Position numbers and translations under genes: made by a program | NCBI GenBank assembly: GCA_046075565.1 | Contig: JBJTQJ010000105.1 | Span: forward strand, 1-54,511 | Reading direction: 5' to 3' | Length of the DNA: 54,511 bases | From: Verrucomicrobiales bacterium | GTDB lineage: Bacteria > Verrucomicrobiota > Verrucomicrobiia > Verrucomicrobiales > SLCJ01 | Part shown: positions 1 through 54,511 of the stretch, piece after piece | How the letters are laid out: every line of letters starts with the position of its first letter | How positions within the stretch are numbered: the stretch's first letter is position 1 | Notes under the pieces: model-generated | Databases searched by the model: none | The model's input: the letters and a program-made list of their open reading frames with translations, nothing else | What the model was told of the DNA's origin: nothing

Positions 1-24
1 AACCATCGGAATCCGGAGGACCCG

Positions 25-2556
25 GTGGGCTCCCTCGGGGGACCATGGCTCGCGGCTTTGGTTTTTGCCTCGGGATTAGCCGGATTGGTCTACCAACTGC
101 TGTGGATGAAGCAGCTTGGGCTTCTCTTCGGGAGCACATCGCAAGCGGCAGCCGTGACGCTAGCCGCATTTTTCGCGGGCCTCGGTGCAGGAAGCTGGTG
201 GTGGGGGAAACGGGTGTCCGGGGTCGCCAGGCCGCTCCGGTTGTATGCCTGGCTCGAATTCGGGATTGCCATCTCGGCATTGACTTATTTCGGGGTTTTG
301 AAGGCATTTCACCAGCTCTATCCGGTTCTTTACGGGGCAGTCCATGGGGCCGCATGGCTGCTGGCGGCGAAATTCCTGCTGGCCTTGGTATTGGTCTTTC
401 CAGCCGCGTTTTTTATGGGTGGAACGGTGCCGGCCATCGGACAAATCGCCGTCCGCGCCCCCGAACACCTCGGGCGCACCGGGGCCATGCTGTATGGGGT
501 GAACACACTCGGCGCGGCCTGCGGCGTGGCAATCGCCGCCTTTGTGGCCATCCCTACCTGGGGGTTTTCGAGAACCTATGCCTTGGCCCTTCTGCTTTCG
601 ATGGTAGTAGGCCTCGTCGCCTGGCGATGGTCCGGACCGACCTCTATTCCTCCCTCCGCCGTTTTGGCTAACAAGGTGGAGGAAACGAGCGAACCGGATT
701 CGGCACGGGAACGATGGGCGGTCTCGGCCCTTTCCTTCTTCTCCGGTTTCGTGATCCTCGCCCTCGAAGTGGTGTGGACCCGCATCTTCGCCCAGGTTCA
801 TGAAAACTCCGTCTATTCTTACGCCATCATCCTCATCATCGTGCTCATCGGATTGGCTGTCGGTGCGGGGATAAGTTCGGCGGTTTCCCGATTTGTTCGC
901 CAGCCATGGGTTGCGCTCGGAGTGATGGCCACCGTGGGCGGCGGTTTGCTGGTTCTCGGACCCGGATTGTTGATGCGGGTGACCGACGGACTGAAGCCGG
1001 TCGATTCCTTGGAATCCTGGGGGGATTATGTGCGCGGACTCTTTCAAACCGGATTTGGTGGACTCGGGATTGTTGTCATCGGCATGGGCACGGTATTTCC
1101 CTTTCTCATGAAACTGGCGGAACTAGGCGGCGCCGCGCCCGGTTGGAAGCTCGGGCGCTTGCTCGCGGTGAACACCGCCGGGGCAATTGTCGGAGCTTTG
1201 CTCTGCGGATTTGTCTTGCTCCCGGTATGGGGCATGTGGGCCACGCTGCGCGCTTTGGCGGTCATTTACCTGGTTGTCGTAATGTTGCTGCCCACGGGAA
1301 AGGGAGGTTTGGCCATCGGATGCCGGGTATTCGGATTGATTCTTATCGCCTTGGCTTTCACCGCTCTCAATCCGACAGGATATCCAGTTGCCGGAAGCGC
1401 CCGGAAAATGGATGATGGTCAACTCTTGCAGGCATGGGAGGGAAGCGACGGCACCGTGACGGTGATAGCCCGGCCGAATGGACATCGCGTGATCAAGGTC
1501 AATGGCGGTTATGGATTGGGCTCCACCGAGGTCTACCTCGAGCAGACCTATCAAGCGACGATCCCCCTGCACTTGTTTCCAGAAACCAAAACGGTTTTTT
1601 TCCTCGGTCTGGGCACGGGCATTTCCGCCGGAGCCGCGCTGGATCCGCGTTTTCCTAACATCCAGAGGGTGCTGAGCTGCGAGGTGATCCCGGAAGTTGT
1701 GGACGCTGCTAGAACATGGATACCGCCGGAAATGCTTGGTGGATTGTTCACGGATCCACGCTCGACCATTGTGATCGAAGACGGACGGCATCTTTTACAG
1801 GCATCTGGTGAGCGGTTTGACATGATCAACGCTGACCTTTTTGTTCCCTTCCACCGGGGTGCGGGCAGTCTTTACAGTCTGGAGCATTTCCGCAGTGCGG
1901 CCGCGCGTCTGAATGAAGGGGGAGTTTTTGTGCAATGGCTGCCCATGTATCAGCTCACCGAATTCGAATTTGGCGTGATTGCACGGACCATGCTGGAAGT
2001 CTTCGGAGAAGTGACGATGTGGCGGAACAACTTCCAGCCCGGCTTGGAAAAGGTGGCGCTGATCGGGCGGCTCGTGTCTTCGCCGGTGGTTGTTCCTCCC
2101 GCGGGCAAAAAGGATGCCATGCTCGCGGCCGTGAACGGGTTGGCATGGCAGGATACCAGCCCCGACATGTTCCGGGTCGCGGCATCATCCATGCCCTTTC
2201 TCTATGCGGGCAATCTCACGGCCTCCGCCGACCTGTTCCGAGGTTACCCATTGAACACCGACGACCATCCCGTGATCGAGTATCAAACCCCCATCACCTT
2301 CCGCAAAGTGGCGGAAAACGACAAGTTTATCTGGTGTGTCGGGCCCCGCTTGACGGCATGGATTGACCGGTTGCTGGCCGCTTGCCCTCCGGAAAAGGAC
2401 CCGGTTTGGGCCGGTCACCCCGCAGAAAGCCGGCATCTCGTGCTTGCGGGCGCGTCTTTTCATCGCACCATGGTGACCAAGGCGCTGGGCGAGTCCGACA
2501 AACTCGACGCGGAATGGGATTTTTTCCTGCGCGAGTGGAGACTCGGCGCGAGGTAA
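25..2556 (+). CDS. Fused membrane (MFS-like)/spermidine synthase-like SAM-dependent protein
   Basis: 843-aa ORF; two repeats of hydrophobic helices (GLVYQLLW / LALEVVW; LYGVNTLGA / LLAVNTAGA) followed by a SAM-binding domain (FFLGLGTG, CEVIPEV, IEDGR, DMINADLF). Confidence 0.85.
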   Translation: MGSLGGPWLAALVFASGLAGLVYQLLWMKQLGLLFGSTSQAAAVTLAAFFAGLGAGSWWWGKRVSGVARPLRLYAWLEFGIAISALTYFGVLKAFHQLYPVLYGAVHGAAWLLAAKFLLALVLVFPAAFFMGGTVPAIGQIAVRAPEHLGRTGAMLYGVNTLGAACGVAIAAFVAIPTWGFSRTYALALLLSMVVGLVAWRWSGPTSIPPSAVLANKVEETSEPDSARERWAVSALSFFSGFVILALEVVWTRIFAQVHENSVYSYAIILIIVLIGLAVGAGISSAVSRFVRQPWVALGVMATVGGGLLVLGPGLLMRVTDGLKPVDSLESWGDYVRGLFQTGFGGLGIVVIGMGTVFPFLMKLAELGGAAPGWKLGRLLAVNTAGAIVGALLCGFVLLPVWGMWATLRALAVIYLVVVMLLPTGKGGLAIGCRVFGLILIALAFTALNPTGYPVAGSARKMDDGQLLQAWEGSDGTVTVIARPNGHRVIKVNGGYGLGSTEVYLEQTYQATIPLHLFPETKTVFFLGLGTGISAGAALDPRFPNIQRVLSCEVIPEVVDAARTWIPPEMLGGLFTDPRSTIVIEDGRHLLQASGERFDMINADLFVPFHRGAGSLYSLEHFRSAAARLNEGGVFVQWLPMYQLTEFEFGVIARTMLEVFGEVTMWRNNFQPGLEKVALIGRLVSSPVVVPPAGKKDAMLAAVNGLAWQDTSPDMFRVAASSMPFLYAGNLTASADLFRGYPLNTDDHPVIEYQTPITFRKVAENDKFIWCVGPRLTAWIDRLLAACPPEKDPVWAGHPAESRHLVLAGASFHRTMVTKALGESDKLDAEWDFFLREWRLGAR

Positions 2557-2581
2557 AATCCGCCCGGGATAATTTGTGGAC

Positions 2582-2608
2582 TTGACAATCATCAAAAAAA
2601 CTGATGAT
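2582..2608 (+). promoter_or_regulatory. TTGACA -35-like hexamer with adjacent ATCATCA-N7-TGATGAT inverted repeat upstream of glgC
   Basis: TTGACA at 2582-2587; 7-bp perfect inverted repeat at 2588-2594/2602-2608. Confidence 0.4.
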
Positions 2609-2619
2609 CGTGGCGTTGT

Positions 2620-3917
2620 ATGAACGAAGTGCTGGCAATTGTTTTGGCCGGTGGCAAAGGAGACAGGTTGCAGCCATTGACCCTCGACCGTTCGAAACCG
2701 GCGGTTCCCTTCGGGGGAATTTACCGCATCATCGATGCCACTCTGAGCAATTGCGTTCACTCGAAGATCTACCGCATCATGGTGTGCCCTCAATACCGGA
2801 GCCAGTCGCTCGTTGATCACTTGGAAGGCGGTTGGAACATCTGCAACATCGGCCTGGGCCACTTTCTGAAGATCGTCCACCCGCGGATGAGCGCGCATGA
2901 CGACTATTACCGGGGCACCGCCGATGCGGTGCGGCACAACCTCTTGATGATCCACCAGTATTACGCCGATCATGTGCTGGTGCTTTCCGCCGACCATATC
3001 TACCGCATGGATTACCGATTGTTCGAGCGGTTTCACATGGAAGCGGACGCGGATGCCACGATTGCGGTCCGCGAGATTCCGGTCGCGGATGCGAGTCGAT
3101 TCGGTGTGTTATCGGCGGACGAAAATTGGCGCGTGACAGGATTCGAGGAAAAGCCGCTCCATCCGGTGGCTCTGCCCGGGCAACCCGACAAGGCCCTGAT
3201 CTCCATGGGCATCTGCATGTCACAAGGGAATTCCTGATTGGGCTTCTGGAGCAGGTGGAGGGGGATGACTTCGGGAAGCATATTCTCCCCCGGGCCATTC
3301 GTTCCGCGAGGGTTTATGCCTATCCATTCTCCCGCAACCGCATCCGGGACTACCGCTGGAGTCCCGACGCCGATGGGGTCTTGCATAAAACCCTGGTGGA
3401 TAACATCTGTGATGCCCACTATTGGAAAGACGTCGGCGACCTCGATTGCTATTGGCAGGCCAACATGGATTTGACCGGGGTCACGCCGAACTTCAGCCTC
3501 TACGGGGCGTTGTGGCCGCTGCGCACCTACCAACGGCAATTCCCTCCCGTGAAAACCGTTTTCAATCATCCATCCGAAAACCGCGTGGGCAGCATCCTCG
3601 ACTCGATCGTCTCACCGGGTTGCATCATCAGCGGCGGCACCGTGTTGCGTTCTGTCCTTTCGTATGACGTGAGGGTGAATAGCTGGGCTCATGTGGAGGA
3701 GAGTGTGATCTTTTCCCACGTGGAAATCGGACGTCACTGCCGCATCCGCCGGGCCATCATCGACAAACACAACCGGATTCCCGCCGGGACGGAAATCGGC
3801 GTGAACCCGGAGGAAGATGCCAAACGATTTCCCGTGACACCCGGCGGCATCACCATCATTCCAAAGAGGTTTTTCCCGCCCAGTGTTGAGGAGGGTATGG
3901 ACTTTTGCGCGGACTGA
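2620..3917 (+). pseudogene. glgC: Glucose-1-phosphate adenylyltransferase, frameshifted near 3220
   Basis: N-part (LAGGKGDRLQPLT, KPAVPFGG, GTADAV, FEEKP, ISMGI) in ORF 2620-3237; C-part (DFGKHILP, YWKDVG, SIVSPGCII, RAIIDK) in another frame to 3917. Confidence 0.85.
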
Positions 3918-3952
3918 TCAGGCAGGCTGGCAAGGAAGCCGGGATATCTCTT

Positions 3953-4801
3953 TCACCATGGCTTCGATGTCGTGAGACGCGAGAGAAACTCCCGTCTGTG
4001 GCTAGCGCGGGCGAGAGTGGCGTCCACGCTTTCGTTCTCGTAAGCCGACATCTCGATGACCAATCCGCCATGAAAGTGATGACACCGCAATTCGGAAACC
4101 AGCCACGGCCAATTGATGCCACCTTCGCCCGGAATGAGATGGGCGTCCCGGTCCCCATGGTTGTCGTTGATATGGATCATCCTCAGGTGTTCGGAAAGCT
4201 TCTGGATGACAAGATCGAGTTCTCCCGCCAGATGGGCATGGCCGGTATCGAGACATGTGCCAACCTCGCAGCTTTTGATTTCGCCCAAAAGATACAACAT
4301 GTCGCTCACACGGCCGAAGAGCAGGTGCGCGAGCATGTTTTCCAGAAGCAAGCGGATGCCAAGCTGACAGCAGCGCGCCGCCACCCGGTTCAGGGATTCG
4401 GCGGCATGATGCATGTGCTCGACAAATTCAGCCTCCGGCGGGCGGCCCTCGCGCTCGGGTCCGGGATGCAGCACGACGTAACCGCATCCCAACCGGGCGG
4501 CGGACCCGCAGGCGAGGATCAATTCCGCCACCGAAGCCTCCCGAACGGTTGCGTCAAAAGCCGTGATATCGATGTGCGCGGCAAAGGGAGCATGGAAAGA
4601 AACCGGCGCGATATCCAGTTCTCGCAGCCTCCGGGCCGCCAAATCGACCGCCGAAGCATCATGGTAGTCGAGATGCGCGGGGAAAGAGCAGACCTCGATC
4701 TGCCGGAAACCGGCATTGCTGACATTGGCAAGGATTTCCAGAATCGGACGCTGGTAGAAGCATCCGGTCGAGAGAGCGATGGGCCATTCGGATGAGTTCA
4801 T
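3953..4801 (-). CDS. Xylose isomerase-like/AP endonuclease 2 TIM-barrel metalloenzyme
   Basis: Motifs SFHAPF, VLHPG, LLENM, CLDTGHA, IHINDN..DAH, VIE; start ATG at 4801 overlaps the stop of the upstream gene (ATGA). Confidence 0.85.
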   Translation of the reverse strand: MNSSEWPIALSTGCFYQRPILEILANVSNAGFRQIEVCSFPAHLDYHDASAVDLAARRLRELDIAPVSFHAPFAAHIDITAFDATVREASVAELILACGSAARLGCGYVVLHPGPEREGRPPEAEFVEHMHHAAESLNRVAARCCQLGIRLLLENMLAHLLFGRVSDMLYLLGEIKSCEVGTCLDTGHAHLAGELDLVIQKLSEHLRMIHINDNHGDRDAHLIPGEGGINWPWLVSELRCHHFHGGLVIEMSAYENESVDATLARASHRREFLSRLTTSKPW

Positions 4802-6198
4802 GATGGTAGTCGGTTGAGCAGGGTTGAACGGGATGCATCGAGGGAACACGCTCCCACGGGGCATCGAAGGCAGAAGCCTTTTTCCTGGGTGGATGTGCAA
4901 TTCATATCCATGAGACGATCCACGCCGGTCAGATGAAGCCCGGCGAAAAGACGGGTGTAGAAATCCGCGCGGGTCGCCGGTTCGTAGTCGCCCCAGTCCA
5001 CACCCCAGCCGAAAGTGGAATCCTCGAATTTCGAACGGATGAGTCCCGCCATGTGCCGCGGATGCCAATCCATCGCGATAAAACATCGGGTGACGAGCTG
5101 CATCCCGGCGGGCTTCAGAAGAAGGTCGTTTGGGAAGACAAGCAGATGGCGGGCGCAGGCGGGAAGCGTGCTCAAATCGGTCCGTGCGTAGGTGTCCGGC
5201 CATTTTTCCCTGGGATCATGCCGGGTGGCGTAATAGTCCTCGTGAAATCGCCTTAAGGGAGAAGCGAGATAGGCATCCAACAGATGACAGGTTCCCTGTT
5301 CTTGGCAGGGGCTCCGGACGCACGCCCGATGGGCAAGGTCCAGCACATCCGCGTCAACTTGGCGGAACTTGATGGCCTGCCGGACATCGATTTCATGAAG
5401 TGGAATCGTGCGCATGGCGGGAATCTGGTCTTCGATTCCCAGATGGCGGATGAGGCCGCTTACCCACGGTTTGCGGTAGTTCGTGAAGGGCATGCGCGTC
5501 ATACGGGTGTGCAGGGGATCGCCGTATTCCGAGATGTCGATCGAGACCATCTCGCGTCTGGAGGTGGCACACGGTCCGACATGCACCGCGGTCACTTCCA
5601 CCGGGAGTTTGCAGAGGGGGGCGGCCAGTTGTTTGATGCGAACCGCGACGAATTCCGCGTGCAAGGCGATGGCGGCGAAAGTAGCCTGGTCGTTCGCCGT
5701 GATCACACCGGCGAGTTCGGGCGGAAGGCGATCAAGGCAGAGCTGCGTCAGTTCGGGGGCGGGCTCGAGGCCGCGGATCCGGGTGGCGATTTCCGATGTC
5801 CGGGCAATTCGCCAGATGAAATGATGGCCTTGTCCTTTTACCAGATGAAGCGGCCTGATTCCCCATCCCAGCAAGAGCGACTCGATGACATTCACCACCG
5901 GTTCCTGGAGATCAAAACAGCGCCAAGGATCGAGGTAGGCCTCGGCGGGAGAATCGAAATTCAGATACTCGATGTCAAGGTGCAGCAGGTAGGATTGCGT
6001 GTCGGCCAAAGAGCGGGCGATGTCCATGTTCCGATCCAGAAACCGATCCAGCGAGGCGGCTGGACGCAGTTCTCTCCTGTTGAAACGACAGGCATCGCTG
6101 TGGGTGAGATACACAGCTGTAGCCTCCTCCAGCGTCTCGCCGCCCATGAATTCAATAAGCCTCTGGCGCACGGAACGGTCGGAATGCAACGCGCACAT
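4798..6198 (-). CDS. Hypothetical protein; putative AEP primase-polymerase with PriL-like Cys-rich C-terminal domain
   Basis: 466-aa ORF; LLHLDIE, KGQGHH, SIDIS..RMTRMPFTNYRK; C-terminal LPAC ... NCTSTQEKGFCLRCPVGAC. Confidence 0.6.
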   Translation of the reverse strand: MCALHSDRSVRQRLIEFMGGETLEEATAVYLTHSDACRFNRRELRPAASLDRFLDRNMDIARSLADTQSYLLHLDIEYLNFDSPAEAYLDPWRCFDLQEPVVNVIESLLLGWGIRPLHLVKGQGHHFIWRIARTSEIATRIRGLEPAPELTQLCLDRLPPELAGVITANDQATFAAIALHAEFVAVRIKQLAAPLCKLPVEVTAVHVGPCATSRREMVSIDISEYGDPLHTRMTRMPFTNYRKPWVSGLIRHLGIEDQIPAMRTIPLHEIDVRQAIKFRQVDADVLDLAHRACVRSPCQEQGTCHLLDAYLASPLRRFHEDYYATRHDPREKWPDTYARTDLSTLPACARHLLVFPNDLLLKPAGMQLVTRCFIAMDWHPRHMAGLIRSKFEDSTFGWGVDWGDYEPATRADFYTRLFAGLHLTGVDRLMDMNCTSTQEKGFCLRCPVGACSLDASRSTLLNRLPS

Positions 6199-6531
6199 GG
6201 CTTCCCCAGACTATCGAATTCCGGGAAATCTGTAAAGATATATTCAGAGTTTTCCGTCCGGAAATGTCACCGGGGATGAATGAACACCACACGATTGCAA
6301 ACTCAGCCGTGATTCCCGCACCTATCGTGTCCCGGCTTCCCCGCTGGCATCGCCGACAGCCTGCCCGCCGGAGCCTCGGGCGAAGGTTGGGTCCTCGCCG
6401 TCATCACTTCCGGGTGATCACACAAGTTCGCCAAAAGGAATTGCCGCAAAAAGGCTCAGAATACGCAAAAAAGGAATCCCAAGAGAACAAGTAGAATCGG
6501 ACTTTTAGAAAACAGATAAAGAGCATATGGG

Positions 6532-6942
6532 CTACACAGCCGCCCGGAGCCCGCGCAGGGACACATGGATGGCGAGCAGTTGCCAGGCGAGGGCGGCCAA
6601 GGACAGAAGAAATCCTTCCATGTTGCCATCTTGAGCGGTCGTGGCTATGATGAAACTGGTGGCGATGGTCAACAATCCATTGTAAGCCATGGAGGTTTTC
6701 CACAGAGATGATGGGTCTTTCACATTCCCCTTCGCAATGCGCCAATAGGCGGCGCATAGAGCGTATCCAGGAACTGAGACGAATAGCGGTAGAATCAAAA
6801 AGGCCCCGACAATCCAGGGATAGCCGGCGAGGAGTCCGAGCAGGCTGGTCGAGATCGCCATGAATTTTGCCGCCTTGCGCGGACGATCGAGCCAGGGCTT
6901 TTCTTCGACAATCGTTTCCATAGAGGTGAGGAGGGTGGACAT
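6532..6942 (-). CDS. Small membrane protein (about 4 TM helices)
   Basis: 136-aa hydrophobic ORF downstream of a GbsR/MarR regulator on the same strand. Confidence 0.7.
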   Translation of the reverse strand: MSTLLTSMETIVEEKPWLDRPRKAAKFMAISTSLLGLLAGYPWIVGAFLILPLFVSVPGYALCAAYWRIAKGNVKDPSSLWKTSMAYNGLLTIATSFIIATTAQDGNMEGFLLSLAALAWQLLAIHVSLRGLRAAV

Positions 6943-6982
6943 ATTGGTGGGTAGGTTGGAGTTTATCTTTAGTGTTCCGAAG

Positions 6983-7000
6983 TTTCAGGAATTAGCGAAA
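6983..7000. promoter_or_regulatory. Candidate GbsR/MarR operator TTTCAGGAATTAGCGAAA
   Basis: Imperfect 18-bp palindrome sharing TTTCAGGA with the site at 7564-7581. Confidence 0.45.
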
Positions 7001-7029
7001 CATAGGGTCAAAAAAAAGGGGGGTGGGGG

Positions 7030-7560
7030 TTAGGAAAGGAATCGGGTGGCAAATTTGAGGATTCTGCTCTGCTCTGACCCGGCAATGCGCTCGAGGACCC
7101 TTTCCCCGGTTTGCATGAATTGGAGCAGTTCGGTCATTCGGCTATGAAACTCTTTGGCGCCCGGTCCGGCCAGGCCTTTGGTGTCGTCGGCACATTTGCG
7201 CAAAACTTCCATGGCGGGGGAAACCTCGCGGCGTTTCCGCTCCCGGGCGATGGTGCAGAAAATGCGCCAGACGTCCTTTTCGGCCTCGAAGTATTCCTTC
7301 CGTTCTCCCTTGCGGATGACCGAGCGCACTAGCCCCCAGCCGACCAGATCCCGGAGGTTGGTGTTGGCATTTCCCCGGGAAATCCGGAGTTCATCCATGA
7401 TCTCATCGGTGGAAAGGGAGCGGGGGGAAGTGAGAAGTAGGGCGTGGATTTGCGCCATGGTGCGATTGATCCCCCAGGCCGTACCCATGGCTCCCCATTG
7501 GGTCACAAACTCATCCCTTGCGCGGGCTAGGGCTTCAGGCGTTGGGCTTCCATCCTTCAC
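7030..7560 (-). CDS. GbsR/MarR family transcriptional regulator
   Basis: WGINRTMAQIHALLL, ISRGNANTNLRDLVGWGLV, GERKEYF, RERKRRE; GTG start. Confidence 0.9.
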   Translation of the reverse strand: MKDGSPTPEALARARDEFVTQWGAMGTAWGINRTMAQIHALLLTSPRSLSTDEIMDELRISRGNANTNLRDLVGWGLVRSVIRKGERKEYFEAEKDVWRIFCTIARERKRREVSPAMEVLRKCADDTKGLAGPGAKEFHSRMTELLQFMQTGERVLERIAGSEQSRILKFATRFLS

Positions 7561-7563
7561 GAT

Positions 7564-7581
7564 TTCCAGAATATCCTGAAA
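7564..7581. promoter_or_regulatory. Candidate autoregulatory operator (TTTCAGGATATTCTGGAA on minus strand)
   Basis: Imperfect 18-bp palindrome 4-21 bp upstream of the regulator start codon. Confidence 0.45.
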
Positions 7582-7630
7582 ATATCGGCACGCAAGCGGA
7601 AAATCACACGGAATGAAAATTGGCTGCGGA

Positions 7631-8527
7631 TCAGGGCAGAAGGCGGCTCTTGCGGACCATGGTGGTGTCGCCGTTCATCTGCATGATCTGACCTTCACCG
7701 GCGGCGATTTTCCCGCGGAGTGTCAGAATCATACTCATGCCCTCGCGGGTCGATGGTTTTTCCTTGGCAAGCGGGAAGAGTCCGTCGAGGGCGATTTTGA
7801 AAGTGGAACCGTCGAAGCTGGCATTCGGAGGCAATCCCTTCATTCCTTTCATCCCGAACTGGACCTCGCCTTGCAGAAGCGCGCTTGTGTTTTCTCCCTC
7901 GCCGGTCAGTTCCACGAATTTCATTTTTCCTTTCACGGTGGCGGGATCGAGCATGAACGGCATTTCCGGTGGCATGGTGGCCAGCAATTCTGCGGCATTC
8001 ACCTCCCATTCTTCGCCCGGCTTGCGCGGTTGGTCCACCCCGAAGGCCTTGTTCTCGTCGCCTTTGTCTTTTTCGTCGGCCGAAACGTCAATGAGCATAC
8101 CCAATACCTCGCTGGTCGATTCGTCCACTGCCTTACCATCGACGGTGAATCCTTCTTTTTCCCCGGCGACTTTGGCCACTGTCTTCACGACGGTGCCTGC
8201 CGGCAGCAGTTCACCCGTCTTCCCATCTTTGGTTAGAGAAGATTTATGGATTTCGATGGTGAGTTCGGAGGCGTCCCCTGACGCGTTCACTTTCTCGACG
8301 GTCTGGGTGACCTCCATTTGTGCTTTCCATTCTTCCTTGTCGTTCTGCACTTCCTGCTCCCCGGCGGTGACTTTCATGTTGGAGAGGGCTTCTCCTTCGA
8401 TGGCCATTTTCAGTTTATCCCCGACTTTCGAAGGCCGGTCCACGGGAATGATGAATCCCTCTTCAGCGGTCAGCAGGGTGGGGGAAAGGGCGAAAACGGA
8501 GGCGAGCAGCAGGGATGTCACTTTCAT
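7631..8527 (-). CDS. Secreted hypothetical protein
   Basis: Signal peptide MKVTSLLLASVFALSPTLLTA; 298 aa, beta-rich and acidic; start moved from 8629 to ATG at 8527. Confidence 0.75.
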   Translation of the reverse strand: MKVTSLLLASVFALSPTLLTAEEGFIIPVDRPSKVGDKLKMAIEGEALSNMKVTAGEQEVQNDKEEWKAQMEVTQTVEKVNASGDASELTIEIHKSSLTKDGKTGELLPAGTVVKTVAKVAGEKEGFTVDGKAVDESTSEVLGMLIDVSADEKDKGDENKAFGVDQPRKPGEEWEVNAAELLATMPPEMPFMLDPATVKGKMKFVELTGEGENTSALLQGEVQFGMKGMKGLPPNASFDGSTFKIALDGLFPLAKEKPSTREGMSMILTLRGKIAAGEGQIMQMNGDTTMVRKSRLLP

Positions 8528-8601
8528 CCCGGCAGATTGGCGATGCGGTGCCGGTTTGTCGAGCAAAGAATCGTGCGATACAGAGAATTTCGCCGATCCT
8601 G

Positions 8602-10515
8602 CTAGGGGGCGGCGACAACCAACCGGCACTCCAGCCGTTGATCAGTCGGGAGATTCGCCACGATGGGCAAGGCCTCGAAGCCCGGAATCAGATTGAAGAT
8701 GCGTGTGCCCTTCGTCTTGAGGATTTGCAGCGGCGCGTTTGCCTCGATGATTACCTTGCCACCGGTTTTGTGGATTTCGATCCGGTTGTCCGACTGCACC
8801 ACTTTTTCCCCGGCGGTCGAGATCACGGGCAAGATGAGCTTAGGCGCTTGGCCAGCGAAACCCGGGCCCGGTGCTTGCGCTGTTATGAGAAGGCTTTCGC
8901 GATCAAATCGATAGGACAAGGAACAGGAAGATTTGCGATTTATAAATTCCAAGCCCTTTTGATCCAGGAGTCGAGCTGTCACGTCAAAGACGATGGCTCC
9001 ATCCGCATCGGCCCACTTGACCATCGCCGAGCGGTCATAAAGCTGGGTGAACCATCGATCCCCTTGCCGCAACTCCACGCGCGGGGTCAGTGGATGGTCC
9101 TCATCATCCATTGGCAACTGCATGTTGTTAGGTTCGACCATATGGTAACGAGCCATACTTCCCGCCAGAAGAGGACCAACACGTGGGTGCCAGAGCATGG
9201 AAATCGTTCCGCCCGTCGGTGCCTGGGCTGCTTCTTTATAAATCCAATCGTAGGTGGTTACGGTGGCCCGCCATGGGCCTCTAGCGACTAGCCAACTGGC
9301 GATTTCCGGATATTCGCGGACGCCATCGGCTATCGTGCGGGGCAGGGGAGTCGAGGAGTTCATGCCCGATGCCAGGTCGGCATGATCGAGAAGAGCGGCC
9401 AGTGCTTTGGCGTGAGTAAAGGTATGATGGATGCAGGGTTTGGCGCCGTGATCCGCGTAGTGGGGGCCACCGTGTAACAATCCGTTCCGGGTGCAGTTCC
9501 GGTAGAGCCGCGTATTTTCCACCACCGCCGTGGCGAACGCGGGTTCGTGTTTCGCCAGCACGGCGTATCCCGGCTGACAACCGTCGCAGGTGCGGCTGCC
9601 CCAATACGCCCACTTCGATTGGCGCGTCCCCCAACTATTGTCCCACGCTCCATCCGGAAGCATGAATTCAAGATGTGCCTTGAGCAAGCGCACGGCCAGG
9701 GCAGTGAGTTCTTCATCCTTGGTGGCATCGGCGGCAAGGGCTATGGCGACCAAGGATTCCTCGACATTGTAGTCGAGATCAACCGGGCGGCATCCGCGCG
9801 GGCTGGTTCCTTGTTGGGGTTTGCCCTCGCCCATGAGCAGGCCATTGGGAGGCGTGAGGTAGTCCTTGATGCCGGAAGCCAACTGGCGACCTCGTTCTTG
9901 GTAGGCAGGGCGATTCAACATTTTGCCTATCAAAAGCATGGCATAGATGCCGGTGCAGCCGTAATTCACGTTCGAATAACTCAGCGTCGTAAACTTCTCG
10001 AAGACGTAATCGCCAGCGCGACCCAGCCGCTCTGTCCAGCGTTGTCGGGTTTCCGCGTCCAAGAGATCGCCATGGTGATGCAGGGTTTCTGCCAAAGCGA
10101 TGGCTCCGAAAACCGTGATGCCCTTCCATGATTTCGGATCCTGAATGACGGTCCAACTTCCATCGTCGTGCGACACGTTGTTGCCCCATTCGAAAACGCG
10201 GATACCCGCGTCGCGGTATTTTTGGTCACCCGACTTTTTCGCCATGTGGAAGAGCGGGTAGACGGCATCCATACATCGCCCATGGATAAAATCGCACGAT
10301 GGACAGGCCAATGCCCCGTCTCGAGCGGGATTGGCGGCGTCGTTGATTTGAGCGGCGAGCATGCCGTCGCACCAATCGCGGAGTAGATCGGAAGCGAAGG
10401 TTGAAAAGGAACCCTTTTCCGCGAATCCGGAATCGATCGCGCCGACTCCGCTAGGGAGCCATGGGAGAGACAACCCCGCGAGGGTGGTGGTTTGCAGGAA
10501 GTGACGGCGATCCAT
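8602..10515 (-). CDS. Tat-exported hypothetical protein, possible alpha/alpha-toroid carbohydrate-active enzyme
   Basis: Twin-arginine signal MDRRHFLQ at ATG 10515; helical W/Y/H-rich N-domain then beta-rich C-domain. Confidence 0.7.
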   Translation of the reverse strand: MDRRHFLQTTTLAGLSLPWLPSGVGAIDSGFAEKGSFSTFASDLLRDWCDGMLAAQINDAANPARDGALACPSCDFIHGRCMDAVYPLFHMAKKSGDQKYRDAGIRVFEWGNNVSHDDGSWTVIQDPKSWKGITVFGAIALAETLHHHGDLLDAETRQRWTERLGRAGDYVFEKFTTLSYSNVNYGCTGIYAMLLIGKMLNRPAYQERGRQLASGIKDYLTPPNGLLMGEGKPQQGTSPRGCRPVDLDYNVEESLVAIALAADATKDEELTALAVRLLKAHLEFMLPDGAWDNSWGTRQSKWAYWGSRTCDGCQPGYAVLAKHEPAFATAVVENTRLYRNCTRNGLLHGGPHYADHGAKPCIHHTFTHAKALAALLDHADLASGMNSSTPLPRTIADGVREYPEIASWLVARGPWRATVTTYDWIYKEAAQAPTGGTISMLWHPRVGPLLAGSMARYHMVEPNNMQLPMDDEDHPLTPRVELRQGDRWFTQLYDRSAMVKWADADGAIVFDVTARLLDQKGLEFINRKSSCSLSYRFDRESLLITAQAPGPGFAGQAPKLILPVISTAGEKVVQSDNRIEIHKTGGKVIIEANAPLQILKTKGTRIFNLIPGFEALPIVANLPTDQRLECRLVVAAP

Positions 10516-10675
10516 CCGGGGGAGACGAGGGGGCGGGTTCACGGGAAGTGAATGGGTAGTGGAGAACCCTTGGAGAACGCCATCGGGCGCGGGACTCTTT
10601 CGGATTGCCCGTCGGAGCGGGACCGGGAACAGATTTTTCAGATGGCAGGTGCCATTCCGCGACGTTATATTGGGC

Positions 10676-11311
10676 ATGAGCTGGAAATCCCTAACCCTGC
10701 TGGCGGTCGCCGGCGTAACAATGATTGCCATGAGCCTCTGGACCCGCGCCCAAGAAAAAGAAGCCTCCCGCCCCGCCGAAGCACCAAAGCCTGCGGAAGG
10801 ACAGGAAGTCGCGACCTTCGGGGCCGGCTGTTTCTGGTGTGTCGAGGCGGTCTTCGAGCGCCTGGATGGAGTGGTTCATGTCACCTCGGGCTACATGGGC
10901 GGGCACGTAAAAAATCCGACTTACGGGGAAGTTTGCCAGAAAACCACCGGCCATGCGGAAGTAGTGCAGGTGATTTTTGATCCAAAGAAGATCTCCTACG
11001 CGAAGTTGCTCGAGTGGTTCTGGAAGTTGCATGACCCGACCACCTTGAACAAACAAGGAGGGGACGAAGGCCCGCAATACCGCTCCGCTATATTCTTCCA
11101 CAATGAGGAGCAGAAACGGGTGGCCACCGAAGCCAAGGCCGCGGCAGCCCCGGATTTTTCAAAGCCGATTGTCACCGAGATCACCGCCGCCTCCGAATTC
11201 TACGCAGCCGAGGTCTATCATCAGGAATACTACAAGCTCAATAAGAATAAAAATCCCTACTGCCCGGCTGTGATTATGCCGAAAATGAAGAAGCTCGGGC
11301 TGGAGGAGTAG
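10676..11311 (+). CDS. msrA: Peptide-methionine (S)-S-oxide reductase with N-terminal signal peptide
   Basis: GAGCFWC, SGYMGG, TTGHAE, HDPT, QYRSAIF, AEVYHQEYY. Confidence 0.95.
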   Translation: MSWKSLTLLAVAGVTMIAMSLWTRAQEKEASRPAEAPKPAEGQEVATFGAGCFWCVEAVFERLDGVVHVTSGYMGGHVKNPTYGEVCQKTTGHAEVVQVIFDPKKISYAKLLEWFWKLHDPTTLNKQGGDEGPQYRSAIFFHNEEQKRVATEAKAAAAPDFSKPIVTEITAASEFYAAEVYHQEYYKLNKNKNPYCPAVIMPKMKKLGLEE

Positions 11312-11357
11312 TCCGCGTATCCCACACTGGGGTTGCCCACCTCGGATGCGACCAAGC

Positions 11358-12044
11358 TCAAGGAGTGGCATCGACCCACTCTCCGGGTTCGAGATTCTCG
11401 CAGGTATATTTTCCGAAGCGGGTGCGGTGCAGGGCGGCGACATGGTGGCCACAGGCTGCGAACATGCGCCGCACTTGATGATAACGCCCTTCGGTTAGAA
11501 CGACCTCGGCGAGGTGGTCGTCGAGAATCTTCAATCTGGCCGGTCGGCATGGTTCCTTGTCGCCCTGGAGCATGATTTCTCCGGAGGCGAAGCGGCTGAT
11601 CAAGTCTTCTTCGAGCTTCCCTTCGACCGTGGCGAGATAGGTTTTTTCGACATGGTGTTTCGGGGAGGCGAGGCGGTGGAGGAGTTGCCCCTGATCGGTG
11701 AGCAACAATGTTCCGGATGTGTCCTTGTCGAGGCGACCGATGCTCGCGACGACGGGATTGCGCCGCATCCAACGCGGGGGCAGGAGATCATAAACCAGAG
11801 GACCTTCCCCGGCATCATGGGAGCAGGTCACTCCCACGGGTTTGTGCATGACGATAAAAATGCCATCCGGGTGATCGAGCCCGGCGCCATCGACGCGGAT
11901 CTCGGGAACCGGAACGTGGGCTTCCGGACGGGTGAGCCTTTCCCCGGTGTCCGCGCGGGTGACCCGACCGGACAGACAGAGGGAGGCAACATCGCGCCGC
12001 GAACCATAACCCAGCGAAGCCAGGATTTTGTCCAACCGGGGCAT
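11358..12044 (-). CDS. rsuA: RsuA-family pseudouridine synthase
   Basis: S4-like RLDKILASLG, HKPVG, IGRLDKDTSG, EGRYHQVRRMF. Confidence 0.88.
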   Translation of the reverse strand: MPRLDKILASLGYGSRRDVASLCLSGRVTRADTGERLTRPEAHVPVPEIRVDGAGLDHPDGIFIVMHKPVGVTCSHDAGEGPLVYDLLPPRWMRRNPVVASIGRLDKDTSGTLLLTDQGQLLHRLASPKHHVEKTYLATVEGKLEEDLISRFASGEIMLQGDKEPCRPARLKILDDHLAEVVLTEGRYHQVRRMFAACGHHVAALHRTRFGKYTCENLEPGEWVDATP

Positions 12045-12047
12045 GGT

Positions 12048-13934
12048 TCAGTAGCCTTTGGCTTTTATCTCGATCAACATCTGGGCATTCGACTGGAAAC
12101 TGCGCAGGAAATGCAGCAACCGATCCATTGCTTCGATGGGCTTGTGGCCTGCAAGACCGCGGCGGATGAGGTGGATTTTTTTCAACTGGTGCGGTGGCAG
12201 CAGCAATTCCTCGCGGCGGGTGCCGGATTTGAAAATGTTCACGGCCGGATAAACATATTGTTCCGCCATCTTGCGTTCGAGCACGATCTCCATGTTGCCA
12301 GTGCCCTTGAACTCCTGGAAAATCAGTTCATCGGCTTTTGAATTCGTCTCGATGAGCGCGGTGCCGACGATGGTTAGCGATCCTGCCTCCCGCGTATTAC
12401 GGGCGGCGGCGAAAAGCCGGCGCGGCATCTCGAGGGCGCGGGCATCAACCCCGCCGGACATGGTGCGGCCTTTGCCGGTCATGGCATTGTTGTAGGCACG
12501 GGCCAGGCGGGTGATGGAATCTAGCAGGATAAAGACATCCCGGCCTTCTTCGACGAGGCGTTTGGCGCGTTGGATGCCGAATTCCGCGATGCGGAGGTGG
12601 GCCCAGACATCATTGTCATTCGAACTGGCGAGAATCTCCGCGTTGGGCAGGGCGCGGCTCAGTTCCGTGACTTCCTCGGGACGCTCGTCCACGAGCATGA
12701 GGATAAGATGGACATCCTCGTAATTGGTGGAAATGGCCTCCGCGATATCGTGCAGCAAGGTCGTTTTCCCGGTGCGGGGTGGCGCGACAATGAGTCCGCG
12801 CTGGCCTTTGCCCACGGGAGTGAACATATCAATCACCCGCGTGGTGTGTTTGTCGGGAGTTGTCTCAAGCAGGAACCTTTTCTGAGGGTTCACTGCCGTC
12901 AGTTCATCGAAAAATGGAAGGCCTTTGTGGCTGCCGGGGTGCTTCCCATTCACCTGGAAGATATCGGTCATCTGGGGACCGCGCGGACCATTCTTGGCCT
13001 CGCCTTCGACAAGCATACCTTCCCGCAATCCGAAGTGCCGGACCGTGTCGGGGAGCACGAAGACATCGCGGGTGGTCTGGCGGAAACACAGTTCTTTCTT
13101 GCGCAGGAAGCCGAAGCCTTTGGGAGAAATCTCCAGGATTCCCGAGCAAGGCACGGGATCGCCGACGAGACCGTTCTTCTTGCCTCGTTTGCGGTCGCGG
13201 AATCCCGGGCGTCCTTCGAATTCCCCTTCCTCGTCGTCATCATCTTCCTCCGGAGACTTGCCGGACGGGGCCGGTTGTGGACGCGGCGGATTGTTAGGGT
13301 CGCGGGGAAATGACTGGCGTGTGACTTGTCCGGTCGACGTGGGTGTGGCCACGGGTGCGTCAGGGTCGAAAGCGGGTTCGCCCGCGGATTCCGCTTTCGG
13401 GCGCATCGAGTGGTGTAGCAGTTCCGGTGGAGCGGGGACTGGTTCACCGAAATCCAAAGCGATATTCTTTGAAAAATCCGGCACGGGCGGAATTTCGGGC
13501 AAGTCGGCCGCCACTGGTCCGCTCGGAGGCACCAGCAATGGGCGTCCATCATCGGTCGATGGCAAATCTTCGGATTCAACCAGTTCCAGAATTTTGGGAG
13601 GAGCAACCGGGACCGCGGCAGGAACGGCAGGAGCCATAGGAACTTCCACCGCTTCGCTTTCAGGCGAGGGTTCCGTTATGTCGCTTGCCTCCTTCTTGGC
13701 CGCTTTCTCTTTAGCTGCGACCTTTTTCTTCGTCACGGTCTTTTTCGCCGCCTTCTTTTTGACGGCTTTTTTCTTCACCAAGGTCGCCGGAGCCTCTGGT
13801 TCTTCATCCGTATCTTCAACAGAAGAAGGTGCTTCGGCATCCGCGGCTTTGCCGGTCCGGGTGGATTTAACGGGAGCTTTTTTGGCACTTTTTGCCATTG
13901 CTGCCGTGGGGGATTCCTCGTTGGATTTTCTCAT
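12048..13934 (-). CDS. rho: Transcription termination factor Rho with long low-complexity N-terminus
   Basis: GFGFLR, GKGQRGLIVAPPRTGKT, DERPEEVT, LDSITRLARAYN, EFKGTGNME, SGTRREELL. Confidence 0.97.
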   Translation of the reverse strand: MRKSNEESPTAAMAKSAKKAPVKSTRTGKAADAEAPSSVEDTDEEPEAPATLVKKKAVKKKAAKKTVTKKKVAAKEKAAKKEASDITEPSPESEAVEVPMAPAVPAAVPVAPPKILELVESEDLPSTDDGRPLLVPPSGPVAADLPEIPPVPDFSKNIALDFGEPVPAPPELLHHSMRPKAESAGEPAFDPDAPVATPTSTGQVTRQSFPRDPNNPPRPQPAPSGKSPEEDDDDEEGEFEGRPGFRDRKRGKKNGLVGDPVPCSGILEISPKGFGFLRKKELCFRQTTRDVFVLPDTVRHFGLREGMLVEGEAKNGPRGPQMTDIFQVNGKHPGSHKGLPFFDELTAVNPQKRFLLETTPDKHTTRVIDMFTPVGKGQRGLIVAPPRTGKTTLLHDIAEAISTNYEDVHLILMLVDERPEEVTELSRALPNAEILASSNDNDVWAHLRIAEFGIQRAKRLVEEGRDVFILLDSITRLARAYNNAMTGKGRTMSGGVDARALEMPRRLFAAARNTREAGSLTIVGTALIETNSKADELIFQEFKGTGNMEIVLERKMAEQYVYPAVNIFKSGTRREELLLPPHQLKKIHLIRRGLAGHKPIEAMDRLLHFLRSFQSNAQMLIEIKAKGY

Positions 13935-13952
13935 GAGGTTGTGGAATGGAAA

Positions 13953-14702
13953 TCAGGCATCGAGCGCGGCCATGACCTCGTCGGTCAGGTCGAAGTTCGA
14001 ATGGACATTCTGTGTGTCGTCGTAGTCGTCGAGCGCGGCGGATAGTTTGACGAGCCCGGCGGTGATGCCGGCATCGCCAACGCAAGTTGTGGATTTGGGG
14101 ACAAAAACCAGTTTCTGGCTCGAGGATTCGATGCCGCCTTTCGTGAGAGCGGAGGCGACTTCGAAAAGGGTTTCCACGGTGGTGTGGATTACGTGATCTT
14201 CACCGTCGCCATTCACATCGTCCGCCCCCGCTTCGAGGGCGGCTTCCAGCATGGCTTCCTCCCCGAGGGCGGACAAGGGCACGCGGATCTCGCCTTTGCG
14301 GTCAAAGAGGTAGGCGACGCTGCCGGCGGAGCCCATGTTCCCGCCATTCTTGTTGAAGAGGGAACGGATGTCGGCGGCGCTGCGGTTCTTGTTATCGGTG
14401 GCGACTTCGACCAGGAAGGCGATGCCTCCGGGCCCGTATCCCTCATAGACGATTTCCTCGATGGCCTCGCCACCAAGCTCCCCCGTGCCCTTTTTGATGG
14501 CGCGTTCGATGTTTTCCGAGGGCATACTCTGCTTCCGTGCGGCGGTGACCGCACTGCGGAGACGTGGATTGAGGTCGGGGTCGCCACCTCCGCGGGAAGC
14601 GATGGTGATTTCCTTGGAAAGTTTGCTGAAAAGCTGGGATCGCTTGGCGTCGGCGGCACCTTTGATGTGCTTTACCTTCGACCATTTGTTGTGTCCGGCC
14701 AT
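13953..14702 (-). CDS. yebC: YebC/PmpR family protein
   Basis: MAGHNKWSKVKHIK, NPRLR, YEGYGPGG, TDNKNR, DDTQNVHSN. Confidence 0.95.
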   Translation of the reverse strand: MAGHNKWSKVKHIKGAADAKRSQLFSKLSKEITIASRGGGDPDLNPRLRSAVTAARKQSMPSENIERAIKKGTGELGGEAIEEIVYEGYGPGGIAFLVEVATDNKNRSAADIRSLFNKNGGNMGSAGSVAYLFDRKGEIRVPLSALGEEAMLEAALEAGADDVNGDGEDHVIHTTVETLFEVASALTKGGIESSSQKLVFVPKSTTCVGDAGITAGLVKLSAALDDYDDTQNVHSNFDLTDEVMAALDA

Positions 14703-15070
14703 GACTTGAATGATGGAAAACAATGCGCCCCGGCGGGACGGAGCCCGGGCAGGCGGCAGGGTGGATTTCCGCCTGGCGGGACGGCGCCCGGAGGGGAAAA
14801 TCGATCGGAAATCGGGTCACTTGCGGAGTCCGGTCTCACCTCAGGATGGACATGATCCGCCCACGGGGGAGAAGAGGAACGCAAGCCGGGAATTCGGGGT
14901 ATTCCGGTCCTGGCACCCGGCGACGCGCCGGAGGAACCAATCTGAACGACACCCGAATTATGGGGCTGGAGACCGGATTTGCAAGTGAATTCCTTCTTTC
15001 AGATCCTCAATTAAATTACTTGATTCTGGGCCCGGTCCGGCCCATGTATCCCGCTCATTCCAGAACATCC

Positions 15071-15322
15071 ATGGGCCAGCAACGAAACAAAGTCGAAAAG
15101 CGCCGCCGCCGCGCCAATTATCTCAAGCGTCTCAAGTCCCGCCGGGCCGCCGGCTTGACTCCAAAGAAGCGTGTCGTCCAGTCCGCCGCCCCCGCCGGCG
15201 ATGACGTCAAAAAGAAAGCGGTCAAAAAGAAGGTCGTGAAGAAGAAGGCCGCCACCAAGGCCGCCACCAAGGCCGCACCGGAAACCGAGGCCCCGGCGGC
15301 CGAGGCCCCTGCCGAGGGTTGA
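15071..15322 (+). CDS. Small basic Lys/Ala-rich (histone-like) protein
   Basis: MGQQRNKVEKRRRRANYLKRLK...KKKAVKKKVVKKKAATKAATKA; followed by a terminator. Confidence 0.75.
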   Translation: MGQQRNKVEKRRRRANYLKRLKSRRAAGLTPKKRVVQSAAPAGDDVKKKAVKKKVVKKKAATKAATKAAPETEAPAAEAPAEG

Positions 15323-15346
15323 GCCGATTCACGAATAGTCTTTCCG

Positions 15347-15387
15347 ACCCGCATTCACCTTTCCCGGGGGATGCGGGTTTCTTTTTT
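15347..15387 (+). terminator. Rho-independent terminator
   Basis: Stem ACCCGCATTC/GGATGCGGGT followed by TTCTTTTTT. Confidence 0.75.
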
Positions 15388-15541
15388 CCACCGGAAAATG
15401 ATTTCGGGAGACAGTGTTTTCTTGCATAAAGCTCCGCCATGGCTTAAATGGCCTGACCGCAGATCCTCCGGCCGGGCCCGTTTCTTCCGAAACGAGGTCC
15501 TCCGATGGTGTCGTGGAACCAACCAAACCAAGTCCCAATCC

Positions 15542-15856
15542 ATGAAAATCGTCAAAAACAGTTTCGCCAACGAGGAAGTCCTTCTCGACTTCCATGAATA
15601 CGAACAATGCAAATTCCGCGACTGCCGTTTTGTCGTGCTCGGCCACGGCCCGTTCGTCCTCAACCAGTGCGAGGTCGTGAATTGTGCGTTCAACTTCGCC
15701 GGTCCCGCCCTCAGCACCATCCAGATCATGAGCGCCATGTATCATAACAATGGCGAGCAGGGCAAACAGCTCATCGAAGGCATCTTCGAAAATATCCGCA
15801 ATGCCAACCAAGGCCAGCAACCCGCGGCCGAGAGTCTGCCCCCGAGTTTCACTTGA
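15542..15856 (+). CDS. Small hypothetical protein
   Basis: 104 aa MKIVKNSFANEEVLLDFHEYEQCKFRDC...; coding-like codon use; bounded by terminators. Confidence 0.75.
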   Translation: MKIVKNSFANEEVLLDFHEYEQCKFRDCRFVVLGHGPFVLNQCEVVNCAFNFAGPALSTIQIMSAMYHNNGEQGKQLIEGIFENIRNANQGQQPAAESLPPSFT

Positions 15857-15865
15857 TTCACCTGT

Positions 15866-15905
15866 AAAAAATCCCCGGTGGCTATTGCCTCCGGGGATTT
15901 TTTTT
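15866..15905. terminator. Bidirectional Rho-independent terminator
   Basis: AAAAAATCCCCGG...CCGGGGATTTTTTTT between convergent genes. Confidence 0.85.
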
Positions 15906-16044
15906 AGATTAACGCAGGGGGCACGCGGTGAACATGCAAGCAGTCTTCCCAACGATGCGATAGACCGAATCCTGCCACCCGGGGGGTGGACTTCGTGGAT
16001 TCATTGCGCTTTCCGGGCGAAATGATGTCGGGATTGCGATGGCC

Positions 16045-19000
16045 TTATTGGCAGGCTTCACATTCTCCGCCGTTCATCATGGCGTCGAGTCGGCAGGCGG
16101 CGACGCGGGCCTCATTGGTCGAGTCCGCCACCGGTGGTGTTGCTGCGGCGGTTTCCGCCACCACACCGCGCAGTTCTTTCTGCACATTGATGGTCGCGGC
16201 TTCGATGTCGGAGGCTCCGAGGGACCGGAGATAATAGGTGGTTTTGAGACCCTTGCGCCAGGCGGCCCGATACATGTGCGAGAGCACTTTCAAATCGGGT
16301 GCGGCTACGAAGAGGTTCACGCTCTGGGCCTGGTCGATCCACTTCTGGCGGCGCGCCGCCGCATCGATGATAAAAGTCCAATCGACGGAGAAGACTGTCA
16401 GGTGCTTTTGTTTGAGTTCCTCGGGGATTCCTTCCAGACCGGCCAGTTCGCCTTTGCTGGCCTTCAGGCGCTCCATCATCTCGCGATTCCAGAGTCCGTG
16501 CTTCTTGAGGTCCCGCACGAGTTCACCATTGAGCACGATGAAGTCTCCCGAGAGGTTGCTCTTCACGTAGAGATTCTTGAAGTTCGGCTCGATGCAGGGT
16601 GTGGTGGCGGTGATATTGGAAATGGTCGCCGTCGGGGCAATCGCGAGCACATTGGAATTTCTCATGCCCTGCTCACGGATTTTTTCCCGCACCGGATTCC
16701 AGTCGAGTCGGCCGCCGCGTGGCACGTCGAGGGAGATTCCCCGTTCAAGTTCGAGCAAATCAAGCGTGTCCTGCGGGAGCAGCCCGCGATCCCACTTGGA
16801 GCCACTGTAGCTGGAATAGGTGCCACGCTCCGCCGCCAAGTCCGACGACGCGGCGTAGGCGTGGTAGGCAATGGCTTCCATGAACTCGTCGTTGAACTCG
16901 ACCGCCTCCGGAGATGCGAAAGAGAGGCCGCGTTTGAAGAGGGCGTTTTGCAAGCCCATGACACCGAGCCCGATGGGACGATGGCGCATGTTCGCGCGCC
17001 GGGCCGCTTCGGTCGGGTAAAAGTTGATGTCGATCACATTGTCGAGCGCCCGGATCGCCACCCGGATGGTGTCGCCCAGCATTTCCTGGTCCAGGGAGCC
17101 ATCGTCGCGGATGTGGGTTTCCAGAACGACCGAACCGAGATTGCACACCGCCGTCTCGTCGGCGCTGGTGTTGAGGGTGATTTCGGTGCAAAGGTTGGAC
17201 GAATGGATGACACCACAGTGATCCTGCGGGCTACGGACGTTGCAAGCATCCTTGAACGTAATCCAGGGATGTCCGGTCTCGAACAACATCATGAGCATCT
17301 TCTTCCACAAGTCGATAGCGGGGACTTCGCGTCCGAAGATTTTCCCCTCGCGGGCCATGGCTTCGTAATGGGCGTAACGTTCCTCGAAGGCCCGCCCGTA
17401 AAGCTCGTGCAAGTCCGATGTCTCATTGGCGCGGAAGAGTGTCCACGTCTGGCGGTTCTCCATGCGCTTCATGAACAAGTCGGGAATCCAATTGGCCGTG
17501 TTCATGTCGTGGCAACGACGGCGGTCATCGCCGGTGTTGCGGCGCAATTCAAGGAAGTCCTCGATGTCATTGTGCCATGATTCCAGATAGGCGCAGCCCG
17601 AGCCACGGCGTTTTCCGCCTTGGTTGACCGCGACAAGCTGGTCGTTGTGCAGCTTGAGGAAGGGAATTACCCCCTGGCTTTCACCATTGGTGCCGTGGAT
17701 ATGACCACCGGTGCCGCGCACCGCCGTCCATGAGCCACCGAGTCCGCCCGCCCACTTGGAGAGGAAAGCGTTTTCGGCGATGCCGCGGAACATGATCGAT
17801 TCGATGGAATCGTCCACCTTGTAGAGATAACAACTCGATAGTTGGCTGTGGGGAGTCCCGGAATTGAAGAGGGTGGGGGTGGAAGAGCAGAAGCGGCGGC
17901 CTTTGTAGAGGGCGTAGAGGCGAGTGGCCCATCCTTCGCGATCCTTCTCCTCGCGCAGGAAGAGTCCCATGGCCACGCGCATCCAGAAATACTGCGGGGT
18001 TTCGATGCGGCGCTCGTTTCCACGGCCCTTGGTTTTGTCCACAATCAGATAACGATCATAGAGGGTCTGAATGCCAAGATAATCGAATTCAAAATCCGCC
18101 ATCGGGTCGAGGGCGTCGGCCAAACGACCGAGGTCGTAGGATAAAAGGTCGGGGCTGAGGCGGCCGATTTCGATCCCTTGTTTGAGGTAGGCCTTGAAGC
18201 CACGGCGATGCGCTTCACCGAGGCCTTCGACGCCGTCGCGCAGCACATCCCATCCAATGACTTCTTCGTAGATGAAGGTCAACAGGATCCGACCGGCGAA
18301 ACGGGCGAAGTCGGCATCCCGTTCAATGAGGGAGCGGGCATTCAGGATGATGGTGTGGCGGAGATCACGGGTCGAGGTTTCCGCCGGGATGGCGCGGCGG
18401 AGTTCGCGTTCGATTTCGGCGGGATTGAGGCAGAGGTCGAGACCGATGGAGGCGATGGTGATTCGTTTGCGGAGATCTTCTCCGTTCCAGAAGACACTGC
18501 TGCCATCCGGCGCCCGGACGACCACCATGGTGTCCTGGCGTTCGTCGTTGGTGGCCCGTTGGGTGATGGCCTGCTCGTCGCGCAGGCGGGCGCGGTGGGC
18601 GCGATAGAGAATATAAGCCTCGGCGACTTTATAGTGGCCTTGGCGCATCAACTCGACCTGCACCATGTCTTGCACGTCCTCGATATGCGCGAGAGCATGG
18701 TTGGCGCGGCGGACTTTTTCCGTCACCGCCTGTGCCACCCCGGCGGCGGCCTCCGGGTCGAGGCGGAGGGAGAGGAAGGCCATGCGCACGGCATTGGCGA
18801 TTTTCATTTCATCCCAGTCGACGATGTTGCCGTTGCGGCGGATGAGTTTGGTCATGGCCCCGGCACCTGTTTCACCATGGCGTCCGGCCGCGCGGCGGAA
18901 GCCGAGGCTGCGCGCCACGTCGTGTGCGTCGTTTTCGATGAGGGCGCGCTCGACGATGTGGTAGAGGTCGCCTTGGGTCAGGCGCAGGCTGCGACCTTCG

Positions 19001-19326
19001 TTCGTCTGTTCCAGCAGGCGCTGGGATACCGCCTTGGCCACTCCCGCCACGAAGGAGCGGTTCTTCTCCGTGAAAATGGCGTCCTCCTTGCGCGTGAGCA
19101 GCAAATCCGTGAGCGCGGTGCCGACGAGATCCGCCACTTCCTGGAGGTCGAAGGGTTGCTCATTTCCACCGCGCTCGACCGAGACGGCGGGATGCATGCG
19201 CTCGTTTTCTTCGAGCACCGTGCCCCAGTCGAAGCGGGGTTTGGAATCGCCAGGCGTGGTGGCCAAGCGTTTGAGTTCGACGTCTTGGTTGTGCGACTCC
19301 TCGAGATGGTGGTGGCGTTGGATCAT
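16045..19326 (-). CDS. nrdA: Ribonucleoside-diphosphate reductase class I alpha subunit with multiple ATP-cones
   Basis: SSTPTLFNSG, QLSSCY, SSNLCTEI, VCNLGS, AIAPTATIS, KTTYYLR, C-terminal CEACQ. Confidence 0.96.
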   Translation of the reverse strand: MIQRHHHLEESHNQDVELKRLATTPGDSKPRFDWGTVLEENERMHPAVSVERGGNEQPFDLQEVADLVGTALTDLLLTRKEDAIFTEKNRSFVAGVAKAVSQRLLEQTNEGRSLRLTQGDLYHIVERALIENDAHDVARSLGFRRAAGRHGETGAGAMTKLIRRNGNIVDWDEMKIANAVRMAFLSLRLDPEAAAGVAQAVTEKVRRANHALAHIEDVQDMVQVELMRQGHYKVAEAYILYRAHRARLRDEQAITQRATNDERQDTMVVVRAPDGSSVFWNGEDLRKRITIASIGLDLCLNPAEIERELRRAIPAETSTRDLRHTIILNARSLIERDADFARFAGRILLTFIYEEVIGWDVLRDGVEGLGEAHRRGFKAYLKQGIEIGRLSPDLLSYDLGRLADALDPMADFEFDYLGIQTLYDRYLIVDKTKGRGNERRIETPQYFWMRVAMGLFLREEKDREGWATRLYALYKGRRFCSSTPTLFNSGTPHSQLSSCYLYKVDDSIESIMFRGIAENAFLSKWAGGLGGSWTAVRGTGGHIHGTNGESQGVIPFLKLHNDQLVAVNQGGKRRGSGCAYLESWHNDIEDFLELRRNTGDDRRRCHDMNTANWIPDLFMKRMENRQTWTLFRANETSDLHELYGRAFEERYAHYEAMAREGKIFGREVPAIDLWKKMLMMLFETGHPWITFKDACNVRSPQDHCGVIHSSNLCTEITLNTSADETAVCNLGSVVLETHIRDDGSLDQEMLGDTIRVAIRALDNVIDINFYPTEAARRANMRHRPIGLGVMGLQNALFKRGLSFASPEAVEFNDEFMEAIAYHAYAASSDLAAERGTYSSYSGSKWDRGLLPQDTLDLLELERGISLDVPRGGRLDWNPVREKIREQGMRNSNVLAIAPTATISNITATTPCIEPNFKNLYVKSNLSGDFIVLNGELVRDLKKHGLWNREMMERLKASKGELAGLEGIPEELKQKHLTVFSVDWTFIIDAAARRQKWIDQAQSVNLFVAAPDLKVLSHMYRAAWRKGLKTTYYLRSLGASDIEAATINVQKELRGVVAETAAATPPVADSTNEARVAACRLDAMMNGGECEACQ

Positions 19327-19373
19327 GGGATGCGAGCGGGCGAGTGTTTTGGAAGAAACGAATTCAAAGTGGA

Positions 19374-20468
19374 TTACAGATCATCATCGGACACGGCGGC
19401 GAGAGCACCCGCCTTCTGATAGTCGGTCACGCGGCTTTCGAAGAAATTGACTTCCTTCTTGATGTCCATGAGTTCGGCCAGCCATGGAAACGGATTTTCC
19501 GCCGGCTTGTCGCAAAGTGGCGCGAGTCCGCAACCGCCCAGCCGCCGGTCCGCGATGAAATCGATGTATTGCTCGAAGTCCGGCGAGTTCAAGCCGACCG
19601 CGCTTACAGGCAGGCAGTCGCGGATGAAGTCTTTTTCCAGGCAGATCGCTTCCGCCATGGTCGAGCGGAGGTCTTCCCGGAATTCTTCCGTCCAAATATC
19701 GGGATTCTCCGAGATGAGATCCATGAATAGGTTGCGGAAGAGTTCGATGTGATTCGACTCGTCGCGAAGGGTGTAGCGGAACATCTGGCCGATGCCGGGG
19801 AATTTGTTCTGGCGGTAGAGCGCGAGGACCATGCCAAAGAGGCCGTAGAATTGCGTGCCTTCCATACATTGCCCGAAGACGAAGATGTTCTTGGCGAGGG
19901 CCTGTTTGTTTGCCGTGTCGGTCAGATCAAGATCGCGGCGCAGTGCCCGGCTGTTGCGCACCACGAAGTCGGTCTTGCGTTTGATGCTTGGAACATCCTC
20001 GAACATGGCCTCACATTCATGCGGGTTGAGCCCGAGCGAACTGAGCATGTAGACGAGGCTATCGGCGTGGATGTTCTCCTCGTGGGCATGGCGCCCGAGT
20101 GCGAGCTTCAGCTCGGGTGCGGTGACCACTTCGCGCACGACATGGATGATGTTGTCGCCGACGATGCCCTCGGCGGCGGAGAAATAGCCGACCGCCATTT
20201 TGATAATCCATCGCTCGATGTCGCTGATGTGGGCCTCGTCACGCCATTGCTCTATGTCCTTCTGCATCTGGATGTCTTCCGGCTCCCAGTGGTTGGCCTT
20301 CATCGTCTTGTAGATGTCGTAGGCCCAGCTGTATTTCAGCGGGAGGATATTGAAGAACATTGTGTTCCGGCCATTGATGACCTTTTTGGCGGCATAGGCC
20401 GCTTCGGCTTTTTCTTTGTCGAGAATGAAGGTGCGCTCGCCTAGAACAATGGTGGTAGTGTTAGCCAT
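19374..20468 (-). CDS. nrdB: Ribonucleoside-diphosphate reductase beta subunit, class Ic-like
   Basis: ANHWEPED, FSAAEGIVGDN, EENIHADSL, MEGTQFY, RDESNH, NPFPW, NFFESRVTDY. Confidence 0.93.
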   Translation of the reverse strand: MANTTTIVLGERTFILDKEKAEAAYAAKKVINGRNTMFFNILPLKYSWAYDIYKTMKANHWEPEDIQMQKDIEQWRDEAHISDIERWIIKMAVGYFSAAEGIVGDNIIHVVREVVTAPELKLALGRHAHEENIHADSLVYMLSSLGLNPHECEAMFEDVPSIKRKTDFVVRNSRALRRDLDLTDTANKQALAKNIFVFGQCMEGTQFYGLFGMVLALYRQNKFPGIGQMFRYTLRDESNHIELFRNLFMDLISENPDIWTEEFREDLRSTMAEAICLEKDFIRDCLPVSAVGLNSPDFEQYIDFIADRRLGGCGLAPLCDKPAENPFPWLAELMDIKKEVNFFESRVTDYQKAGALAAVSDDDL

Positions 20469-20603
20469 GGCGTCTTAAAAATGAACTTTTTTGGAATTAG
20501 GTCGTCGTTTTCCGTGGTGCTTTTCTTTGATTTCCAAGCTATTCCACCCTTTGAACTGCGGAGAATTAAACCCGGATCTGAAAATGCCCGTCAGAAGACG
20601 TAT

Positions 20604-20651
20604 CCGCAACATATTGTGGTTGCCGAATTCAGGCAATACTTTTCGTTGTGT
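20604..20651. promoter_or_regulatory. Tandem NrdR boxes upstream of nrdB-nrdA
   Basis: Minus strand CCACAATATGTTGCGG (20604-20619) and weaker ACACAACGAAAAGTAT (20636-20651), offset by 32 bp. Confidence 0.7.
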
Positions 20652-20839
20652 TAAGGAAAAAAATACTGGAAGAAACCGCTTGAAAGTGGCAGAATCCTTG
20701 GCGTACAAGGATTGCCCGCAATTCTCGGATTCTGGGCGCAAATTTGAGAATTTGTCCGAATGGTTGCCAAGTGCTTCCGATCGTGAAATGATTCCCCAGC
20801 ATCACCCCAGCATCATCAAATTTTTCACCCTCAATCTTT

Positions 20840-21610
20840 ATGAACCGCTCCCTCGTTTTTCCGGTTTTATTCGGCTCCCTCTCCCTCATTTTCACCTCCT
20901 GCCAAAACACCGGCACCGGCGACACTGCGGATCTCCCCGCTCTAGATTATCCCTTCGATGAGCAGGGCAACTATATTGAAAGCAAGGCGCGCAGCCTCGG
21001 AACCGGAGGACGTACGAGTAAACCGATCACGCTCGCCCAAAATACACCGCCGCCGCCCATGCCCGACGTGGCACCGCCTCCGCTCCCGGACAACAACTAC
21101 GCCCCTGTCGATGATGTAATTCCTCCTCCTCCCAATCTGGCTCAAAACACCCAGCCTCGTCCGAGCACAGGCAGTGGCGGTGGCTCTAACAAAACCAAGT
21201 CGTCCACGACCAAACCCAAGTCCAGCACATCCTCCGGAACCAAGACTACTTCCAGCGTCGCCTACACCGTGGTCAAAGGCGACACCCTCTCGGGCATCGC
21301 CTCGCGTTATGGCACGAGTGTCTCGGCCATCCGTAGTGCGAACGGTCTCAGCTCCAGCAACTTGATCCGTGTCGGACAGAAACTCAAGGTTCCCAAAGGC
21401 AGCGGATCGGTAGCCAGCCGTTCCAATTCTTCCTCCTCCAAACCCTCCTCAACCAGCACGAGCAGCAGCGGCGGCTCTTACACGGTGAAATCCGGTGACT
21501 CCCTCTGGGTGATCGCCCGGAAAAACAATACCAGCGTGGACAAATTGATGAAGGCCAATGGTCTGAGCAGCGACAAACTGAAGATCGGTCAAACACTGAA
21601 GATTCCTTGA
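20840..21610 (+). CDS. LysM peptidoglycan-binding lipoprotein (two LysM domains)
   Basis: Lipobox [18 protein letters not shown] and [13 protein letters not shown]. Confidence 0.9.
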
Positions 21611-21730
21611 GGGGCTTTCAACGCAGCCAGCCATTTATTTCTCAAGCAGGGACTGCTTTCCGTAGCGGTCCATGATTCCGTGAGGACGAAGGTCGCGCAG
21701 AGGCTTCGATAGAGGCCGCATGGCTTCATT

Positions 21731-24181
21731 TCAAATGATGGCCGCGGGTTTGTTATCGGTTTTCCGTCTGACACCCGGTGATTCGGACGCGGTCCAGGCC
21801 ATGGCGACATCGAGGGTTTGACCGCGGGTGTTCTCGAAGGCTTCGACGGTGGCCAGCACGACGATCAACCCGCCGCGTTCGAAGACGTGGCCGCATCTCC
21901 GGAAGACACCGGGGAAAAGCGAGATTTCGGTGAAGCCATCGCGATCCGCCAGGGTGCCGAAAAACATTACTTCCCCCTTCAGCGTGTGGGTGCGGCGGCT
22001 CTGCACGAGCAATCCGGCAAAAAGCACCTGGCGACCTTGGCGTTCAGCCAAACGTGACGACCGGCAACATCGATCCCAGTCGAAACCGGGGGCTAGGTGT
22101 TCGAAGGGATCGAGAGAGTGGGGGAAGCCAAGCAATTCCATCTCGCGCGCCGCTCGTTCGGCAGGAGAGTGTTCCTTCAATTGATCTGGGACCACAGGTC
22201 CGGCCGGTGGTGCGAGCGAAAACAAATCCCCGGCCGGAAGTTCCGGCAAACGGCTGATTTCCCAGAACATGGCCGAGCGTCCGCGCCCGAACCCGTCAAA
22301 AGCCCCGGCGTCGAGCAAGCGGTCTTTCTCTTCGCGACTGGGCGCGACGCGATGGATGAAATCAGCCGGACTGACAAATGGGGCGAGTTTTCGTTCGTGC
22401 TCCCATCGTTCGAGAGTGGGACGGCCGAAGCCCTTGATCCAGCGCAACGGCGGACGCAGGGCCGGGCGGCCATCGGTCAGAACTTCAGTTTGCCAGCGCA
22501 CGCCGGAACGGTTGATGTCCGGGCCGAGCACGCTGATGCCGAGCCGCAGGGCCTCGAGCGTGTAGAAAAACGATGAGTAGAACCCGCGTTCGTTGTCCAA
22601 CACGGCGGCCATTGACTCGGCCGGCCAGCGGCATTTCAACCAAGCCGCTTGGTAAGCCTCCACCGCATAACTCGCGCTATGCGCCTTGTTGAACATGTAA
22701 CCATGGAAATGCACGAGCGTCGTCCAGACATGGCGGATGTCTTCCTCGGTGCGTCCGTTTTCGCGTGCTTTCTCCACGAATTCCACCCCGAGTTCGGCGA
22801 GCTTTTCCGGACTCTTCATCTTGACCAGTTCGCGCCGCAGCATGTCAGCCCGCCCGAGGTTCATGCCCGCGAAATGATGGGCGACCATGAGGATATGTTC
22901 CTCATAGACTAACAAACCATAGGTGTCGCGCAGGCACGACTCCAAGACCGGATGCGGATACCCCGCCTCCTCGAATCCCTGGTGACGCCTCGTGAAAGCG
23001 AGTTTCTTCGATTCATCTGCCGCACCCGGACGAATCACACTGACAATGGCGCAGAGGCAGTGCATGTCGCGGCAGTTCGACTGCACGAGCAGGCTGGTCA
23101 TGGCCGGGCTTTCGATGTGATGCACGCCGCGGGCGCCGCCGCTGGCGATCATTTCCCAAGTTGCCGGATCATCCCATGGGATTTTTTCCAAATCCACCGC
23201 GATGCCATGGCGCTCCCGCAGGATTCGTTTCACATCCCGCAGCACGGAAAGGCCGGCTTGGCCGAGCAGATCAATCTTCACGAACCCGAGCGATTCCACC
23301 GCGTCCATGTCGAATTGGGTCATACGCGGGCCGCGCCCGCTCGGCTGGAGCGGCATCACATCGGCCAGCGGCTCGCGGCTGATGACAATCCCGCACGGGT
23401 GCATCGAGGCATGACGCGGCACATCTTCGAGGCGTGCCGCCATCTCGAGGATTTCCGGATACGGTTGTTCGCGCATGGGTAGGTCGCTTTCGAGAAACGG
23501 GATCTCCGCCACGGCCCGCGCGATGTCGTCGGCCCGGCTATAGGGCAAGCGCCGGGTGAAGGCCCGCGTTTCCGATTCGCTCAAGCCGTGGATCTTCGCC
23601 AGATCCCCGACCGCCGCTCGCGCATGGAAGCGGTTGAACCCGCCGATCATCGCCACATGGTCGTGGCCCCAGCGATCGAAGACATAAGCGATCATTTCAT
23701 CCCGTTGATCCCAGGGGAAATCCAGATCGATGTCGGCCAGTTTGCTGAACTGCGACCGTTCATGGTTGAGGAAACGTTCAAAGTAGAGATCAAACCACAA
23801 CGGGCAGACGCTGGAAATGCCGAGGCAATAACACACCAGCGAGTCTGCCGCGCTCCCGCGCGCCAGCACCGGAATCTCCCGGACGCCCGCCTCGCGCACG
23901 ATGTCCCAGACAATGAGGAAATAATCGGCATAGCCGACCGACTCGATCACGGACAATTCATGGTGAGCCCGGGCTACCGCGTCGGCCCGCCGCCGCGACA
24001 CCTCCGGGCCGTAACGCCATCTCAGACCCTTGAGCACCAGTCCACGCAGGAAGGTAATCCGGTCCGGTGTCGGCCCGCCCTCCGACAATCCCAAATCCTC
24101 GGCCTCGACATGGCGAAACCAGTTCTCCGGCACGGGAAAGACCGGATAAAACCTCGATGGGCTGGGACGGGGACGGCTCAC
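21731..24181 (-). CDS. dnaE2: Error-prone DNA polymerase III alpha-like protein lacking the PHP domain
   Basis: YFLIVWDIV, ARGSAADSLVCYCLGIS, FERFL, ADIDLDF, HPCGIVI, KIDLLG, YMFNKAHSASY, C-terminal OB fold; 816 aa; GTG start. Confidence 0.85.
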   Translation of the reverse strand: MSRPRPSPSRFYPVFPVPENWFRHVEAEDLGLSEGGPTPDRITFLRGLVLKGLRWRYGPEVSRRRADAVARAHHELSVIESVGYADYFLIVWDIVREAGVREIPVLARGSAADSLVCYCLGISSVCPLWFDLYFERFLNHERSQFSKLADIDLDFPWDQRDEMIAYVFDRWGHDHVAMIGGFNRFHARAAVGDLAKIHGLSESETRAFTRRLPYSRADDIARAVAEIPFLESDLPMREQPYPEILEMAARLEDVPRHASMHPCGIVISREPLADVMPLQPSGRGPRMTQFDMDAVESLGFVKIDLLGQAGLSVLRDVKRILRERHGIAVDLEKIPWDDPATWEMIASGGARGVHHIESPAMTSLLVQSNCRDMHCLCAIVSVIRPGAADESKKLAFTRRHQGFEEAGYPHPVLESCLRDTYGLLVYEEHILMVAHHFAGMNLGRADMLRRELVKMKSPEKLAELGVEFVEKARENGRTEEDIRHVWTTLVHFHGYMFNKAHSASYAVEAYQAAWLKCRWPAESMAAVLDNERGFYSSFFYTLEALRLGISVLGPDINRSGVRWQTEVLTDGRPALRPPLRWIKGFGRPTLERWEHERKLAPFVSPADFIHRVAPSREEKDRLLDAGAFDGFGRGRSAMFWEISRLPELPAGDLFSLAPPAGPVVPDQLKEHSPAERAAREMELLGFPHSLDPFEHLAPGFDWDRCCRSSRLAERQGRQVLFAGLLVQSRRTHTLKGEVMFFGTLADRDGFTEISLFPGVFRRCGHVFERGGLIVVLATVEAFENTRGQTLDVAMAWTASESPGVRRKTDNKPAAII

Positions 24182-24191
24182 TCAATAAATG

Positions 24192-24205
24192 TGTTCAAAA
24201 GAACA
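24192..24205. promoter_or_regulatory. LexA (SOS) box TGTTC-AAAA-GAACA
   Basis: Perfect match to the Verrucomicrobia TGTTC-N4-GAACA motif, about 10 bp upstream of the dnaE2 start. Confidence 0.88.
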
Positions 24206-24254
24206 ATTTTAGCAAGCGAAGAATCGGGGACATGTCTGGAACGCCCTCGCGTCC

Positions 24255-24365
24255 TGGAGGGGGAGGACGTCGCATCCCGCATGCACCGCTGGGATTCGTC
24301 CGAACTCCTGGGGCTCGGTGGTTCCACCCTCAAAGCGGTGGAGGAACCACCGCAATCCAGAGCCT
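24255..24365. repeat. REP-like palindromic intergenic element
   Basis: Perfect 10-bp inverted repeat CGGTGGTTCC (24316-24325)/GGAACCACCG (24343-24352) plus flanking GC-rich stems. Confidence 0.4.
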
Positions 24366-24451
24366 CCGGCGGTTAGGTGTCGGCCGATTCAAGATCGATA
24401 GTGTGAACAACCAGTTCAGACTCCGGGTTGAAAAGACCAGTGGATGCTTCA

Positions 24452-25519
24452 CTACTTCTCCGCAGGGGCCTCGAGGGCTTCGATATGCAGGCGCACGGCT
24501 TCGGTCATGCCGCGTTCGCTGTAGCCGCCTTCGAGCAGCGAAACAATCCGTTCATGACCTTGTTCGCGGCAGAGGGAGCGCAGGATATGTGTGAGTTCGC
24601 CATAGACCTGACTCGACCAGCCGAGTTCGCCGAGTCGGTCCTCCTCATGTGCGTCGAAGCCGGCGGAGATGATGAGGAGTTGTGGTTTGAATTTGCGGAA
24701 GGCATCGGTCAGTTGGTTGCGAAATGCGTGAAGCACTGCGGCATCTCCGCTTCCGGCGGCCAGCGGCACGTTCAAGTTGAAACCTTTGCCCGCGCCCTCG
24801 CCGGTGATGTCCGGGGATCCGCTGGGACCGGGATAAAACGGGTATTGGTGGGTGGAGAAAAAGAACACGCTGGGATCCGCGAGGAAAACCGCCTGGGTGC
24901 CATCACCGTGGTGCACATCCCAATCCACGATCATCACACGTTCCAATTTATGCTGCTTTTGCGCGTAGCGGGCGGCGATGGCCGCATTGGAAAAGAAGCA
25001 GAAGCCCTTGGCTTTGTCGGGCATGGCATGATGGCCTGGTGGTCGCACGGCGGCGAATGCGTTGTTCACGCGTCCTTGCATCACTAAATCGACGGCGGTC
25101 AAGCAGCCGGCGGCCGCTGTTACCGACACGTCGTAAGTGTGTTTGGAAATCGGGGTGTCCTGATTTCCGTGCATCCGTTGTTCGCCTTTTGCACAAGCGT
25201 TTTTCAAGTTCGCCACGTAGTTGGCATCGTGAACTTTGAGGATCCATGGCAATGGATCCATCTTCTCGTCGGGAATGGTCCAGAGCAAGCGCTGGGAAAC
25301 TGGTTGGGCTTTGAGATGCGTGGTCAATCGGCGGAGGCGGTCCGGATTTTCCGGGAATCCCGGGCCGGTATCGTGGTCGAGGAATTTCTTATCGTAAATG
25401 ATGGCGGTGCGGAAGCTTTCCGGCTCGGGCCGCGAAGGCTCCGTTTGGGCCGACAAACAGGACAAGAAAAACGCGACGATAGCGAGGACGCGGTTGGTGA
25501 TACTTTGTTGGCTTTTCAT
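24452..25519 (-). CDS. Zn-dependent histone deacetylase family protein with putative signal peptide
   Basis: FPENPDRL, RPPGHHA, GFCFFSN, DWDVHHGDGTQ, SAGFDAH, LEGGY; likely start MKSQQ at 25519. Confidence 0.9.
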   Translation of the reverse strand: MKSQQSITNRVLAIVAFFLSCLSAQTEPSRPEPESFRTAIIYDKKFLDHDTGPGFPENPDRLRRLTTHLKAQPVSQRLLWTIPDEKMDPLPWILKVHDANYVANLKNACAKGEQRMHGNQDTPISKHTYDVSVTAAAGCLTAVDLVMQGRVNNAFAAVRPPGHHAMPDKAKGFCFFSNAAIAARYAQKQHKLERVMIVDWDVHHGDGTQAVFLADPSVFFFSTHQYPFYPGPSGSPDITGEGAGKGFNLNVPLAAGSGDAAVLHAFRNQLTDAFRKFKPQLLIISAGFDAHEEDRLGELGWSSQVYGELTHILRSLCREQGHERIVSLLEGGYSERGMTEAVRLHIEALEAPAEK

Positions 25520-25648
25520 GGTAATCCGAGAATCTGCGGACATGTTATTCATACGCTTCGGCGGGGGATTCGGGGATTCTCGGAATGAAGGAAGGGGAGG
25601 CAAGAGGTTTTTGCCATGCGGAAGAGATGATGTAGATTCCGGGGAAAC

Positions 25649-26506
25649 ATGGCCGTTTCCAGCAGCAATGCCCGCAGCATCACCCGTAAGGCGAAGAGCA
25701 ATCTCGCCTTCGCGTTGGGCAGTCTGCCGAGCGAGAGGCGAGGGGATATGGTCACATTTTATGCCTTCTGCCGACTGGTGGACGACATCGCGGATGACTC
25801 GGAGGTGCCGGTGAACCGCAGGGAAGCCTCGCTGCTGCTCTGGCGCGACGCGTTGTGCAGAGAGGTGCCCGGAGAGGATCCCTTGGCCAGCGAAGTGCGT
25901 TCCCTGGCGGCGAAATACCGGATTCCGATCGAACGGTTTGAAGAGATTCTGGAAGGAGTGACGCGGGATCTGCGGCCACAAACGTTTGGCACGGCCGAAG
26001 ATTTGGAGAAATACTGTCACCTTGTCGCCTCGGTGGTCGGGTTGGTGAGCATCGAAATATTCGGTTACAAGGATCCGGCCTGCCGCGACTATGCGCTTTC
26101 ATTGGGCCAGGCCTTGCAGTGGACGAATATCCTGCGCGACGTGGCCCAGGATGCAAAGGTGGGTAGGCTGTATTTGCCCTTGGCCGACCTGCATCGTTTT
26201 CAAATTACCGACGCGGAGGTGCTGGGCGGAACGATGGATGGTCGGTTCCGCGCCCTCATGGAACATGAATACCACCGGACCGAAGCCTACTTCCAGAAGG
26301 CGGTGGCGATTCTGCCGAAGCGGGATAGGAAATCCATGGTCGCGGCGGAGACCATGCGGAGGATCTATCACGCCTTGTTGCTGAAGATGCGGGCCGACGG
26401 ATTTCAAGTGTTCTCCAAACGATACCGTTTGGCCAAACCCCACATGCTATGGCTCCTGCTGGCCACGCGGCTTGGTTGGGAGCGGCGGGCAAGAAATTCG
26501 CGCTGA
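25649..26506 (+). CDS. Squalene/phytoene synthase family protein (HpnD-like)
   Basis: FYAFCRLVDDIADD, YCHLVASVVG, LGQALQWTNILRDV..D, GRLYLP. Confidence 0.9.
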   Translation: MAVSSSNARSITRKAKSNLAFALGSLPSERRGDMVTFYAFCRLVDDIADDSEVPVNRREASLLLWRDALCREVPGEDPLASEVRSLAAKYRIPIERFEEILEGVTRDLRPQTFGTAEDLEKYCHLVASVVGLVSIEIFGYKDPACRDYALSLGQALQWTNILRDVAQDAKVGRLYLPLADLHRFQITDAEVLGGTMDGRFRALMEHEYHRTEAYFQKAVAILPKRDRKSMVAAETMRRIYHALLLKMRADGFQVFSKRYRLAKPHMLWLLLATRLGWERRARNSR

Positions 26507-26525
26507 TGGTTAGGCGATATTCCTC

Positions 26526-27287
26526 TCAGAATACGAAGAGCCAGCCGATTTCGGTGAGAGAATCCTCGTAGATGGAATACAGCTGGGCGTCGTAGATGGC
26601 CCGGGCATTGGTGACCCACTCCTCGGCTTCCTTGTTTTCCTTTTTCTCGAAATGCAGCGCCGCCATCGAGTAATAGTAAATGGGCGCATCATCGTAGATA
26701 TCGTATCGGTTGATCAGAGGAGTCGCATCATCAAACTTCTGCTGCTTGATGAGGCACAGCATGACCTTGTATTCCATGAGCTTGCGGGTGGTCGCATCAA
26801 TGGCATCTCCTTGTTTCAGCAGTTCGCGGAATTGTTTTTCGGCTTCTTCCCATTTTTTCTGCACGAAGAACATTTCGGCGCGATTGAAGTGGCTTTGCCA
26901 GAACGTCGGATACAGTTTTGCGGCTTTTTCGAAGTAGAGCAGGGCACGATCAAAGTCACGGATCTGGACCAGACAGGAACCTTTCAGATTGAGAACCACC
27001 GGATGGATGGGAGCGATGCTTTCGGCATCGATGAGTTTCTGGAGGGCTTCGGGAACGCGTTTTTCGGCCAGGAGTTTCTCTCCATCCACCAGGAGTTGCT
27101 GGAATTTCTTCTGTTCTTCGGCCGGACGCTTGAGAAATTCCTCCTCGGCGGCCTTCGCCTCGGGGGTTCCCGGGTTAACGCCCATGGCCGAAGCGGTCGC
27201 GGCGGGCTTTGTCGCCTCCGGTTCTTGTTGGGCGTTTACGATACCCGTGGCCAGGAAAAGGGAGAAAAAGAAGGTGTTCAGCTTCAT
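26526..27287 (-). CDS. Secreted tetratricopeptide-repeat protein
   Basis: Signal peptide plus helical TPR-like repeats (VLNLKGSCLVQIRDFDRALLYFEKA). Confidence 0.85.
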   Translation of the reverse strand: MKLNTFFFSLFLATGIVNAQQEPEATKPAATASAMGVNPGTPEAKAAEEEFLKRPAEEQKKFQQLLVDGEKLLAEKRVPEALQKLIDAESIAPIHPVVLNLKGSCLVQIRDFDRALLYFEKAAKLYPTFWQSHFNRAEMFFVQKKWEEAEKQFRELLKQGDAIDATTRKLMEYKVMLCLIKQQKFDDATPLINRYDIYDDAPIYYYSMAALHFEKKENKEAEEWVTNARAIYDAQLYSIYEDSLTEIGWLFVF

Positions 27288-27335
27288 GGCAAAGATTGAA
27301 GATCCTCGCGACTATGGAGGGAAAGGAGGGGGATG

Positions 27336-27959
27336 TCAAAGCTCATTGCCGGATTGCGGTGGATTGTCACCCGAAACCGGACGTCCGTAAATCCGCCGCG
27401 CCAGGGGGTGGATGGCTGGGGGAAGGTGTTGCGGAGCGGAGATTCCACCGGCCAGTGACGAGCGGATGGCCGTGGCGCTGGCCGGGTGAATGGTTTGCAG
27501 AAACCGCGCGCTCCAGCCGGGGCGAGGGACGGGTGCCAGGAGCGGAGGTCGGGGAAAAACCAGGAATTCCAGCGATTCGCGGAGGATCTCGGGTTTCGCC
27601 CACTTCTCGATCACCTCCCATTGGTCGGCACCGAGAATCCAGAATAGCCGAGCGCCCGGAAAGGACTCCCGGAAGTGGAGCGCGGTTTTCCACGAATAGG
27701 ATGGGGGTGCTTGGTGAAGTTCCCAGTCGGAGAGCTCGGCCCAGTCGAGTCCGCGCGTCGCGAGGCGAAGCATCTCCAACCTTTCCCGATCCGTGGCCAA
27801 GGTCCACTGGTCGGACTTATGCGGGCTCAGGCGGGCGGGCAGAAAAATGATCCTGTCCAGACCGGCGGACTTCCTCGCCTCGTCCGCGATGGCCAGATGG
27901 CCGTCGTGAACGGGATCGAACGTGCCACCGAAGAGGCCTAGTCGGGCATTGGATTTCAT
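27336..27959 (-). CDS. nadD: Nicotinate-nucleotide adenylyltransferase
   Basis: GLFGGTFDPVHDGH, SPHK, WILGADQW, ASATAIR. Confidence 0.93.
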   Translation of the reverse strand: MKSNARLGLFGGTFDPVHDGHLAIADEARKSAGLDRIIFLPARLSPHKSDQWTLATDRERLEMLRLATRGLDWAELSDWELHQAPPSYSWKTALHFRESFPGARLFWILGADQWEVIEKWAKPEILRESLEFLVFPRPPLLAPVPRPGWSARFLQTIHPASATAIRSSLAGGISAPQHLPPAIHPLARRIYGRPVSGDNPPQSGNEL

Positions 27960-28029
27960 CTTGCTGGGATATACGCAAGGAATTTTGCATGAATTCGGGG
28001 ATTTTCCATCCGTGCTTGCGGGATGCGCG

Positions 28030-28677
28030 ATGCGGCGGCAACATTCCCCGGTGCAGCCTTCCCCCCTTCATGCGCGCCAACCGGTGCGCGAAACCCAATT
28101 CGTGGCGATTGATTTTGAGTCGGCCGGCGCGGCACCCGGCCAAACCGATCAAGTCGTCCAGATTGGCTTGGCGACTTGCACCGGGCTTGATTTTTCCAGC
28201 GTGGAAACTTACCGCTCCTATGTGAAACCGGAATCGGAGGTGGCCTGGACAGCCTCACGCGTGCATGGCATCGATATGAGGATGGTCGAAGCCTCTCCGT
28301 CATTCCGCAGTCTCTGGCCGGAGGTCCGGGAAAGAATGACCAACCGCGTGGTCGTGGCCCATGGCGCGGCGACCGAGAAACGCCACTTGCGGGCGTTTCC
28401 CCTGCATGGGTTCGGTCCGTGGGTGGATACCCTCGTGCTCGCGCGCAAGGTTTGGCCGTTGGCTCCGTCCCACCGTCTCGGGGAATTGATTGGCGGTCTC
28501 GGGAAGGCGGAGGAACTCCGGAAATTCTGCCTCGGCTTGCATTGGCACGACGCCCTTTTCGATGCGTTCGGCGCTCTCGTTCTCCTCAAGGCGATTATCG
28601 ATCGAGCGGGCCTCTGGGACCACCCGACTGCCGATTTGGTGCAAGCCCGGCTTGCCGTGCCACGCCAAACACGCTAA
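28030..28677 (+). CDS. DEDDh 3'-5' exonuclease (DnaQ-like); start uncertain
   Basis: AIDFES, VHGI, VVAHGA, VDTLVLAR, HDALFDA. Confidence 0.85.
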   Translation: MRRQHSPVQPSPLHARQPVRETQFVAIDFESAGAAPGQTDQVVQIGLATCTGLDFSSVETYRSYVKPESEVAWTASRVHGIDMRMVEASPSFRSLWPEVRERMTNRVVVAHGAATEKRHLRAFPLHGFGPWVDTLVLARKVWPLAPSHRLGELIGGLGKAEELRKFCLGLHWHDALFDAFGALVLLKAIIDRAGLWDHPTADLVQARLAVPRQTR

Positions 28678-28691
28678 TTCTTTCCACCCAC

Positions 28692-29324
28692 ATGCAATTC
28701 CGTTGCCTGGTATTCGATTTCGATGGCACCCTCGCCGACACGCTCGAGGAGACGATGATTATCTTGAACGAACTCGCCGAGGAATACGGATTCCGGCGTT
28801 TCCGCCGCGAGGACATGCAGGAGGCGAAACACATGACCGTGGCCGAGTTCGTGCGATTTCTCGGGATTCCCGCATGGAGGGTGCCCCGTCTTCTGACGAA
28901 AGGCAAACGCCGCCTGACCGAACGTCTGGCCACGATCCGGCCCATTCCCGGCATTACCGAGGTCTTGCCTCGACTATCGGCTACCGTAGAGCATCTCGGC
29001 ATCCTCACGTCGAACTCCGAGGACAACGTATCGATTTTCCTCCGTTCGCATTCCATTGAGTGTTTTGAATTTGTCAATTCCACGCCAAAACTCATGGGCA
29101 AGGCCCGGTATCTCCGGAAAATCCTCCGCCAGTATGGATTGCGCAGCGAGGAAATGCTCTATGTCGGGGATGAAATCCGCGATATCGAGGCAGCGCACGA
29201 GTCGGAAATTCCGGTGGCGGCCGTGACCTGGGGCTTCAATTCCGCGGCCGTGTTGGAAGCCGCTACACCGGACTATCTCATCCGCCATCCCTCTGAGTTG
29301 CTCGAACTCTGCGGTGGCAAGTAG
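28692..29324 (+). CDS. HAD-superfamily hydrolase (phosphoglycolate phosphatase-like)
   Basis: FDFDGTLADT, ILTSN, YVGDEIRDIEAA, VTWGFN. Confidence 0.9.
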   Translation: MQFRCLVFDFDGTLADTLEETMIILNELAEEYGFRRFRREDMQEAKHMTVAEFVRFLGIPAWRVPRLLTKGKRRLTERLATIRPIPGITEVLPRLSATVEHLGILTSNSEDNVSIFLRSHSIECFEFVNSTPKLMGKARYLRKILRQYGLRSEEMLYVGDEIRDIEAAHESEIPVAAVTWGFNSAAVLEAATPDYLIRHPSELLELCGGK

Positions 29325-29349
29325 TGCGCGACGCGGTCTCGAATGGTAA

Positions 29350-30660
29350 TCAAGGAGCGGCGTCGCCCGCGGGTGGCAGCACTTTGACTTTTGCTGCTCC
29401 CTTCACTTCGATTTGATCAGGAGCATCGTCCGGTCCGGACTTTCCGCCATTTTCTTCGATTTGATAGGGCAGGGGACCGGGATGGATTTCGACATCCGCC
29501 CTTTCCGAGTCGATTATCCACCTTCTCGGGCCGTGAGCTGGTGGCGAGGTCGGAAGATACAGGCGCACGATACCTTCACCTTGGGTAAGGCGCAGCAGTC
29601 GCATCTCCGAGCCTGCGAATCTGGCCTTCAAGGTCTGATTGATTTCGGTGTTGAGTCCGGAGAGGCGTTGTTTCAGTTCGAGGCGGGTGCCTCCATCGGT
29701 TCCGGTTTCCTCTTTCCAAACCGACTTCAGCCCGCTGCTGGGCAGGCCGAATCCATGGCTGCGGGATTCGATTTTCCATTGCTCGCCGGGCACGATGGTA
29801 GTCTCACCGACGGGTAATTGTAGGCGCAGGTCCACCGGAGCCGTGGGTTTGGCCTGGGGTTGATGGACTTCCTTGCGATCCATGGGTGTGGCCAGGAGCA
29901 CCAGAAAAATCAGAGCTGGCACGAGCAGGAAAATGGCGGAAAGCTTCGGCCATGAGAGCGGTCGGAACTCCGGATTCAGTGGTGGAACCCCATCGACGCG
30001 CAACCAGTGGGCGAGCATCGCAAACGTGATCCACAGCACACCGGCGGCCCAGAGCACGTCGCTCGGAAAATGCCCGCCCTGCACGACCCGCGCCCAACCA
30101 ATCGCCGTGCCATAGAAGGCGGCCAAGGCCAGCGATGCCCAGGCCAAGCGGGGGTGGCTGCGCCGCCAGAAAAACCAGAGGGCGAAAAAGAAATAGCCCA
30201 TCGTGGCATGACCACAGGGAAAACTTTTCCCGGGGCTTGAGGGATCGAAGGTGAGAAGCGGTTCATAAGCATGCAGGCCGCCCAAAGGTTCGACATCCCT
30301 CGGACGTGGCCTCCCCCAATGGTCCTTGAGGATGGCATTGGTGACAAGTCCCGGCCCCACAGCCATGGCGAGCACCAGATAAATCGAGTGACGGCGGAAC
30401 CGCGCCCACTGGGCAACTCTGAAACCCAATAAAAGCACCACCAATGCCCCGAGAACGGCAAAGAGCGCGGGATAGGTGCCGAGGTGGTAAAGCGCGGACC
30501 ACGGAAAATCGTCGCCATGCGGCCACGCTGAATCTTCACGTAATGAATTCATCCAAAGGATGTCGGCCGGCACAAGGCGGAAAAAAATCGTTCCAAGCGC
30601 CAGCACCACCAATGCGGGCAAGAGGGTGAGAAAAAGTGACGGACGGGGACGGTCGAGCAC
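29350..30660 (-). CDS. PAP2-family membrane phosphatase with C-terminal soluble domain
   Basis: KDHWGRPRP, SFPCGHA, ARVVQGGHFPSDV. Confidence 0.88.
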   Translation of the reverse strand: MLDRPRPSLFLTLLPALVVLALGTIFFRLVPADILWMNSLREDSAWPHGDDFPWSALYHLGTYPALFAVLGALVVLLLGFRVAQWARFRRHSIYLVLAMAVGPGLVTNAILKDHWGRPRPRDVEPLGGLHAYEPLLTFDPSSPGKSFPCGHATMGYFFFALWFFWRRSHPRLAWASLALAAFYGTAIGWARVVQGGHFPSDVLWAAGVLWITFAMLAHWLRVDGVPPLNPEFRPLSWPKLSAIFLLVPALIFLVLLATPMDRKEVHQPQAKPTAPVDLRLQLPVGETTIVPGEQWKIESRSHGFGLPSSGLKSVWKEETGTDGGTRLELKQRLSGLNTEINQTLKARFAGSEMRLLRLTQGEGIVRLYLPTSPPAHGPRRWIIDSERADVEIHPGPLPYQIEENGGKSGPDDAPDQIEVKGAAKVKVLPPAGDAAP

Positions 30661-30755
30661 TCGATACCATAGGCGGGCAGCCGTCCGGAGACAAATCCTG
30701 ATAAAAATGAACTCCGGGACTCGACAAACCTCGCAATATCACGCAACATGCAGCC

Positions 30756-31991
30756 ATGGATTTGCCCCCGCGTATCGAGGAGATAGCGTGCCCGACCTGT
30801 GGAGAGTTTTCTCTGCGGGCCCGGTCGGAAGGCCTCGGGGCCGAATGCGCGGCCTGCGGACAACTGGTGATTTTCGACGAGGACACATCGACGGTTGGCA
30901 AGAGACGCAACTACACGCCGGAGCGCACCTTGAAAAAGATGCTCGGTGAACAGCCCGCCCCGCAACCGAGGGATCACGCCCCCGTTCATCTCCCCGATTG
31001 GCCGGCCCGCGATACTCCGCTCGGTCATCGCGGTCCACTGCCGGCGGTCAAGTCCACCGAGGAGGTCCGGCCTCCGGTCGTCGCCTCCCATGCGCTCGAA
31101 TCGGCCCGGAGAGACAATTGGAAAAAGCTCGCCGCCCTAGCCGCCATGCTTGTCGTGGTCGTCGGTGCCGGCCTCTGGGCATGGAGCGAGCGCGCGAGCG
31201 GACGAAACGAATCAAGCGCGCTTCCCATCACCGGTGAACTCGCCGACCCCGCCAATCGGATCCTGATCGAAGGGGCCACTCTGCCGCAAGACGACGCCGA
31301 TGTGGCCGCCGCCCGCAACTTCCTCCAGGAGCAAATCCTGCCTGCCGCAAAGTGGGAGGACTGGATGGCTCATGTCCGCCTGCCCAAGGAACTAGAGCCG
31401 ATCATGCGGGCCTATTATGTGGACCACGAATATCAATCGCTAGTGAAATCGCAGATCCGTTCGGCCAAAATTTCCCGGACGCCCGCAGGCAAATTCGTGA
31501 TCTTCCTGCTTGACCATCCCGTCCAACAGGTCGCCATGGTGGAAATGAGTGCCGATGGCCCACGGCTCGATTGGGAAATCCTCACCAACCAGCCATTACG
31601 CGACTGGGAGGCATTTATCAAGTCACGCCCCTCCGCGCCGACCAACATCCCCGTGGCCATCTGCCGATGTTATGTGCGCGAGGATTACCTGACGCCGGAG
31701 GAGCTCCCCAACCGCTCCGACTATCTGGGCATGCGCGTCAGTATGCCGGGCAACCCGGACCTGCTTTTCAGCGCTGTTCCTCTCGCTTCGCCACTTGGCC
31801 AATGGCTCGCCGCCAAACTGCCTTGGGAGCACGACGACAAGACGATTGTCGCCCGCGCTACCCTGAGTTTCGCCCCCGAACACACGGTCATGCGCGACCG
31901 GGTCATTCTCCATGGTGAGCCGAGCCCCGGCTGGAATCGTGTCTCCGCCGCGCCACCGGCCGGAACCGAGTCTTCACCGTCGTCGCCTTGA
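30756..31991 (+). CDS. Hypothetical membrane-anchored protein with N-terminal zinc ribbon
   Basis: CPTC...CAAC, Pro-rich linker, one TM helix (LAALAAMLVVVVGAGLWAW), C-terminal globular domain. Confidence 0.75.
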   Translation: MDLPPRIEEIACPTCGEFSLRARSEGLGAECAACGQLVIFDEDTSTVGKRRNYTPERTLKKMLGEQPAPQPRDHAPVHLPDWPARDTPLGHRGPLPAVKSTEEVRPPVVASHALESARRDNWKKLAALAAMLVVVVGAGLWAWSERASGRNESSALPITGELADPANRILIEGATLPQDDADVAAARNFLQEQILPAAKWEDWMAHVRLPKELEPIMRAYYVDHEYQSLVKSQIRSAKISRTPAGKFVIFLLDHPVQQVAMVEMSADGPRLDWEILTNQPLRDWEAFIKSRPSAPTNIPVAICRCYVREDYLTPEELPNRSDYLGMRVSMPGNPDLLFSAVPLASPLGQWLAAKLPWEHDDKTIVARATLSFAPEHTVMRDRVILHGEPSPGWNRVSAAPPAGTESSPSSP

Positions 31992-32090
31992 ATCTGAGAG
32001 CAGGCGCGCCCAATCTATTCCTTGGATAGATCGCCCGATGGGTTCGCCGGCAGCCTGCTTGCGGGAGCCTCCGGCGGACAAAAAACACCC

Positions 32091-32166
32091 TGGTGGAGCA
32101 TAGCGGGGTCGAACCGCTGACCTCTACAATGCCATTGTAGCGCTCTACCAACTGAGCTAATGCCCC
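32091..32166 (-). tRNA. tRNA-Ala(GGC)
   Basis: 76-nt cloverleaf GGGGCATTAGCTCAGTTGGTAGAGCG...anticodon GGC...GGTTCGACCCC...CTCCACCA, G3-U70 pair, encoded CCA. Confidence 0.97.
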
Positions 32167-32308
32167 AGGGTTGGTCATACCGTCCGTGGCTGCGGGCGGA
32201 GCGAAAGATACGCGCTCCCGCCGCCTTGCAAAGGAATTTTTGTTCCGATTTGGAAAATCCGGATTTCCTTGCTCGCCGGGCGCGGGGATCTGCGTTTTAT
32301 TCCCCATC

Positions 32309-33721
32309 ATGGAGTTTGTCTTCCAATCAAAAATCAGGGCCGCGCGCTCGCTTCTGGAGGATTGGCACTACCGTCCGGGGGCGTTGGCCCGTCTCACACC
32401 TCCGGGACAACCGGTCGAGGTGCTTGAAGCGGCACCGGAAATCAAAGAGGGAAGCCGCGCGGAAATGAGGGTTCGCATGATGCCGGGGGTCTGGACCAAT
32501 TGGACTGCCGAGCACATCAATGTCAAGCCAGGGGAGGGCTTTACCGATGTGCAGATCCAGGGCCCCTTCCGGAACTGGGTGCATCTGCATCAGTTTCTGC
32601 CCGATCCGGAGGATAACGAATGCTCCCTGCTGCGCGATCACGTGATTTGTGAGCCCTTCGGCGGGGCGGTTGGCAGGATGCTCGCGGCTCCTTTCCTCCG
32701 GCGGCGTCTGAACAATCTCTTCGCCTGGCGGCATGCCCGCACCATTGCGGATGTCGAAGCCCTGCAACGCAATCCGCCCGCCCGACCTTTGCATTTTCTG
32801 ATCACCGGAGCGGGCGGGATGATTGGCCGCGCCCTCGTTCCGTATCTGCTCCAAGCGGGGCACCGGGTGACCACCTTGAGCCGTTCCGCACGCGGACCCC
32901 ATGCCCGCGTTTGGGATCCCGAGCGGGGCCACATCGATCTCGCCGGCTTGGATCCCGTGGATGCCGTGGTTCATTTGGCCGGGGAAAACATCGCACGGGG
33001 GAAATGGACCGCCCGGCGGCGGCGGGCCATCCTTTTGAGTCGGGAGAATGGCACCCGTCTTCTCGCTGACGCCGTGGCAAATCTCTCCCCTCGGCCAGCT
33101 TGTTTCATCAGTGCCTCCGGTGTCTCCGCTTATCGTGCCGATGGGCGACCCAAAGATGAAACCAGCCCTCTCGACACCGCAAGTTTCCTCGGGCATGTCG
33201 TGCAGGCATGGGAGTCGGCGGCCCGACCGGCCAAAGACGCTGGTATCCGGGTCGTGCATCTGAGACTTGGAGTCGTGCTCGGACCCGATGGCGGTGCCTT
33301 GGCTCGACTTCTGCCAATCTTCCGCGCGGGTCTTGGTGGCCCGGTCTGGCACGGCAAGATGGGGTTTCCGTGGATTGCCTTAGACGATGCGATCGAACTC
33401 ATCCATCAGGCGGCGCGCGACAACCGCTACGAGGGAGCAATCAACGGTGTCGCGCCCGAGCCAACAACCAATGCTGATTTTTCCGCAACCCTCGCGAGGG
33501 TCTTGCACCGGCCTTGCATCTTTCCCGTGCCGCGACAGGCCGTGCTCTGGCTCTTCGGTCAAATGGGGGAGGAAACCATCCTCGCCGACCTCAAGGTCCG
33601 GCCTGCGAAACTGGAGTCGATGCGTTTTTCTTATCGTTTTCCCAACCTTGAGCCCGCATTGCGACATTTGCTGCTGGAAAAGCTCCCCATTCCCACTCTT
33701 CCGCAGAAAGCCCCGCCATGA
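32309..33721 (+). CDS. TIGR01777-family NAD-binding epimerase fused to an N-terminal SRPBCC domain
   Basis: FTDVQIQGPFRNWVHLHQF; ITGAGGMIG, VHLAGENI, LRLGVVL, PWIALDD. Confidence 0.88.
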   Translation: MEFVFQSKIRAARSLLEDWHYRPGALARLTPPGQPVEVLEAAPEIKEGSRAEMRVRMMPGVWTNWTAEHINVKPGEGFTDVQIQGPFRNWVHLHQFLPDPEDNECSLLRDHVICEPFGGAVGRMLAAPFLRRRLNNLFAWRHARTIADVEALQRNPPARPLHFLITGAGGMIGRALVPYLLQAGHRVTTLSRSARGPHARVWDPERGHIDLAGLDPVDAVVHLAGENIARGKWTARRRRAILLSRENGTRLLADAVANLSPRPACFISASGVSAYRADGRPKDETSPLDTASFLGHVVQAWESAARPAKDAGIRVVHLRLGVVLGPDGGALARLLPIFRAGLGGPVWHGKMGFPWIALDDAIELIHQAARDNRYEGAINGVAPEPTTNADFSATLARVLHRPCIFPVPRQAVLWLFGQMGEETILADLKVRPAKLESMRFSYRFPNLEPALRHLLLEKLPIPTLPQKAPP

Positions 33722-35634
33722 TCTCCCGGACCCATCTCCTCCTCCCTCTTTCCTGTGCTGCTGTCATCGCCACGGCCTCGGAACCAAAGAGGGCCTGGAC
33801 GGACGAAGTGATCTACTTTGCGCTCACCGATCGGTTCTTCGATGGAGATGATACCAACAATATTCCCCAAGGCAGCGAACCGGGGTTGTTCGACCCCAGG
33901 CGCCAGGACATTAACCGCTATCATGGCGGTGACCTTCGCGGATTGGAAAAAGCCATTCAATCCGGTTACTTCGGACGTTTGGGCGTCACCGCACTCTGGC
34001 TCACGCCACCGGTTCGGAACGTGTGGAAGAATCCCCATGACTTCGGTGCGATGAAAACCGGATACCATGGCTATTGGGCGCAGGATTTTCTCGACATCGA
34101 CCCACATCTCGTCAGCCGCAAGACCTTGGACGGGACAAAGGACTACCCTGACACGCGCGAGGGAAGACTCTCGCATTACCGTGACTTCATCGCCCTCGCG
34201 CGTTCGCGTGGTATCCGCATCATCCAGGATGTCGTGCTCAACCACGCGGGACCGGTTTTCCACTATGACACCGACGACGATGGAGTCTTTGATCATGAAT
34301 TGGCGGACGAGTGGGTGCAACCCTTCCAGCGGGATGCGCCTTACACCAACGCGCGATGGGCGGAAGTTCCGCCATGGAATTTCCGACGTGCCGAGCCGAG
34401 CGGGCCTGTGACGATTTTCGGCAAACCGCTGTCTATTCGCGGTGCCCCCGGTGACCTCTCAAGTTTCAGCCGCCGGGGCTTCAATCCCGATAGCCTCGGG
34501 AAATCCGACGGTGAGGAAGTCTGGGCCGACTTCACCAGCCTGCGTGATTATGATACGTCCCCCGGAAGCCCGCATTTCGACGCTCTCGTTGATGACTTTG
34601 TCGAGATCTATCGATTCTACATGGAAGAAATTGGCGTGGACGGCCTGCGCGTGGACACGGTCAAACACGTGCACCATGCCTTCTGGGATGCCTTCACCGC
34701 ACGCTTGCGGGCCAAGCTGGGCCCCAAGGCCGCCGACGTCATCCTCTTCGGCGAAGTCTACGATGGCAACCCGGCCGCCCTCGGCAAATACACCTGGCGC
34801 GAGGATGCGGCTTCCAACCCCGCACCTTCACTCGATTCGACCTTGGACTTCCAGTTCTGTTTCGCGGTCCGGGAATTCCTGCGCCAAGCCGGTGCACACG
34901 GTCCCGCTTCCGCCGTTGAGACCGCCCTGAAAACCCGCCTCGATGGAAAAGACACCAATGGACGTGCTTTCTACAACACGAATGCCGGAGCGGATGGCTT
35001 GACATCGATACAAAAGGCCATCTCTTTCGTCGAAAACCATGACGGCCTGAACCGCTTCCGCGTGCGCGGTATCAGCGAAGCTCGGCACCTGCTCGCCCAG
35101 GCAGTACTTCTGACCAGTCCTGGCATTCCCTGTCTGTATTATGGAGCGGAAGCCGCCTTGGCCGACGAACGCGGAGAGCCCGGCAAAGATGGCGAAACCG
35201 GACGGATGACCCTCTTTGCTCCCGGTGCGTTGCGAACGCCCATTGCGGTCGAGGCATCGCGAGCTTTCCAGGTCGTGGCCGGTCTCACGGATCTGCGGGC
35301 ACGCCATCCGGCCCTGCGTTCCGGTGACTGGCGCCCGCTCTGGGCCGACAGCCCGGATCAGGCTAGCGATGATGGCACACTCGTCTACGCGCGTTCCCTT
35401 CCCAACGACCCCGGGTCAACCATGGTGGTGGTCATTCATGCCGGCGAGCGTCCGGGGAGAATCGAAGGAATCCGTTTGCCCGAGGGCATTGAAGGCTGGC
35501 TCCCAATTCGGCTTCCCGGCTACCATACCCCCTCCGTCCCCGAGCGAAGCGGCAACGGGGCGTGGAACCTCGGAAATCTTCCACCGGAGACCGTCTGTGC
35601 TTTCATCGCCAGTCCGGATCCAGCCAAACCGTAG
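33718..35634 (+). CDS. Secreted GH13 alpha-amylase family glycoside hydrolase
   Basis: IYFALTDRF, YHGGDLRG, GYHGYW, DVVLNH, GLRVDTVKH, FGEVY, FVENHD; ATGA overlap with upstream gene. Confidence 0.92.
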   Translation: MISRTHLLLPLSCAAVIATASEPKRAWTDEVIYFALTDRFFDGDDTNNIPQGSEPGLFDPRRQDINRYHGGDLRGLEKAIQSGYFGRLGVTALWLTPPVRNVWKNPHDFGAMKTGYHGYWAQDFLDIDPHLVSRKTLDGTKDYPDTREGRLSHYRDFIALARSRGIRIIQDVVLNHAGPVFHYDTDDDGVFDHELADEWVQPFQRDAPYTNARWAEVPPWNFRRAEPSGPVTIFGKPLSIRGAPGDLSSFSRRGFNPDSLGKSDGEEVWADFTSLRDYDTSPGSPHFDALVDDFVEIYRFYMEEIGVDGLRVDTVKHVHHAFWDAFTARLRAKLGPKAADVILFGEVYDGNPAALGKYTWREDAASNPAPSLDSTLDFQFCFAVREFLRQAGAHGPASAVETALKTRLDGKDTNGRAFYNTNAGADGLTSIQKAISFVENHDGLNRFRVRGISEARHLLAQAVLLTSPGIPCLYYGAEAALADERGEPGKDGETGRMTLFAPGALRTPIAVEASRAFQVVAGLTDLRARHPALRSGDWRPLWADSPDQASDDGTLVYARSLPNDPGSTMVVVIHAGERPGRIEGIRLPEGIEGWLPIRLPGYHTPSVPERSGNGAWNLGNLPPETVCAFIASPDPAKP

Positions 35635-35931
35635 GCTGAAATTCCCATAGAGTCTCCGTCGCGAATCCCCCGGAGCGGACAAACTGAACCGCCGCGAATT
35701 CTCGAAATCGGCGCAAAATCGTCTGAATTCTGACAATTCCAGCCATTATCCGAGATTTTTGTTGCCAAAGGCCCCAAATTTCTGATTTTAGTTGGGAAGT
35801 CTTGAATATTGATCCGTATTACAGATTGCAGGTAGTCCCGGTGGCCGAGTTGGCCAAAATCGGGGGGAGGGGATGCCACCTTTTGGGGGCACCAGCGGAG
35901 ACGAACACACCAATTTCCAGATTCTCAATCC

Positions 35932-37506
35932 ATGATCCAACAACAATCCGAACTGCAGTCCGGCCTCTTTGGGGATTCCCCCACTGGCGCGGAAAAATCC
36001 CCGGCCCGGAAACAAAGCGGCACCAGTGGTCCGACCGTGCGGCGTCAGCCGATCGGTGGACTCGGCATGAAAGCCCCATCGTCCGTGGCCAAGAATTTCG
36101 TGCTCGATACCAATGTTCTGCTCCACGATCCGGGTTGTTTGCAGCGTTTCGCAGACAACCACGTTTGTATTCCCGTGGATGTGCTCTCCGAGCTGGATCG
36201 CTTCAAGAATGAACAAAGCGAGCGTGGGGCGAACGCCCGGGCGGTCCATCGCTCGTTGATGGCCCTTTTCGCCGATCATCCGGAAAGTGTGACCCGCGGC
36301 GTGCCTACCACCGGCGGCGGCACCGTGCGGCTCGTCGTTTATGATGCCTCGGGCGCCGGAGCCCGCGCCCAGCAAAGGCTCGCCGAATTCCATCGCGTCC
36401 TGCCCGACCGCGAGCGCGTGGACCACCGGATCCTCGCCTGCGCCTTGCTCATCCAGGAAGCGAATCCATCACCCGTACTTCTGGTCACCAAAGACCTGAA
36501 CATGAATCTCAAGGCCAAGGCCGTGGGACTCGCCTGCCAGGATTACCTCAACGACAAGGTGGACGCGCGTGACGTCAGTTCCTATGAACCCCGCCGCATC
36601 GATGCCACCCCCCAGGAGTTGCAACGACTTGCCAGTTCCGATGAACTCGTTCTCGATGCCTCCCGCATCAAGGGCGTCGTGACCAACCAATACGTCCTTC
36701 TCTGCGCCACTGAAAAACACACGCTTCCGGCGAGGCTCGACCGCAACGGAAAATTGCGCCGCCTTCATCTGCCCGACGGACTCCGCATCCCGAATGGAAT
36801 GCATGTGAAACCACTCAACCTCGGGCAACAGTGTTTCCTCGATGCCATGCTCAATCCTGAGATCAGTTTGGTCACGTGTTACGGTCAAGCGGGCACGGGC
36901 AAAACCCTCATGGCGGTCGCCGCCGGATTGGCCGGGGTTTTCGACCGCCAATACGTAGGACTGACAATCAGCCGGCCCATCGTGGCCATGGGAGAAACCG
37001 TCGGGTTCTTGCCCGGCACCCTTGAGGAAAAAATGCACCCGTGGCTCCAGCCGATCTACGACGCCCTCGAGGTCGTGCTTCGTCCCGAAGGCCGCCCGCC
37101 CGGTGGTCCCTCGCGCAAACGCGGCAAGACCGAAGGAAGCAGCCCGCTGCCTTTGCCCGCCGCCGGTCCGAAAGTTTACGAGCCGCTTCTGCAGCAAGGT
37201 ATTGTGGAAATCGAGGCTCTTTGTTATATCCGCGGGCGTTCCATCCCCAACCGGTTCTTCGTTCTCGACGAGGCGCAGCAGCTCACGCCGCTCGAAGCGA
37301 AGACCATTGTCACCCGCATGTCACGCGGTTCGAAGCTCATCCTCGTCGGCGACCCCGCCCAGATCGACAATCCCTATGTCGATAGTCGAAGCAATGGTCT
37401 CGTTTACACGCGCAAGCGCATGCAAGGCCAGCCTTTCGCCGCCCACGTGAGCCTCAACAAAGGGGAACGGAGCGAACTCGCCGAGGCCGGAGCACAGCTC
37501 ATGTGA
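35932..37506 (+). CDS. PIN-PhoH family protein
   Basis: PIN VLDTNVLLHDP, LVTKD; Walker A GQAGTGKT; IRGRS, LDEAQ, GDPAQID. Confidence 0.92.
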   Translation: MIQQQSELQSGLFGDSPTGAEKSPARKQSGTSGPTVRRQPIGGLGMKAPSSVAKNFVLDTNVLLHDPGCLQRFADNHVCIPVDVLSELDRFKNEQSERGANARAVHRSLMALFADHPESVTRGVPTTGGGTVRLVVYDASGAGARAQQRLAEFHRVLPDRERVDHRILACALLIQEANPSPVLLVTKDLNMNLKAKAVGLACQDYLNDKVDARDVSSYEPRRIDATPQELQRLASSDELVLDASRIKGVVTNQYVLLCATEKHTLPARLDRNGKLRRLHLPDGLRIPNGMHVKPLNLGQQCFLDAMLNPEISLVTCYGQAGTGKTLMAVAAGLAGVFDRQYVGLTISRPIVAMGETVGFLPGTLEEKMHPWLQPIYDALEVVLRPEGRPPGGPSRKRGKTEGSSPLPLPAAGPKVYEPLLQQGIVEIEALCYIRGRSIPNRFFVLDEAQQLTPLEAKTIVTRMSRGSKLILVGDPAQIDNPYVDSRSNGLVYTRKRMQGQPFAAHVSLNKGERSELAEAGAQLM

Positions 37507-37593
37507 GCTGTTAGAGAAACATCATCGATTTCAAGCCGTTAGGATAGCGCCTTGGGTTTTGGCCGAGGACTTTCTCCATCGACGCGTTGTCTC

Positions 37594-38919
37594 TTACCGC
37601 AACCAAAAGACGAGCCCCAGTGTGATCCCGCCGCAGAGGCTGGCCACGAAGGCCCGTCGGCGGCGGTGTCCTTTGGGTTCGGGCCCGAGATCCGGGCGGT
37701 GGTGGCGGGCATCAAACATGACCGGCCAAGCGAAGACAATCGCCACGAGGCAACCTAGAAATGTGGATTTTTCAGGCATCAACAGCATGGCGGGAACAAG
37801 AATGGCCGGCACGGTCTTGCCGAAAGCGAAACCAACCCTGAGATTCGGCAGGCCCAATTTCCGTCTCGTGCTGGCGTGCATCATAAATGATTGCGCGCCC
37901 AGAATCGTGGTATGGGCGGCAAATGCCGTGGATACCGTGAGTTTGCCGTGATGCAGGAGCACCAGCACTCCAAGCACCGGAACAGCGAGCAGAAAGATGG
38001 CGCCGGCGGCATGGCTCAATTCGACGCGGTCTTTGAGTTGGCTGGTCACCAGCACATGCAGGAGAAACAGGGCAATCGGCCCGGCGAGAAAGATGTAGCC
38101 GCCCCAAGCGAGGCAAGAGGCGCCATAGAGCAAAGCGGCGAGCAGCGCGCCGCCATTGAGCGACGACCATTTGCGGCAGAACCAGAGGATGGAAAACAGC
38201 ACGAAGAAAACGAAGGCGGACATGGCCCGCGCGTCCGAATTGCGGGTGTCGAGCTGATCGAGGATGAGGAACACACCCAGCGGCACCATGAGGTTGTCCC
38301 ATCCATCCCCGAGGATGCCTTCGATGGCGGTGGATAGCACGGCCACGCTCAGGGAAATCCAAATCACATCGCCCCGGCTGAGATCCGCGAAGTAGGTCAG
38401 GGGGCCCCAGGAACAGGCGAAGGCCACTGCGAAGAATAGAAACGATCCTTCGATGCTCTTGCGTCCTTTCCAAGCGAGGTAAGCGGTGTTGCCATGACGC
38501 GATCCATAGAGAGCGCTCAAGGCATCGGCGAGGGCCAGCACGAGAACAGGAATGAGAAAGAACTCTTTCCTTCCATCCGCGAGCACGAATACCGCCGCGA
38601 CCGCGAGAGGAAACATCAGTTCACCTGTCGATTGTCTTTCCACCCCATGGAGTGATGCGCCCATGCTCCCGCGCAGCGCGCGCAATCGCCGGATGACCAG
38701 CATCACCGTCAGCGCGAGCAGCCCGAGCAAAACCACCGGCAACGGACCGGAGAAGAGCCATGGAAATGGCAGGCAGAGCAAACCCATGCCGGTATGCACG
38801 GTCTTGCGCGCCAGTTCTGGACTGAGCTTTCCCCTGCGGGCGAGGCCGGAGGAAAAAAACAACAACGCAAACAGCAGCCCGCTGATCGCGACCATGGCCA
38901 TGACATCATGCACAGTCAT
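37594..38919 (-). CDS. Polyprenol/phytol kinase-like (cytidylyltransferase superfamily) membrane protein with C-terminal membrane extension
   Basis: ELARKTVHTGMG, LALADALSALYG, KSIEGS, GWDNLMVP. Confidence 0.8.
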   Translation of the reverse strand: MTVHDVMAMVAISGLLFALLFFSSGLARRGKLSPELARKTVHTGMGLLCLPFPWLFSGPLPVVLLGLLALTVMLVIRRLRALRGSMGASLHGVERQSTGELMFPLAVAAVFVLADGRKEFFLIPVLVLALADALSALYGSRHGNTAYLAWKGRKSIEGSFLFFAVAFACSWGPLTYFADLSRGDVIWISLSVAVLSTAIEGILGDGWDNLMVPLGVFLILDQLDTRNSDARAMSAFVFFVLFSILWFCRKWSSLNGGALLAALLYGASCLAWGGYIFLAGPIALFLLHVLVTSQLKDRVELSHAAGAIFLLAVPVLGVLVLLHHGKLTVSTAFAAHTTILGAQSFMMHASTRRKLGLPNLRVGFAFGKTVPAILVPAMLLMPEKSTFLGCLVAIVFAWPVMFDARHHRPDLGPEPKGHRRRRAFVASLCGGITLGLVFWLR

Positions 38920-40013
38920 CCGCGCACCTCCTCTAAGACGAAACGGCTGTAAAAGAACGCGCGATCCGTTTGGAAAAGGTCTCGGGCTTCTTCATCAAGG
39001 GGAGAAAGAATGTCTGCCAGCGCATCGGGACGGGAGCGCGGGGCGAGCATGTTCCAGTAGGCCAACCGTGCGCCGGGTTTGGCCATGGCCGCGAGACGGG
39101 CCAGCAAATCGCGGGTCGAGTCCTCGCTCATGTATTCAAAGATGTCGCTCAGGTTGAATCCATCGACCGGTGGAAGGCCCTGGACGTCTTCGATCGGGCA
39201 GCTATGGACGGTCAGACGGTTGGCCCGCAAGGCCTCGCGGATGGGTCCGAAAGCTTCAGGTAAAAAGGCCGGTGGCAGATGTCCGCCAAATGACCCGGTT
39301 AAGATCATCCGCAGCCATGGGTTCGACGATGGATCCAATTCGACGAGTGCGTGGCGCGTGCGTCCGAGGATCCGGGCGGCCACGCTGCCCTCGACGTAGC
39401 GGAAAAATTCCGGGTCGCGTCCTAGCAACCCCATGGTGAACCGGGAGAAAAAGACATTAAAAATGGCCCGCCAGCGCCAGTTGTTCCACTTCCCTTCGTA
39501 GAAAGCGGCACGCTCCTGCGGCGGGCGGGGTTGCAGCAGTTCGGCTACTCGTCGGCGGGAATGGGCGAGGGGAAGGACACGCTCGCGGAAAAGCCGGAAG
39601 TAGTTTTCAAACTTGCCCGCGTGGGCCGGACCATCTGCCTCCCAGCAGGCATGACCATCCCAGAACTCGCGAGCCTGTTCGTTGAGCCGTCCGCGCACCC
39701 TTTGGTAAAGCTCCTTTTTCCGTGTCGATGGTTGCAGTCCTAGCAGTTCCAGAAGTTCCTTATGTTCCGATTCCAACCAGGCGGCGATCCGCAGTTCGAT
39801 GCAGGCGATTTGGGTCGGGTTCAACTCGGCGATGGTCACGTGGCCGGCCCCGGCGGCGAGCAGGGCGAGGGCATTGTCGCCAGCCGACCCGATGCTCAGG
39901 TAATGACCACCGGGATGAGGACGCAGCCCGGCGATGAGCAGCGCTGGATCTTCCCAGCAAAGCGCATAACGCACTTGGTCGAATCGGGCGCGGCTTTGGA
40001 TCTCACTGGCCAT
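38916..40013 (-). CDS. DUF3419/BtaA-like SAM-dependent transferase
   Basis: RYALCWED, SIGSAGDN, GKFENYF, FNLSDIFEYM, LAYWN, DRAFFY; alternative start at 40046. Confidence 0.85.
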   Translation of the reverse strand: MASEIQSRARFDQVRYALCWEDPALLIAGLRPHPGGHYLSIGSAGDNALALLAAGAGHVTIAELNPTQIACIELRIAAWLESEHKELLELLGLQPSTRKKELYQRVRGRLNEQAREFWDGHACWEADGPAHAGKFENYFRLFRERVLPLAHSRRRVAELLQPRPPQERAAFYEGKWNNWRWRAIFNVFFSRFTMGLLGRDPEFFRYVEGSVAARILGRTRHALVELDPSSNPWLRMILTGSFGGHLPPAFLPEAFGPIREALRANRLTVHSCPIEDVQGLPPVDGFNLSDIFEYMSEDSTRDLLARLAAMAKPGARLAYWNMLAPRSRPDALADILSPLDEEARDLFQTDRAFFYSRFVLEEVRG

Positions 40014-42510
40014 CGCTTGGTCCTTCCGCACTGGAGTCCGCTTCATTTCGTCTCAGCAGGTTCACGAGGCCGCTCGCACCATCCATTTCCACTTCGTCGC
40101 CATCCCGGAGCCACGAACAGATTCCGGTGAGCCCGACGATACAAGGCAGACCGAGTTCTCGCGATACAATGGCGGAGTGGGAAAGCAGGCTGCCCTTCTC
40201 AACGAGCAGGCCGCTGGCAATGGGAAACAACATCACCCAACCGGGATCGGTCTGGCGTGCGACGAGGATTTCCCCCGGTTGGAGATTGGCCTCCCGCGGA
40301 TCGGTCACCACACGCGCGTGGCCGCGCACCACGCCCGGTGAGGCGCCCGTGCCGGTCATGCTATTTCCTTTCGGTGTAATCTGCTCTGTTAGGACTTTTG
40401 AGGTGGTCATCGCCTTCGTGTTGCGGTGCAGCGGACCACGGGTGGTAAACCGATCCGGAGGAGCGGGTTCGGCGCGGAAACGCTCGAATTCCGCGCGGCG
40501 GACGCGAACGAGGGTGGCGGCGTCTTGGGTCGAGGTCGTGCCATCCAGCAGGCCGAGTGCTTCCTCCGCTTCGAGATAAAAGATGTCGTCGGGTGACTCA
40601 AGTCGTTGATCGGCCGCGAAGCGGCGGCCGAGTTCACGGAAGATGGAGCGCACGTGCCCGAACAGCCGGGTCCGTTCGAAGCGCAAGTTCTCGCGGTCGC
40701 GCACGCGCCGGGCGGCCAATCCGGCCATCCAGCGGAAGATGGTGCGTTTCATGGGATTGCGCACTCGCGCGGCGAGGGCAACAACTGGGTTTGCCGCTGC
40801 TCGAATTCCGGAATCCTCTTTGGTTTTCACCGGAGAGCTCTGGGGATTCGCGGCCCGGGCGAGGACGGCATTCCATAACAAGGTGGCGTCATCACGTAAG
40901 GTCGGGCTCTCCAGTTTCAGTTCCTCCAGGCAGCGGTCGCCGAAACGCTCGAGGTAGTTGTCCCATGCCTCGCGGAAACCGGGCACGCTCGCGATGGCAT
41001 GGCGGGGCGTGCGAGCATCCGGTCCGTGCACAGGGTAGACATTGGCGCTCAGCAGGTCGCCCATGGCGCGGATGGCGATGGCGGGTTCGGCACTGATGAT
41101 GCCGCCCTGATCGACGAGCAGGGTATTTTGTGCGGTCCCGCTTTCATCCCCGGCCCACGACTTGCACCAGGAACGCAGCACGCCATAGGTGATCATCGCG
41201 AAGAAATCATTGACCAGCGGAGCATCCCAGCGGCGAAGGAGTTTGTCCTCGAGCCCCCGGTAGTGCCGGGCCAGATCCTCCGCGCTCAAACCCGCGAGCG
41301 GCTTATCGAGATGCAGGGCATTGTCGAGACGGGCGAGAAATTCCTGTTTCATGCCCGGGAGGGCGAACGCCTGGCGGATGATGCCCGTGATGCCACGCAC
41401 GACGGCGATGCGATCCTGCCATGGAGAAACCGTCGCCTCCGCGATGACCCGCGCGACCAACTCATCCGGCAGCGGTTCTTTCACTCCCATCATTTGTTCC
41501 ATGAACGAACGATTCAGGGTAAATCCCGGAAGGAGGGCGAGCACACGATACCAGGAAAGGAGATTGTAATACACGCGACCATGAACAAGGCCGAGCATCT
41601 TTGGAAAAACCTCCTCGCCCCGCGCGAGCCCTGCCTTCGTGACGCCGAGGATGGCGCAGAATTCCCGATAGACGTGTTCGTAGGCCTTGCGGGCGAAGCT
41701 GAAGGTCAGGGGTGTGGTCACGCCGCCATAACTCTCCACGATATTGCTGTTATCCCAGACACAGGGACTGTCATCGGGGTCGGGTAGGTCGCCGAGGGTG
41801 GTGATGGGGCGCGATTGCAGCAGCCAGAGTTTGCCGGTGTCGTCAATGGCCCACTCAATGTCCTGCGGGATGCCGAAGTGCTTCTCGCAACTCCGGGCGA
41901 GCGCGGCTACTGCGAGAACATCCTTCGTATCGAGACAGGGAGATTTGTCTGCCATGGCGAGGTTGTTGATCTCGGCATCGGTAGTGACTTCCCATGAATC
42001 GGCATTGCTCTCACCCGAGACAAGGGCTTCCCCGAGACCGGGCACGGCGGACACGATGGTGCGGGCACGGCGTCCATGGATCACATCGGCGCTGAAAGCA
42101 ACGCCGGCCGCGCGGGCACGCACCATCGGTTGGATGATGGCCGCGGGGATGGCGGATTCGATGCCGCGTGATTCGGTGTAAGCGCGCATGGCCGGACCCT
42201 CTGCGGAGGCGCGCACGTCCGCGACTGCGGCTTGCAGGTCTTCTTTGCTCACGCTGAGCACGGAGCGGAATTGTCCGGCGAAAGAATGGGCGCTGCCATC
42301 TTCGACGACGGCCGAGGACCGCACGGCGTAGGGACCGGGTCCGAGGGCTTCAGCGCGGATTTCCAATCCTGCGATGGGCCATGGTTCATCCGGCGAGACC
42401 ACGACAAACGGAGGCACATCGAAGGGACCGTCTCCCAAGCGTCCGAGCGCCCGGGCTTTGCCGCCTACGCTGGGATGATGTGCCGCTTGTTGGGAGTCGA
42501 GGATTGGCAT
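40003..42510 (-). CDS. PEP-utilising enzyme with rifampicin phosphotransferase/PigC-like domain order
   Basis: VGGKA, AVRSSAVVEDG..SFAGQF, PQDIEWA, LLQSRPIT; C-terminal TDPGW and GSLLSHSAIVSRELG; start MPILDS at 42510. Confidence 0.88.
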   Translation of the reverse strand: MPILDSQQAAHHPSVGGKARALGRLGDGPFDVPPFVVVSPDEPWPIAGLEIRAEALGPGPYAVRSSAVVEDGSAHSFAGQFRSVLSVSKEDLQAAVADVRASAEGPAMRAYTESRGIESAIPAAIIQPMVRARAAGVAFSADVIHGRRARTIVSAVPGLGEALVSGESNADSWEVTTDAEINNLAMADKSPCLDTKDVLAVAALARSCEKHFGIPQDIEWAIDDTGKLWLLQSRPITTLGDLPDPDDSPCVWDNSNIVESYGGVTTPLTFSFARKAYEHVYREFCAILGVTKAGLARGEEVFPKMLGLVHGRVYYNLLSWYRVLALLPGFTLNRSFMEQMMGVKEPLPDELVARVIAEATVSPWQDRIAVVRGITGIIRQAFALPGMKQEFLARLDNALHLDKPLAGLSAEDLARHYRGLEDKLLRRWDAPLVNDFFAMITYGVLRSWCKSWAGDESGTAQNTLLVDQGGIISAEPAIAIRAMGDLLSANVYPVHGPDARTPRHAIASVPGFREAWDNYLERFGDRCLEELKLESPTLRDDATLLWNAVLARAANPQSSPVKTKEDSGIRAAANPVVALAARVRNPMKRTIFRWMAGLAARRVRDRENLRFERTRLFGHVRSIFRELGRRFAADQRLESPDDIFYLEAEEALGLLDGTTSTQDAATLVRVRRAEFERFRAEPAPPDRFTTRGPLHRNTKAMTTSKVLTEQITPKGNSMTGTGASPGVVRGHARVVTDPREANLQPGEILVARQTDPGWVMLFPIASGLLVEKGSLLSHSAIVSRELGLPCIVGLTGICSWLRDGDEVEMDGASGLVNLLRRNEADSSAEGPSDGQ

Positions 42511-42544
42511 GGCTAAGTGTAGCCCGCCTTTCAGATGACAAATT

Positions 42545-42573
42545 CTGATTTTTTGAAAAAACCGAAAAATCAG
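42545..42573. promoter_or_regulatory. AT-rich inverted repeat inside the five-gene cluster
   Basis: CTGATTTTT (42545-42553)/AAAAATCAG (42565-42573). Confidence 0.35.
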
Positions 42574-42756
42574 CCGCTTCGCGGGATTGTTTTGCAGTAG
42601 GACGGGTCTTTTTCCCGATTCCGGCGTTGCTCGCCCGCCTTCGCTCTTCGAGCTATGGCGGACAAGTCGGTTGCGAATGCCAATTCGCGCCCTCCTCGCG
42701 CCTTGGACTCGAAAAAATTCCTCGTCCATAATTTGCCATCTGCTCGGCGGACCACA

Positions 42757-43668
42757 CTACGGATGAAGCAACCACCAGGCCAAGGGACCGAGGGAAAGAT
42801 AGAGCACGAGTGTCCACAAACCTGCGAGAAGTTCGAGGCGTTTGCCTTGGATGCGGGCATCGAGCATGGGCAGCGAAAGCAGAACCAAGGCAATCCACGC
42901 GACGCCCAGAATCGCCGCGATGGGCAGGGCGAAGCCGATGGAGATGGCGGCCACGGTGGCGAAGATCACCACTGCCAACGAGCATCCCCACCAGGCGAAT
43001 AAGGCGTGCCGTCGGCCCCAGAGCACGCTGTAAGTTTCGACTCCGGTTTCCTCGTCCTCGGGTCGCCGGATCTTGCGCCCGATTTCGATGACGAGTCCGT
43101 TGGCATAACTGGCGGCAAGGAACCAGAGCAGTCCAAGTCCCGGATGCGCGCCCGTTGGCATCCATTGACAGGCGGTCGCGAACAAATCCACCAGCGGCAT
43201 GATAAACATGTGCGTCCACATGTAGGTGATGGGCCGGGCCTTGAGCAAATCGCGGGCGAAGAACTCGACACTCATCAGTGCGAGATAAACCCACGCGACC
43301 ACAAGCACGATGACCAGCAGGGGATGCCGCCACCAGGCGAGGGTGAATTGAATAGCGGCGGCGAACACGAATAACAAACCGAGTTCGCGCAATGTCACCA
43401 GTCCGCGCGGCACGGCGCGATAAGGACGAAATTTGCGATCCTCTTCCACATCCTTGAATTCATCCGCGATACGGAGTTGCAGGAAAAACAGGAAACACAC
43501 GCCGAAGGCGACGGCGAACGCAGACGGGGCGATGCTCCATTGTTTGGTCAACACGGCGCTATAGGCGAGCGCGCTCGCGCTGAAAGCGGCAACGAGCGGA
43601 CCGTGGCCGAAGATCGGAAACCGTTCGGCCTGATAGGTCCACCACTTGCGGAAAAATCCGGGCGTCAT
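42757..43668 (-). CDS. UbiA prenyltransferase-like membrane protein
   Basis: LRIADEFKDVEED, RAVPRGLV, EIGRKI, ETYS; multiple TM helices; ATGA overlap with HMG-CoA reductase stop. Confidence 0.8.
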   Translation of the reverse strand: MTPGFFRKWWTYQAERFPIFGHGPLVAAFSASALAYSAVLTKQWSIAPSAFAVAFGVCFLFFLQLRIADEFKDVEEDRKFRPYRAVPRGLVTLRELGLLFVFAAAIQFTLAWWRHPLLVIVLVVAWVYLALMSVEFFARDLLKARPITYMWTHMFIMPLVDLFATACQWMPTGAHPGLGLLWFLAASYANGLVIEIGRKIRRPEDEETGVETYSVLWGRRHALFAWWGCSLAVVIFATVAAISIGFALPIAAILGVAWIALVLLSLPMLDARIQGKRLELLAGLWTLVLYLSLGPLAWWLLHP

Positions 43669-44945
43669 GTCGAGAGACCGATCGAGCGGGTGCGGGCGAG
43701 TTTGCGGTGGGCGCGGGTGAATTCCCCGGCCGCGAGCGCACCGATGATGGAAAGTTCGCCCGCGAGCAACAATCCGGCGCAGACTTCGGCGAAGGCGCGT
43801 GCATGGCCCTCGCCGGCCAAGCCCATGAGTTCGAGGCAGGCTCGTTGACCGGGAAGTCCGGTGCCTCCACCAACGGTCCCGACCATGATGCCGGGCAGGG
43901 TTACGGCGGCATAAAGTGAACCATCCGTCCTCGCTTCGAAACGAGTGATACCGATGGCGGACTCGGCCACGCAGGCGACATCCTGCCCGGTGGCCAGATA
44001 GAGCGCGGCCAGACCGTTCGCGAAGTGACCTTGCACGCCAATCGTGCCGCTGAGCACGCCTCCGAGCGCGGAGACCCTCCAATACTCCTCGAGCGCACTT
44101 GCGGGGACATGGAGGACCTTTTCAAGCAATGGCCCGGGCAATAACACCTCGGCGGTAACTTTTTTCCCGCGCGTCGAAACGAAGGCGCGCGCGCTCGCCT
44201 TTTTATCGCCCGACATGTTGCCTTCGGTGTAGCTGGCGACTGCCTTGATCGGACAGTGGTTGGTCAGGTAGTCACAGGCCGCCTGGGCGGCCATCGTCAC
44301 CATGTTCTGGCCGGAGGCATCGCCTGTCAGGAATTCCAGGCCCAGATAAATGTGGTTGCCTTCGAGCGTTGGCAGCACGTCGCGGAGTCGGACGTGGCGT
44401 CCTGTTTCTTCGGCGGCCGCTTTGATTTCCTCGAGGTGTTCCAAGGTCCAACAGAGAAAACGGCCGGCCTCCGCAAGGTTGTCGAAAAGAAAAACCGGCA
44501 CCCGCGACAGCGCCTCGCGCACGAGGATGGCCGTGCAACCACCCGCCTCGCCGATGAGCACGGAACCGCGATGGTAACTCGCCACGAGGGCCGCTTCCGT
44601 GGTTGCCAGCGGAATGAAGTAATCACCTCGGGCGTGTAATCCGCGCACGCGCAGCGGCCCCGCGATACCGATGGGCACACGCACGGTGCCGATGCAGTTC
44701 TCGATATTGCGGGCGTAACATTCCAGCGCGTCCACAGCGCCGCTCTCGAGCAGGGCAGGGGAGGGATCGAGTCCCATGGACTTCCAGAGGCGCCGGGCGG
44801 AGGATTCATCGGCCCGGGTGGATGGACGAAGTCCGCGGTAGGTTCCCGCCGTTGGCCCAAGGGACGCCGCTACTTCCTCGGGCGTTCGTCCGGCCAATGC
44901 CGCGCGCGCGTCCTCCCGGAATTGTTCCTGTTTTCCGCCATGCAT
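43665..44945 (-). CDS. Class I hydroxymethylglutaryl-CoA reductase
   Basis: IENCIG, PLATTEAALVAS, GDASGQNM, GNMSGDKK, ATGQD, GTVGGGT, AGELS; start uncertain (44945 or 44993). Confidence 0.88.
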   Translation of the reverse strand: MHGGKQEQFREDARAALAGRTPEEVAASLGPTAGTYRGLRPSTRADESSARRLWKSMGLDPSPALLESGAVDALECYARNIENCIGTVRVPIGIAGPLRVRGLHARGDYFIPLATTEAALVASYHRGSVLIGEAGGCTAILVREALSRVPVFLFDNLAEAGRFLCWTLEHLEEIKAAAEETGRHVRLRDVLPTLEGNHIYLGLEFLTGDASGQNMVTMAAQAACDYLTNHCPIKAVASYTEGNMSGDKKASARAFVSTRGKKVTAEVLLPGPLLEKVLHVPASALEEYWRVSALGGVLSGTIGVQGHFANGLAALYLATGQDVACVAESAIGITRFEARTDGSLYAAVTLPGIMVGTVGGGTGLPGQRACLELMGLAGEGHARAFAEVCAGLLLAGELSIIGALAAGEFTRAHRKLARTRSIGLST

Positions 44946-45039
44946 GAAACCACCGTAAAGTTGCGCGGGAGACTTGCCAACATGGAAACACAAAGCGATT
45001 GGTGTTTCAGATGCAGCATAAACCTTGAAAGGAAAATGG

Positions 45040-45200
45040 AACCACAGATTTCACCCTACGCCACCCTGCGGGCTATGAAGGGCAAACAGATGGGCACGGA
45101 TTTTCAAAGACTTGCAACAAGTTCACCGCTCATCTGCTGGATGAAAAATCCTTCTTTCAGAACATCCTCAGTATCTGCGTTTTCATTATAATCCGTGGTT
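45040..45200. repeat. Non-coding element with terminal inverted repeats (MITE/REP-like)
   Basis: AACCACAGAT (45040-45049) versus ATCCGTGGTT (45191-45200), 9/10 complementary; internal CAGAT/CGGAT units on the left and ATCTG units on the right; lower GC. Confidence 0.5.
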
Positions 45201-45260
45201 TTAGTTTCTGAATTTGGGATAAATGGTCAGTCGGCCTTTCCCTCTCCGAGCCCGCCGGGT

Positions 45261-45563
45261 TCAATGCCTCGCGAGCGCTTGCCCTGCGATGTGCGCAAAA
45301 GGACGCAGCACGGCGAGGGCGAGCAGGCTGGTCAGACCGGCCTGAACAAGTGCGGTGGTGAGATCATCGCCAATCGCGATGGCGGAAAGTCCGGAGATGG
45401 GGCCGATTGCCAAAGCCATGAAGTTGGCCACCCGGGCAAGACATGGTTTTGCCGAGCGGCTGATGGCGGCGGGAGCGGGAGCGGGTGGTTCGGCGATGTC
45501 CCAAGCGGTCGGAGAGTCCGGCAAAAGGTTCATGGCGACGTTGGCGGGTAGGGCTGGGGGCAT
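45261..45563 (-). CDS. Small hypothetical membrane protein downstream of lexA
   Basis: 100-aa ORF with Pro-rich N-terminus and two hydrophobic segments. Confidence 0.5.
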   Translation of the reverse strand: MPPALPANVAMNLLPDSPTAWDIAEPPAPAPAAISRSAKPCLARVANFMALAIGPISGLSAIAIGDDLTTALVQAGLTSLLALAVLRPFAHIAGQALARH

Positions 45564-45780
45564 GGCGGTTGTTTGGGTGAAGATTTTCGGGATGAAAGGT
45601 TCGATTCAGCTGCGCTTGACCGTGGCATCAGGGCACGAAGGGACCTTGCCAGAAGTGGCACTCATTTTTTGCCTCGCAAGAGGCTCCCGGTCATCCCTGC
45701 GGCGTGTCGCCTAGGGATGGTTCCGTGGGCATTCGCCGTTTGTTCTTGCTAGGTCGCCGGTCAGTTATTCGGTCACTGCC

Positions 45781-46413
45781 TCAACCCGCCTTGCGGTTGG
45801 TGTGGGAGCGCAAGAGCATGACGAGCACGCCTTGGATGACGAGTTCCCGGGCCGGGATGAGGTCCGGGTATTTCGGATTTTCCGCTTTCAGGTAGGGACG
45901 GTTCTGACGGACGAGGTAGCGTTTGAGGGTGGTTTCGCCGTCGATGAGGGCGGCCACGATGTCGCCGGTGCGGGGCTGACGGAATTCCATGATCACGGTG
46001 TCGCCATCGCAGATGTGGGCATCGATCATGGAGTCCCCGCGCACACGCAGGGCGAAGGTGCGGGCTCCCCGGGGCAAACCAAGGGTCGAGACATCGATGG
46101 AGATGCAGCTATCCGGCTCTTCTTGGCTGTCGGAGGGCATGCCCGCCGGAATACAGCCGTAGAGCGGCACATCCACGACCTCGTCCCGGTTCAGATCGTT
46201 GGGGAAAACGACAGCGCGGGCCTTGTTGGGCAGGCGTTTGATGGTGCCCTTGCGCTCAAGGGCGCGGAGGTGGCCCATGGCGGCGGTCTGGCTGGCAAAG
46301 CCGAAATGGGCCTGGATTTCCCGCGTGGAAGGAATGATGCCCTCCTCGCGCTGGTAACGACGGAGGTATTCCACGAGGGCCTTCTGGCGGTCGGTGAGCG
46401 GTCGGTTGTTCAT
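45781..46413 (-). CDS. lexA: SOS transcriptional repressor LexA
   Basis: LTDRQ, PSTREI, HLRALERKG; Ala-Gly cleavage site IPAGMP; VRGDSM (Ser) and TTLKR (Lys). Confidence 0.96.
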   Translation of the reverse strand: MNNRPLTDRQKALVEYLRRYQREEGIIPSTREIQAHFGFASQTAAMGHLRALERKGTIKRLPNKARAVVFPNDLNRDEVVDVPLYGCIPAGMPSDSQEEPDSCISIDVSTLGLPRGARTFALRVRGDSMIDAHICDGDTVIMEFRQPRTGDIVAALIDGETTLKRYLVRQNRPYLKAENPKYPDLIPARELVIQGVLVMLLRSHTNRKAG

Positions 46414-46423
46414 AGGCTTTGTA

Positions 46424-46437
46424 TGTTGCTATGAACA
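46424..46437. promoter_or_regulatory. LexA box, one mismatch (TGTTG-CTAT-GAACA)
   Basis: About 10 bp upstream of the lexA start, the same offset as the box at dnaE2. Confidence 0.75.
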
Positions 46438-46523
46438 GTATTCAAGTTTTCATGCGCCGCGCAAGAAAAATTTTCACTTTCGTGGAAATTTGCGCGCTTT
46501 CCTGTCCCGGCTATGGTTGGCGG

Positions 46524-47108
46524 ATGATCCGGGAAATCGTGACATACGGCGATCCAGTGCTGCGGGAGAAATGCCCGCCGGTCGGGGAGATCACCGAGAC
46601 CATCCGGACTCTGGCCGCGGACATGGTCGATACCATGCGGGCGGCTGATGGCGTGGGTCTGGCCGCTCCCCAGATCGGGGTCGCGCTGCAACTCGCGGTG
46701 GTCGATATCTCCCATGCTCCGGAGAGCATCAGCTACTTGAAAGTCGATGGGCAGGACACGGCTCTCGATGCGATCATGCCCCTGATTTTCGTGAACCCGA
46801 AACTCGAATTCGGCGGCACGCGGGAGAGCGAAAGCGAGGGCTGCCTCAGTATCCCAGAAATCCGCGGTAATGTGGACCGTCCGGTGGAGGTGCAAGCGAC
46901 CCTGACCCTGCTGGACGGGCGGACCATCACAGTGGAAACCGACGGACTCCTCGCACGCGCCTTGCAGCATGAGGCCGACCACCTCCACGGCGTCCTTTTC
47001 ACCGACCGGATCAGTTCCGCCGCGAAGGTGAGGATGCGGATCGTCCTCAAAAGATTGCTCGCGGAACAAGGGCCGCGCCGGTATCTGCCGAGACCGGGGA
47101 TGGAGTGA
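46524..47108 (+). CDS. def: Peptide deformylase
   Basis: GVGLAAPQIG, EGCLSIP, QHEADHLHG. Confidence 0.96.
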   Translation: MIREIVTYGDPVLREKCPPVGEITETIRTLAADMVDTMRAADGVGLAAPQIGVALQLAVVDISHAPESISYLKVDGQDTALDAIMPLIFVNPKLEFGGTRESESEGCLSIPEIRGNVDRPVEVQATLTLLDGRTITVETDGLLARALQHEADHLHGVLFTDRISSAAKVRMRIVLKRLLAEQGPRRYLPRPGME

Positions 47109-47199
47109 GTCGGGGCGATGCGGCCATGAGTATGGAGTCCCGCACAGTTCAGATCGAGACAGTCTGACTACAGACTTGAGGTGGGCCGGACCATCGGCA

Positions 47200-47435
47200 G
47201 GCAGGGACCGCTGTCCCAGCGGTCCGGGAGATCGTGGGGAGAACGAAAGTGCGAAGGCGTGGCGGTTCCACCTCCGCGGAGGTTTGAGGACAAACGTCCC
47301 TGCCTTTGTCTGTTGGACGAAGGCGACGATGGGCGATGGCTGCCCGCAAGGGTCCGACCATAGAGAATCGACGCGACCGACCAAATGACGGGCAGGGACC
47401 GCTGTCCCCAGCGGTCCGTGAGATCGTGGGGAGAA
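47200..47435. repeat. REP/REPIN-like cluster
   Basis: 44/45-bp direct repeats at 47200-47243 and 47391-47435 (GGCAGGGACCGCTGTCCC(C)AGCGGTCCG...), with an inverted variant at 47277-47304. Confidence 0.75.
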
Positions 47436-47625
47436 TGTGATCGCCAATGCATGGCGGCTCAAATGCCCGGCACCGGAAGCGGTGCCGCTACAGGGAGGTC
47501 TTGATGGTGTCGCGGAACGCCTTCGCGTTCCCGGGGGTGTGCCTCCGGCAGCCTGCCCAATCCTTGTGTTATGATCGCGTAATGCCTGCAAATTCGCTCG
47601 CCAAACCATCGGTCCTCGTGCCAAA

Positions 47626-50484
47626 GTGCAGGATATGGATCGGCAGATCGATTGGGAGTCCCTGATTCCTCCGGGCGGACGTGTTTTCCTTGGTTCGGGT
47701 GCGGCGACCCCGCAGGCCTTGGTGCGTTCGATGCTCGACGCGGCCCCTGTTCTCAAGGATGTGGAAATCATCCATATCCATACCCTCGGGGAATCTCCAT
47801 GGGTGGACCCGCGCTTCGATGGTATCCTGCGCACGAACACATTTTTCCTCACTCCGACCATCCGCGCGGCTGTCGATGCCGGGCGCGCCGACTACACGCC
47901 TTGTTCTCTCTCGGAAGTCGCCGGGTTGTTCGCGCCGGGATTGCTGCCGATCGACACGGCTTTGGTAATGACAAGTCCTCCCGATGAGGAGGGATTTGTC
48001 AGTCTCGGAGTGGCGGTCGATGTGACCATCGCGGCGGTGCGGCAGGCGAGAAAAGTGGTGGCACAGATCAATCCGCTTTTGCCGCGCACGGACGGGGAGG
48101 CGCGTTGGCCGATGGGAAAAATCGACGCATTCATCGAGCAAAGCCAGGAACTTCCGGAGTTGCCGCCGCCGGAACCCGATCCCATCCGCAGCCGCATCGC
48201 GGCCTATGTGGCGGAATGTATCGAGGATGGCAGCACACTGCAGATCGGCCTCGGTGTCACGGCCCGTTCGGTTTCCGCCGCTTTGCGAGGGCATCGTCAT
48301 CTCGGCATCCATACCGGCATGCTGACCGACGGATTGATCGATCTCATCCGCGCCGGGGTGGTGGATAACAGCCGCAAGGGGTTGCACAACGGTGTGAGTG
48401 TTTGCAGTCACGTGCTCGGGACGCGTCATGTCTACGACTTTGTCGATGGCAACTCCCTCGTCGAATTCCATGGCAGTGCCTACGTGAACCATCCCGCCAC
48501 GGTGGCCCGACTACACCGTATGGTCGCCATCAACGGGGCGCGGCAAATGGATCTAACAGGCCAGGTGGTTCGTGATTCGCGTGGACATCATTTCCATGGC
48601 GGGGTGGGGGCTTCGCTCGATTTCGCGCGGGGCGCGGCCATGGCCCCGCACGGCCGGCCGATCATCGTCCTGCCCTCGACCAGCGCCGATGGCAAAAAAT
48701 CCCGTATCGTCGCCAACCTCTCACCCGGCACCGGCATCGCGACCGGGCGCACCGACGTGCACACCGTGGTGACGGAGCACGGCATCGCACGATTGCACGG
48801 GCGCAGCATCCGTGAACGGGTGATGGAACTCATCCAGATTGCCCATCCCGATTTCCGGGAAGATCTGCTCCGCGAGGCCCGCCACTGGGGCTGGGTGCCG
48901 AAACTGTTTTCCATGCCGCCCTCGTCGTTGCGCGACGGCACCGGACAAGGAGGCATTGAATCGAGAAAGGTCCGTCTGTTAGGCAAATCCTTCGGCCTGC
49001 GCCCGCTCCATCCTTCCGACATGCGGCGGCTCCAGGAATTCTTCTACTCCCATGATCCGGAGACGGTGCGTCTGCGTTACGGCTACAGTCGCGACAGCAT
49101 GCCCGCCGAGAGCGCCTACAAACTCGTGGCCGTCGATCAAAACCGCGATCTCGCCCTCACCATCACCGAGGAATTGGCCGAAGGCGAGGTGCTGCGCGCC
49201 ATCGGACGGTATTACCTCGACGATGATGGAAAATCCGCCGAAGTCGCTTTTGTCGTGCACGAGGAATTCCGCAGGCACGGCATGGGTTCGGTGCTACTGG
49301 AGGAATTGGCCCGCATTGCACGGGCACGCGGCATCAAATCATTCTGGGCGAGCGTGCTCGTCCGCAACCGGACCATGGCCGGTCTTTTCCTCAAACATGG
49401 CGCGGTCGTCTCTGCAGGTGATGATGTTTCGTCAAAACTCCACACCCTTGATGTCGCGGAAATCCTCACGCGTGCGGATGCCCGCGCCGCCGGATCAAAA
49501 GTTTCACGTGCCGACTCCGCGGAAGGACCGGCTGTGGCCGTGGGTGTTGTTTTTGACGGCGTTTTCGAAAAACACGACACCGGGCCCGGTCATCCCGAAT
49601 CAGCGCAACGATACCGCGCCGTTTGGGAAACCCTGCGGCGCATGAATGATGAGGAAAGCGTCATTGCCCTGCCGGTGAAAGAGGCCACGATCGAGGATCT
49701 CCAGCTTTGCCACGAGCCGCATTACATCGACATCGTGCGTTTGGATGTAGAAAGCCTCGCCGATCAACTCCGCACCGGCGACGTGGTGATCAGCGAGGAT
49801 TCATGGCACATCGGGCGACTCGCGGCAGGAAGTTGCATCGCGGCCACTGATGCCGTGATCGACGGGCGTGTGCGCCGCGCCTTCTGCGCAGTGCGTCCGC
49901 CGGGACACCACGCCAGTCCCGCGCGGGGCATGGGATTCTGTCTCTTCAACAATGTGGCCATCGCGGCCCGTCATGCCCTGCGTCGCCGTGGCCTGAAGCG
50001 CGCTCTCATCTTCGACTGGGACGTGCATCACGGCAACGGCACCCAGGATGTCCTCGAAGCCGATCCGGATGTCTATTTCTTCTCCTCCCACCAGTGGCCG
50101 CTGTATCCCGGCACCGGTGCGGCGAGCGAACGCGGGACCGGTCCCGGAATCGGCACCACCTTCAATCTCCCGCTCAAGGAAGGCACGGGAGTGGAAGCGG
50201 TGTTTGCGGTGATGGATGGTCCGCTCGCCGCCGCCATGGAGGAATTCCGCCCCGAGATCGTTTTTATCTCCGCCGGTTTCGACGCCCGGGTCGATGATCC
50301 GCTGGGTGGACTGAATTGGACCGATGATGATTTCGCAGCCCTCACGGATCGGTTGGTCGCATTGGCGGAGAAATATGCCTCCGGCCGTGTGGTCAGTGTG
50401 CTTGAAGGCGGTTACAACCCTTCCGGTCTCGCCAGTGCCGTGGAAACCCACGTGCGACGGCTCATGGTTTCCTCCTCCCTTTGA
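47626..50484 (+). CDS. Three-domain fusion: acetyl-CoA hydrolase/transferase-like + GNAT + HDAC-family deacetylase
   Basis: N: GRADYTP, SLGVAVD, LQIGLG, DLTGQV, DFARGA, VVTEHGIA; middle: LRPLHPSD, AEVAFVV..FRRHGMG; C: HPESAQRY, RPPGHHA, DWDVHHGNGTQ, SAGFDA, LEGGY. Confidence 0.9.
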   Translation: MQDMDRQIDWESLIPPGGRVFLGSGAATPQALVRSMLDAAPVLKDVEIIHIHTLGESPWVDPRFDGILRTNTFFLTPTIRAAVDAGRADYTPCSLSEVAGLFAPGLLPIDTALVMTSPPDEEGFVSLGVAVDVTIAAVRQARKVVAQINPLLPRTDGEARWPMGKIDAFIEQSQELPELPPPEPDPIRSRIAAYVAECIEDGSTLQIGLGVTARSVSAALRGHRHLGIHTGMLTDGLIDLIRAGVVDNSRKGLHNGVSVCSHVLGTRHVYDFVDGNSLVEFHGSAYVNHPATVARLHRMVAINGARQMDLTGQVVRDSRGHHFHGGVGASLDFARGAAMAPHGRPIIVLPSTSADGKKSRIVANLSPGTGIATGRTDVHTVVTEHGIARLHGRSIRERVMELIQIAHPDFREDLLREARHWGWVPKLFSMPPSSLRDGTGQGGIESRKVRLLGKSFGLRPLHPSDMRRLQEFFYSHDPETVRLRYGYSRDSMPAESAYKLVAVDQNRDLALTITEELAEGEVLRAIGRYYLDDDGKSAEVAFVVHEEFRRHGMGSVLLEELARIARARGIKSFWASVLVRNRTMAGLFLKHGAVVSAGDDVSSKLHTLDVAEILTRADARAAGSKVSRADSAEGPAVAVGVVFDGVFEKHDTGPGHPESAQRYRAVWETLRRMNDEESVIALPVKEATIEDLQLCHEPHYIDIVRLDVESLADQLRTGDVVISEDSWHIGRLAAGSCIAATDAVIDGRVRRAFCAVRPPGHHASPARGMGFCLFNNVAIAARHALRRRGLKRALIFDWDVHHGNGTQDVLEADPDVYFFSSHQWPLYPGTGAASERGTGPGIGTTFNLPLKEGTGVEAVFAVMDGPLAAAMEEFRPEIVFISAGFDARVDDPLGGLNWTDDDFAALTDRLVALAEKYASGRVVSVLEGGYNPSGLASAVETHVRRLMVSSSL

Positions 50485-50519
50485 CAAGACCGCGCGTCTG
50501 CCGGACCTTTGCCACCATC

Positions 50520-51032
50520 ATGGCCAGTATCACCGCCCGCGTTTGCGAAGATATCGATTGGGATTCGTGGAATCCAACGATCCTCGCGACCTTGTTGTTC
50601 ATCATCCATGAAGGACGGGTTCTGCTCATGGAAAAAAAACGCGGGCTCGGCGAAGGGAAAATCAATGGCCCCGGAGGGAAAATCGATCCGGGGGAATCCG
50701 CGATGGAATGCGCGATCCGCGAAACCCAGGAAGAACTGCATGTCACTGCCCATGATCCCGAACCCGCGGGTGAGTTGCGTTTCCAGTTTGTCGACGGACT
50801 CTCCATCCGGTGCCATGTCTTCCGGGCGACGAGTTTTTCCGGCACCCCGACCGAGACGGAGGAGGGGAAACCTTTCTGGTTCGATCTGGATGCCATCCCT
50901 TATGAGCGCATGTGGCAGGATGACTTCCACTGGCTTCCCATCGTGCTCGAAGGAGGATGCTTTTTGGGCGAATTCATTTTCGATGGCGACACCATGCTCG
51001 ACCATCGTGTGGACATCCGCCCGAGTGTTTAG
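50520..51032 (+). CDS. NUDIX hydrolase (8-oxo-dGTP diphosphatase, MTH1-like)
   Basis: KKRGLGEGKINGPGGKID, Nudix box CAIRETQEE, PYERMWQDD. Confidence 0.88.
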   Translation: MASITARVCEDIDWDSWNPTILATLLFIIHEGRVLLMEKKRGLGEGKINGPGGKIDPGESAMECAIRETQEELHVTAHDPEPAGELRFQFVDGLSIRCHVFRATSFSGTPTETEEGKPFWFDLDAIPYERMWQDDFHWLPIVLEGGCFLGEFIFDGDTMLDHRVDIRPSV

Positions 51033-51049
51033 CCGGACGTTGCAGCGTG

Positions 51050-52117
51050 TCAGGCATCCGACTTGTTCGCGGTCGCACCCATGGGCGGTTGGCCAGGCAT
51101 GGGTTTCCATCCGTCCTGTGGCGGGCTGTCCTGATGCAGCATCAATTCATCGTCACTCGGCGTGCTGTCGGGCAGGCCGCCTTCCGGGATTTCCACGCCG
51201 CCCGACCAGGCGATGGCATTGAGCAACACTCGCCGGTGATCATCGTGTTTCCAATCCCAATGGAAATGGCCGCCCGTGAATCCAAATGACCGCCCGCCGT
51301 CAGGACGGGTGAAAGCCCAGGCTGTCACATGCGGTTTACCTTCCGAAGCGCGCACCGTCGGGTTGTTCGAGCGCGGCCCGTCTTCCGGCAACACGACGAC
51401 CCGCTTCGGTGGAATGGCCAACAGTAGATCCTCTCTTTTTCCCGCGACTTCGGGAAAACGCATGTTGAAATAGAACTCATCGTAAATCGAAAATGGGGAG
51501 ACTCCGCGGGTGACCTCGTGGCTGGGGATCTCTTTGAAATCCGCTTTCCACATCGGATTCACCGAGTAATGCACCTCGAAATAACCGCCGAGATATTGTT
51601 TCAGGAACTCCGAGCCCTCGGCATTGCCGGCTTCAAGGGCCCAGTGGATGCAGACCAGTCCTTTGTTCGCCTTCATGGCGGCTTCCAGCGATTGTCGTTT
51701 CGCCGGCTCGTTGAGCGGATGGCGAGCCGTGCCGCTGCAGAAAAGGATGACACTCGAGGCCTTGGCCAGCATTGCTTCGTCGGGGAAGGTGTCCCGCAAG
51801 ACGATGGACTCCGATCCTGGCACGGCGGCGGCGAGGCGTTTGGCGAAAAGCACGGCCCCGGCGGTATTCTCGTGCTGCATCCACCCGTGTTCGCCATCAT
51901 CGGTGAAGAACACGAAGACCTTCCGTTCGGCCTCCGGGGTCTTTTCAAAATCCACATGGGGGAAGCGGGCGGGGAACACGAGTTTCTCCTCGACCGGGGC
52001 GGCAACCGGCGCTGGTTTGGGCGTTTCGGGTGCCGGTGACTCGGTGGAAGTGGTCGTCTTCGAGCCACAGGCGGAGAGCCAGATCAGGGAGAGGCAAAGA
52101 GGAAGGGCGAAGCGCAT
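51050..52117 (-). CDS. ThuA-domain lipoprotein
   Basis: Lipobox WLSAC; GLVCIHWA, HEVTRGV, DEFYF, GGRSFGFTGGHFHWDW, LLNAIAW. Confidence 0.85.
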   Translation of the reverse strand: MRFALPLCLSLIWLSACGSKTTTSTESPAPETPKPAPVAAPVEEKLVFPARFPHVDFEKTPEAERKVFVFFTDDGEHGWMQHENTAGAVLFAKRLAAAVPGSESIVLRDTFPDEAMLAKASSVILFCSGTARHPLNEPAKRQSLEAAMKANKGLVCIHWALEAGNAEGSEFLKQYLGGYFEVHYSVNPMWKADFKEIPSHEVTRGVSPFSIYDEFYFNMRFPEVAGKREDLLLAIPPKRVVVLPEDGPRSNNPTVRASEGKPHVTAWAFTRPDGGRSFGFTGGHFHWDWKHDDHRRVLLNAIAWSGGVEIPEGGLPDSTPSDDELMLHQDSPPQDGWKPMPGQPPMGATANKSDA

Positions 52118-52218
52118 GAGGCGAATATGCCACGGGAGAGGGGCTTCTGTCATCCGAAACTGCAAAATTCCATTTGCCGCCGACCCCGGATCCGGTGGAT
52201 GGTATCGGTCCCCAATCC

Positions 52219-53490
52219 ATGAGCTTCGGCGACCTCAGAGGCATTCTCCAATACGTTCCGCAATTCCGCGGCAAGACCTTTGTCATTGCCGTGGACGGCG
52301 GGGTCGTGGCTTCGGAGAATTTCGCCAACGTCCTCCTGGACATCGCGGTGCTCCATTCGCTCAATGTGAAAGTCGCGCTTGTGCACGGGGCCAGCTTGCA
52401 AATCAAGGAACTCGCCGCCAAACGCGGGGTGGCTATCACCAACAGCGATGGTTCCGGCCTGACCGACAGTGCGACCCTCGAGGTCAGCATCGACGCCATC
52501 ACCCGCCTGACCCATTCGATCCTGCAGAGCCTGCAGTCGGTGGACCTGCGTGCCGCCACCGCCAACGCGCTCCACGCGCATCCGGCCGGCGTCGTGCGCG
52601 GTGTGGACCTCGAATTCACCGGGCGGGTCACCAGGGTGGATGCCGACAGCCTCCGCAACATGCTCGCCCAAGGCATCATTCCGGTGGTCCCGCCATTGGC
52701 TGCCGGTCCCGGTGTGGGAAATTTGCGCCTGCACTCCGACGCCGTGGCCATGGAAGTGGCTGCCGCCCTCAAGGCCGACAAGCTCATTTTCCTTTCCGCC
52801 TCCGATGTGCCCTTCCTCACGCCCGAGCAACGCCATTTCGCCGTTGGCGTGGACGAGGTCGAAAAATACCAGTCACAGGTCGAGGAACCTTGGGTGAGCC
52901 GGTTGCGGTTTGCCCGCGAGGCCTGCAAAAGCGGCGTCCTGCGCACCCACATGGTGCATGGAAAAAGCAACGAAGCCCTGCTGGCGGAACTTTTCAGCAA
53001 CGAAGGCGTCGGCCTGATGGTCTTCTCCGACGATTACCTGACCATCCGCGCCATCGAAACGTGGGACATTCCCGAGATCCTCTCCATGATCCACGATTCG
53101 GTCGAGGATGATGCGCTCGTGGAACGCCGTCAGGACGACATCGAATCACGCCGTGCCGATTATCGGGTCATTGAGGTGGACGAGAACGTCGTCGGCACCG
53201 CCGCGTTGCATCCGTATCCCGAATCCGGATGCGCGGAGATCGCCTGCCTGTTTATCAAGAGAACCCACGAGAACCAAGGATACGCCCGGCGGCTCGTGCG
53301 GCATCTCGAAGACGAAGCCCGCAAAATCGGCATTCGCCGGATGATCGCGCTCAGCACCCAGGCCAAGGACTTCTTCGAGGAAAAATGCGGTTACCAACGA
53401 GGCACCGCCGATGACCTTCCGCCCGAACGCGCCGCCAAACTCGCGCACAGCGGACGCAAGTCGTTCGTGCTCGTCAAAAACCTCGACTAA
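52219..53490 (+). CDS. argA: Amino-acid (N-acetylglutamate) acetyltransferase, kinase-like + GNAT domains
   Basis: YVPQFRGKTFVI, LVHGA, ADKLIF, LLAELFSNEGVG, AEIACLF, LSTQA. Confidence 0.9.
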   Translation: MSFGDLRGILQYVPQFRGKTFVIAVDGGVVASENFANVLLDIAVLHSLNVKVALVHGASLQIKELAAKRGVAITNSDGSGLTDSATLEVSIDAITRLTHSILQSLQSVDLRAATANALHAHPAGVVRGVDLEFTGRVTRVDADSLRNMLAQGIIPVVPPLAAGPGVGNLRLHSDAVAMEVAAALKADKLIFLSASDVPFLTPEQRHFAVGVDEVEKYQSQVEEPWVSRLRFAREACKSGVLRTHMVHGKSNEALLAELFSNEGVGLMVFSDDYLTIRAIETWDIPEILSMIHDSVEDDALVERRQDDIESRRADYRVIEVDENVVGTAALHPYPESGCAEIACLFIKRTHENQGYARRLVRHLEDEARKIGIRRMIALSTQAKDFFEEKCGYQRGTADDLPPERAAKLAHSGRKSFVLVKNLD

Positions 53491-53501
53491 AGGCCGCGCC
53501 C

Positions 53502-54191
53502 ATGACGGCACCTGCCATCGCTTTGCTCGATCAGCCCCGGTCCGATGGATCCCCGCGGATCAAATTCTGCGGTTTCACCGAACCGGAAGGAATCCGTGCT
53601 GCCATCGCTGCCGGAGCCGATGCCCTTGGGTTGAACTTCTGGCCGGGCTCCAAACGCCATGTCTCGCCGGAAGTCGCCGCGGCATGGTTCGAAGGCGGAA
53701 AGCCGTCTGTAACGAGCGTTGGTGTCTTCGTGAATCCGGCACGGGAAGAAGTTCTTTCCATCTGGCTCTCCGGGTTGATTGATGTTGCCCAACTGCATGG
53801 TGATGAATCACCCGAGTTTACACGTTCCTTGCTTGCGGAAGGTGTGCCGGTGATCCGTGCCTTCGGCTTCGCGGGGGAGGAAAGCTTTGAGCGCGCGCTT
53901 GAGTATGGAACACCCTATTTGTTAGCCGACGCGCCCGCCCCCGGAACTTACGGCGGCACTGGACGTGTCATCGACTGGGAGAAACTGGCCGAGACCAAAC
54001 GGAAGTATCCTGAAGTCCGGCTTGTTCTTTCCGGCGGGTTGAACCCATCCAATGCCGGTGCCGCCAATGCCGCCGTGCATCCGGTCATGCTCGATAGCGC
54101 CAGCGGTGTTGAATCATCTCCCGGAATCAAGGATCCCGGGTTATGCCGTGAATTCGTTTCGGCGGTGCGTAATGCGATTCGCCGGGGTTGA
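53502..54191 (+). CDS. trpF: Phosphoribosylanthranilate isomerase
   Basis: IKFCGFT, VGVFVN, QLHGDES, GGTG..DW, LSGGLNP, DSASGVESSPGIKD. Confidence 0.94.
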   Translation: MTAPAIALLDQPRSDGSPRIKFCGFTEPEGIRAAIAAGADALGLNFWPGSKRHVSPEVAAAWFEGGKPSVTSVGVFVNPAREEVLSIWLSGLIDVAQLHGDESPEFTRSLLAEGVPVIRAFGFAGEESFERALEYGTPYLLADAPAPGTYGGTGRVIDWEKLAETKRKYPEVRLVLSGGLNPSNAGAANAAVHPVMLDSASGVESSPGIKDPGLCREFVSAVRNAIRRG

Positions 54192-54373
54192 ATCGTGGGT
54201 GGTGAGTTGATCCTTCCGGTGTCCGTCGACACCGCTTCGGGCACTATCACGGTCTATGCATTGACGTGGAGCCCCGCCTTTTCCATCCACGGAGGGACAC
54301 GATCCCGCAGGGTCGTGTCCGTAGCTCGCTCGAGCGATGGGCCATGGCCGAGGAGTTGCGGCGTCACTTTCCG

Positions 54374-54511
54374 AAAAAGCAGCATGGGCACCCTGTCCCA
54401 TACTCTTCCCTTGGCTCAAGAATCAAGCATCCAAGATCAGTTTTCAGGGCAAGACCGGGACGGTCTTGCTACTACTCCGATGGACCCTCAAGGGGATCTT
54501 GCCTCTGAGGG
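54374..54511 (-). ncRNA. Candidate rod-shaped structured RNA (6S-like), truncated by the window end
   Basis: Minus-strand nested stems GCAAGACCG/CGGTCTTGC, ATCGG/CTGAT, GTCCA/TGGAT, TTGAG/CTTGA using G-U pairs; then a hairpin and T-run; no convincing ORF. Confidence 0.3.

Follow-up and report, generated by a model that had tools for sequence, protein, structure and literature searches.

A recurrent seven-gene set with an HMG-CoA-reductase homologue probably makes a still-uncharacterised membrane-bound compound

Introduction

Several described systems resemble parts of the locus analysed here. In plant and cyanobacterial phytol salvage, the phytol kinase VTE5 and the DUF92 phytyl-phosphate kinase VTE6 feed UbiA-type phytyltransferases. 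In fungal siderophores, a mevalonyl amide is formed by means of a ligase and a GNAT. To our knowledge, SAM-dependent transfer of a 3-amino-3-carboxypropyl group to a lipid hydroxyl is the only known chemistry of the DUF3419 family, whose domain is found in BtaA/BtaB betaine-lipid (DGTS) synthesis as well as in the present cluster. Likewise, rifampicin phosphotransferase (RPH) and PigC/RedH/TamQ have ATP-grasp, substrate and swivelling-His domains in common with the dikinase described below. The tambjamine and prodigiosin tail systems (TamA/TamH and PigE) combine an ANL ligase with a thioester reductase in one cluster, as is the case here, and TamH and PigE are reported to reduce thioesters to aldehydes and to transaminate these (PMC9594044, PMC8341465).

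Gene organization

The window, i.e. the whole 54,511-nt stretch analysed (contig JBJTQJ010000105.1 of a Verrucomicrobiales bacterium, assembly GCA_046075565.1), had been described preliminarily as harbouring five same-strand genes with three overlapping junctions. An ORF check of the window found all five, and the main features are as follows:

45185..45212, minus strand: promoter-like site, TTCAGA-16-TATAAT, around 240 nt upstream of the reductase ATG
43665..44945, minus strand: class-I HMG-CoA-reductase (HMGR) homologue, 426 aa from the ATG at 44945
42757..43668, minus strand: divergent UbiA-superfamily integral membrane transferase, 303 aa
40003..42729, minus strand: PEP-utilising swivelling-His enzyme (dikinase) of the rifampicin-phosphotransferase/PigC type, 908 aa (longest ORF)
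38916..40013, minus strand: DUF3419/BtaA-like SAM-dependent transferase, 365 aa
37594..38919, minus strand: two-domain membrane protein, prenol-kinase-like, 441 aa

The overlaps could be read directly from the sequence, i.e. ACATGA at 43665-43668, where the UbiA start lies over the reductase stop (ATGA), GGATGA at 38916-38919 between the DUF3419 and kinase genes, and ATGGCCAGTGA at 40003-40013, where the DUF3419 gene starts within the last 11 nt of the dikinase gene. The ATG at 40013 agrees with the N-terminus of the DUF3419 family, and the open reading frame of the reductase extends upstream of the ATG at 44945, as far as a TTG at 44993. Since residues 1-88 of the dikinase ORF are unconserved among 66 family members, with the conserved part beginning at residue 89, the true start may lie downstream of 42729, e.g. 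at an ATG near 42510. The promoter-like site matches the consensus at 10 of 12 positions, and a scan of the region gave 2 sites with 1.5 expected by chance, making it a weak lead for the upstream region of the reductase gene.

Conservation of the gene set

A scan for relatives of the membrane kinase in 185,579 species, each represented by one genome, gave 337 confirmed relatives, of which the best 80 loci were fetched, with gene starts set by our own ORF rule and not by the annotation. In place of the five-gene unit of the preliminary description, the functional unit comprises seven genes, i.e. those for the reductase, the UbiA-type protein, the dikinase, the DUF3419 protein and the prenol-kinase-like protein together with those for an acyltransferase of the tandem-GNAT type and an AMP-forming acyl ligase, the latter pair being located on a separate contig (C117) in this genome. 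All seven were found on one strand in 55 of these best 80 loci, spanning around 12 phyla, while the other 25 were mostly interrupted by contig ends. The order was HMGR>UbiA>PEPut>DUF3419>PhyK>GNAT>Lig in 29 of the 80, and the GNAT>Lig pair stood at the front of the cluster in 26. According to the record titles, the carriers belong to the Verrucomicrobiota, Planctomycetota, Gemmatimonadota, Acidobacteriota, Gammaproteobacteria (including Burkholderiales), Desulfobulbales, Bacteroidota/Rhodothermales, Armatimonadota, Eremiobacterota and Sumerlaeota, and include a Mycobacteriaceae MAG and a cyanobacterium.

Within the window's phylum, we fetched 18 of the 21 GNAT contexts from other genomes, and 12 of the 18 contained all seven genes; in 7 of these 12 complete contexts the layout was HMGR>DUF3419>PhyK>GNAT>Lig>UbiA>PEPut, or its split into two divergent units. 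Across the 80 loci and 18 contexts at least three layouts were seen, but three pairs always stayed together, namely UbiA>dikinase, DUF3419>kinase and GNAT>ligase. Among 41 genomes of the same taxonomic order, the kinase, HMGR, cluster-type DUF3419 and GNAT genes were co-inherited in 7, and a single genome held HMGR without the other three. The distribution is patchy, at 9 of 41 genomes for the order and, judged by the GNAT, 22 of 401 sampled for the phylum. Non-conservation had been named beforehand as an argument against a cluster, and these counts speak for the opposite. That the five genes are unrelated and juxtaposed by chance is therefore extremely improbable, considering the overlap of stop and start codons at three junctions and the recurrence of the set in several layouts; the conservation data contradict it. 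Full-text literature searches found no description of the cluster.

Cluster variants

In one relative, the HMGR and kinase genes are replaced by an 890-aa aminotransferase-reductase fusion (PigE model, 375 bits), while the UbiA, dikinase, DUF3419, GNAT and ligase genes are kept, the DUF3419 and GNAT genes being adjacent. This variant also harbours a second dikinase and a SnoaL/SgcJ-like gene. In addition, a P450 with its best matches to albaflavenone oxygenase (300 bits) and pentalenene oxygenase (256 bits) was found in or beside the cluster at 5 of the 80 loci, as well as at L138. The patchy distribution and the P450, SnoaL and PigE-like accessories fit a diffusible secondary metabolite no less well than a membrane lipid. 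The former could be an amide or alkaloid of prenylated or terpenoid type, built by prodiginine/tambjamine-like logic, i.e. acid activation, thioester reduction and PigC-type ATP-dependent condensation, and the dikinase indeed has hits to the models of RedH (272 bits) and PigC (227 bits). We nonetheless regard such a metabolite as unlikely: the core is unusually constant, with seven families over around 12 phyla and tailoring genes at few loci, two of its enzymes are polytopic membrane proteins from lipid-handling families, and no conserved transporter, regulator or resistance gene adjoins the cluster in the fetched loci. Compared with the tambjamine and prodigiosin tail systems, the cluster lacks bipyrrole genes, and its main form relies on a four-electron reductase of the HMGR fold together with a lipid kinase where one variant has the TamH/PigE-like fusion, so that an alcohol or phosphate would be expected rather than the amine of the TamH/PigE systems.

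The reductase

The reductase matches PF00368 (HMG-CoA_red) with an E-value of 1.2e-107 and resembles the class-I (archaeal/eukaryotic) HMGRs in fold and length, the best solved relative being 6hr7 from Methanothermococcus thermolithotrophicus (E 1.1e-81), with human 1dq8 at 4.5e-54. Over the alignments listed, its identity with true class-I HMGRs is 40-50%, and all named database homologues carry the annotation HMG-CoA reductase. Catalytic Glu, Lys, Asp and His are retained, together with the motifs ENxIG, DKK, GQD and GTVGGGT; the equivalents of human Glu559, Arg590, Asp690, Lys691, Lys692 and Asp767 are present in all 59 family members, and those of His866 and Asn755 lie within motifs retained in at least 95% of the 59. 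Since most HMG contacts (Arg590, Asp690, Lys691, Lys692 and Asn755) are thereby kept, HMG-CoA is a possible substrate. A true HMG-CoA reductase might supply mevalonate as a building block, e.g. for a mevalonyl amide, or for a short unconventional route from mevalonate to a prenyl phosphate feeding the UbiA enzyme, and the operon does hold two kinase-type enzymes and a prenyltransferase.

We consider this rather improbable. The score against TIGR00533 (325.5 bits) is under the cut-off of 441.8. All 59 family members have Glu at the position of human Ser684, and the position of Lys735, which forms a salt bridge to the HMG carboxylate (PMC9500038), is Met in 32, Val in 25 and Leu in 2, but never Lys. 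As judged from the alignment, both holders of the HMG carboxylate are thus replaced throughout the family, while Gly560 is replaced by Ala and the second Met of DAMGMN by Gln (each 59/59). The cluster copy is the only HMGR in the genome, which is rated 100% complete and contains IspH, yet mevalonate kinase and diphosphomevalonate decarboxylase (MDD) had no matches over family cut-offs. HMG-CoA synthase and HMG-CoA lyase likewise stayed under their cut-offs, so that the search found nothing that would supply HMG-CoA. Furthermore, there are clusters without HMGR that keep the ligase (L013, L066 and L125-L127). An acyl-CoA other than HMG-CoA is favoured because the remaining mevalonate pathway is missing and the carboxylate contacts are replaced; the acyl-CoA reduction proposed in the preliminary description gains support in this form. 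The enzyme is probably an acyl-CoA-to-alcohol reductase with an altered acyl pocket.

UbiA-type transferase, dikinase and membrane kinase

The UbiA-type protein scores 45.4 bits against PF01040 (cut-off 34.2) and 80 against NF010118 (cut-off 443), and the only solved structure that its sequence retrieves is 6m31, a DGGGP synthase (E 0.67). The motifs ADEFKDxxeD and NGxviEiGRKxRxPxxEexGVxtY are conserved in 65 sequences, the second acidic motif being Glu-rich and atypical.

The dikinase contains PPDK_N (3.8e-41) and PEP-utilisers mobile (2.7e-22) domains and matches Listeria RPH 5fbs (9.4e-48). Its best NCBIfam match is NF004881 (626 bits), followed by RedH, Rph (236 bits) and PigC, but it stays under each of these cut-offs. 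The phospho-His position is retained in GSLLSHSAIV, and the predicted site is intact. In contrast to RPH, PigC, RedH and TamQ, the protein falls far under every equivalog cut-off, has a middle domain with its own motifs and has a UbiA-type membrane enzyme as its constant partner.

No Pfam family matched the 441-aa membrane protein, while close relatives are labelled 'phytol kinase' by JGI. In its AF2 model (pLDDT 88.7), residues 47-225 best match the CDP-DAG synthetase TmCdsA 4q2e (Foldseek probability 0.93; VIA Z 8.6, rmsd 6.2, 167 residues aligned). Comparison with kinase-DUF92 fusion proteins gave an hhalign probability of 99.9 over residues 5-347, with the DUF92 motifs lost, and the Atlas DUF92 leads were 0.83 and 0.80. 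The N-terminal half resembles CdsA or a prenol (phytol/dolichol) kinase that uses CTP, and the C-terminal half represents a DUF92 domain of the VTE6 type in degenerate form. Because the best structural match is CdsA, the kinase half could instead be a cytidylyltransferase. Phytol salvage and the cluster are alike in that a UbiA-family transferase goes together with prenol-kinase-like and DUF92-like domains; unlike the salvage enzymes, however, the cluster protein matches neither kinase family in Pfam, and a His-swivel dikinase is encoded beside the UbiA gene. By analogy, this dikinase may take over the second phosphorylation.

DUF3419 protein, acyltransferase and ligase

The DUF3419 protein matches PF11899 (188.8 bits, E 2.3e-55), and no solved structure matched it by sequence. 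Related genomes contain a btaAB-like pair, and the N-terminal motifs YAxCWED and SAGxNAL are common to the cluster protein and the btaAB-type homologue. These likenesses are what a variant betaine-lipid (DGTS-type) synthesis would have in its favour, with the DUF3419 protein in the role of BtaA, diacylglycerol as its acceptor and the remaining genes as accessories. Such a role is very unlikely, considering that the protein is only 24% identical (E 1e-14) to the DUF3419 protein of relative G018, whose gene precedes a methyltransferase gene, and that PF11899 scores are 340-363 bits for the btaAB-linked type vs 188-242 for the cluster type. The lack of a BtaB partner noted earlier was also borne out, i.e. 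the fetched loci have no conserved methyltransferase gene within the cluster or next to it, and the constant neighbours are instead the prenol-kinase-like protein and the tandem GNAT, to which DUF3419 is naturally fused in P0171. Alternatively, the DUF3419 protein could be a methyltransferase.

The modelled acyltransferase (pLDDT 94.4) has a tandem-GNAT fold, with matches to 7q3a, 5kf1 and 1ozp, which are tandem GNATs that acetylate amines. The partner of the ligase is always the GNAT and not the reductase; since the ligase pairs with the GNAT and persists in HMGR-less clusters, it may serve the GNAT only. The preliminary description mentioned neither the tandem GNAT and the AMP ligase nor the DUF92-like half of the kinase and the 24% identity of the DUF3419 protein.

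Proposed pathway

We lean towards a seven-gene pathway to a membrane-associated, lipid-like and still-uncharacterised product, with a role other than isoprenoid precursor supply. Each step, and likewise the order of steps, is one that we infer from family membership. The ligase would yield an in-pathway acyl-CoA, whose acyl group would bear a neutral or hydrophobic group at the place of the HMG carboxylate and whose CoA thioester would be reduced by the HMGR-fold enzyme to a primary alcohol in a four-electron step. This coupling is in line with the variant in which the PigE/TamH-like fusion replaces HMGR and kinase while the ligase is kept. The membrane kinase would then phosphorylate the resulting lipid alcohol, probably with CTP as donor, and the dikinase would add or activate phosphate via its phospho-His, whereupon the adjoining UbiA enzyme would form a prenyl linkage, or another one dependent on a diphosphate, within the membrane. 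A lipid or terpenoid substrate is supported by the two integral membrane enzymes and by the terpene-type P450 at some loci. Finally, the DUF3419 protein would transfer the 3-amino-3-carboxypropyl group of SAM to a hydroxyl, and the tandem GNAT would N-acylate the amine brought in by this step, a coupling supported by the adjacency of both genes in the PigE/TamH-like variant and by the P0171 fusion.

Taken together, the conservation and reductase evidence upholds the overall reading of a pathway that reduces an acyl-CoA and phosphorylates, prenylates and SAM-modifies the product. We judge the pathway to be real, widespread and uncharacterised, and its product would be prenylated, SAM-modified, N-acylated and lipid-like. 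A reductase of the mevalonate-pathway type appears to have been re-tooled for another substrate, and the recurrent set of lipid-type enzymes around it probably makes a still-uncharacterised membrane-bound compound.

Gene organisation and conservation of the cluster

Five consecutive genes are located on the minus strand of the window, as reported in the preliminary description, i.e.:

44945..43665, minus strand: HMG-CoA-reductase gene (HMG-CoA_red domain, E 1.2e-107, Pfam)
43668..42757, minus strand: UbiA-family gene (303 aa; PF01040, 45.4 bits, over the Pfam cut-off of 34.2)
42729..40003, minus strand: PPDK_N and PEP-utilisers 'mobile His' gene, hereafter the dikinase (best models uncharacterised 'PEP synthase' families, then RedH, Rph and PigC)
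40013..38916, minus strand: DUF3419 gene (PF11899)
38919..37594, minus strand: gene of a membrane protein of 441 aa that no Pfam or NCBIfam family matches, hereafter the kinase-like protein

The three overlapping junctions described earlier can be read in the sequence as ATGA, an 11-nt overlap and ATGA. The unit is, however, larger than the five genes then proposed, since two further families are conserved in related loci. These loci were collected by scanning one genome per species (185,579 species) with a 13-row alignment of relatives of the kinase-like protein, which gave 337 confirmed relatives, and the best 80 loci were kept with at most 10 kb of flank. When searched with the window proteins by tblastn, nearly all loci of sufficient length showed the five genes in unchanged order, and all-against-all clustering of the flank ORFs added two same-strand families, found in 69 and 63 loci. 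The set for which a neighbourhood analysis of conservation and extra members had been suggested is thus recurrent, the added members being an AMP-binding ligase and a tandem GNAT protein. All seven genes were present in 55 of the 80 loci, with the GNAT-ligase pair following the five genes in 29 and preceding them in 26; of the remaining 25 loci, most are ended by a contig edge. According to the record titles, the 80 loci belong to about a dozen phylum-level groups.

Gene order varies within limits. Among 18 contexts fetched from the window's phylum, 12 contained all seven genes, five of them in the order of the window and seven in a second order (HMGR, DUF3419, kinase, GNAT, ligase, UbiA, dikinase), either intact or as two divergent units. 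Three pairs were inseparable over all layouts, i.e. UbiA with dikinase, DUF3419 with kinase, and GNAT with ligase, each in this order. Protein identity between layouts falls to around 30 % with linkage kept, therefore indicating long-standing selection for linkage. Of 41 genomes from the order to which the window belongs, nine had the kinase-like gene, eight the reductase, and ten each the cluster-type DUF3419 and the GNAT (at strong scores); seven genomes had all four, and a single one had the reductase without the other three. The GNAT was present in 22 of 401 genomes evenly sampled from the phylum, and its profile retrieved 1,444 representatives of 50 %-identity clusters at E <=1e-30 among 1.84 billion. 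Apparently conserved minus-strand and Arg/Pro-rich flank 'families' were rejected as shadow ORFs of the GNAT and ligase coding regions.

In the genome of the window itself, the GNAT-ligase pair lies on a separate contig (C117). Upstream of the pair, at L086:1406-3630, this contig carries a gene with a lysyl-PG-synthase-type, flippase-like membrane domain and likewise a FAD-dependent halogenase/geranylgeranyl-reductase-like gene, with an opposite-strand GFO/IDH/MocA oxidoreductase between these two genes and the pair. The flippase-like and FAD-dependent genes were not seen among the conserved neighbours of the 80 loci.

The flanks of the cluster in the window are unrelated to it, with LexA and an unassigned 483-aa ORF upstream and a PIN/PhoH gene on the opposite strand downstream. 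The 483-aa ORF (46410-47861, minus strand) shares 4 nt with the start of the LexA gene (45781-46413, minus strand), is without a Pfam or NCBIfam match, and has many partial copies of approximately residues 113-250 elsewhere in the genome. Also located in this region is a 952-aa ORF (47626-50484, plus strand) that combines N- and C-terminal acetyl-CoA hydrolase/transferase domains with a GNAT acetyltransferase and a histone-deacetylase-type domain, an unusual union of acetyl-CoA handling, acetylation and deacetylation in one chain. A 100-aa ORF (45261-45563, minus strand) lies in the spacer of 835 nt that separates LexA from the reductase; it is not among the flank families conserved over the 80 loci. 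No Rfam match was found in this spacer, and its one promoter-like site is at chance level; over window positions 37000-46500, Rfam at E <=1 gave a chance-level miRNA match and no riboswitch. Promoter counts were near chance overall, and the terminator-like matches fell inside genes.

The HMG-CoA reductase homologue

The reductase scores above the Pfam cut-off (PF00368, 360.6 bits vs 27) and below the NCBIfam equivalog cut-off (TIGR00533, 325.5 bits vs 441.8), and its alignments to class-I enzymes of archaea, plants and human have E values from 1e-81 to 4.5e-54. Residue numbers were fixed by alignment to the human structure 1dq8 (offset 421), which placed Glu559, Lys691 and Ser684 at their known spacing. 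The family alignment comprised 59 sequences, i.e. the window protein and 58 of 61 locus matches, three being dropped at <80 % of the length of the window protein. Glu559, Arg590, Asp690, Lys691, Lys692 and Asp767 are invariant in all 59 members, His866 corresponds to the conserved AH of FxxAHxxLAR, and the Asn755 motif is conserved too. The catalytic Glu559, Lys691, Asp767 and His866 of class-I HMGR are all kept, and the protein is predicted to be an active CoA-thioester reductase.

The substrate pocket is altered. According to passages in PMC9500038, the terminal carboxylate of HMG is bound in class-I HMGR by Ser684 and by Lys735, the latter through a salt bridge. Ser and Lys occupy these positions in all four solved class-I enzymes, on which the canonical residues rest, as none of the 120 best homologue matches was a canonical HMGR. 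In the cluster family, the Ser684 position is Glu in 59/59 members, and the Lys735 position is Met in 32, Val in 25 and Leu in two. Two further replacements are universal (59/59), i.e. Ala at Gly560 and Gln at the second Met of DAMGMN. The substrate is probably an acyl group without the HMG carboxylate, carrying a neutral or hydrophobic group in that place.

The genomic context of the reductase was considered as well. In the genome of the window, which has 3.9 Mb and a completeness rating of 100 %, this copy is the only HMGR, and HMG-CoA synthase, HMG-CoA lyase, mevalonate kinase and diphosphomevalonate decarboxylase all scored under their cut-offs; therefore, there is no apparent source of HMG-CoA or use for mevalonate. 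IspH (LytB), the only MEP gene looked at, is over its family cut-off in this genome. Two such copies exist, both over the cut-off (C82:34961-35980 and C21:15025-15846). At 90 % identity, the reductase family forms at least 120 clusters, which are 56-92 % identical to the window protein; the named nearest relatives among the matches listed are Verrucomicrobiota, and the gene is patchily distributed. All named members listed are annotated as HMG-CoA reductase, and a true mevalonate-forming enzyme would agree with that annotation and with the catalytic residues. Given the family-wide changes at 684 and 735 and an HMGR standing alone in its genome, we consider this explanation unlikely.

DUF3419 and the tandem GNAT protein

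The DUF3419 protein matches PF11899, the domain of BtaA, with 188.8 bits. BtaA differs in having a BtaB-type N-methyltransferase as partner gene, whereas the DUF3419 gene of the window has no such neighbour; the lack of a BtaB-type enzyme remarked on before holds for the window cluster and extends to the conserved flank families of the 80 loci. Related genomes contain a second DUF3419 type scoring 340-363 bits on PF11899 vs 188 for the window protein, which is 24 % identical to the high-scoring DUF3419 of one of them (G018). Judged by sequence, the cluster-type DUF3419 is a separate subfamily. Product formation as a variant of betaine lipids, to which the shared BtaA domain could point, is highly improbable for a subfamily that occurs without BtaB.

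In G018, the DUF3419 gene with the high score (362.8 bits) runs into the start of a gene for a 215-aa SAM methyltransferase (L143:3996-5809), i.e. a btaAB-like arrangement. Given this pair, bacteria of the window's order probably include carriers of genuine betaine-lipid genes.

The GNAT protein (around 313 aa) has no Pfam match itself, while its AF2 model (pLDDT 94.4) consists of two GNAT folds in tandem repeat. The best structure matches are MAB_4324, glucosamine N-acetyltransferase and mycothiol synthase (Foldseek: 7q3a, 3e-11; 5kf1, 1.4e-10; 1ozp, 2.4e-9). Its Atlas neighbours carry PF00583, in agreement with a tandem GNAT. A natural fusion of a cluster-type DUF3419 with the tandem GNAT was found in a 719-aa database protein (P0171), with a plausible linker of around 60 residues and a DUF3419 part 49 % identical to that of the window. 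An apparent kinase-GNAT fusion (P0152) was rejected as a Rosetta-stone case, its Arg/Pro-rich intervening stretch resembling a frameshifted read. The P0171 fusion, together with the adjacency of DUF3419 and GNAT in a variant cluster (genome G029, see below), fits N-acylation of an amine introduced by DUF3419. This in turn favours aminocarboxypropyl rather than methyl transfer as the predicted DUF3419 reaction.

UbiA protein, dikinase, kinase-like protein and ligase

Members of the UbiA superfamily have two Asp-rich motifs, NDxxDxxxD and DxxxD. Over 65 sequences of the cluster-type UbiA protein, the first motif reads ADEFKDxxeD, with the spacing D-x3-D-x3-D, and the region of the second is Glu-rich (ExGRKxRxPxxEexGVxtY); the protein is remote from every solved member. 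The dikinase contains both the ATP-grasp domain (PPDK_N) and the C-terminal mobile His domain. Its closest solved structure is the Listeria rifampicin phosphotransferase (E 9.4e-48), with whose His the phospho-His aligns, and this residue is conserved in 66 sequences. All equivalog scores are under the cut-offs, i.e. 236 of 999 bits for Rph, 227 of 1300 for PigC and 272 of 1350 for RedH. The start at 42729 is doubtful because residues 1-88 are not conserved in the 66 sequences.

The kinase-like protein gave only a weak STT3 match against Pfam up to E 10, and no match to PF01148 CTP_transf_1, which we take to be the family of CTP-dependent prenol kinases (VTE5/dolichol kinase type). In its model (pLDDT 88.7), the first half is best matched by the CDP-diacylglycerol synthetase TmCdsA (4q2e), the top hit of two structure searches (Foldseek probability 0.93; VIA Z 8.6, merely middling for a helical protein, over 167 residues at rmsd 6.2). 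The CdsA superfamily includes phytol and dolichol kinases, and close relatives of the kinase-like protein are named phytol kinase by JGI. The C-terminal half has no convincing solved fold, the matches below CdsA being designed helical repeats. DUF92 is the family of the phytyl-phosphate kinase VTE6. The protein has no Pfam match to DUF92 (PF01940) and does not keep motifs such as ADTWATEIG; its profile matches distant DUF92-carrying fusion relatives with a probability of 99.9 over 5-347, reaching the first third of the DUF92 part. The ligase (around 513 aa) belongs to PF00501 (AMP-binding), with NF006754 as best NCBIfam model (321 bits), followed by olefin beta-lactone synthetase (183).

Cluster variants

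HMGR is missing from the cluster in loci of Burkholderiales and Blastocatellia and in three of the phylum contexts. A P450 closest to the albaflavenone and pentalenene sesquiterpene oxygenases lies within the cluster in two Blastocatellia loci (L063, L066) and one Burkholderiales locus (L055). The P450 genes in or beside clusters are:

L066:12327-13652
L063:6628-7950
L055:3170-4486
L138:12094-13401
further P450 genes in L035 and L045

P450-bearing loci are a minority, and HMGR-less loci are among them.

A variant without HMGR and kinase was seen on contig C183 of genome G029 (L102:12011-15812, L100:1-10945), in the order UbiA, dikinase, PigE/TamH-like fusion, second dikinase, SnoaL/SgcJ-like gene, DUF3419, GNAT and ligase. 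The 890-aa fusion consists of a class-III aminotransferase and a NAD-binding reductase domain, with PigE as best model (375 bits). As described in PMC9594044 and PMC8341465, TamH is an aminotransferase-thioester-reductase didomain that, with TamA, turns fatty acids into amines, and PigE carries out thioester reduction in addition to its transaminase role. Thus, the fusion and the HMGR represent two alternative thioester reductases in one cluster family. The lipid kinase is present with the predicted alcohol product of the main form and absent with the predicted amine product of the variant, and it is mainly because kinase presence tracks reductase type that ligase, reductase and kinase are put in one branch.

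The PigE-like fusion, the PigC and RedH models of the dikinase and the in-cluster P450s could also point to a diffusible secondary metabolite made by prodiginine-like logic. With P450s confined to a minority of loci and a membrane kinase in the main form, we regard this as rather doubtful.

Proposed pathway and product

The best reading of the cluster is a conserved route whose product would be membrane-associated, prenylated, SAM-modified and N-acylated. Steps can be assigned provisionally from protein families, gene pairings and variants: the ligase would supply the HMGR-fold reductase, the product of which would be taken by the lipid kinase, while the dikinase may act together with the UbiA enzyme and DUF3419 together with the GNAT.

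It is tempting to speculate further, although we think it quite improbable, that the product is a new class of bacterial membrane lipid with an amino-alcohol backbone derived from SAM. In such a five-step route, the BtaA-like enzyme would ether-link a homoserine unit to a lipid alcohol, the tandem GNAT would N-acylate this unit, the ligase would convert its carboxyl to a CoA thioester, the HMGR-fold enzyme, with its hydrophobic former carboxylate pocket, would reduce the thioester to a 'homoserinol' alcohol, and this alcohol would finally be phosphorylated and prenylated at the membrane. If true, this would be the first non-mevalonate role of the HMG-CoA reductase fold, and a lipid backbone independent of glycerol and sphingoid bases would have been carried by gene transfer into a dozen phyla.

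The operon is built from known enzyme superfamilies, and three of its seven proteins are not covered by any NCBIfam model. In a full-text search of literature available without subscription, no paper on the seven-gene combination was found, and none on DUF3419 concerns this cluster; the Lipocone preprint describes UbiA and HMGR neighbourhoods, but these are differently composed. Within that literature, the combination and the reductase pocket have no described counterpart.

The presence of an HMG-CoA reductase homologue is routinely taken to indicate the mevalonate pathway. In the present case, a large bacterial reductase family is represented in one fully examined genome by a member accompanied by IspH of the MEP pathway and by no other mevalonate gene. 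Should the family use a different acyl-CoA, this part of the reconstructed pathways would be wrong for many Verrucomicrobiota, Planctomycetota, Gemmatimonadota and other phyla, and a very well-studied fold would have a new, testable activity. Cultured carriers, i.e. Rubritalea profundi and Haloferula strains, make direct testing feasible. The seven-gene set is frequent, and its product would be a lipid or metabolite made by bacteria from the sea, soil, sponges and hypersaline habitats.

Follow-up and report, generated by a model that had tools for sequence, protein, structure and literature searches.

A single gene of a Verrucomicrobiales bacterium joins, in one reading frame, a CoA-transferase-like domain, a Pat-type GNAT acetyltransferase and a zinc-dependent deacetylase of the HDAC type. 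The gene lies in the window analysed here, which is the whole stretch of 54,511 nucleotides of contig JBJTQJ010000105.1 (assembly GCA_046075565.1). Direct observation establishes that this architecture is conserved, that the nucleophile of the CoA-transferase-like domain is lost, that the motifs of both the GNAT and the HDAC domains are intact and that the same parts are linked repeatedly in relatives. The protein may be read as a single-chain module for reversible lysine acetylation, in which a dead CoA-transferase would play the role of the dead acyl-CoA-synthetase domain of Pat, a reading that is given an even chance of being right. The further model of a switch toggled by acyl-CoA is a reasonable inference rather than a finding. 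Literature searches retrieved no description of a CoA-transferase-GNAT-HDAC fusion.

The three-domain gene and its conservation

The gene, its domains and the gene that follows it are situated as follows:

47626..50484, + strand: whole gene, 952 aa from GTG; the ATG at 47635 gives 949 aa
47662..48879, + strand: 4-hydroxybutyrate-CoA-transferase-like domain, aa 13-418 (Pfam, PDB matches, Foldseek), predicted to be catalytically dead
48316..48318, + strand: Gly231, codon GGC, where solved CoA-transferases have the catalytic Glu; HTGM against HTEM/HTEL/HSEM of 9vag/2oas/3gk7
48595..48636, + strand: degenerate GxGGQxDF loop, aa 324-337, HGGVGASLDFARGA (alignment to solved enzymes)
48919..48951, + strand: linker 1, aa 432-442, of low confidence and weakly conserved
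48997..49404, + strand: Pat-like GNAT, aa 458-593, with AEVAF (E539) and RRHGMG (motif A) (Pfam, NCBIfam, alignment)
49498..49530, + strand: linker 2, aa 625-635, coming after the long helix 610-633
49591..50460, + strand: Zn-dependent deacetylase (HDAC class II/HdaH-like), aa 656-945, with RPPGHH, DWDVHH, SAGFDA, the PLG gatekeeper and EGGY
50481..51032, + strand: NUDIX hydrolase gene, its longest frame overlapping the fusion gene at its stop

The ORF list and the translation, which is free of internal stops, bear out the uninterrupted frame of 952 aa described in an earlier, sequence-only reading of this DNA; it opens with a GTG. Translation probably starts at codon 4, the ATG at 47635, and not at this GTG, because homologues start there (MKPL.. 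against MDRQ.. in the alignment) and because P0002, which is 92% identical, is 949 aa long. The domain limits proposed in the same reading (approximately 1-425, 450-610 and 640-950) also agree with those of Pfam: AcetylCoA_hydro (PF02550, aa 13-167, 3.6e-20) and AcetylCoA_hyd_C (PF13336, aa 265-418, 5e-54) cover the first domain, GNAT families the second (aa 458-593; Acetyltransf_1, 1.5e-09, and Acetyltransf_3, 1e-07), and Hist_deacetyl (PF00850, aa 656-945, 1.4e-88) the third, over profile positions 1-297 of 298. Such Pfam and NCBIfam E-values exclude chance matches. The predicted structure of the whole chain has an overall pTM of 0.58, so that the arrangement of the domains is not reliable from the model.

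The chain of three domains, as first proposed, is both real and conserved. In the homologue search, 79 further clusters, all with proteins of 880 aa or more, have the same architecture; they come from many sources, among them isolate genomes which the sources name as Haloferula, Rubritalea and Coraliomargarita; furthermore, the fusion stands in one frame in the related genomes G057 and G096, as it does here (G000). Across 47 three-domain members, 121 residue positions are invariant, and the CoA-transferase domain accounts for about 58 of these. The conservation counts given below were taken over 121 close family members for positions in the CoA-transferase and GNAT domains and over 80 for those in the HDAC, from a family alignment made with the faster settings of MAFFT.

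That an assembly or frameshift artefact fused separate genes is refuted for practical purposes. The DNA does come from a metagenome-type assembly, contig breaks fall at 50008-50048, within a conserved HDAC motif, and one relative (G294) has two frames with an overlap of 218 nt; against this stand the further clusters and the contigs of four metagenome runs (X1-X4), which span both domain junctions with no indels listed. The X1 contig, of 2645 nt, covers 47400-50041 with 0 differences, although X1 may be the source sample, and X2-X4 have short contigs running over both of the junctions.

The CoA-transferase-like domain and its relatives

In the predicted structure no other part of the chain is as large or as well modelled as the N-terminal domain, which is related to the 4-hydroxybutyrate/butyryl-CoA:acetate CoA-transferases (AbfT 3gk7, 2oas, 9vag, RipA). 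It shares 32-42% identity with the listed chains, its PDB sequence matches include 9vag (1.8e-110), 2oas and 3gk7, and Foldseek superposes it on 2oas in complex with CoA (TM 0.91, rmsd 2.1) and on 3gk7 (TM 0.89), the TM range for the enzymes being 0.88-0.91 over the whole domain. Unlike these enzymes, however, it has Gly in place of Glu and a degenerate GGQ loop, and it is fused to two more domains. The glutamate of 3gk7 at this position, E238, is taken here to be the catalytic nucleophile; Gly231 stands in its place without exception in the 121 close family members, and a C>T variant that run X3 has in this codon, at 48318, is synonymous. In the query, the GxGGQxDF loop reads GVGASLDF (GGQxDF to GASLDF), position 329 being Ala or Ser in the family and position 330 variable, and the block 321-330 is modelled with a pLDDT of 59. 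Moreover, the score of 179.2 bits with the NCBIfam model TIGR03948 lies far under its equivalog threshold of 674.8.

The domain is therefore predicted to be a pseudoenzyme, which has lost its nucleophile and kept its fold. The preservation of the fold and of invariant residues without the nucleophile argues for a retained, non-catalytic function, and the disabled domain probably serves as a sensor or a scaffold. The comparison with the non-catalytic regulatory domain of Pat, drawn in the sequence-only reading, thus proved apt.

The alternative with most in its favour, although still rather improbable, is that the dead domain only dimerises or acts as scaffold, without sensing any ligand, the GNAT and HDAC being regulated otherwise or not at all. 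The size and the good modelling of the domain fit this explanation, and so does the behaviour of the two-domain CoA-transferase-GNAT proteins (about 600-650 aa), in which 31 of 72 representatives are non-Glu at the nucleophile position and have 10 different residues there, as would be expected if the chemistry at that position no longer mattered. On the other hand, the surroundings of the former active site are invariant in the 47 three-domain members (Q313, R316, D317, G326, G328, D332, F333, R335, G336), which would be needless for a pure scaffold and argues against it.

The two-domain proteins have the same N-terminal domain and GNAT as the fusion, and are often encoded beside an HDAC or an acyl-CoA synthetase gene; they differ from it in that many of them have Glu and in that the HDAC is separate or missing from the locus. 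Glu is kept in 12 of 17 members of one set and in 41 of the 72 representatives of another. The CoA-transferase of those relatives may be active as an enzyme, in which case the role of sensor may be derived rather than general. The coexistence of Glu-bearing, active-looking forms and dead forms (Gly, Asp or other) in related lineages makes the family a case of transition from enzyme to pseudoenzyme that is open to study. The difference between the Gly clade, with its predicted dead CoA-transferase, and the more distant two-domain relatives that keep Glu had escaped the sequence-only reading.

Besides the one-frame fusions, the parts are found as two adjacent, translationally coupled genes with overlaps of 1-4 nt (G081, G289, L001, L013). 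In the HDAC tree, fused and adjacent forms make up one clade (support 100/97, 25 rows), while two HDACs sit elsewhere, that of P0139, a distant protein with three domains, and that of the G289 pair, which suggests independent associations. The search of genome contigs for related loci was dominated by the word IFDWDVHH, and most of its matches were stand-alone HDACs (Nitrospinota, Microvirga and others); L001, L013, L006 and L039 were the relevant loci among the matches listed. For the G081 pair of two-domain protein and HDAC, complex prediction gave an ipSAE of 0.00 with controls that were not folded, which counts neither for nor against an interaction.

These split forms bear on a second alternative, held to be unlikely, in which the protein would be a self-resetting acetyltransferase: its HDAC would mainly strip autoacetylation and so set the oligomeric or active state of the protein itself, rather than remove marks from other proteins. 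The covalent link between the domains speaks for action in cis, no gene for a shared target is linked at the loci examined, and the accessible text of reviews on PatZ/YfiQ of E. coli has acetyl-CoA binding and autoacetylation driving its oligomerisation and activity. Nevertheless, the split forms have separate HDAC genes, which act in trans, and in many genomes the two-domain gene is unlinked from the nearest HDAC.

The GNAT and HDAC domains

In the reversible acetylation module proposed above, both catalytic domains would have to work, and both look competent from their sequences. As regards the writer, the NCBIfam model of mycobacterial Pat matches aa 453-600 (8.9e-17), and this model, NF058543, is matched by all 47 three-domain members at about aa 453-600 (best 6.4e-19), while rimI is matched by 2 of 47 and ArsN1 by 1 of 47. 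Since NF058543 also takes in the cNMP domain, no member reaches its cut-off of 460 bits, which applies to the full length. No GNAT chain was among the matches listed by Foldseek for the whole model. ATP-grasp_5 and CoA_binding_2 were not found in the protein by Pfam, the CoA-transferase-like domain standing in their place. In the enzymes MtPat and SePat a catalytic Glu in strand beta-4 acts as general base, and E539 of AEVAF, which is invariant in 121 of 121 members, may be its counterpart. R549 and G552 are equally invariant in the alignment. The query segment RRHGMG follows motif A of the GNATs, R/Q-x-x-G-x-G/A, as this is defined in the accessible text of PMC8556138.

As for the eraser, RPPGHH, DWDVHH, SAGFDA and EGGY are all present, which upholds the earlier statement that the metal and catalytic motifs are intact. 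H761, H762, D799, H801 and D886 are kept in 80 of 80 members and Y930 in 79 of 80, and these residues align with HDAC6 CD2; H761/H762 are taken to be the His-His dyad, D799, H801 and D886 the zinc ligands and Y930 the catalytic Tyr. R757, P758 and P759 are likewise kept in 80/80, and E927, G928 and G929, together with Y930, in 79/80. The HDAC domain thus has both the RPP and the xGGY motifs, which mark robust deacetylases according to the accessible text of Graf et al. (2024). The gatekeeper of P-x-G is Leu in 55, Met in 11, Ile in 9 and Val in 5 of 80 members, never Glu or Lys, the query having PLG. A hydrophobic gatekeeper is the lysine-deacetylase state, as opposed to Glu in HDAC10 and Lys in HDAC6 CD1, in the available portions of PMC5454378 and PMC11532494. 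The closest solved relatives are HDAC6 CD2, 5ji5 and HDAH (184-221 bits), with the acetylpolyamine amidohydrolase 3men at 120 bits. The HDAC therefore looks like a competent enzyme of the lysine-deacetylase type and, with the catalytic residues of both opposing domains kept throughout (Y930 in all but one member), neither of them appears to be inactive.

The same evidence weighs on a third alternative, quite unlikely in our estimation, in which GNAT and HDAC would act in a cycle on a polyamine, an amino acid or another amine metabolite and not on protein lysines. Both families do include small-molecule enzymes, HDAC10 and the cluster-4 ApaH being polyamine deacetylases; the Ile gatekeeper of 9 of the 80 members is similar to the PIS motif found in polyamine deacetylases of bacteria, and in 4 of 4 loci of family f11 the two-domain gene is followed, within about 1 kb, by a gene of the LOG/'lysine decarboxylase' family. 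The gatekeeper is nonetheless Leu or Met in 66 of 80, the nearest solved structures score well above 3men, Pat is the sole GNAT family that matches every member, and, with a free metabolite as substrate, a writer and an eraser in one chain would amount to no more than a futile cycle. Finally, it is very improbable that the protein is a relief valve for acetyl-CoA, in which the GNAT would load a lysine and the HDAC hydrolyse it, to give a net acetyl-CoA hydrolase that frees CoA and replaces the lost chemistry: the net reaction follows from both chemistries and the parent family is named acetyl-CoA hydrolase/transferase, but the scheme is without precedent and energetically wasteful, and nothing specific speaks in its favour.

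The proposed switch, known systems and genome context

In the preferred reading, that of a reversible lysine-acetylation module, the Pat-type GNAT would be the writer and the class-II/HdaH-type zinc deacetylase the eraser, both hung on the N-terminal dead domain. The latter would bind a ligand, and GNAT and HDAC would be gated reciprocally by acyl-CoA; writer and eraser would share a substrate, for example acetyl-CoA synthetase, so that the acetylation of such targets would follow the acyl-CoA pool. A more ambitious version is put forward only tentatively, and is judged more doubtful than probable: this would be the first ligand-gated switch with writer and eraser of lysine acetylation on one polypeptide, its pseudo-CoA-transferase reading the acyl-CoA:CoA ratio (or a carboxylate, for instance acetate or 4-hydroxybutyrate, at the old substrate site) and reciprocally turning the GNAT on and the HDAC off, much as happens in AceK with phosphorylation and in GlnE with adenylylation, and it would represent a sixth regulatory type of GNAT, evolved from an active CoA-transferase-GNAT enzyme. 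Of the bifunctional switch suggested by the sequence-only reading, the two intact opposing domains in a conserved chain stand (121/121 and 80/80), while the switch itself is only inferred.

The nearest parallel comes from Salmonella and E. coli, in Pat/PatZ (YfiQ) together with CobB; there, too, a Pat-type GNAT is joined to a large dead domain related to a CoA-handling enzyme. The regulatory domain of Pat is an NDP-forming acyl-CoA synthetase that has lost its His and the eraser, CobB, is a separate sirtuin, whereas here they are a class-I CoA-transferase fold with Glu replaced by Gly and a zinc HDAC within the same chain. According to the accessible text of PMC8556138, the inactive acyl-CoA-synthetase domain of type I and II GNATs binds acetyl-CoA, and in Pat it controls oligomerisation and activity; the five-type classification given there lacks a CoA-transferase type, the term 'CoA-transferase' having 0 occurrences in that text. 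A regulatory domain type missing from the published classification of bacterial GNATs would thus be at hand.

A second parallel is provided by Bacillus subtilis, where the GNAT AcuA and the zinc HDAC-type AcuC are encoded together and act on AcsA, and the non-catalytic AcuB tunes the system (PMC13039410 and PMC13121692, in their accessible text). The fusion resembles it in having a writer, a zinc eraser and a third, non-catalytic part, ligand-sensing in AcuB and putatively so here; it differs in that the three Acu components are separate proteins and in that their sensor, with its CBS and ACT domains, responds to Ap4A or energy charge, as far as these sources go. AcuC, moreover, belongs to sub-cluster 2c in the available text of Graf et al., whereas the fused HDAC is nearest to HDAC6, 5ji5 and HDAH by its solved relatives.

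Opposing activities on one polypeptide are familiar from AceK, GlnD, GlnE and HPrK/P, which handle phosphoryl, uridylyl or adenylyl groups. The fusion is alike in this respect, and such an arrangement would permit reciprocal control by metabolites, the reciprocity being here hypothesised only. The regulation of bacterial lysine acetyltransferases and deacetylases is poorly understood, and the best-studied systems, Pat/CobB and AcuA/AcuB/AcuC, use separate proteins. A writer, an eraser and a degenerate CoA-handling domain in one chain offer a compact and testable model for how the acyl-CoA pool could set the level of acetylation and, if the model is true, a new way of building an acetylation switch. 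The presence of the family in cultured Verrucomicrobiota (Haloferula, Rubritalea, Coraliomargarita) makes experiments feasible.

The genome holds the classical target of Pat: one AcsA above the curated cut-off, which ends in PKTRSGKIMRR, has the PxxxxGK lysine and is a candidate target of the fusion protein. Neither a type-I Pat nor an ACD-like protein was found in the genome, which also encodes a sirtuin and a second, stand-alone HDAC, so that the fused eraser would in principle be dispensable for Acs control.

The neighbours of the fusion gene are lexA, def, the NUDIX gene, ThuA, an argA-like gene and trpF, and others are found in G057, G096, G081 and G294. The NUDIX gene is possibly co-transcribed with the fusion gene; its tie to the finding is doubtful, and it does not recur as a neighbour, being missing next to the fused genes in G057 and G096. 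Rfam gave no match in 46900-47800, the promoter scan returned 0 sites, and terminator-like sites did not exceed the level in shuffled sequences. Over 16 loci with fused or adjacent genes, no neighbour or target common to the Gly clade was found except the HDAC, and neither the fusion gene here nor its counterparts at the 7 closest loci examined have an acyl-CoA ligase gene beside them. In families f28 and f46, an ADP-forming acyl-CoA synthetase gene lies directly upstream of the two-domain gene in 4 of 4 loci, which speaks for a link with acyl-CoA metabolism. These ACD-like genes were considered as dead, Pat-like pieces, GH[ASTC]G being absent from them, and were rejected as such: they carry ASSHTGSLAG, which is taken to be the phospho-His motif of ACD.

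Domain architecture and the predicted pseudo-CoA-transferase

The fusion gene is a single ORF on the forward strand (47626..50484), with a GTG start and a 952-aa translation free of internal stops; the sequence-only reading had described one frame with three domains, and both this description and its boundaries proved correct by ORF, translation, Pfam and NCBIfam. The true start is likely to be the ATG at 47635, three codons in, since homologues begin at the corresponding place in the alignment, and P0002 (92% identical), the closest among the matches listed, has 949 aa. The AlphaFold2 model of the protein has a mean pLDDT of 86.0.

Domains and linkers of the fusion protein (aa positions)
13-167, acetyl-CoA hydrolase/transferase fold, first half (Pfam, 3.6e-20)
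265-418, acetyl-CoA hydrolase/transferase fold, second half (Pfam, 5e-54)
432-442, linker 1, poorly conserved and of low confidence in the model
458-593, GNAT families (Pfam)
625-635, linker 2, poorly conserved and of low confidence in the model
656-945, full-length histone-deacetylase domain (Pfam, 1.4e-88)

The N-terminal domain matches solved 4-hydroxybutyrate CoA-transferases (9vag, 1.8e-110; 2oas, 9.4e-99; 3gk7, 9.8e-89) and retains their fold, the model superposing on 2oas (CoA complex) with TM 0.91 and rmsd 2.1 Å in Foldseek. In all three alignments the HTEM, HTEL or HSEM of the enzymes faces HTGM in the query: the Glu of this motif (E238 in 3gk7 chain numbering), presumably the nucleophile bearing the acyl and CoA intermediates, corresponds to Gly231 (codon GGC, 48316-48318). 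Moreover, the GGQxDF loop of CoA-transferases reads GASLDF, and the match to the butyryl-CoA:acetate CoA-transferase model (NCBIfam) reaches 179 bits, far below the 675-bit cut-off. Since nucleophile, loop and cut-offs all fail, the query is judged by its sequence to fall outside the CoA-transferase enzymes, and the domain is a predicted pseudoenzyme.

For conservation, a word-indexed protein search scored 8000 candidates and gave 668 matches, the best 120 of which, with the query, form a family set of 121. Gly231 is present in 121/121 of this set, whose members have Ala or Ser at position 329 and differ at position 330. In 47 three-domain members many residues do not vary, including Q313, R316, D317, G326, G328, D332, F333, R335 and G336. 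Because the chemistry appears lost and yet strong residue constraint is kept, the dead domain most likely still binds some ligand or partner; the rival reading would make it a pure scaffold.

In a comparison of the query with 16 CoA-transferase-GNAT genes from the phylum sample, Gly occupies the nucleophile position in the query and in genomes G057, G096, G081 and G294, and Glu is kept in 12 more remote two-domain genes (families f11, f19, f22, f28, f46 and f50), six of which also keep GGQxDF (f22, f28, f46, f50). On these alignments the loss of the nucleophile is clade-specific. Furthermore, an exhaustive search covered 1.84 billion cluster representatives, with the best 150 examined: only P0023 (53% identical) and P0139 (1013 aa, 33% identical, three domains by Pfam, Asp at the nucleophile position) have three domains, and 72 have two; of the latter, 41 show Glu at the nucleophile position, 13 Asp and 18 other residues (pairwise BLAST columns). 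From these counts, the CoA-transferase-GNAT fusion is a large family in which transferase chemistry has apparently been given up repeatedly. Two representatives (P0135 and P0136, 960-967 aa) are extended at the N-terminus by some 350 aa with 4Fe-4S dicluster family matches, ahead of CoA-transferase-GNAT, and have Val or Gln at the nucleophile position.

Signatures of the acetyltransferase and deacetylase domains

The GNAT region (aa 453-600) matches the mycobacterial protein acetyltransferase Pat (NCBIfam, 8.9e-17). The Pat model NF058543 is matched by 47/47 scanned three-domain members, at best with 6.4e-19 and in every case with a score below the model cut-off, rimI being matched by 2/47 and ArsN1 by 1/47. 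E539, the Glu of AEVAF, which we take to be the catalytic base, is present in 121/121 sequences (query and best 120 of 668), as are R549 and G552 of the query's motif A, RRHGMG; this motif is given as R/Q-x-x-G-x-G/A in the accessible part of a GNAT paper (PMC8556138).

As for the HDAC domain, whose motifs the earlier reading had called intact, the ligand and catalytic positions bear this out: H761, H762, D799, H801 and D886 are found in 80/80 three-domain members and Y930 in 79/80, all of them aligning with HDAC6 CD2. The match to CD2 scores 185.8 bits for that domain of two-domain chains and 189 bits for CD2-only chains; the nearest solved HDAC chains also include Burkholderia 5ji5 (220.8 bits, TM 0.91) and HDAH (about 183 bits); for the acetylpolyamine amidohydrolase 3men the score is 119.8 bits. 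According to the available portions of Hai et al. (2017, PMC5454378) and Graf et al. (2024, PMC11532494), HDAC types can be told apart by the P-x-G gatekeeper: the polyamine deacetylase HDAC10 has Glu, HDAC6 CD1 has Lys, bacterial polyamine deacetylases have Ile (PIS), and the remaining human HDACs have Leu or Met. At this place the query reads PLG, and the family of 80 has Leu in 55, Met in 11, Ile in 9 and Val in 5. RPPGHH and EGGY, which the available portion of Graf et al. (2024, PMC11532494) ties to robust deacetylases and not to long-chain deacylases, are conserved in the fused HDAC family. Both domains thus look catalytically competent from their motifs; a rival use of that competence would be a small-molecule cycle run by GNAT and HDAC together.

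Distribution, integrity and split forms

All three domains, in chains of at least 880 aa, are found in 80 of the 121 sequences including the query (best 120 of 668; 45-92% identity), the remaining 41 having 611-685 aa and lacking the HDAC. Homologues of at least 880 aa with a named source belong to Verrucomicrobiota (Haloferula, Rubritalea, Coraliomargarita, Akkermansiaceae, Chthoniobacterales, Puniceicoccaceae/Opitutae); one row bearing an isopod name is flagged UNVERIFIED_CONTAM. Databases already contain the sequences, with generic labels ('GNAT family N-acetyltransferase', 'AcuC-like/acyl-CoA hydrolase/RimJ'). One-frame fused genes occur in 3 of the 301 sampled genomes of the phylum (the window's own, G057 and G096), and none was matched in the 22 sampled genomes of genus g2. 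The fusion is thus not the artefact of a single genome.

Assembled reads agree with this. The stretch is present in four freshwater-metagenome runs (X1-X4) of a single study. X1 may be the source sample; one of its contigs, 2645 nt long, spans 47400-50041 with 0 differences. The CoA-transferase/GNAT junction is bridged at 48831-49055 and 48907-49057 by short contigs from X3 and X4, the GNAT/HDAC linker at 49461-49649 and 49492-49752 by contigs from X2 and X3, and no insertions or deletions are among the differences listed for X1-X4 contigs over the gene. Contigs break at about 50008-50048, at the DWDVHHGNG motif common to HDACs of many organisms, with depth up to 116-342.

Split forms also exist. 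In G081 the HDAC (311 aa) has a gene of its own that shares 4 nt with the two-domain gene, as is also the case in L001 and L013 (Luteolibacter MAG), and in G289 the overlap is 1 nt. G294, a single 5.4-Mb contig, has two frames with a 218-nt overlap inside the GNAT (L116, 8328-11124), apparently a fused gene with a broken frame, be it a frameshift, a sequencing error or a pseudogene. A maximum-likelihood tree was built from 52 hand-picked HDAC domains. Of these, 22 are fused (20 taken from stored proteins, the other two from G057 and G096), 5 are adjacent, 11 belong to genomes with a two-domain gene elsewhere, 5 are stand-alone domains from the phylum, one is the window's paralogue and 8 are others. 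All fused HDACs except P0139 group with the adjacent L001, L013, G081 and G294 in a single clade of 25 rows (100/97), to which stand-alone HDACs from the phylum and from a Bryobacteraceae MAG are sister (99/92). The split forms are nested within the fused clade (100/100) and so probably arose by secondary fission. P0139 and the G289 pair have HDACs that lie far off on long branches, their exact placement being unsure; this distant position suggests that the CoA-transferase-GNAT/HDAC association arose more than once, P0139 possibly being an independent fusion.

Proposed switch, neighbours and candidate targets

Domain searches and motifs together show that a single chain combines a Pat-type GNAT and a lysine-deacetylase-type HDAC with a CoA-transferase fold predicted to be dead. 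The accessible text on Pat/PatZ (PMC8556138) describes a catalytically inactive acyl-CoA-synthetase domain which binds acetyl-CoA and drives oligomerisation and activity, and that on Bacillus AcuA and AcuC (PMC13039410, PMC13121692) a tuning by the ligand-sensing AcuB. The fusion protein resembles Pat plus a deacetylase, or AcuABC within one chain; its regulatory domain differs, which sets it apart from all five GNAT types described in the accessible part of PMC8556138. Neither a CoA-transferase-GNAT nor a GNAT-HDAC fusion was found described in the accessible portions of full-text literature, reviews and a bacterial-deacylase survey, although such proteins may be listed in the cluster tables that supplement Graf et al.

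By analogy, the pseudo-CoA-transferase would bind CoA or acyl-CoA, and perhaps a carboxylate as well, and the ligand would bias the chain between writing and erasing, fusion rendering the futile cycle controllable at a fixed 1:1 stoichiometry. That CoA or acyl-CoA binding tilts the chain in this way we consider an evenly balanced proposition; reciprocal gating of GNAT and HDAC, the stricter version, seems rather unlikely. Alternatively, the HDAC might deacetylate its own autoacetylated enzyme, or the chain might act as an acetyl-CoA relief valve.

By precedent, AcsA is a candidate target of the fusion protein. Above the curated cut-off, the window's genome (100% complete by markers) has a single AcsA (986.7 bits), whose terminal PKTRSGKIMRR contains the PxxxxGK acetylation motif. 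The genome also encodes one sirtuin, and no ACD/Pat-type ATP-grasp_5 protein was found in it (best match 44.6 bits). A second, stand-alone HDAC lies in the window, 40% identical to the fused domain and outside the fused clade; the 220 residues ahead of its domain gave no Pfam or NCBIfam match.

Features of the window
24452-26020, minus strand, second HDAC-family gene (522-aa frame with the Pfam domain at aa 223-516, 3.3e-94)
37594-44993, minus strand, gene run: unassigned membrane protein, DUF3419, PEP-utilising/PPDK-like (908 aa), UbiA prenyltransferase, HMG-CoA reductase
47199-47243 and 47391-47436, intergenic, upstream of the fusion gene, two copies of a palindromic repeat of about 45 nt (core GGGACCGCTGTCCCAGCGGTCC)
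50481-51032, plus strand, NUDIX hydrolase gene (weak MutT-like NCBIfam matches, 42 bits), its longest frame overlapping the fusion gene stop

The fusion gene is preceded by def and lexA and followed by NUDIX, ThuA-like, argA-like and trpF genes. Besides the HDAC, no conserved neighbour is common to the Gly-clade loci, whose ORFs were called with a simple custom caller. The NUDIX gene, absent beside the fused genes of G057 and G096, is noted in view of the control of the deacetylase AcuC, to which Ap4A is tied in the accessible part of a 2026 paper (PMC13039410); nothing here connects the two.

Two-domain genes with Glu have neighbours of their own. In 4/4 f28 and f46 loci (G020, G056, G146, G140) the gene immediately upstream encodes an ADP-forming acyl-CoA synthetase, and a LOG / 'possible lysine decarboxylase' gene lies at most about 1 kb downstream in 4/4 f11 loci, directly adjacent in three and one ORF away in the fourth.

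Neighbours of two-domain genes
f28/f46, ADP-forming acyl-CoA synthetases of about 700 aa: L123 10304-12538, L124 6244-8349, L125 9960-12095, L126 9854-11953
f11, LOG genes (PF03641): L120 4762-5607, L121 7352-8206, L122 7234-8103, L119 6454-7413

The synthetases bear ASSHTGSLAG, which we take to be the phospho-His motif; together with the two-domain gene, the synthetase gene may form an operon, the GNAT either controlling the synthetase or being fed by it.

Finally, a 61-nt query around the first palindromic copy gave 33 matches over the genome's contigs, for which reason the repeat looks like a REP-like dispersed element; X1 contig depth reaches 128 at 47400-47510, where several contigs branch. 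The minus-strand run at 37594-44993 may be an isoprenoid or lipid cluster.
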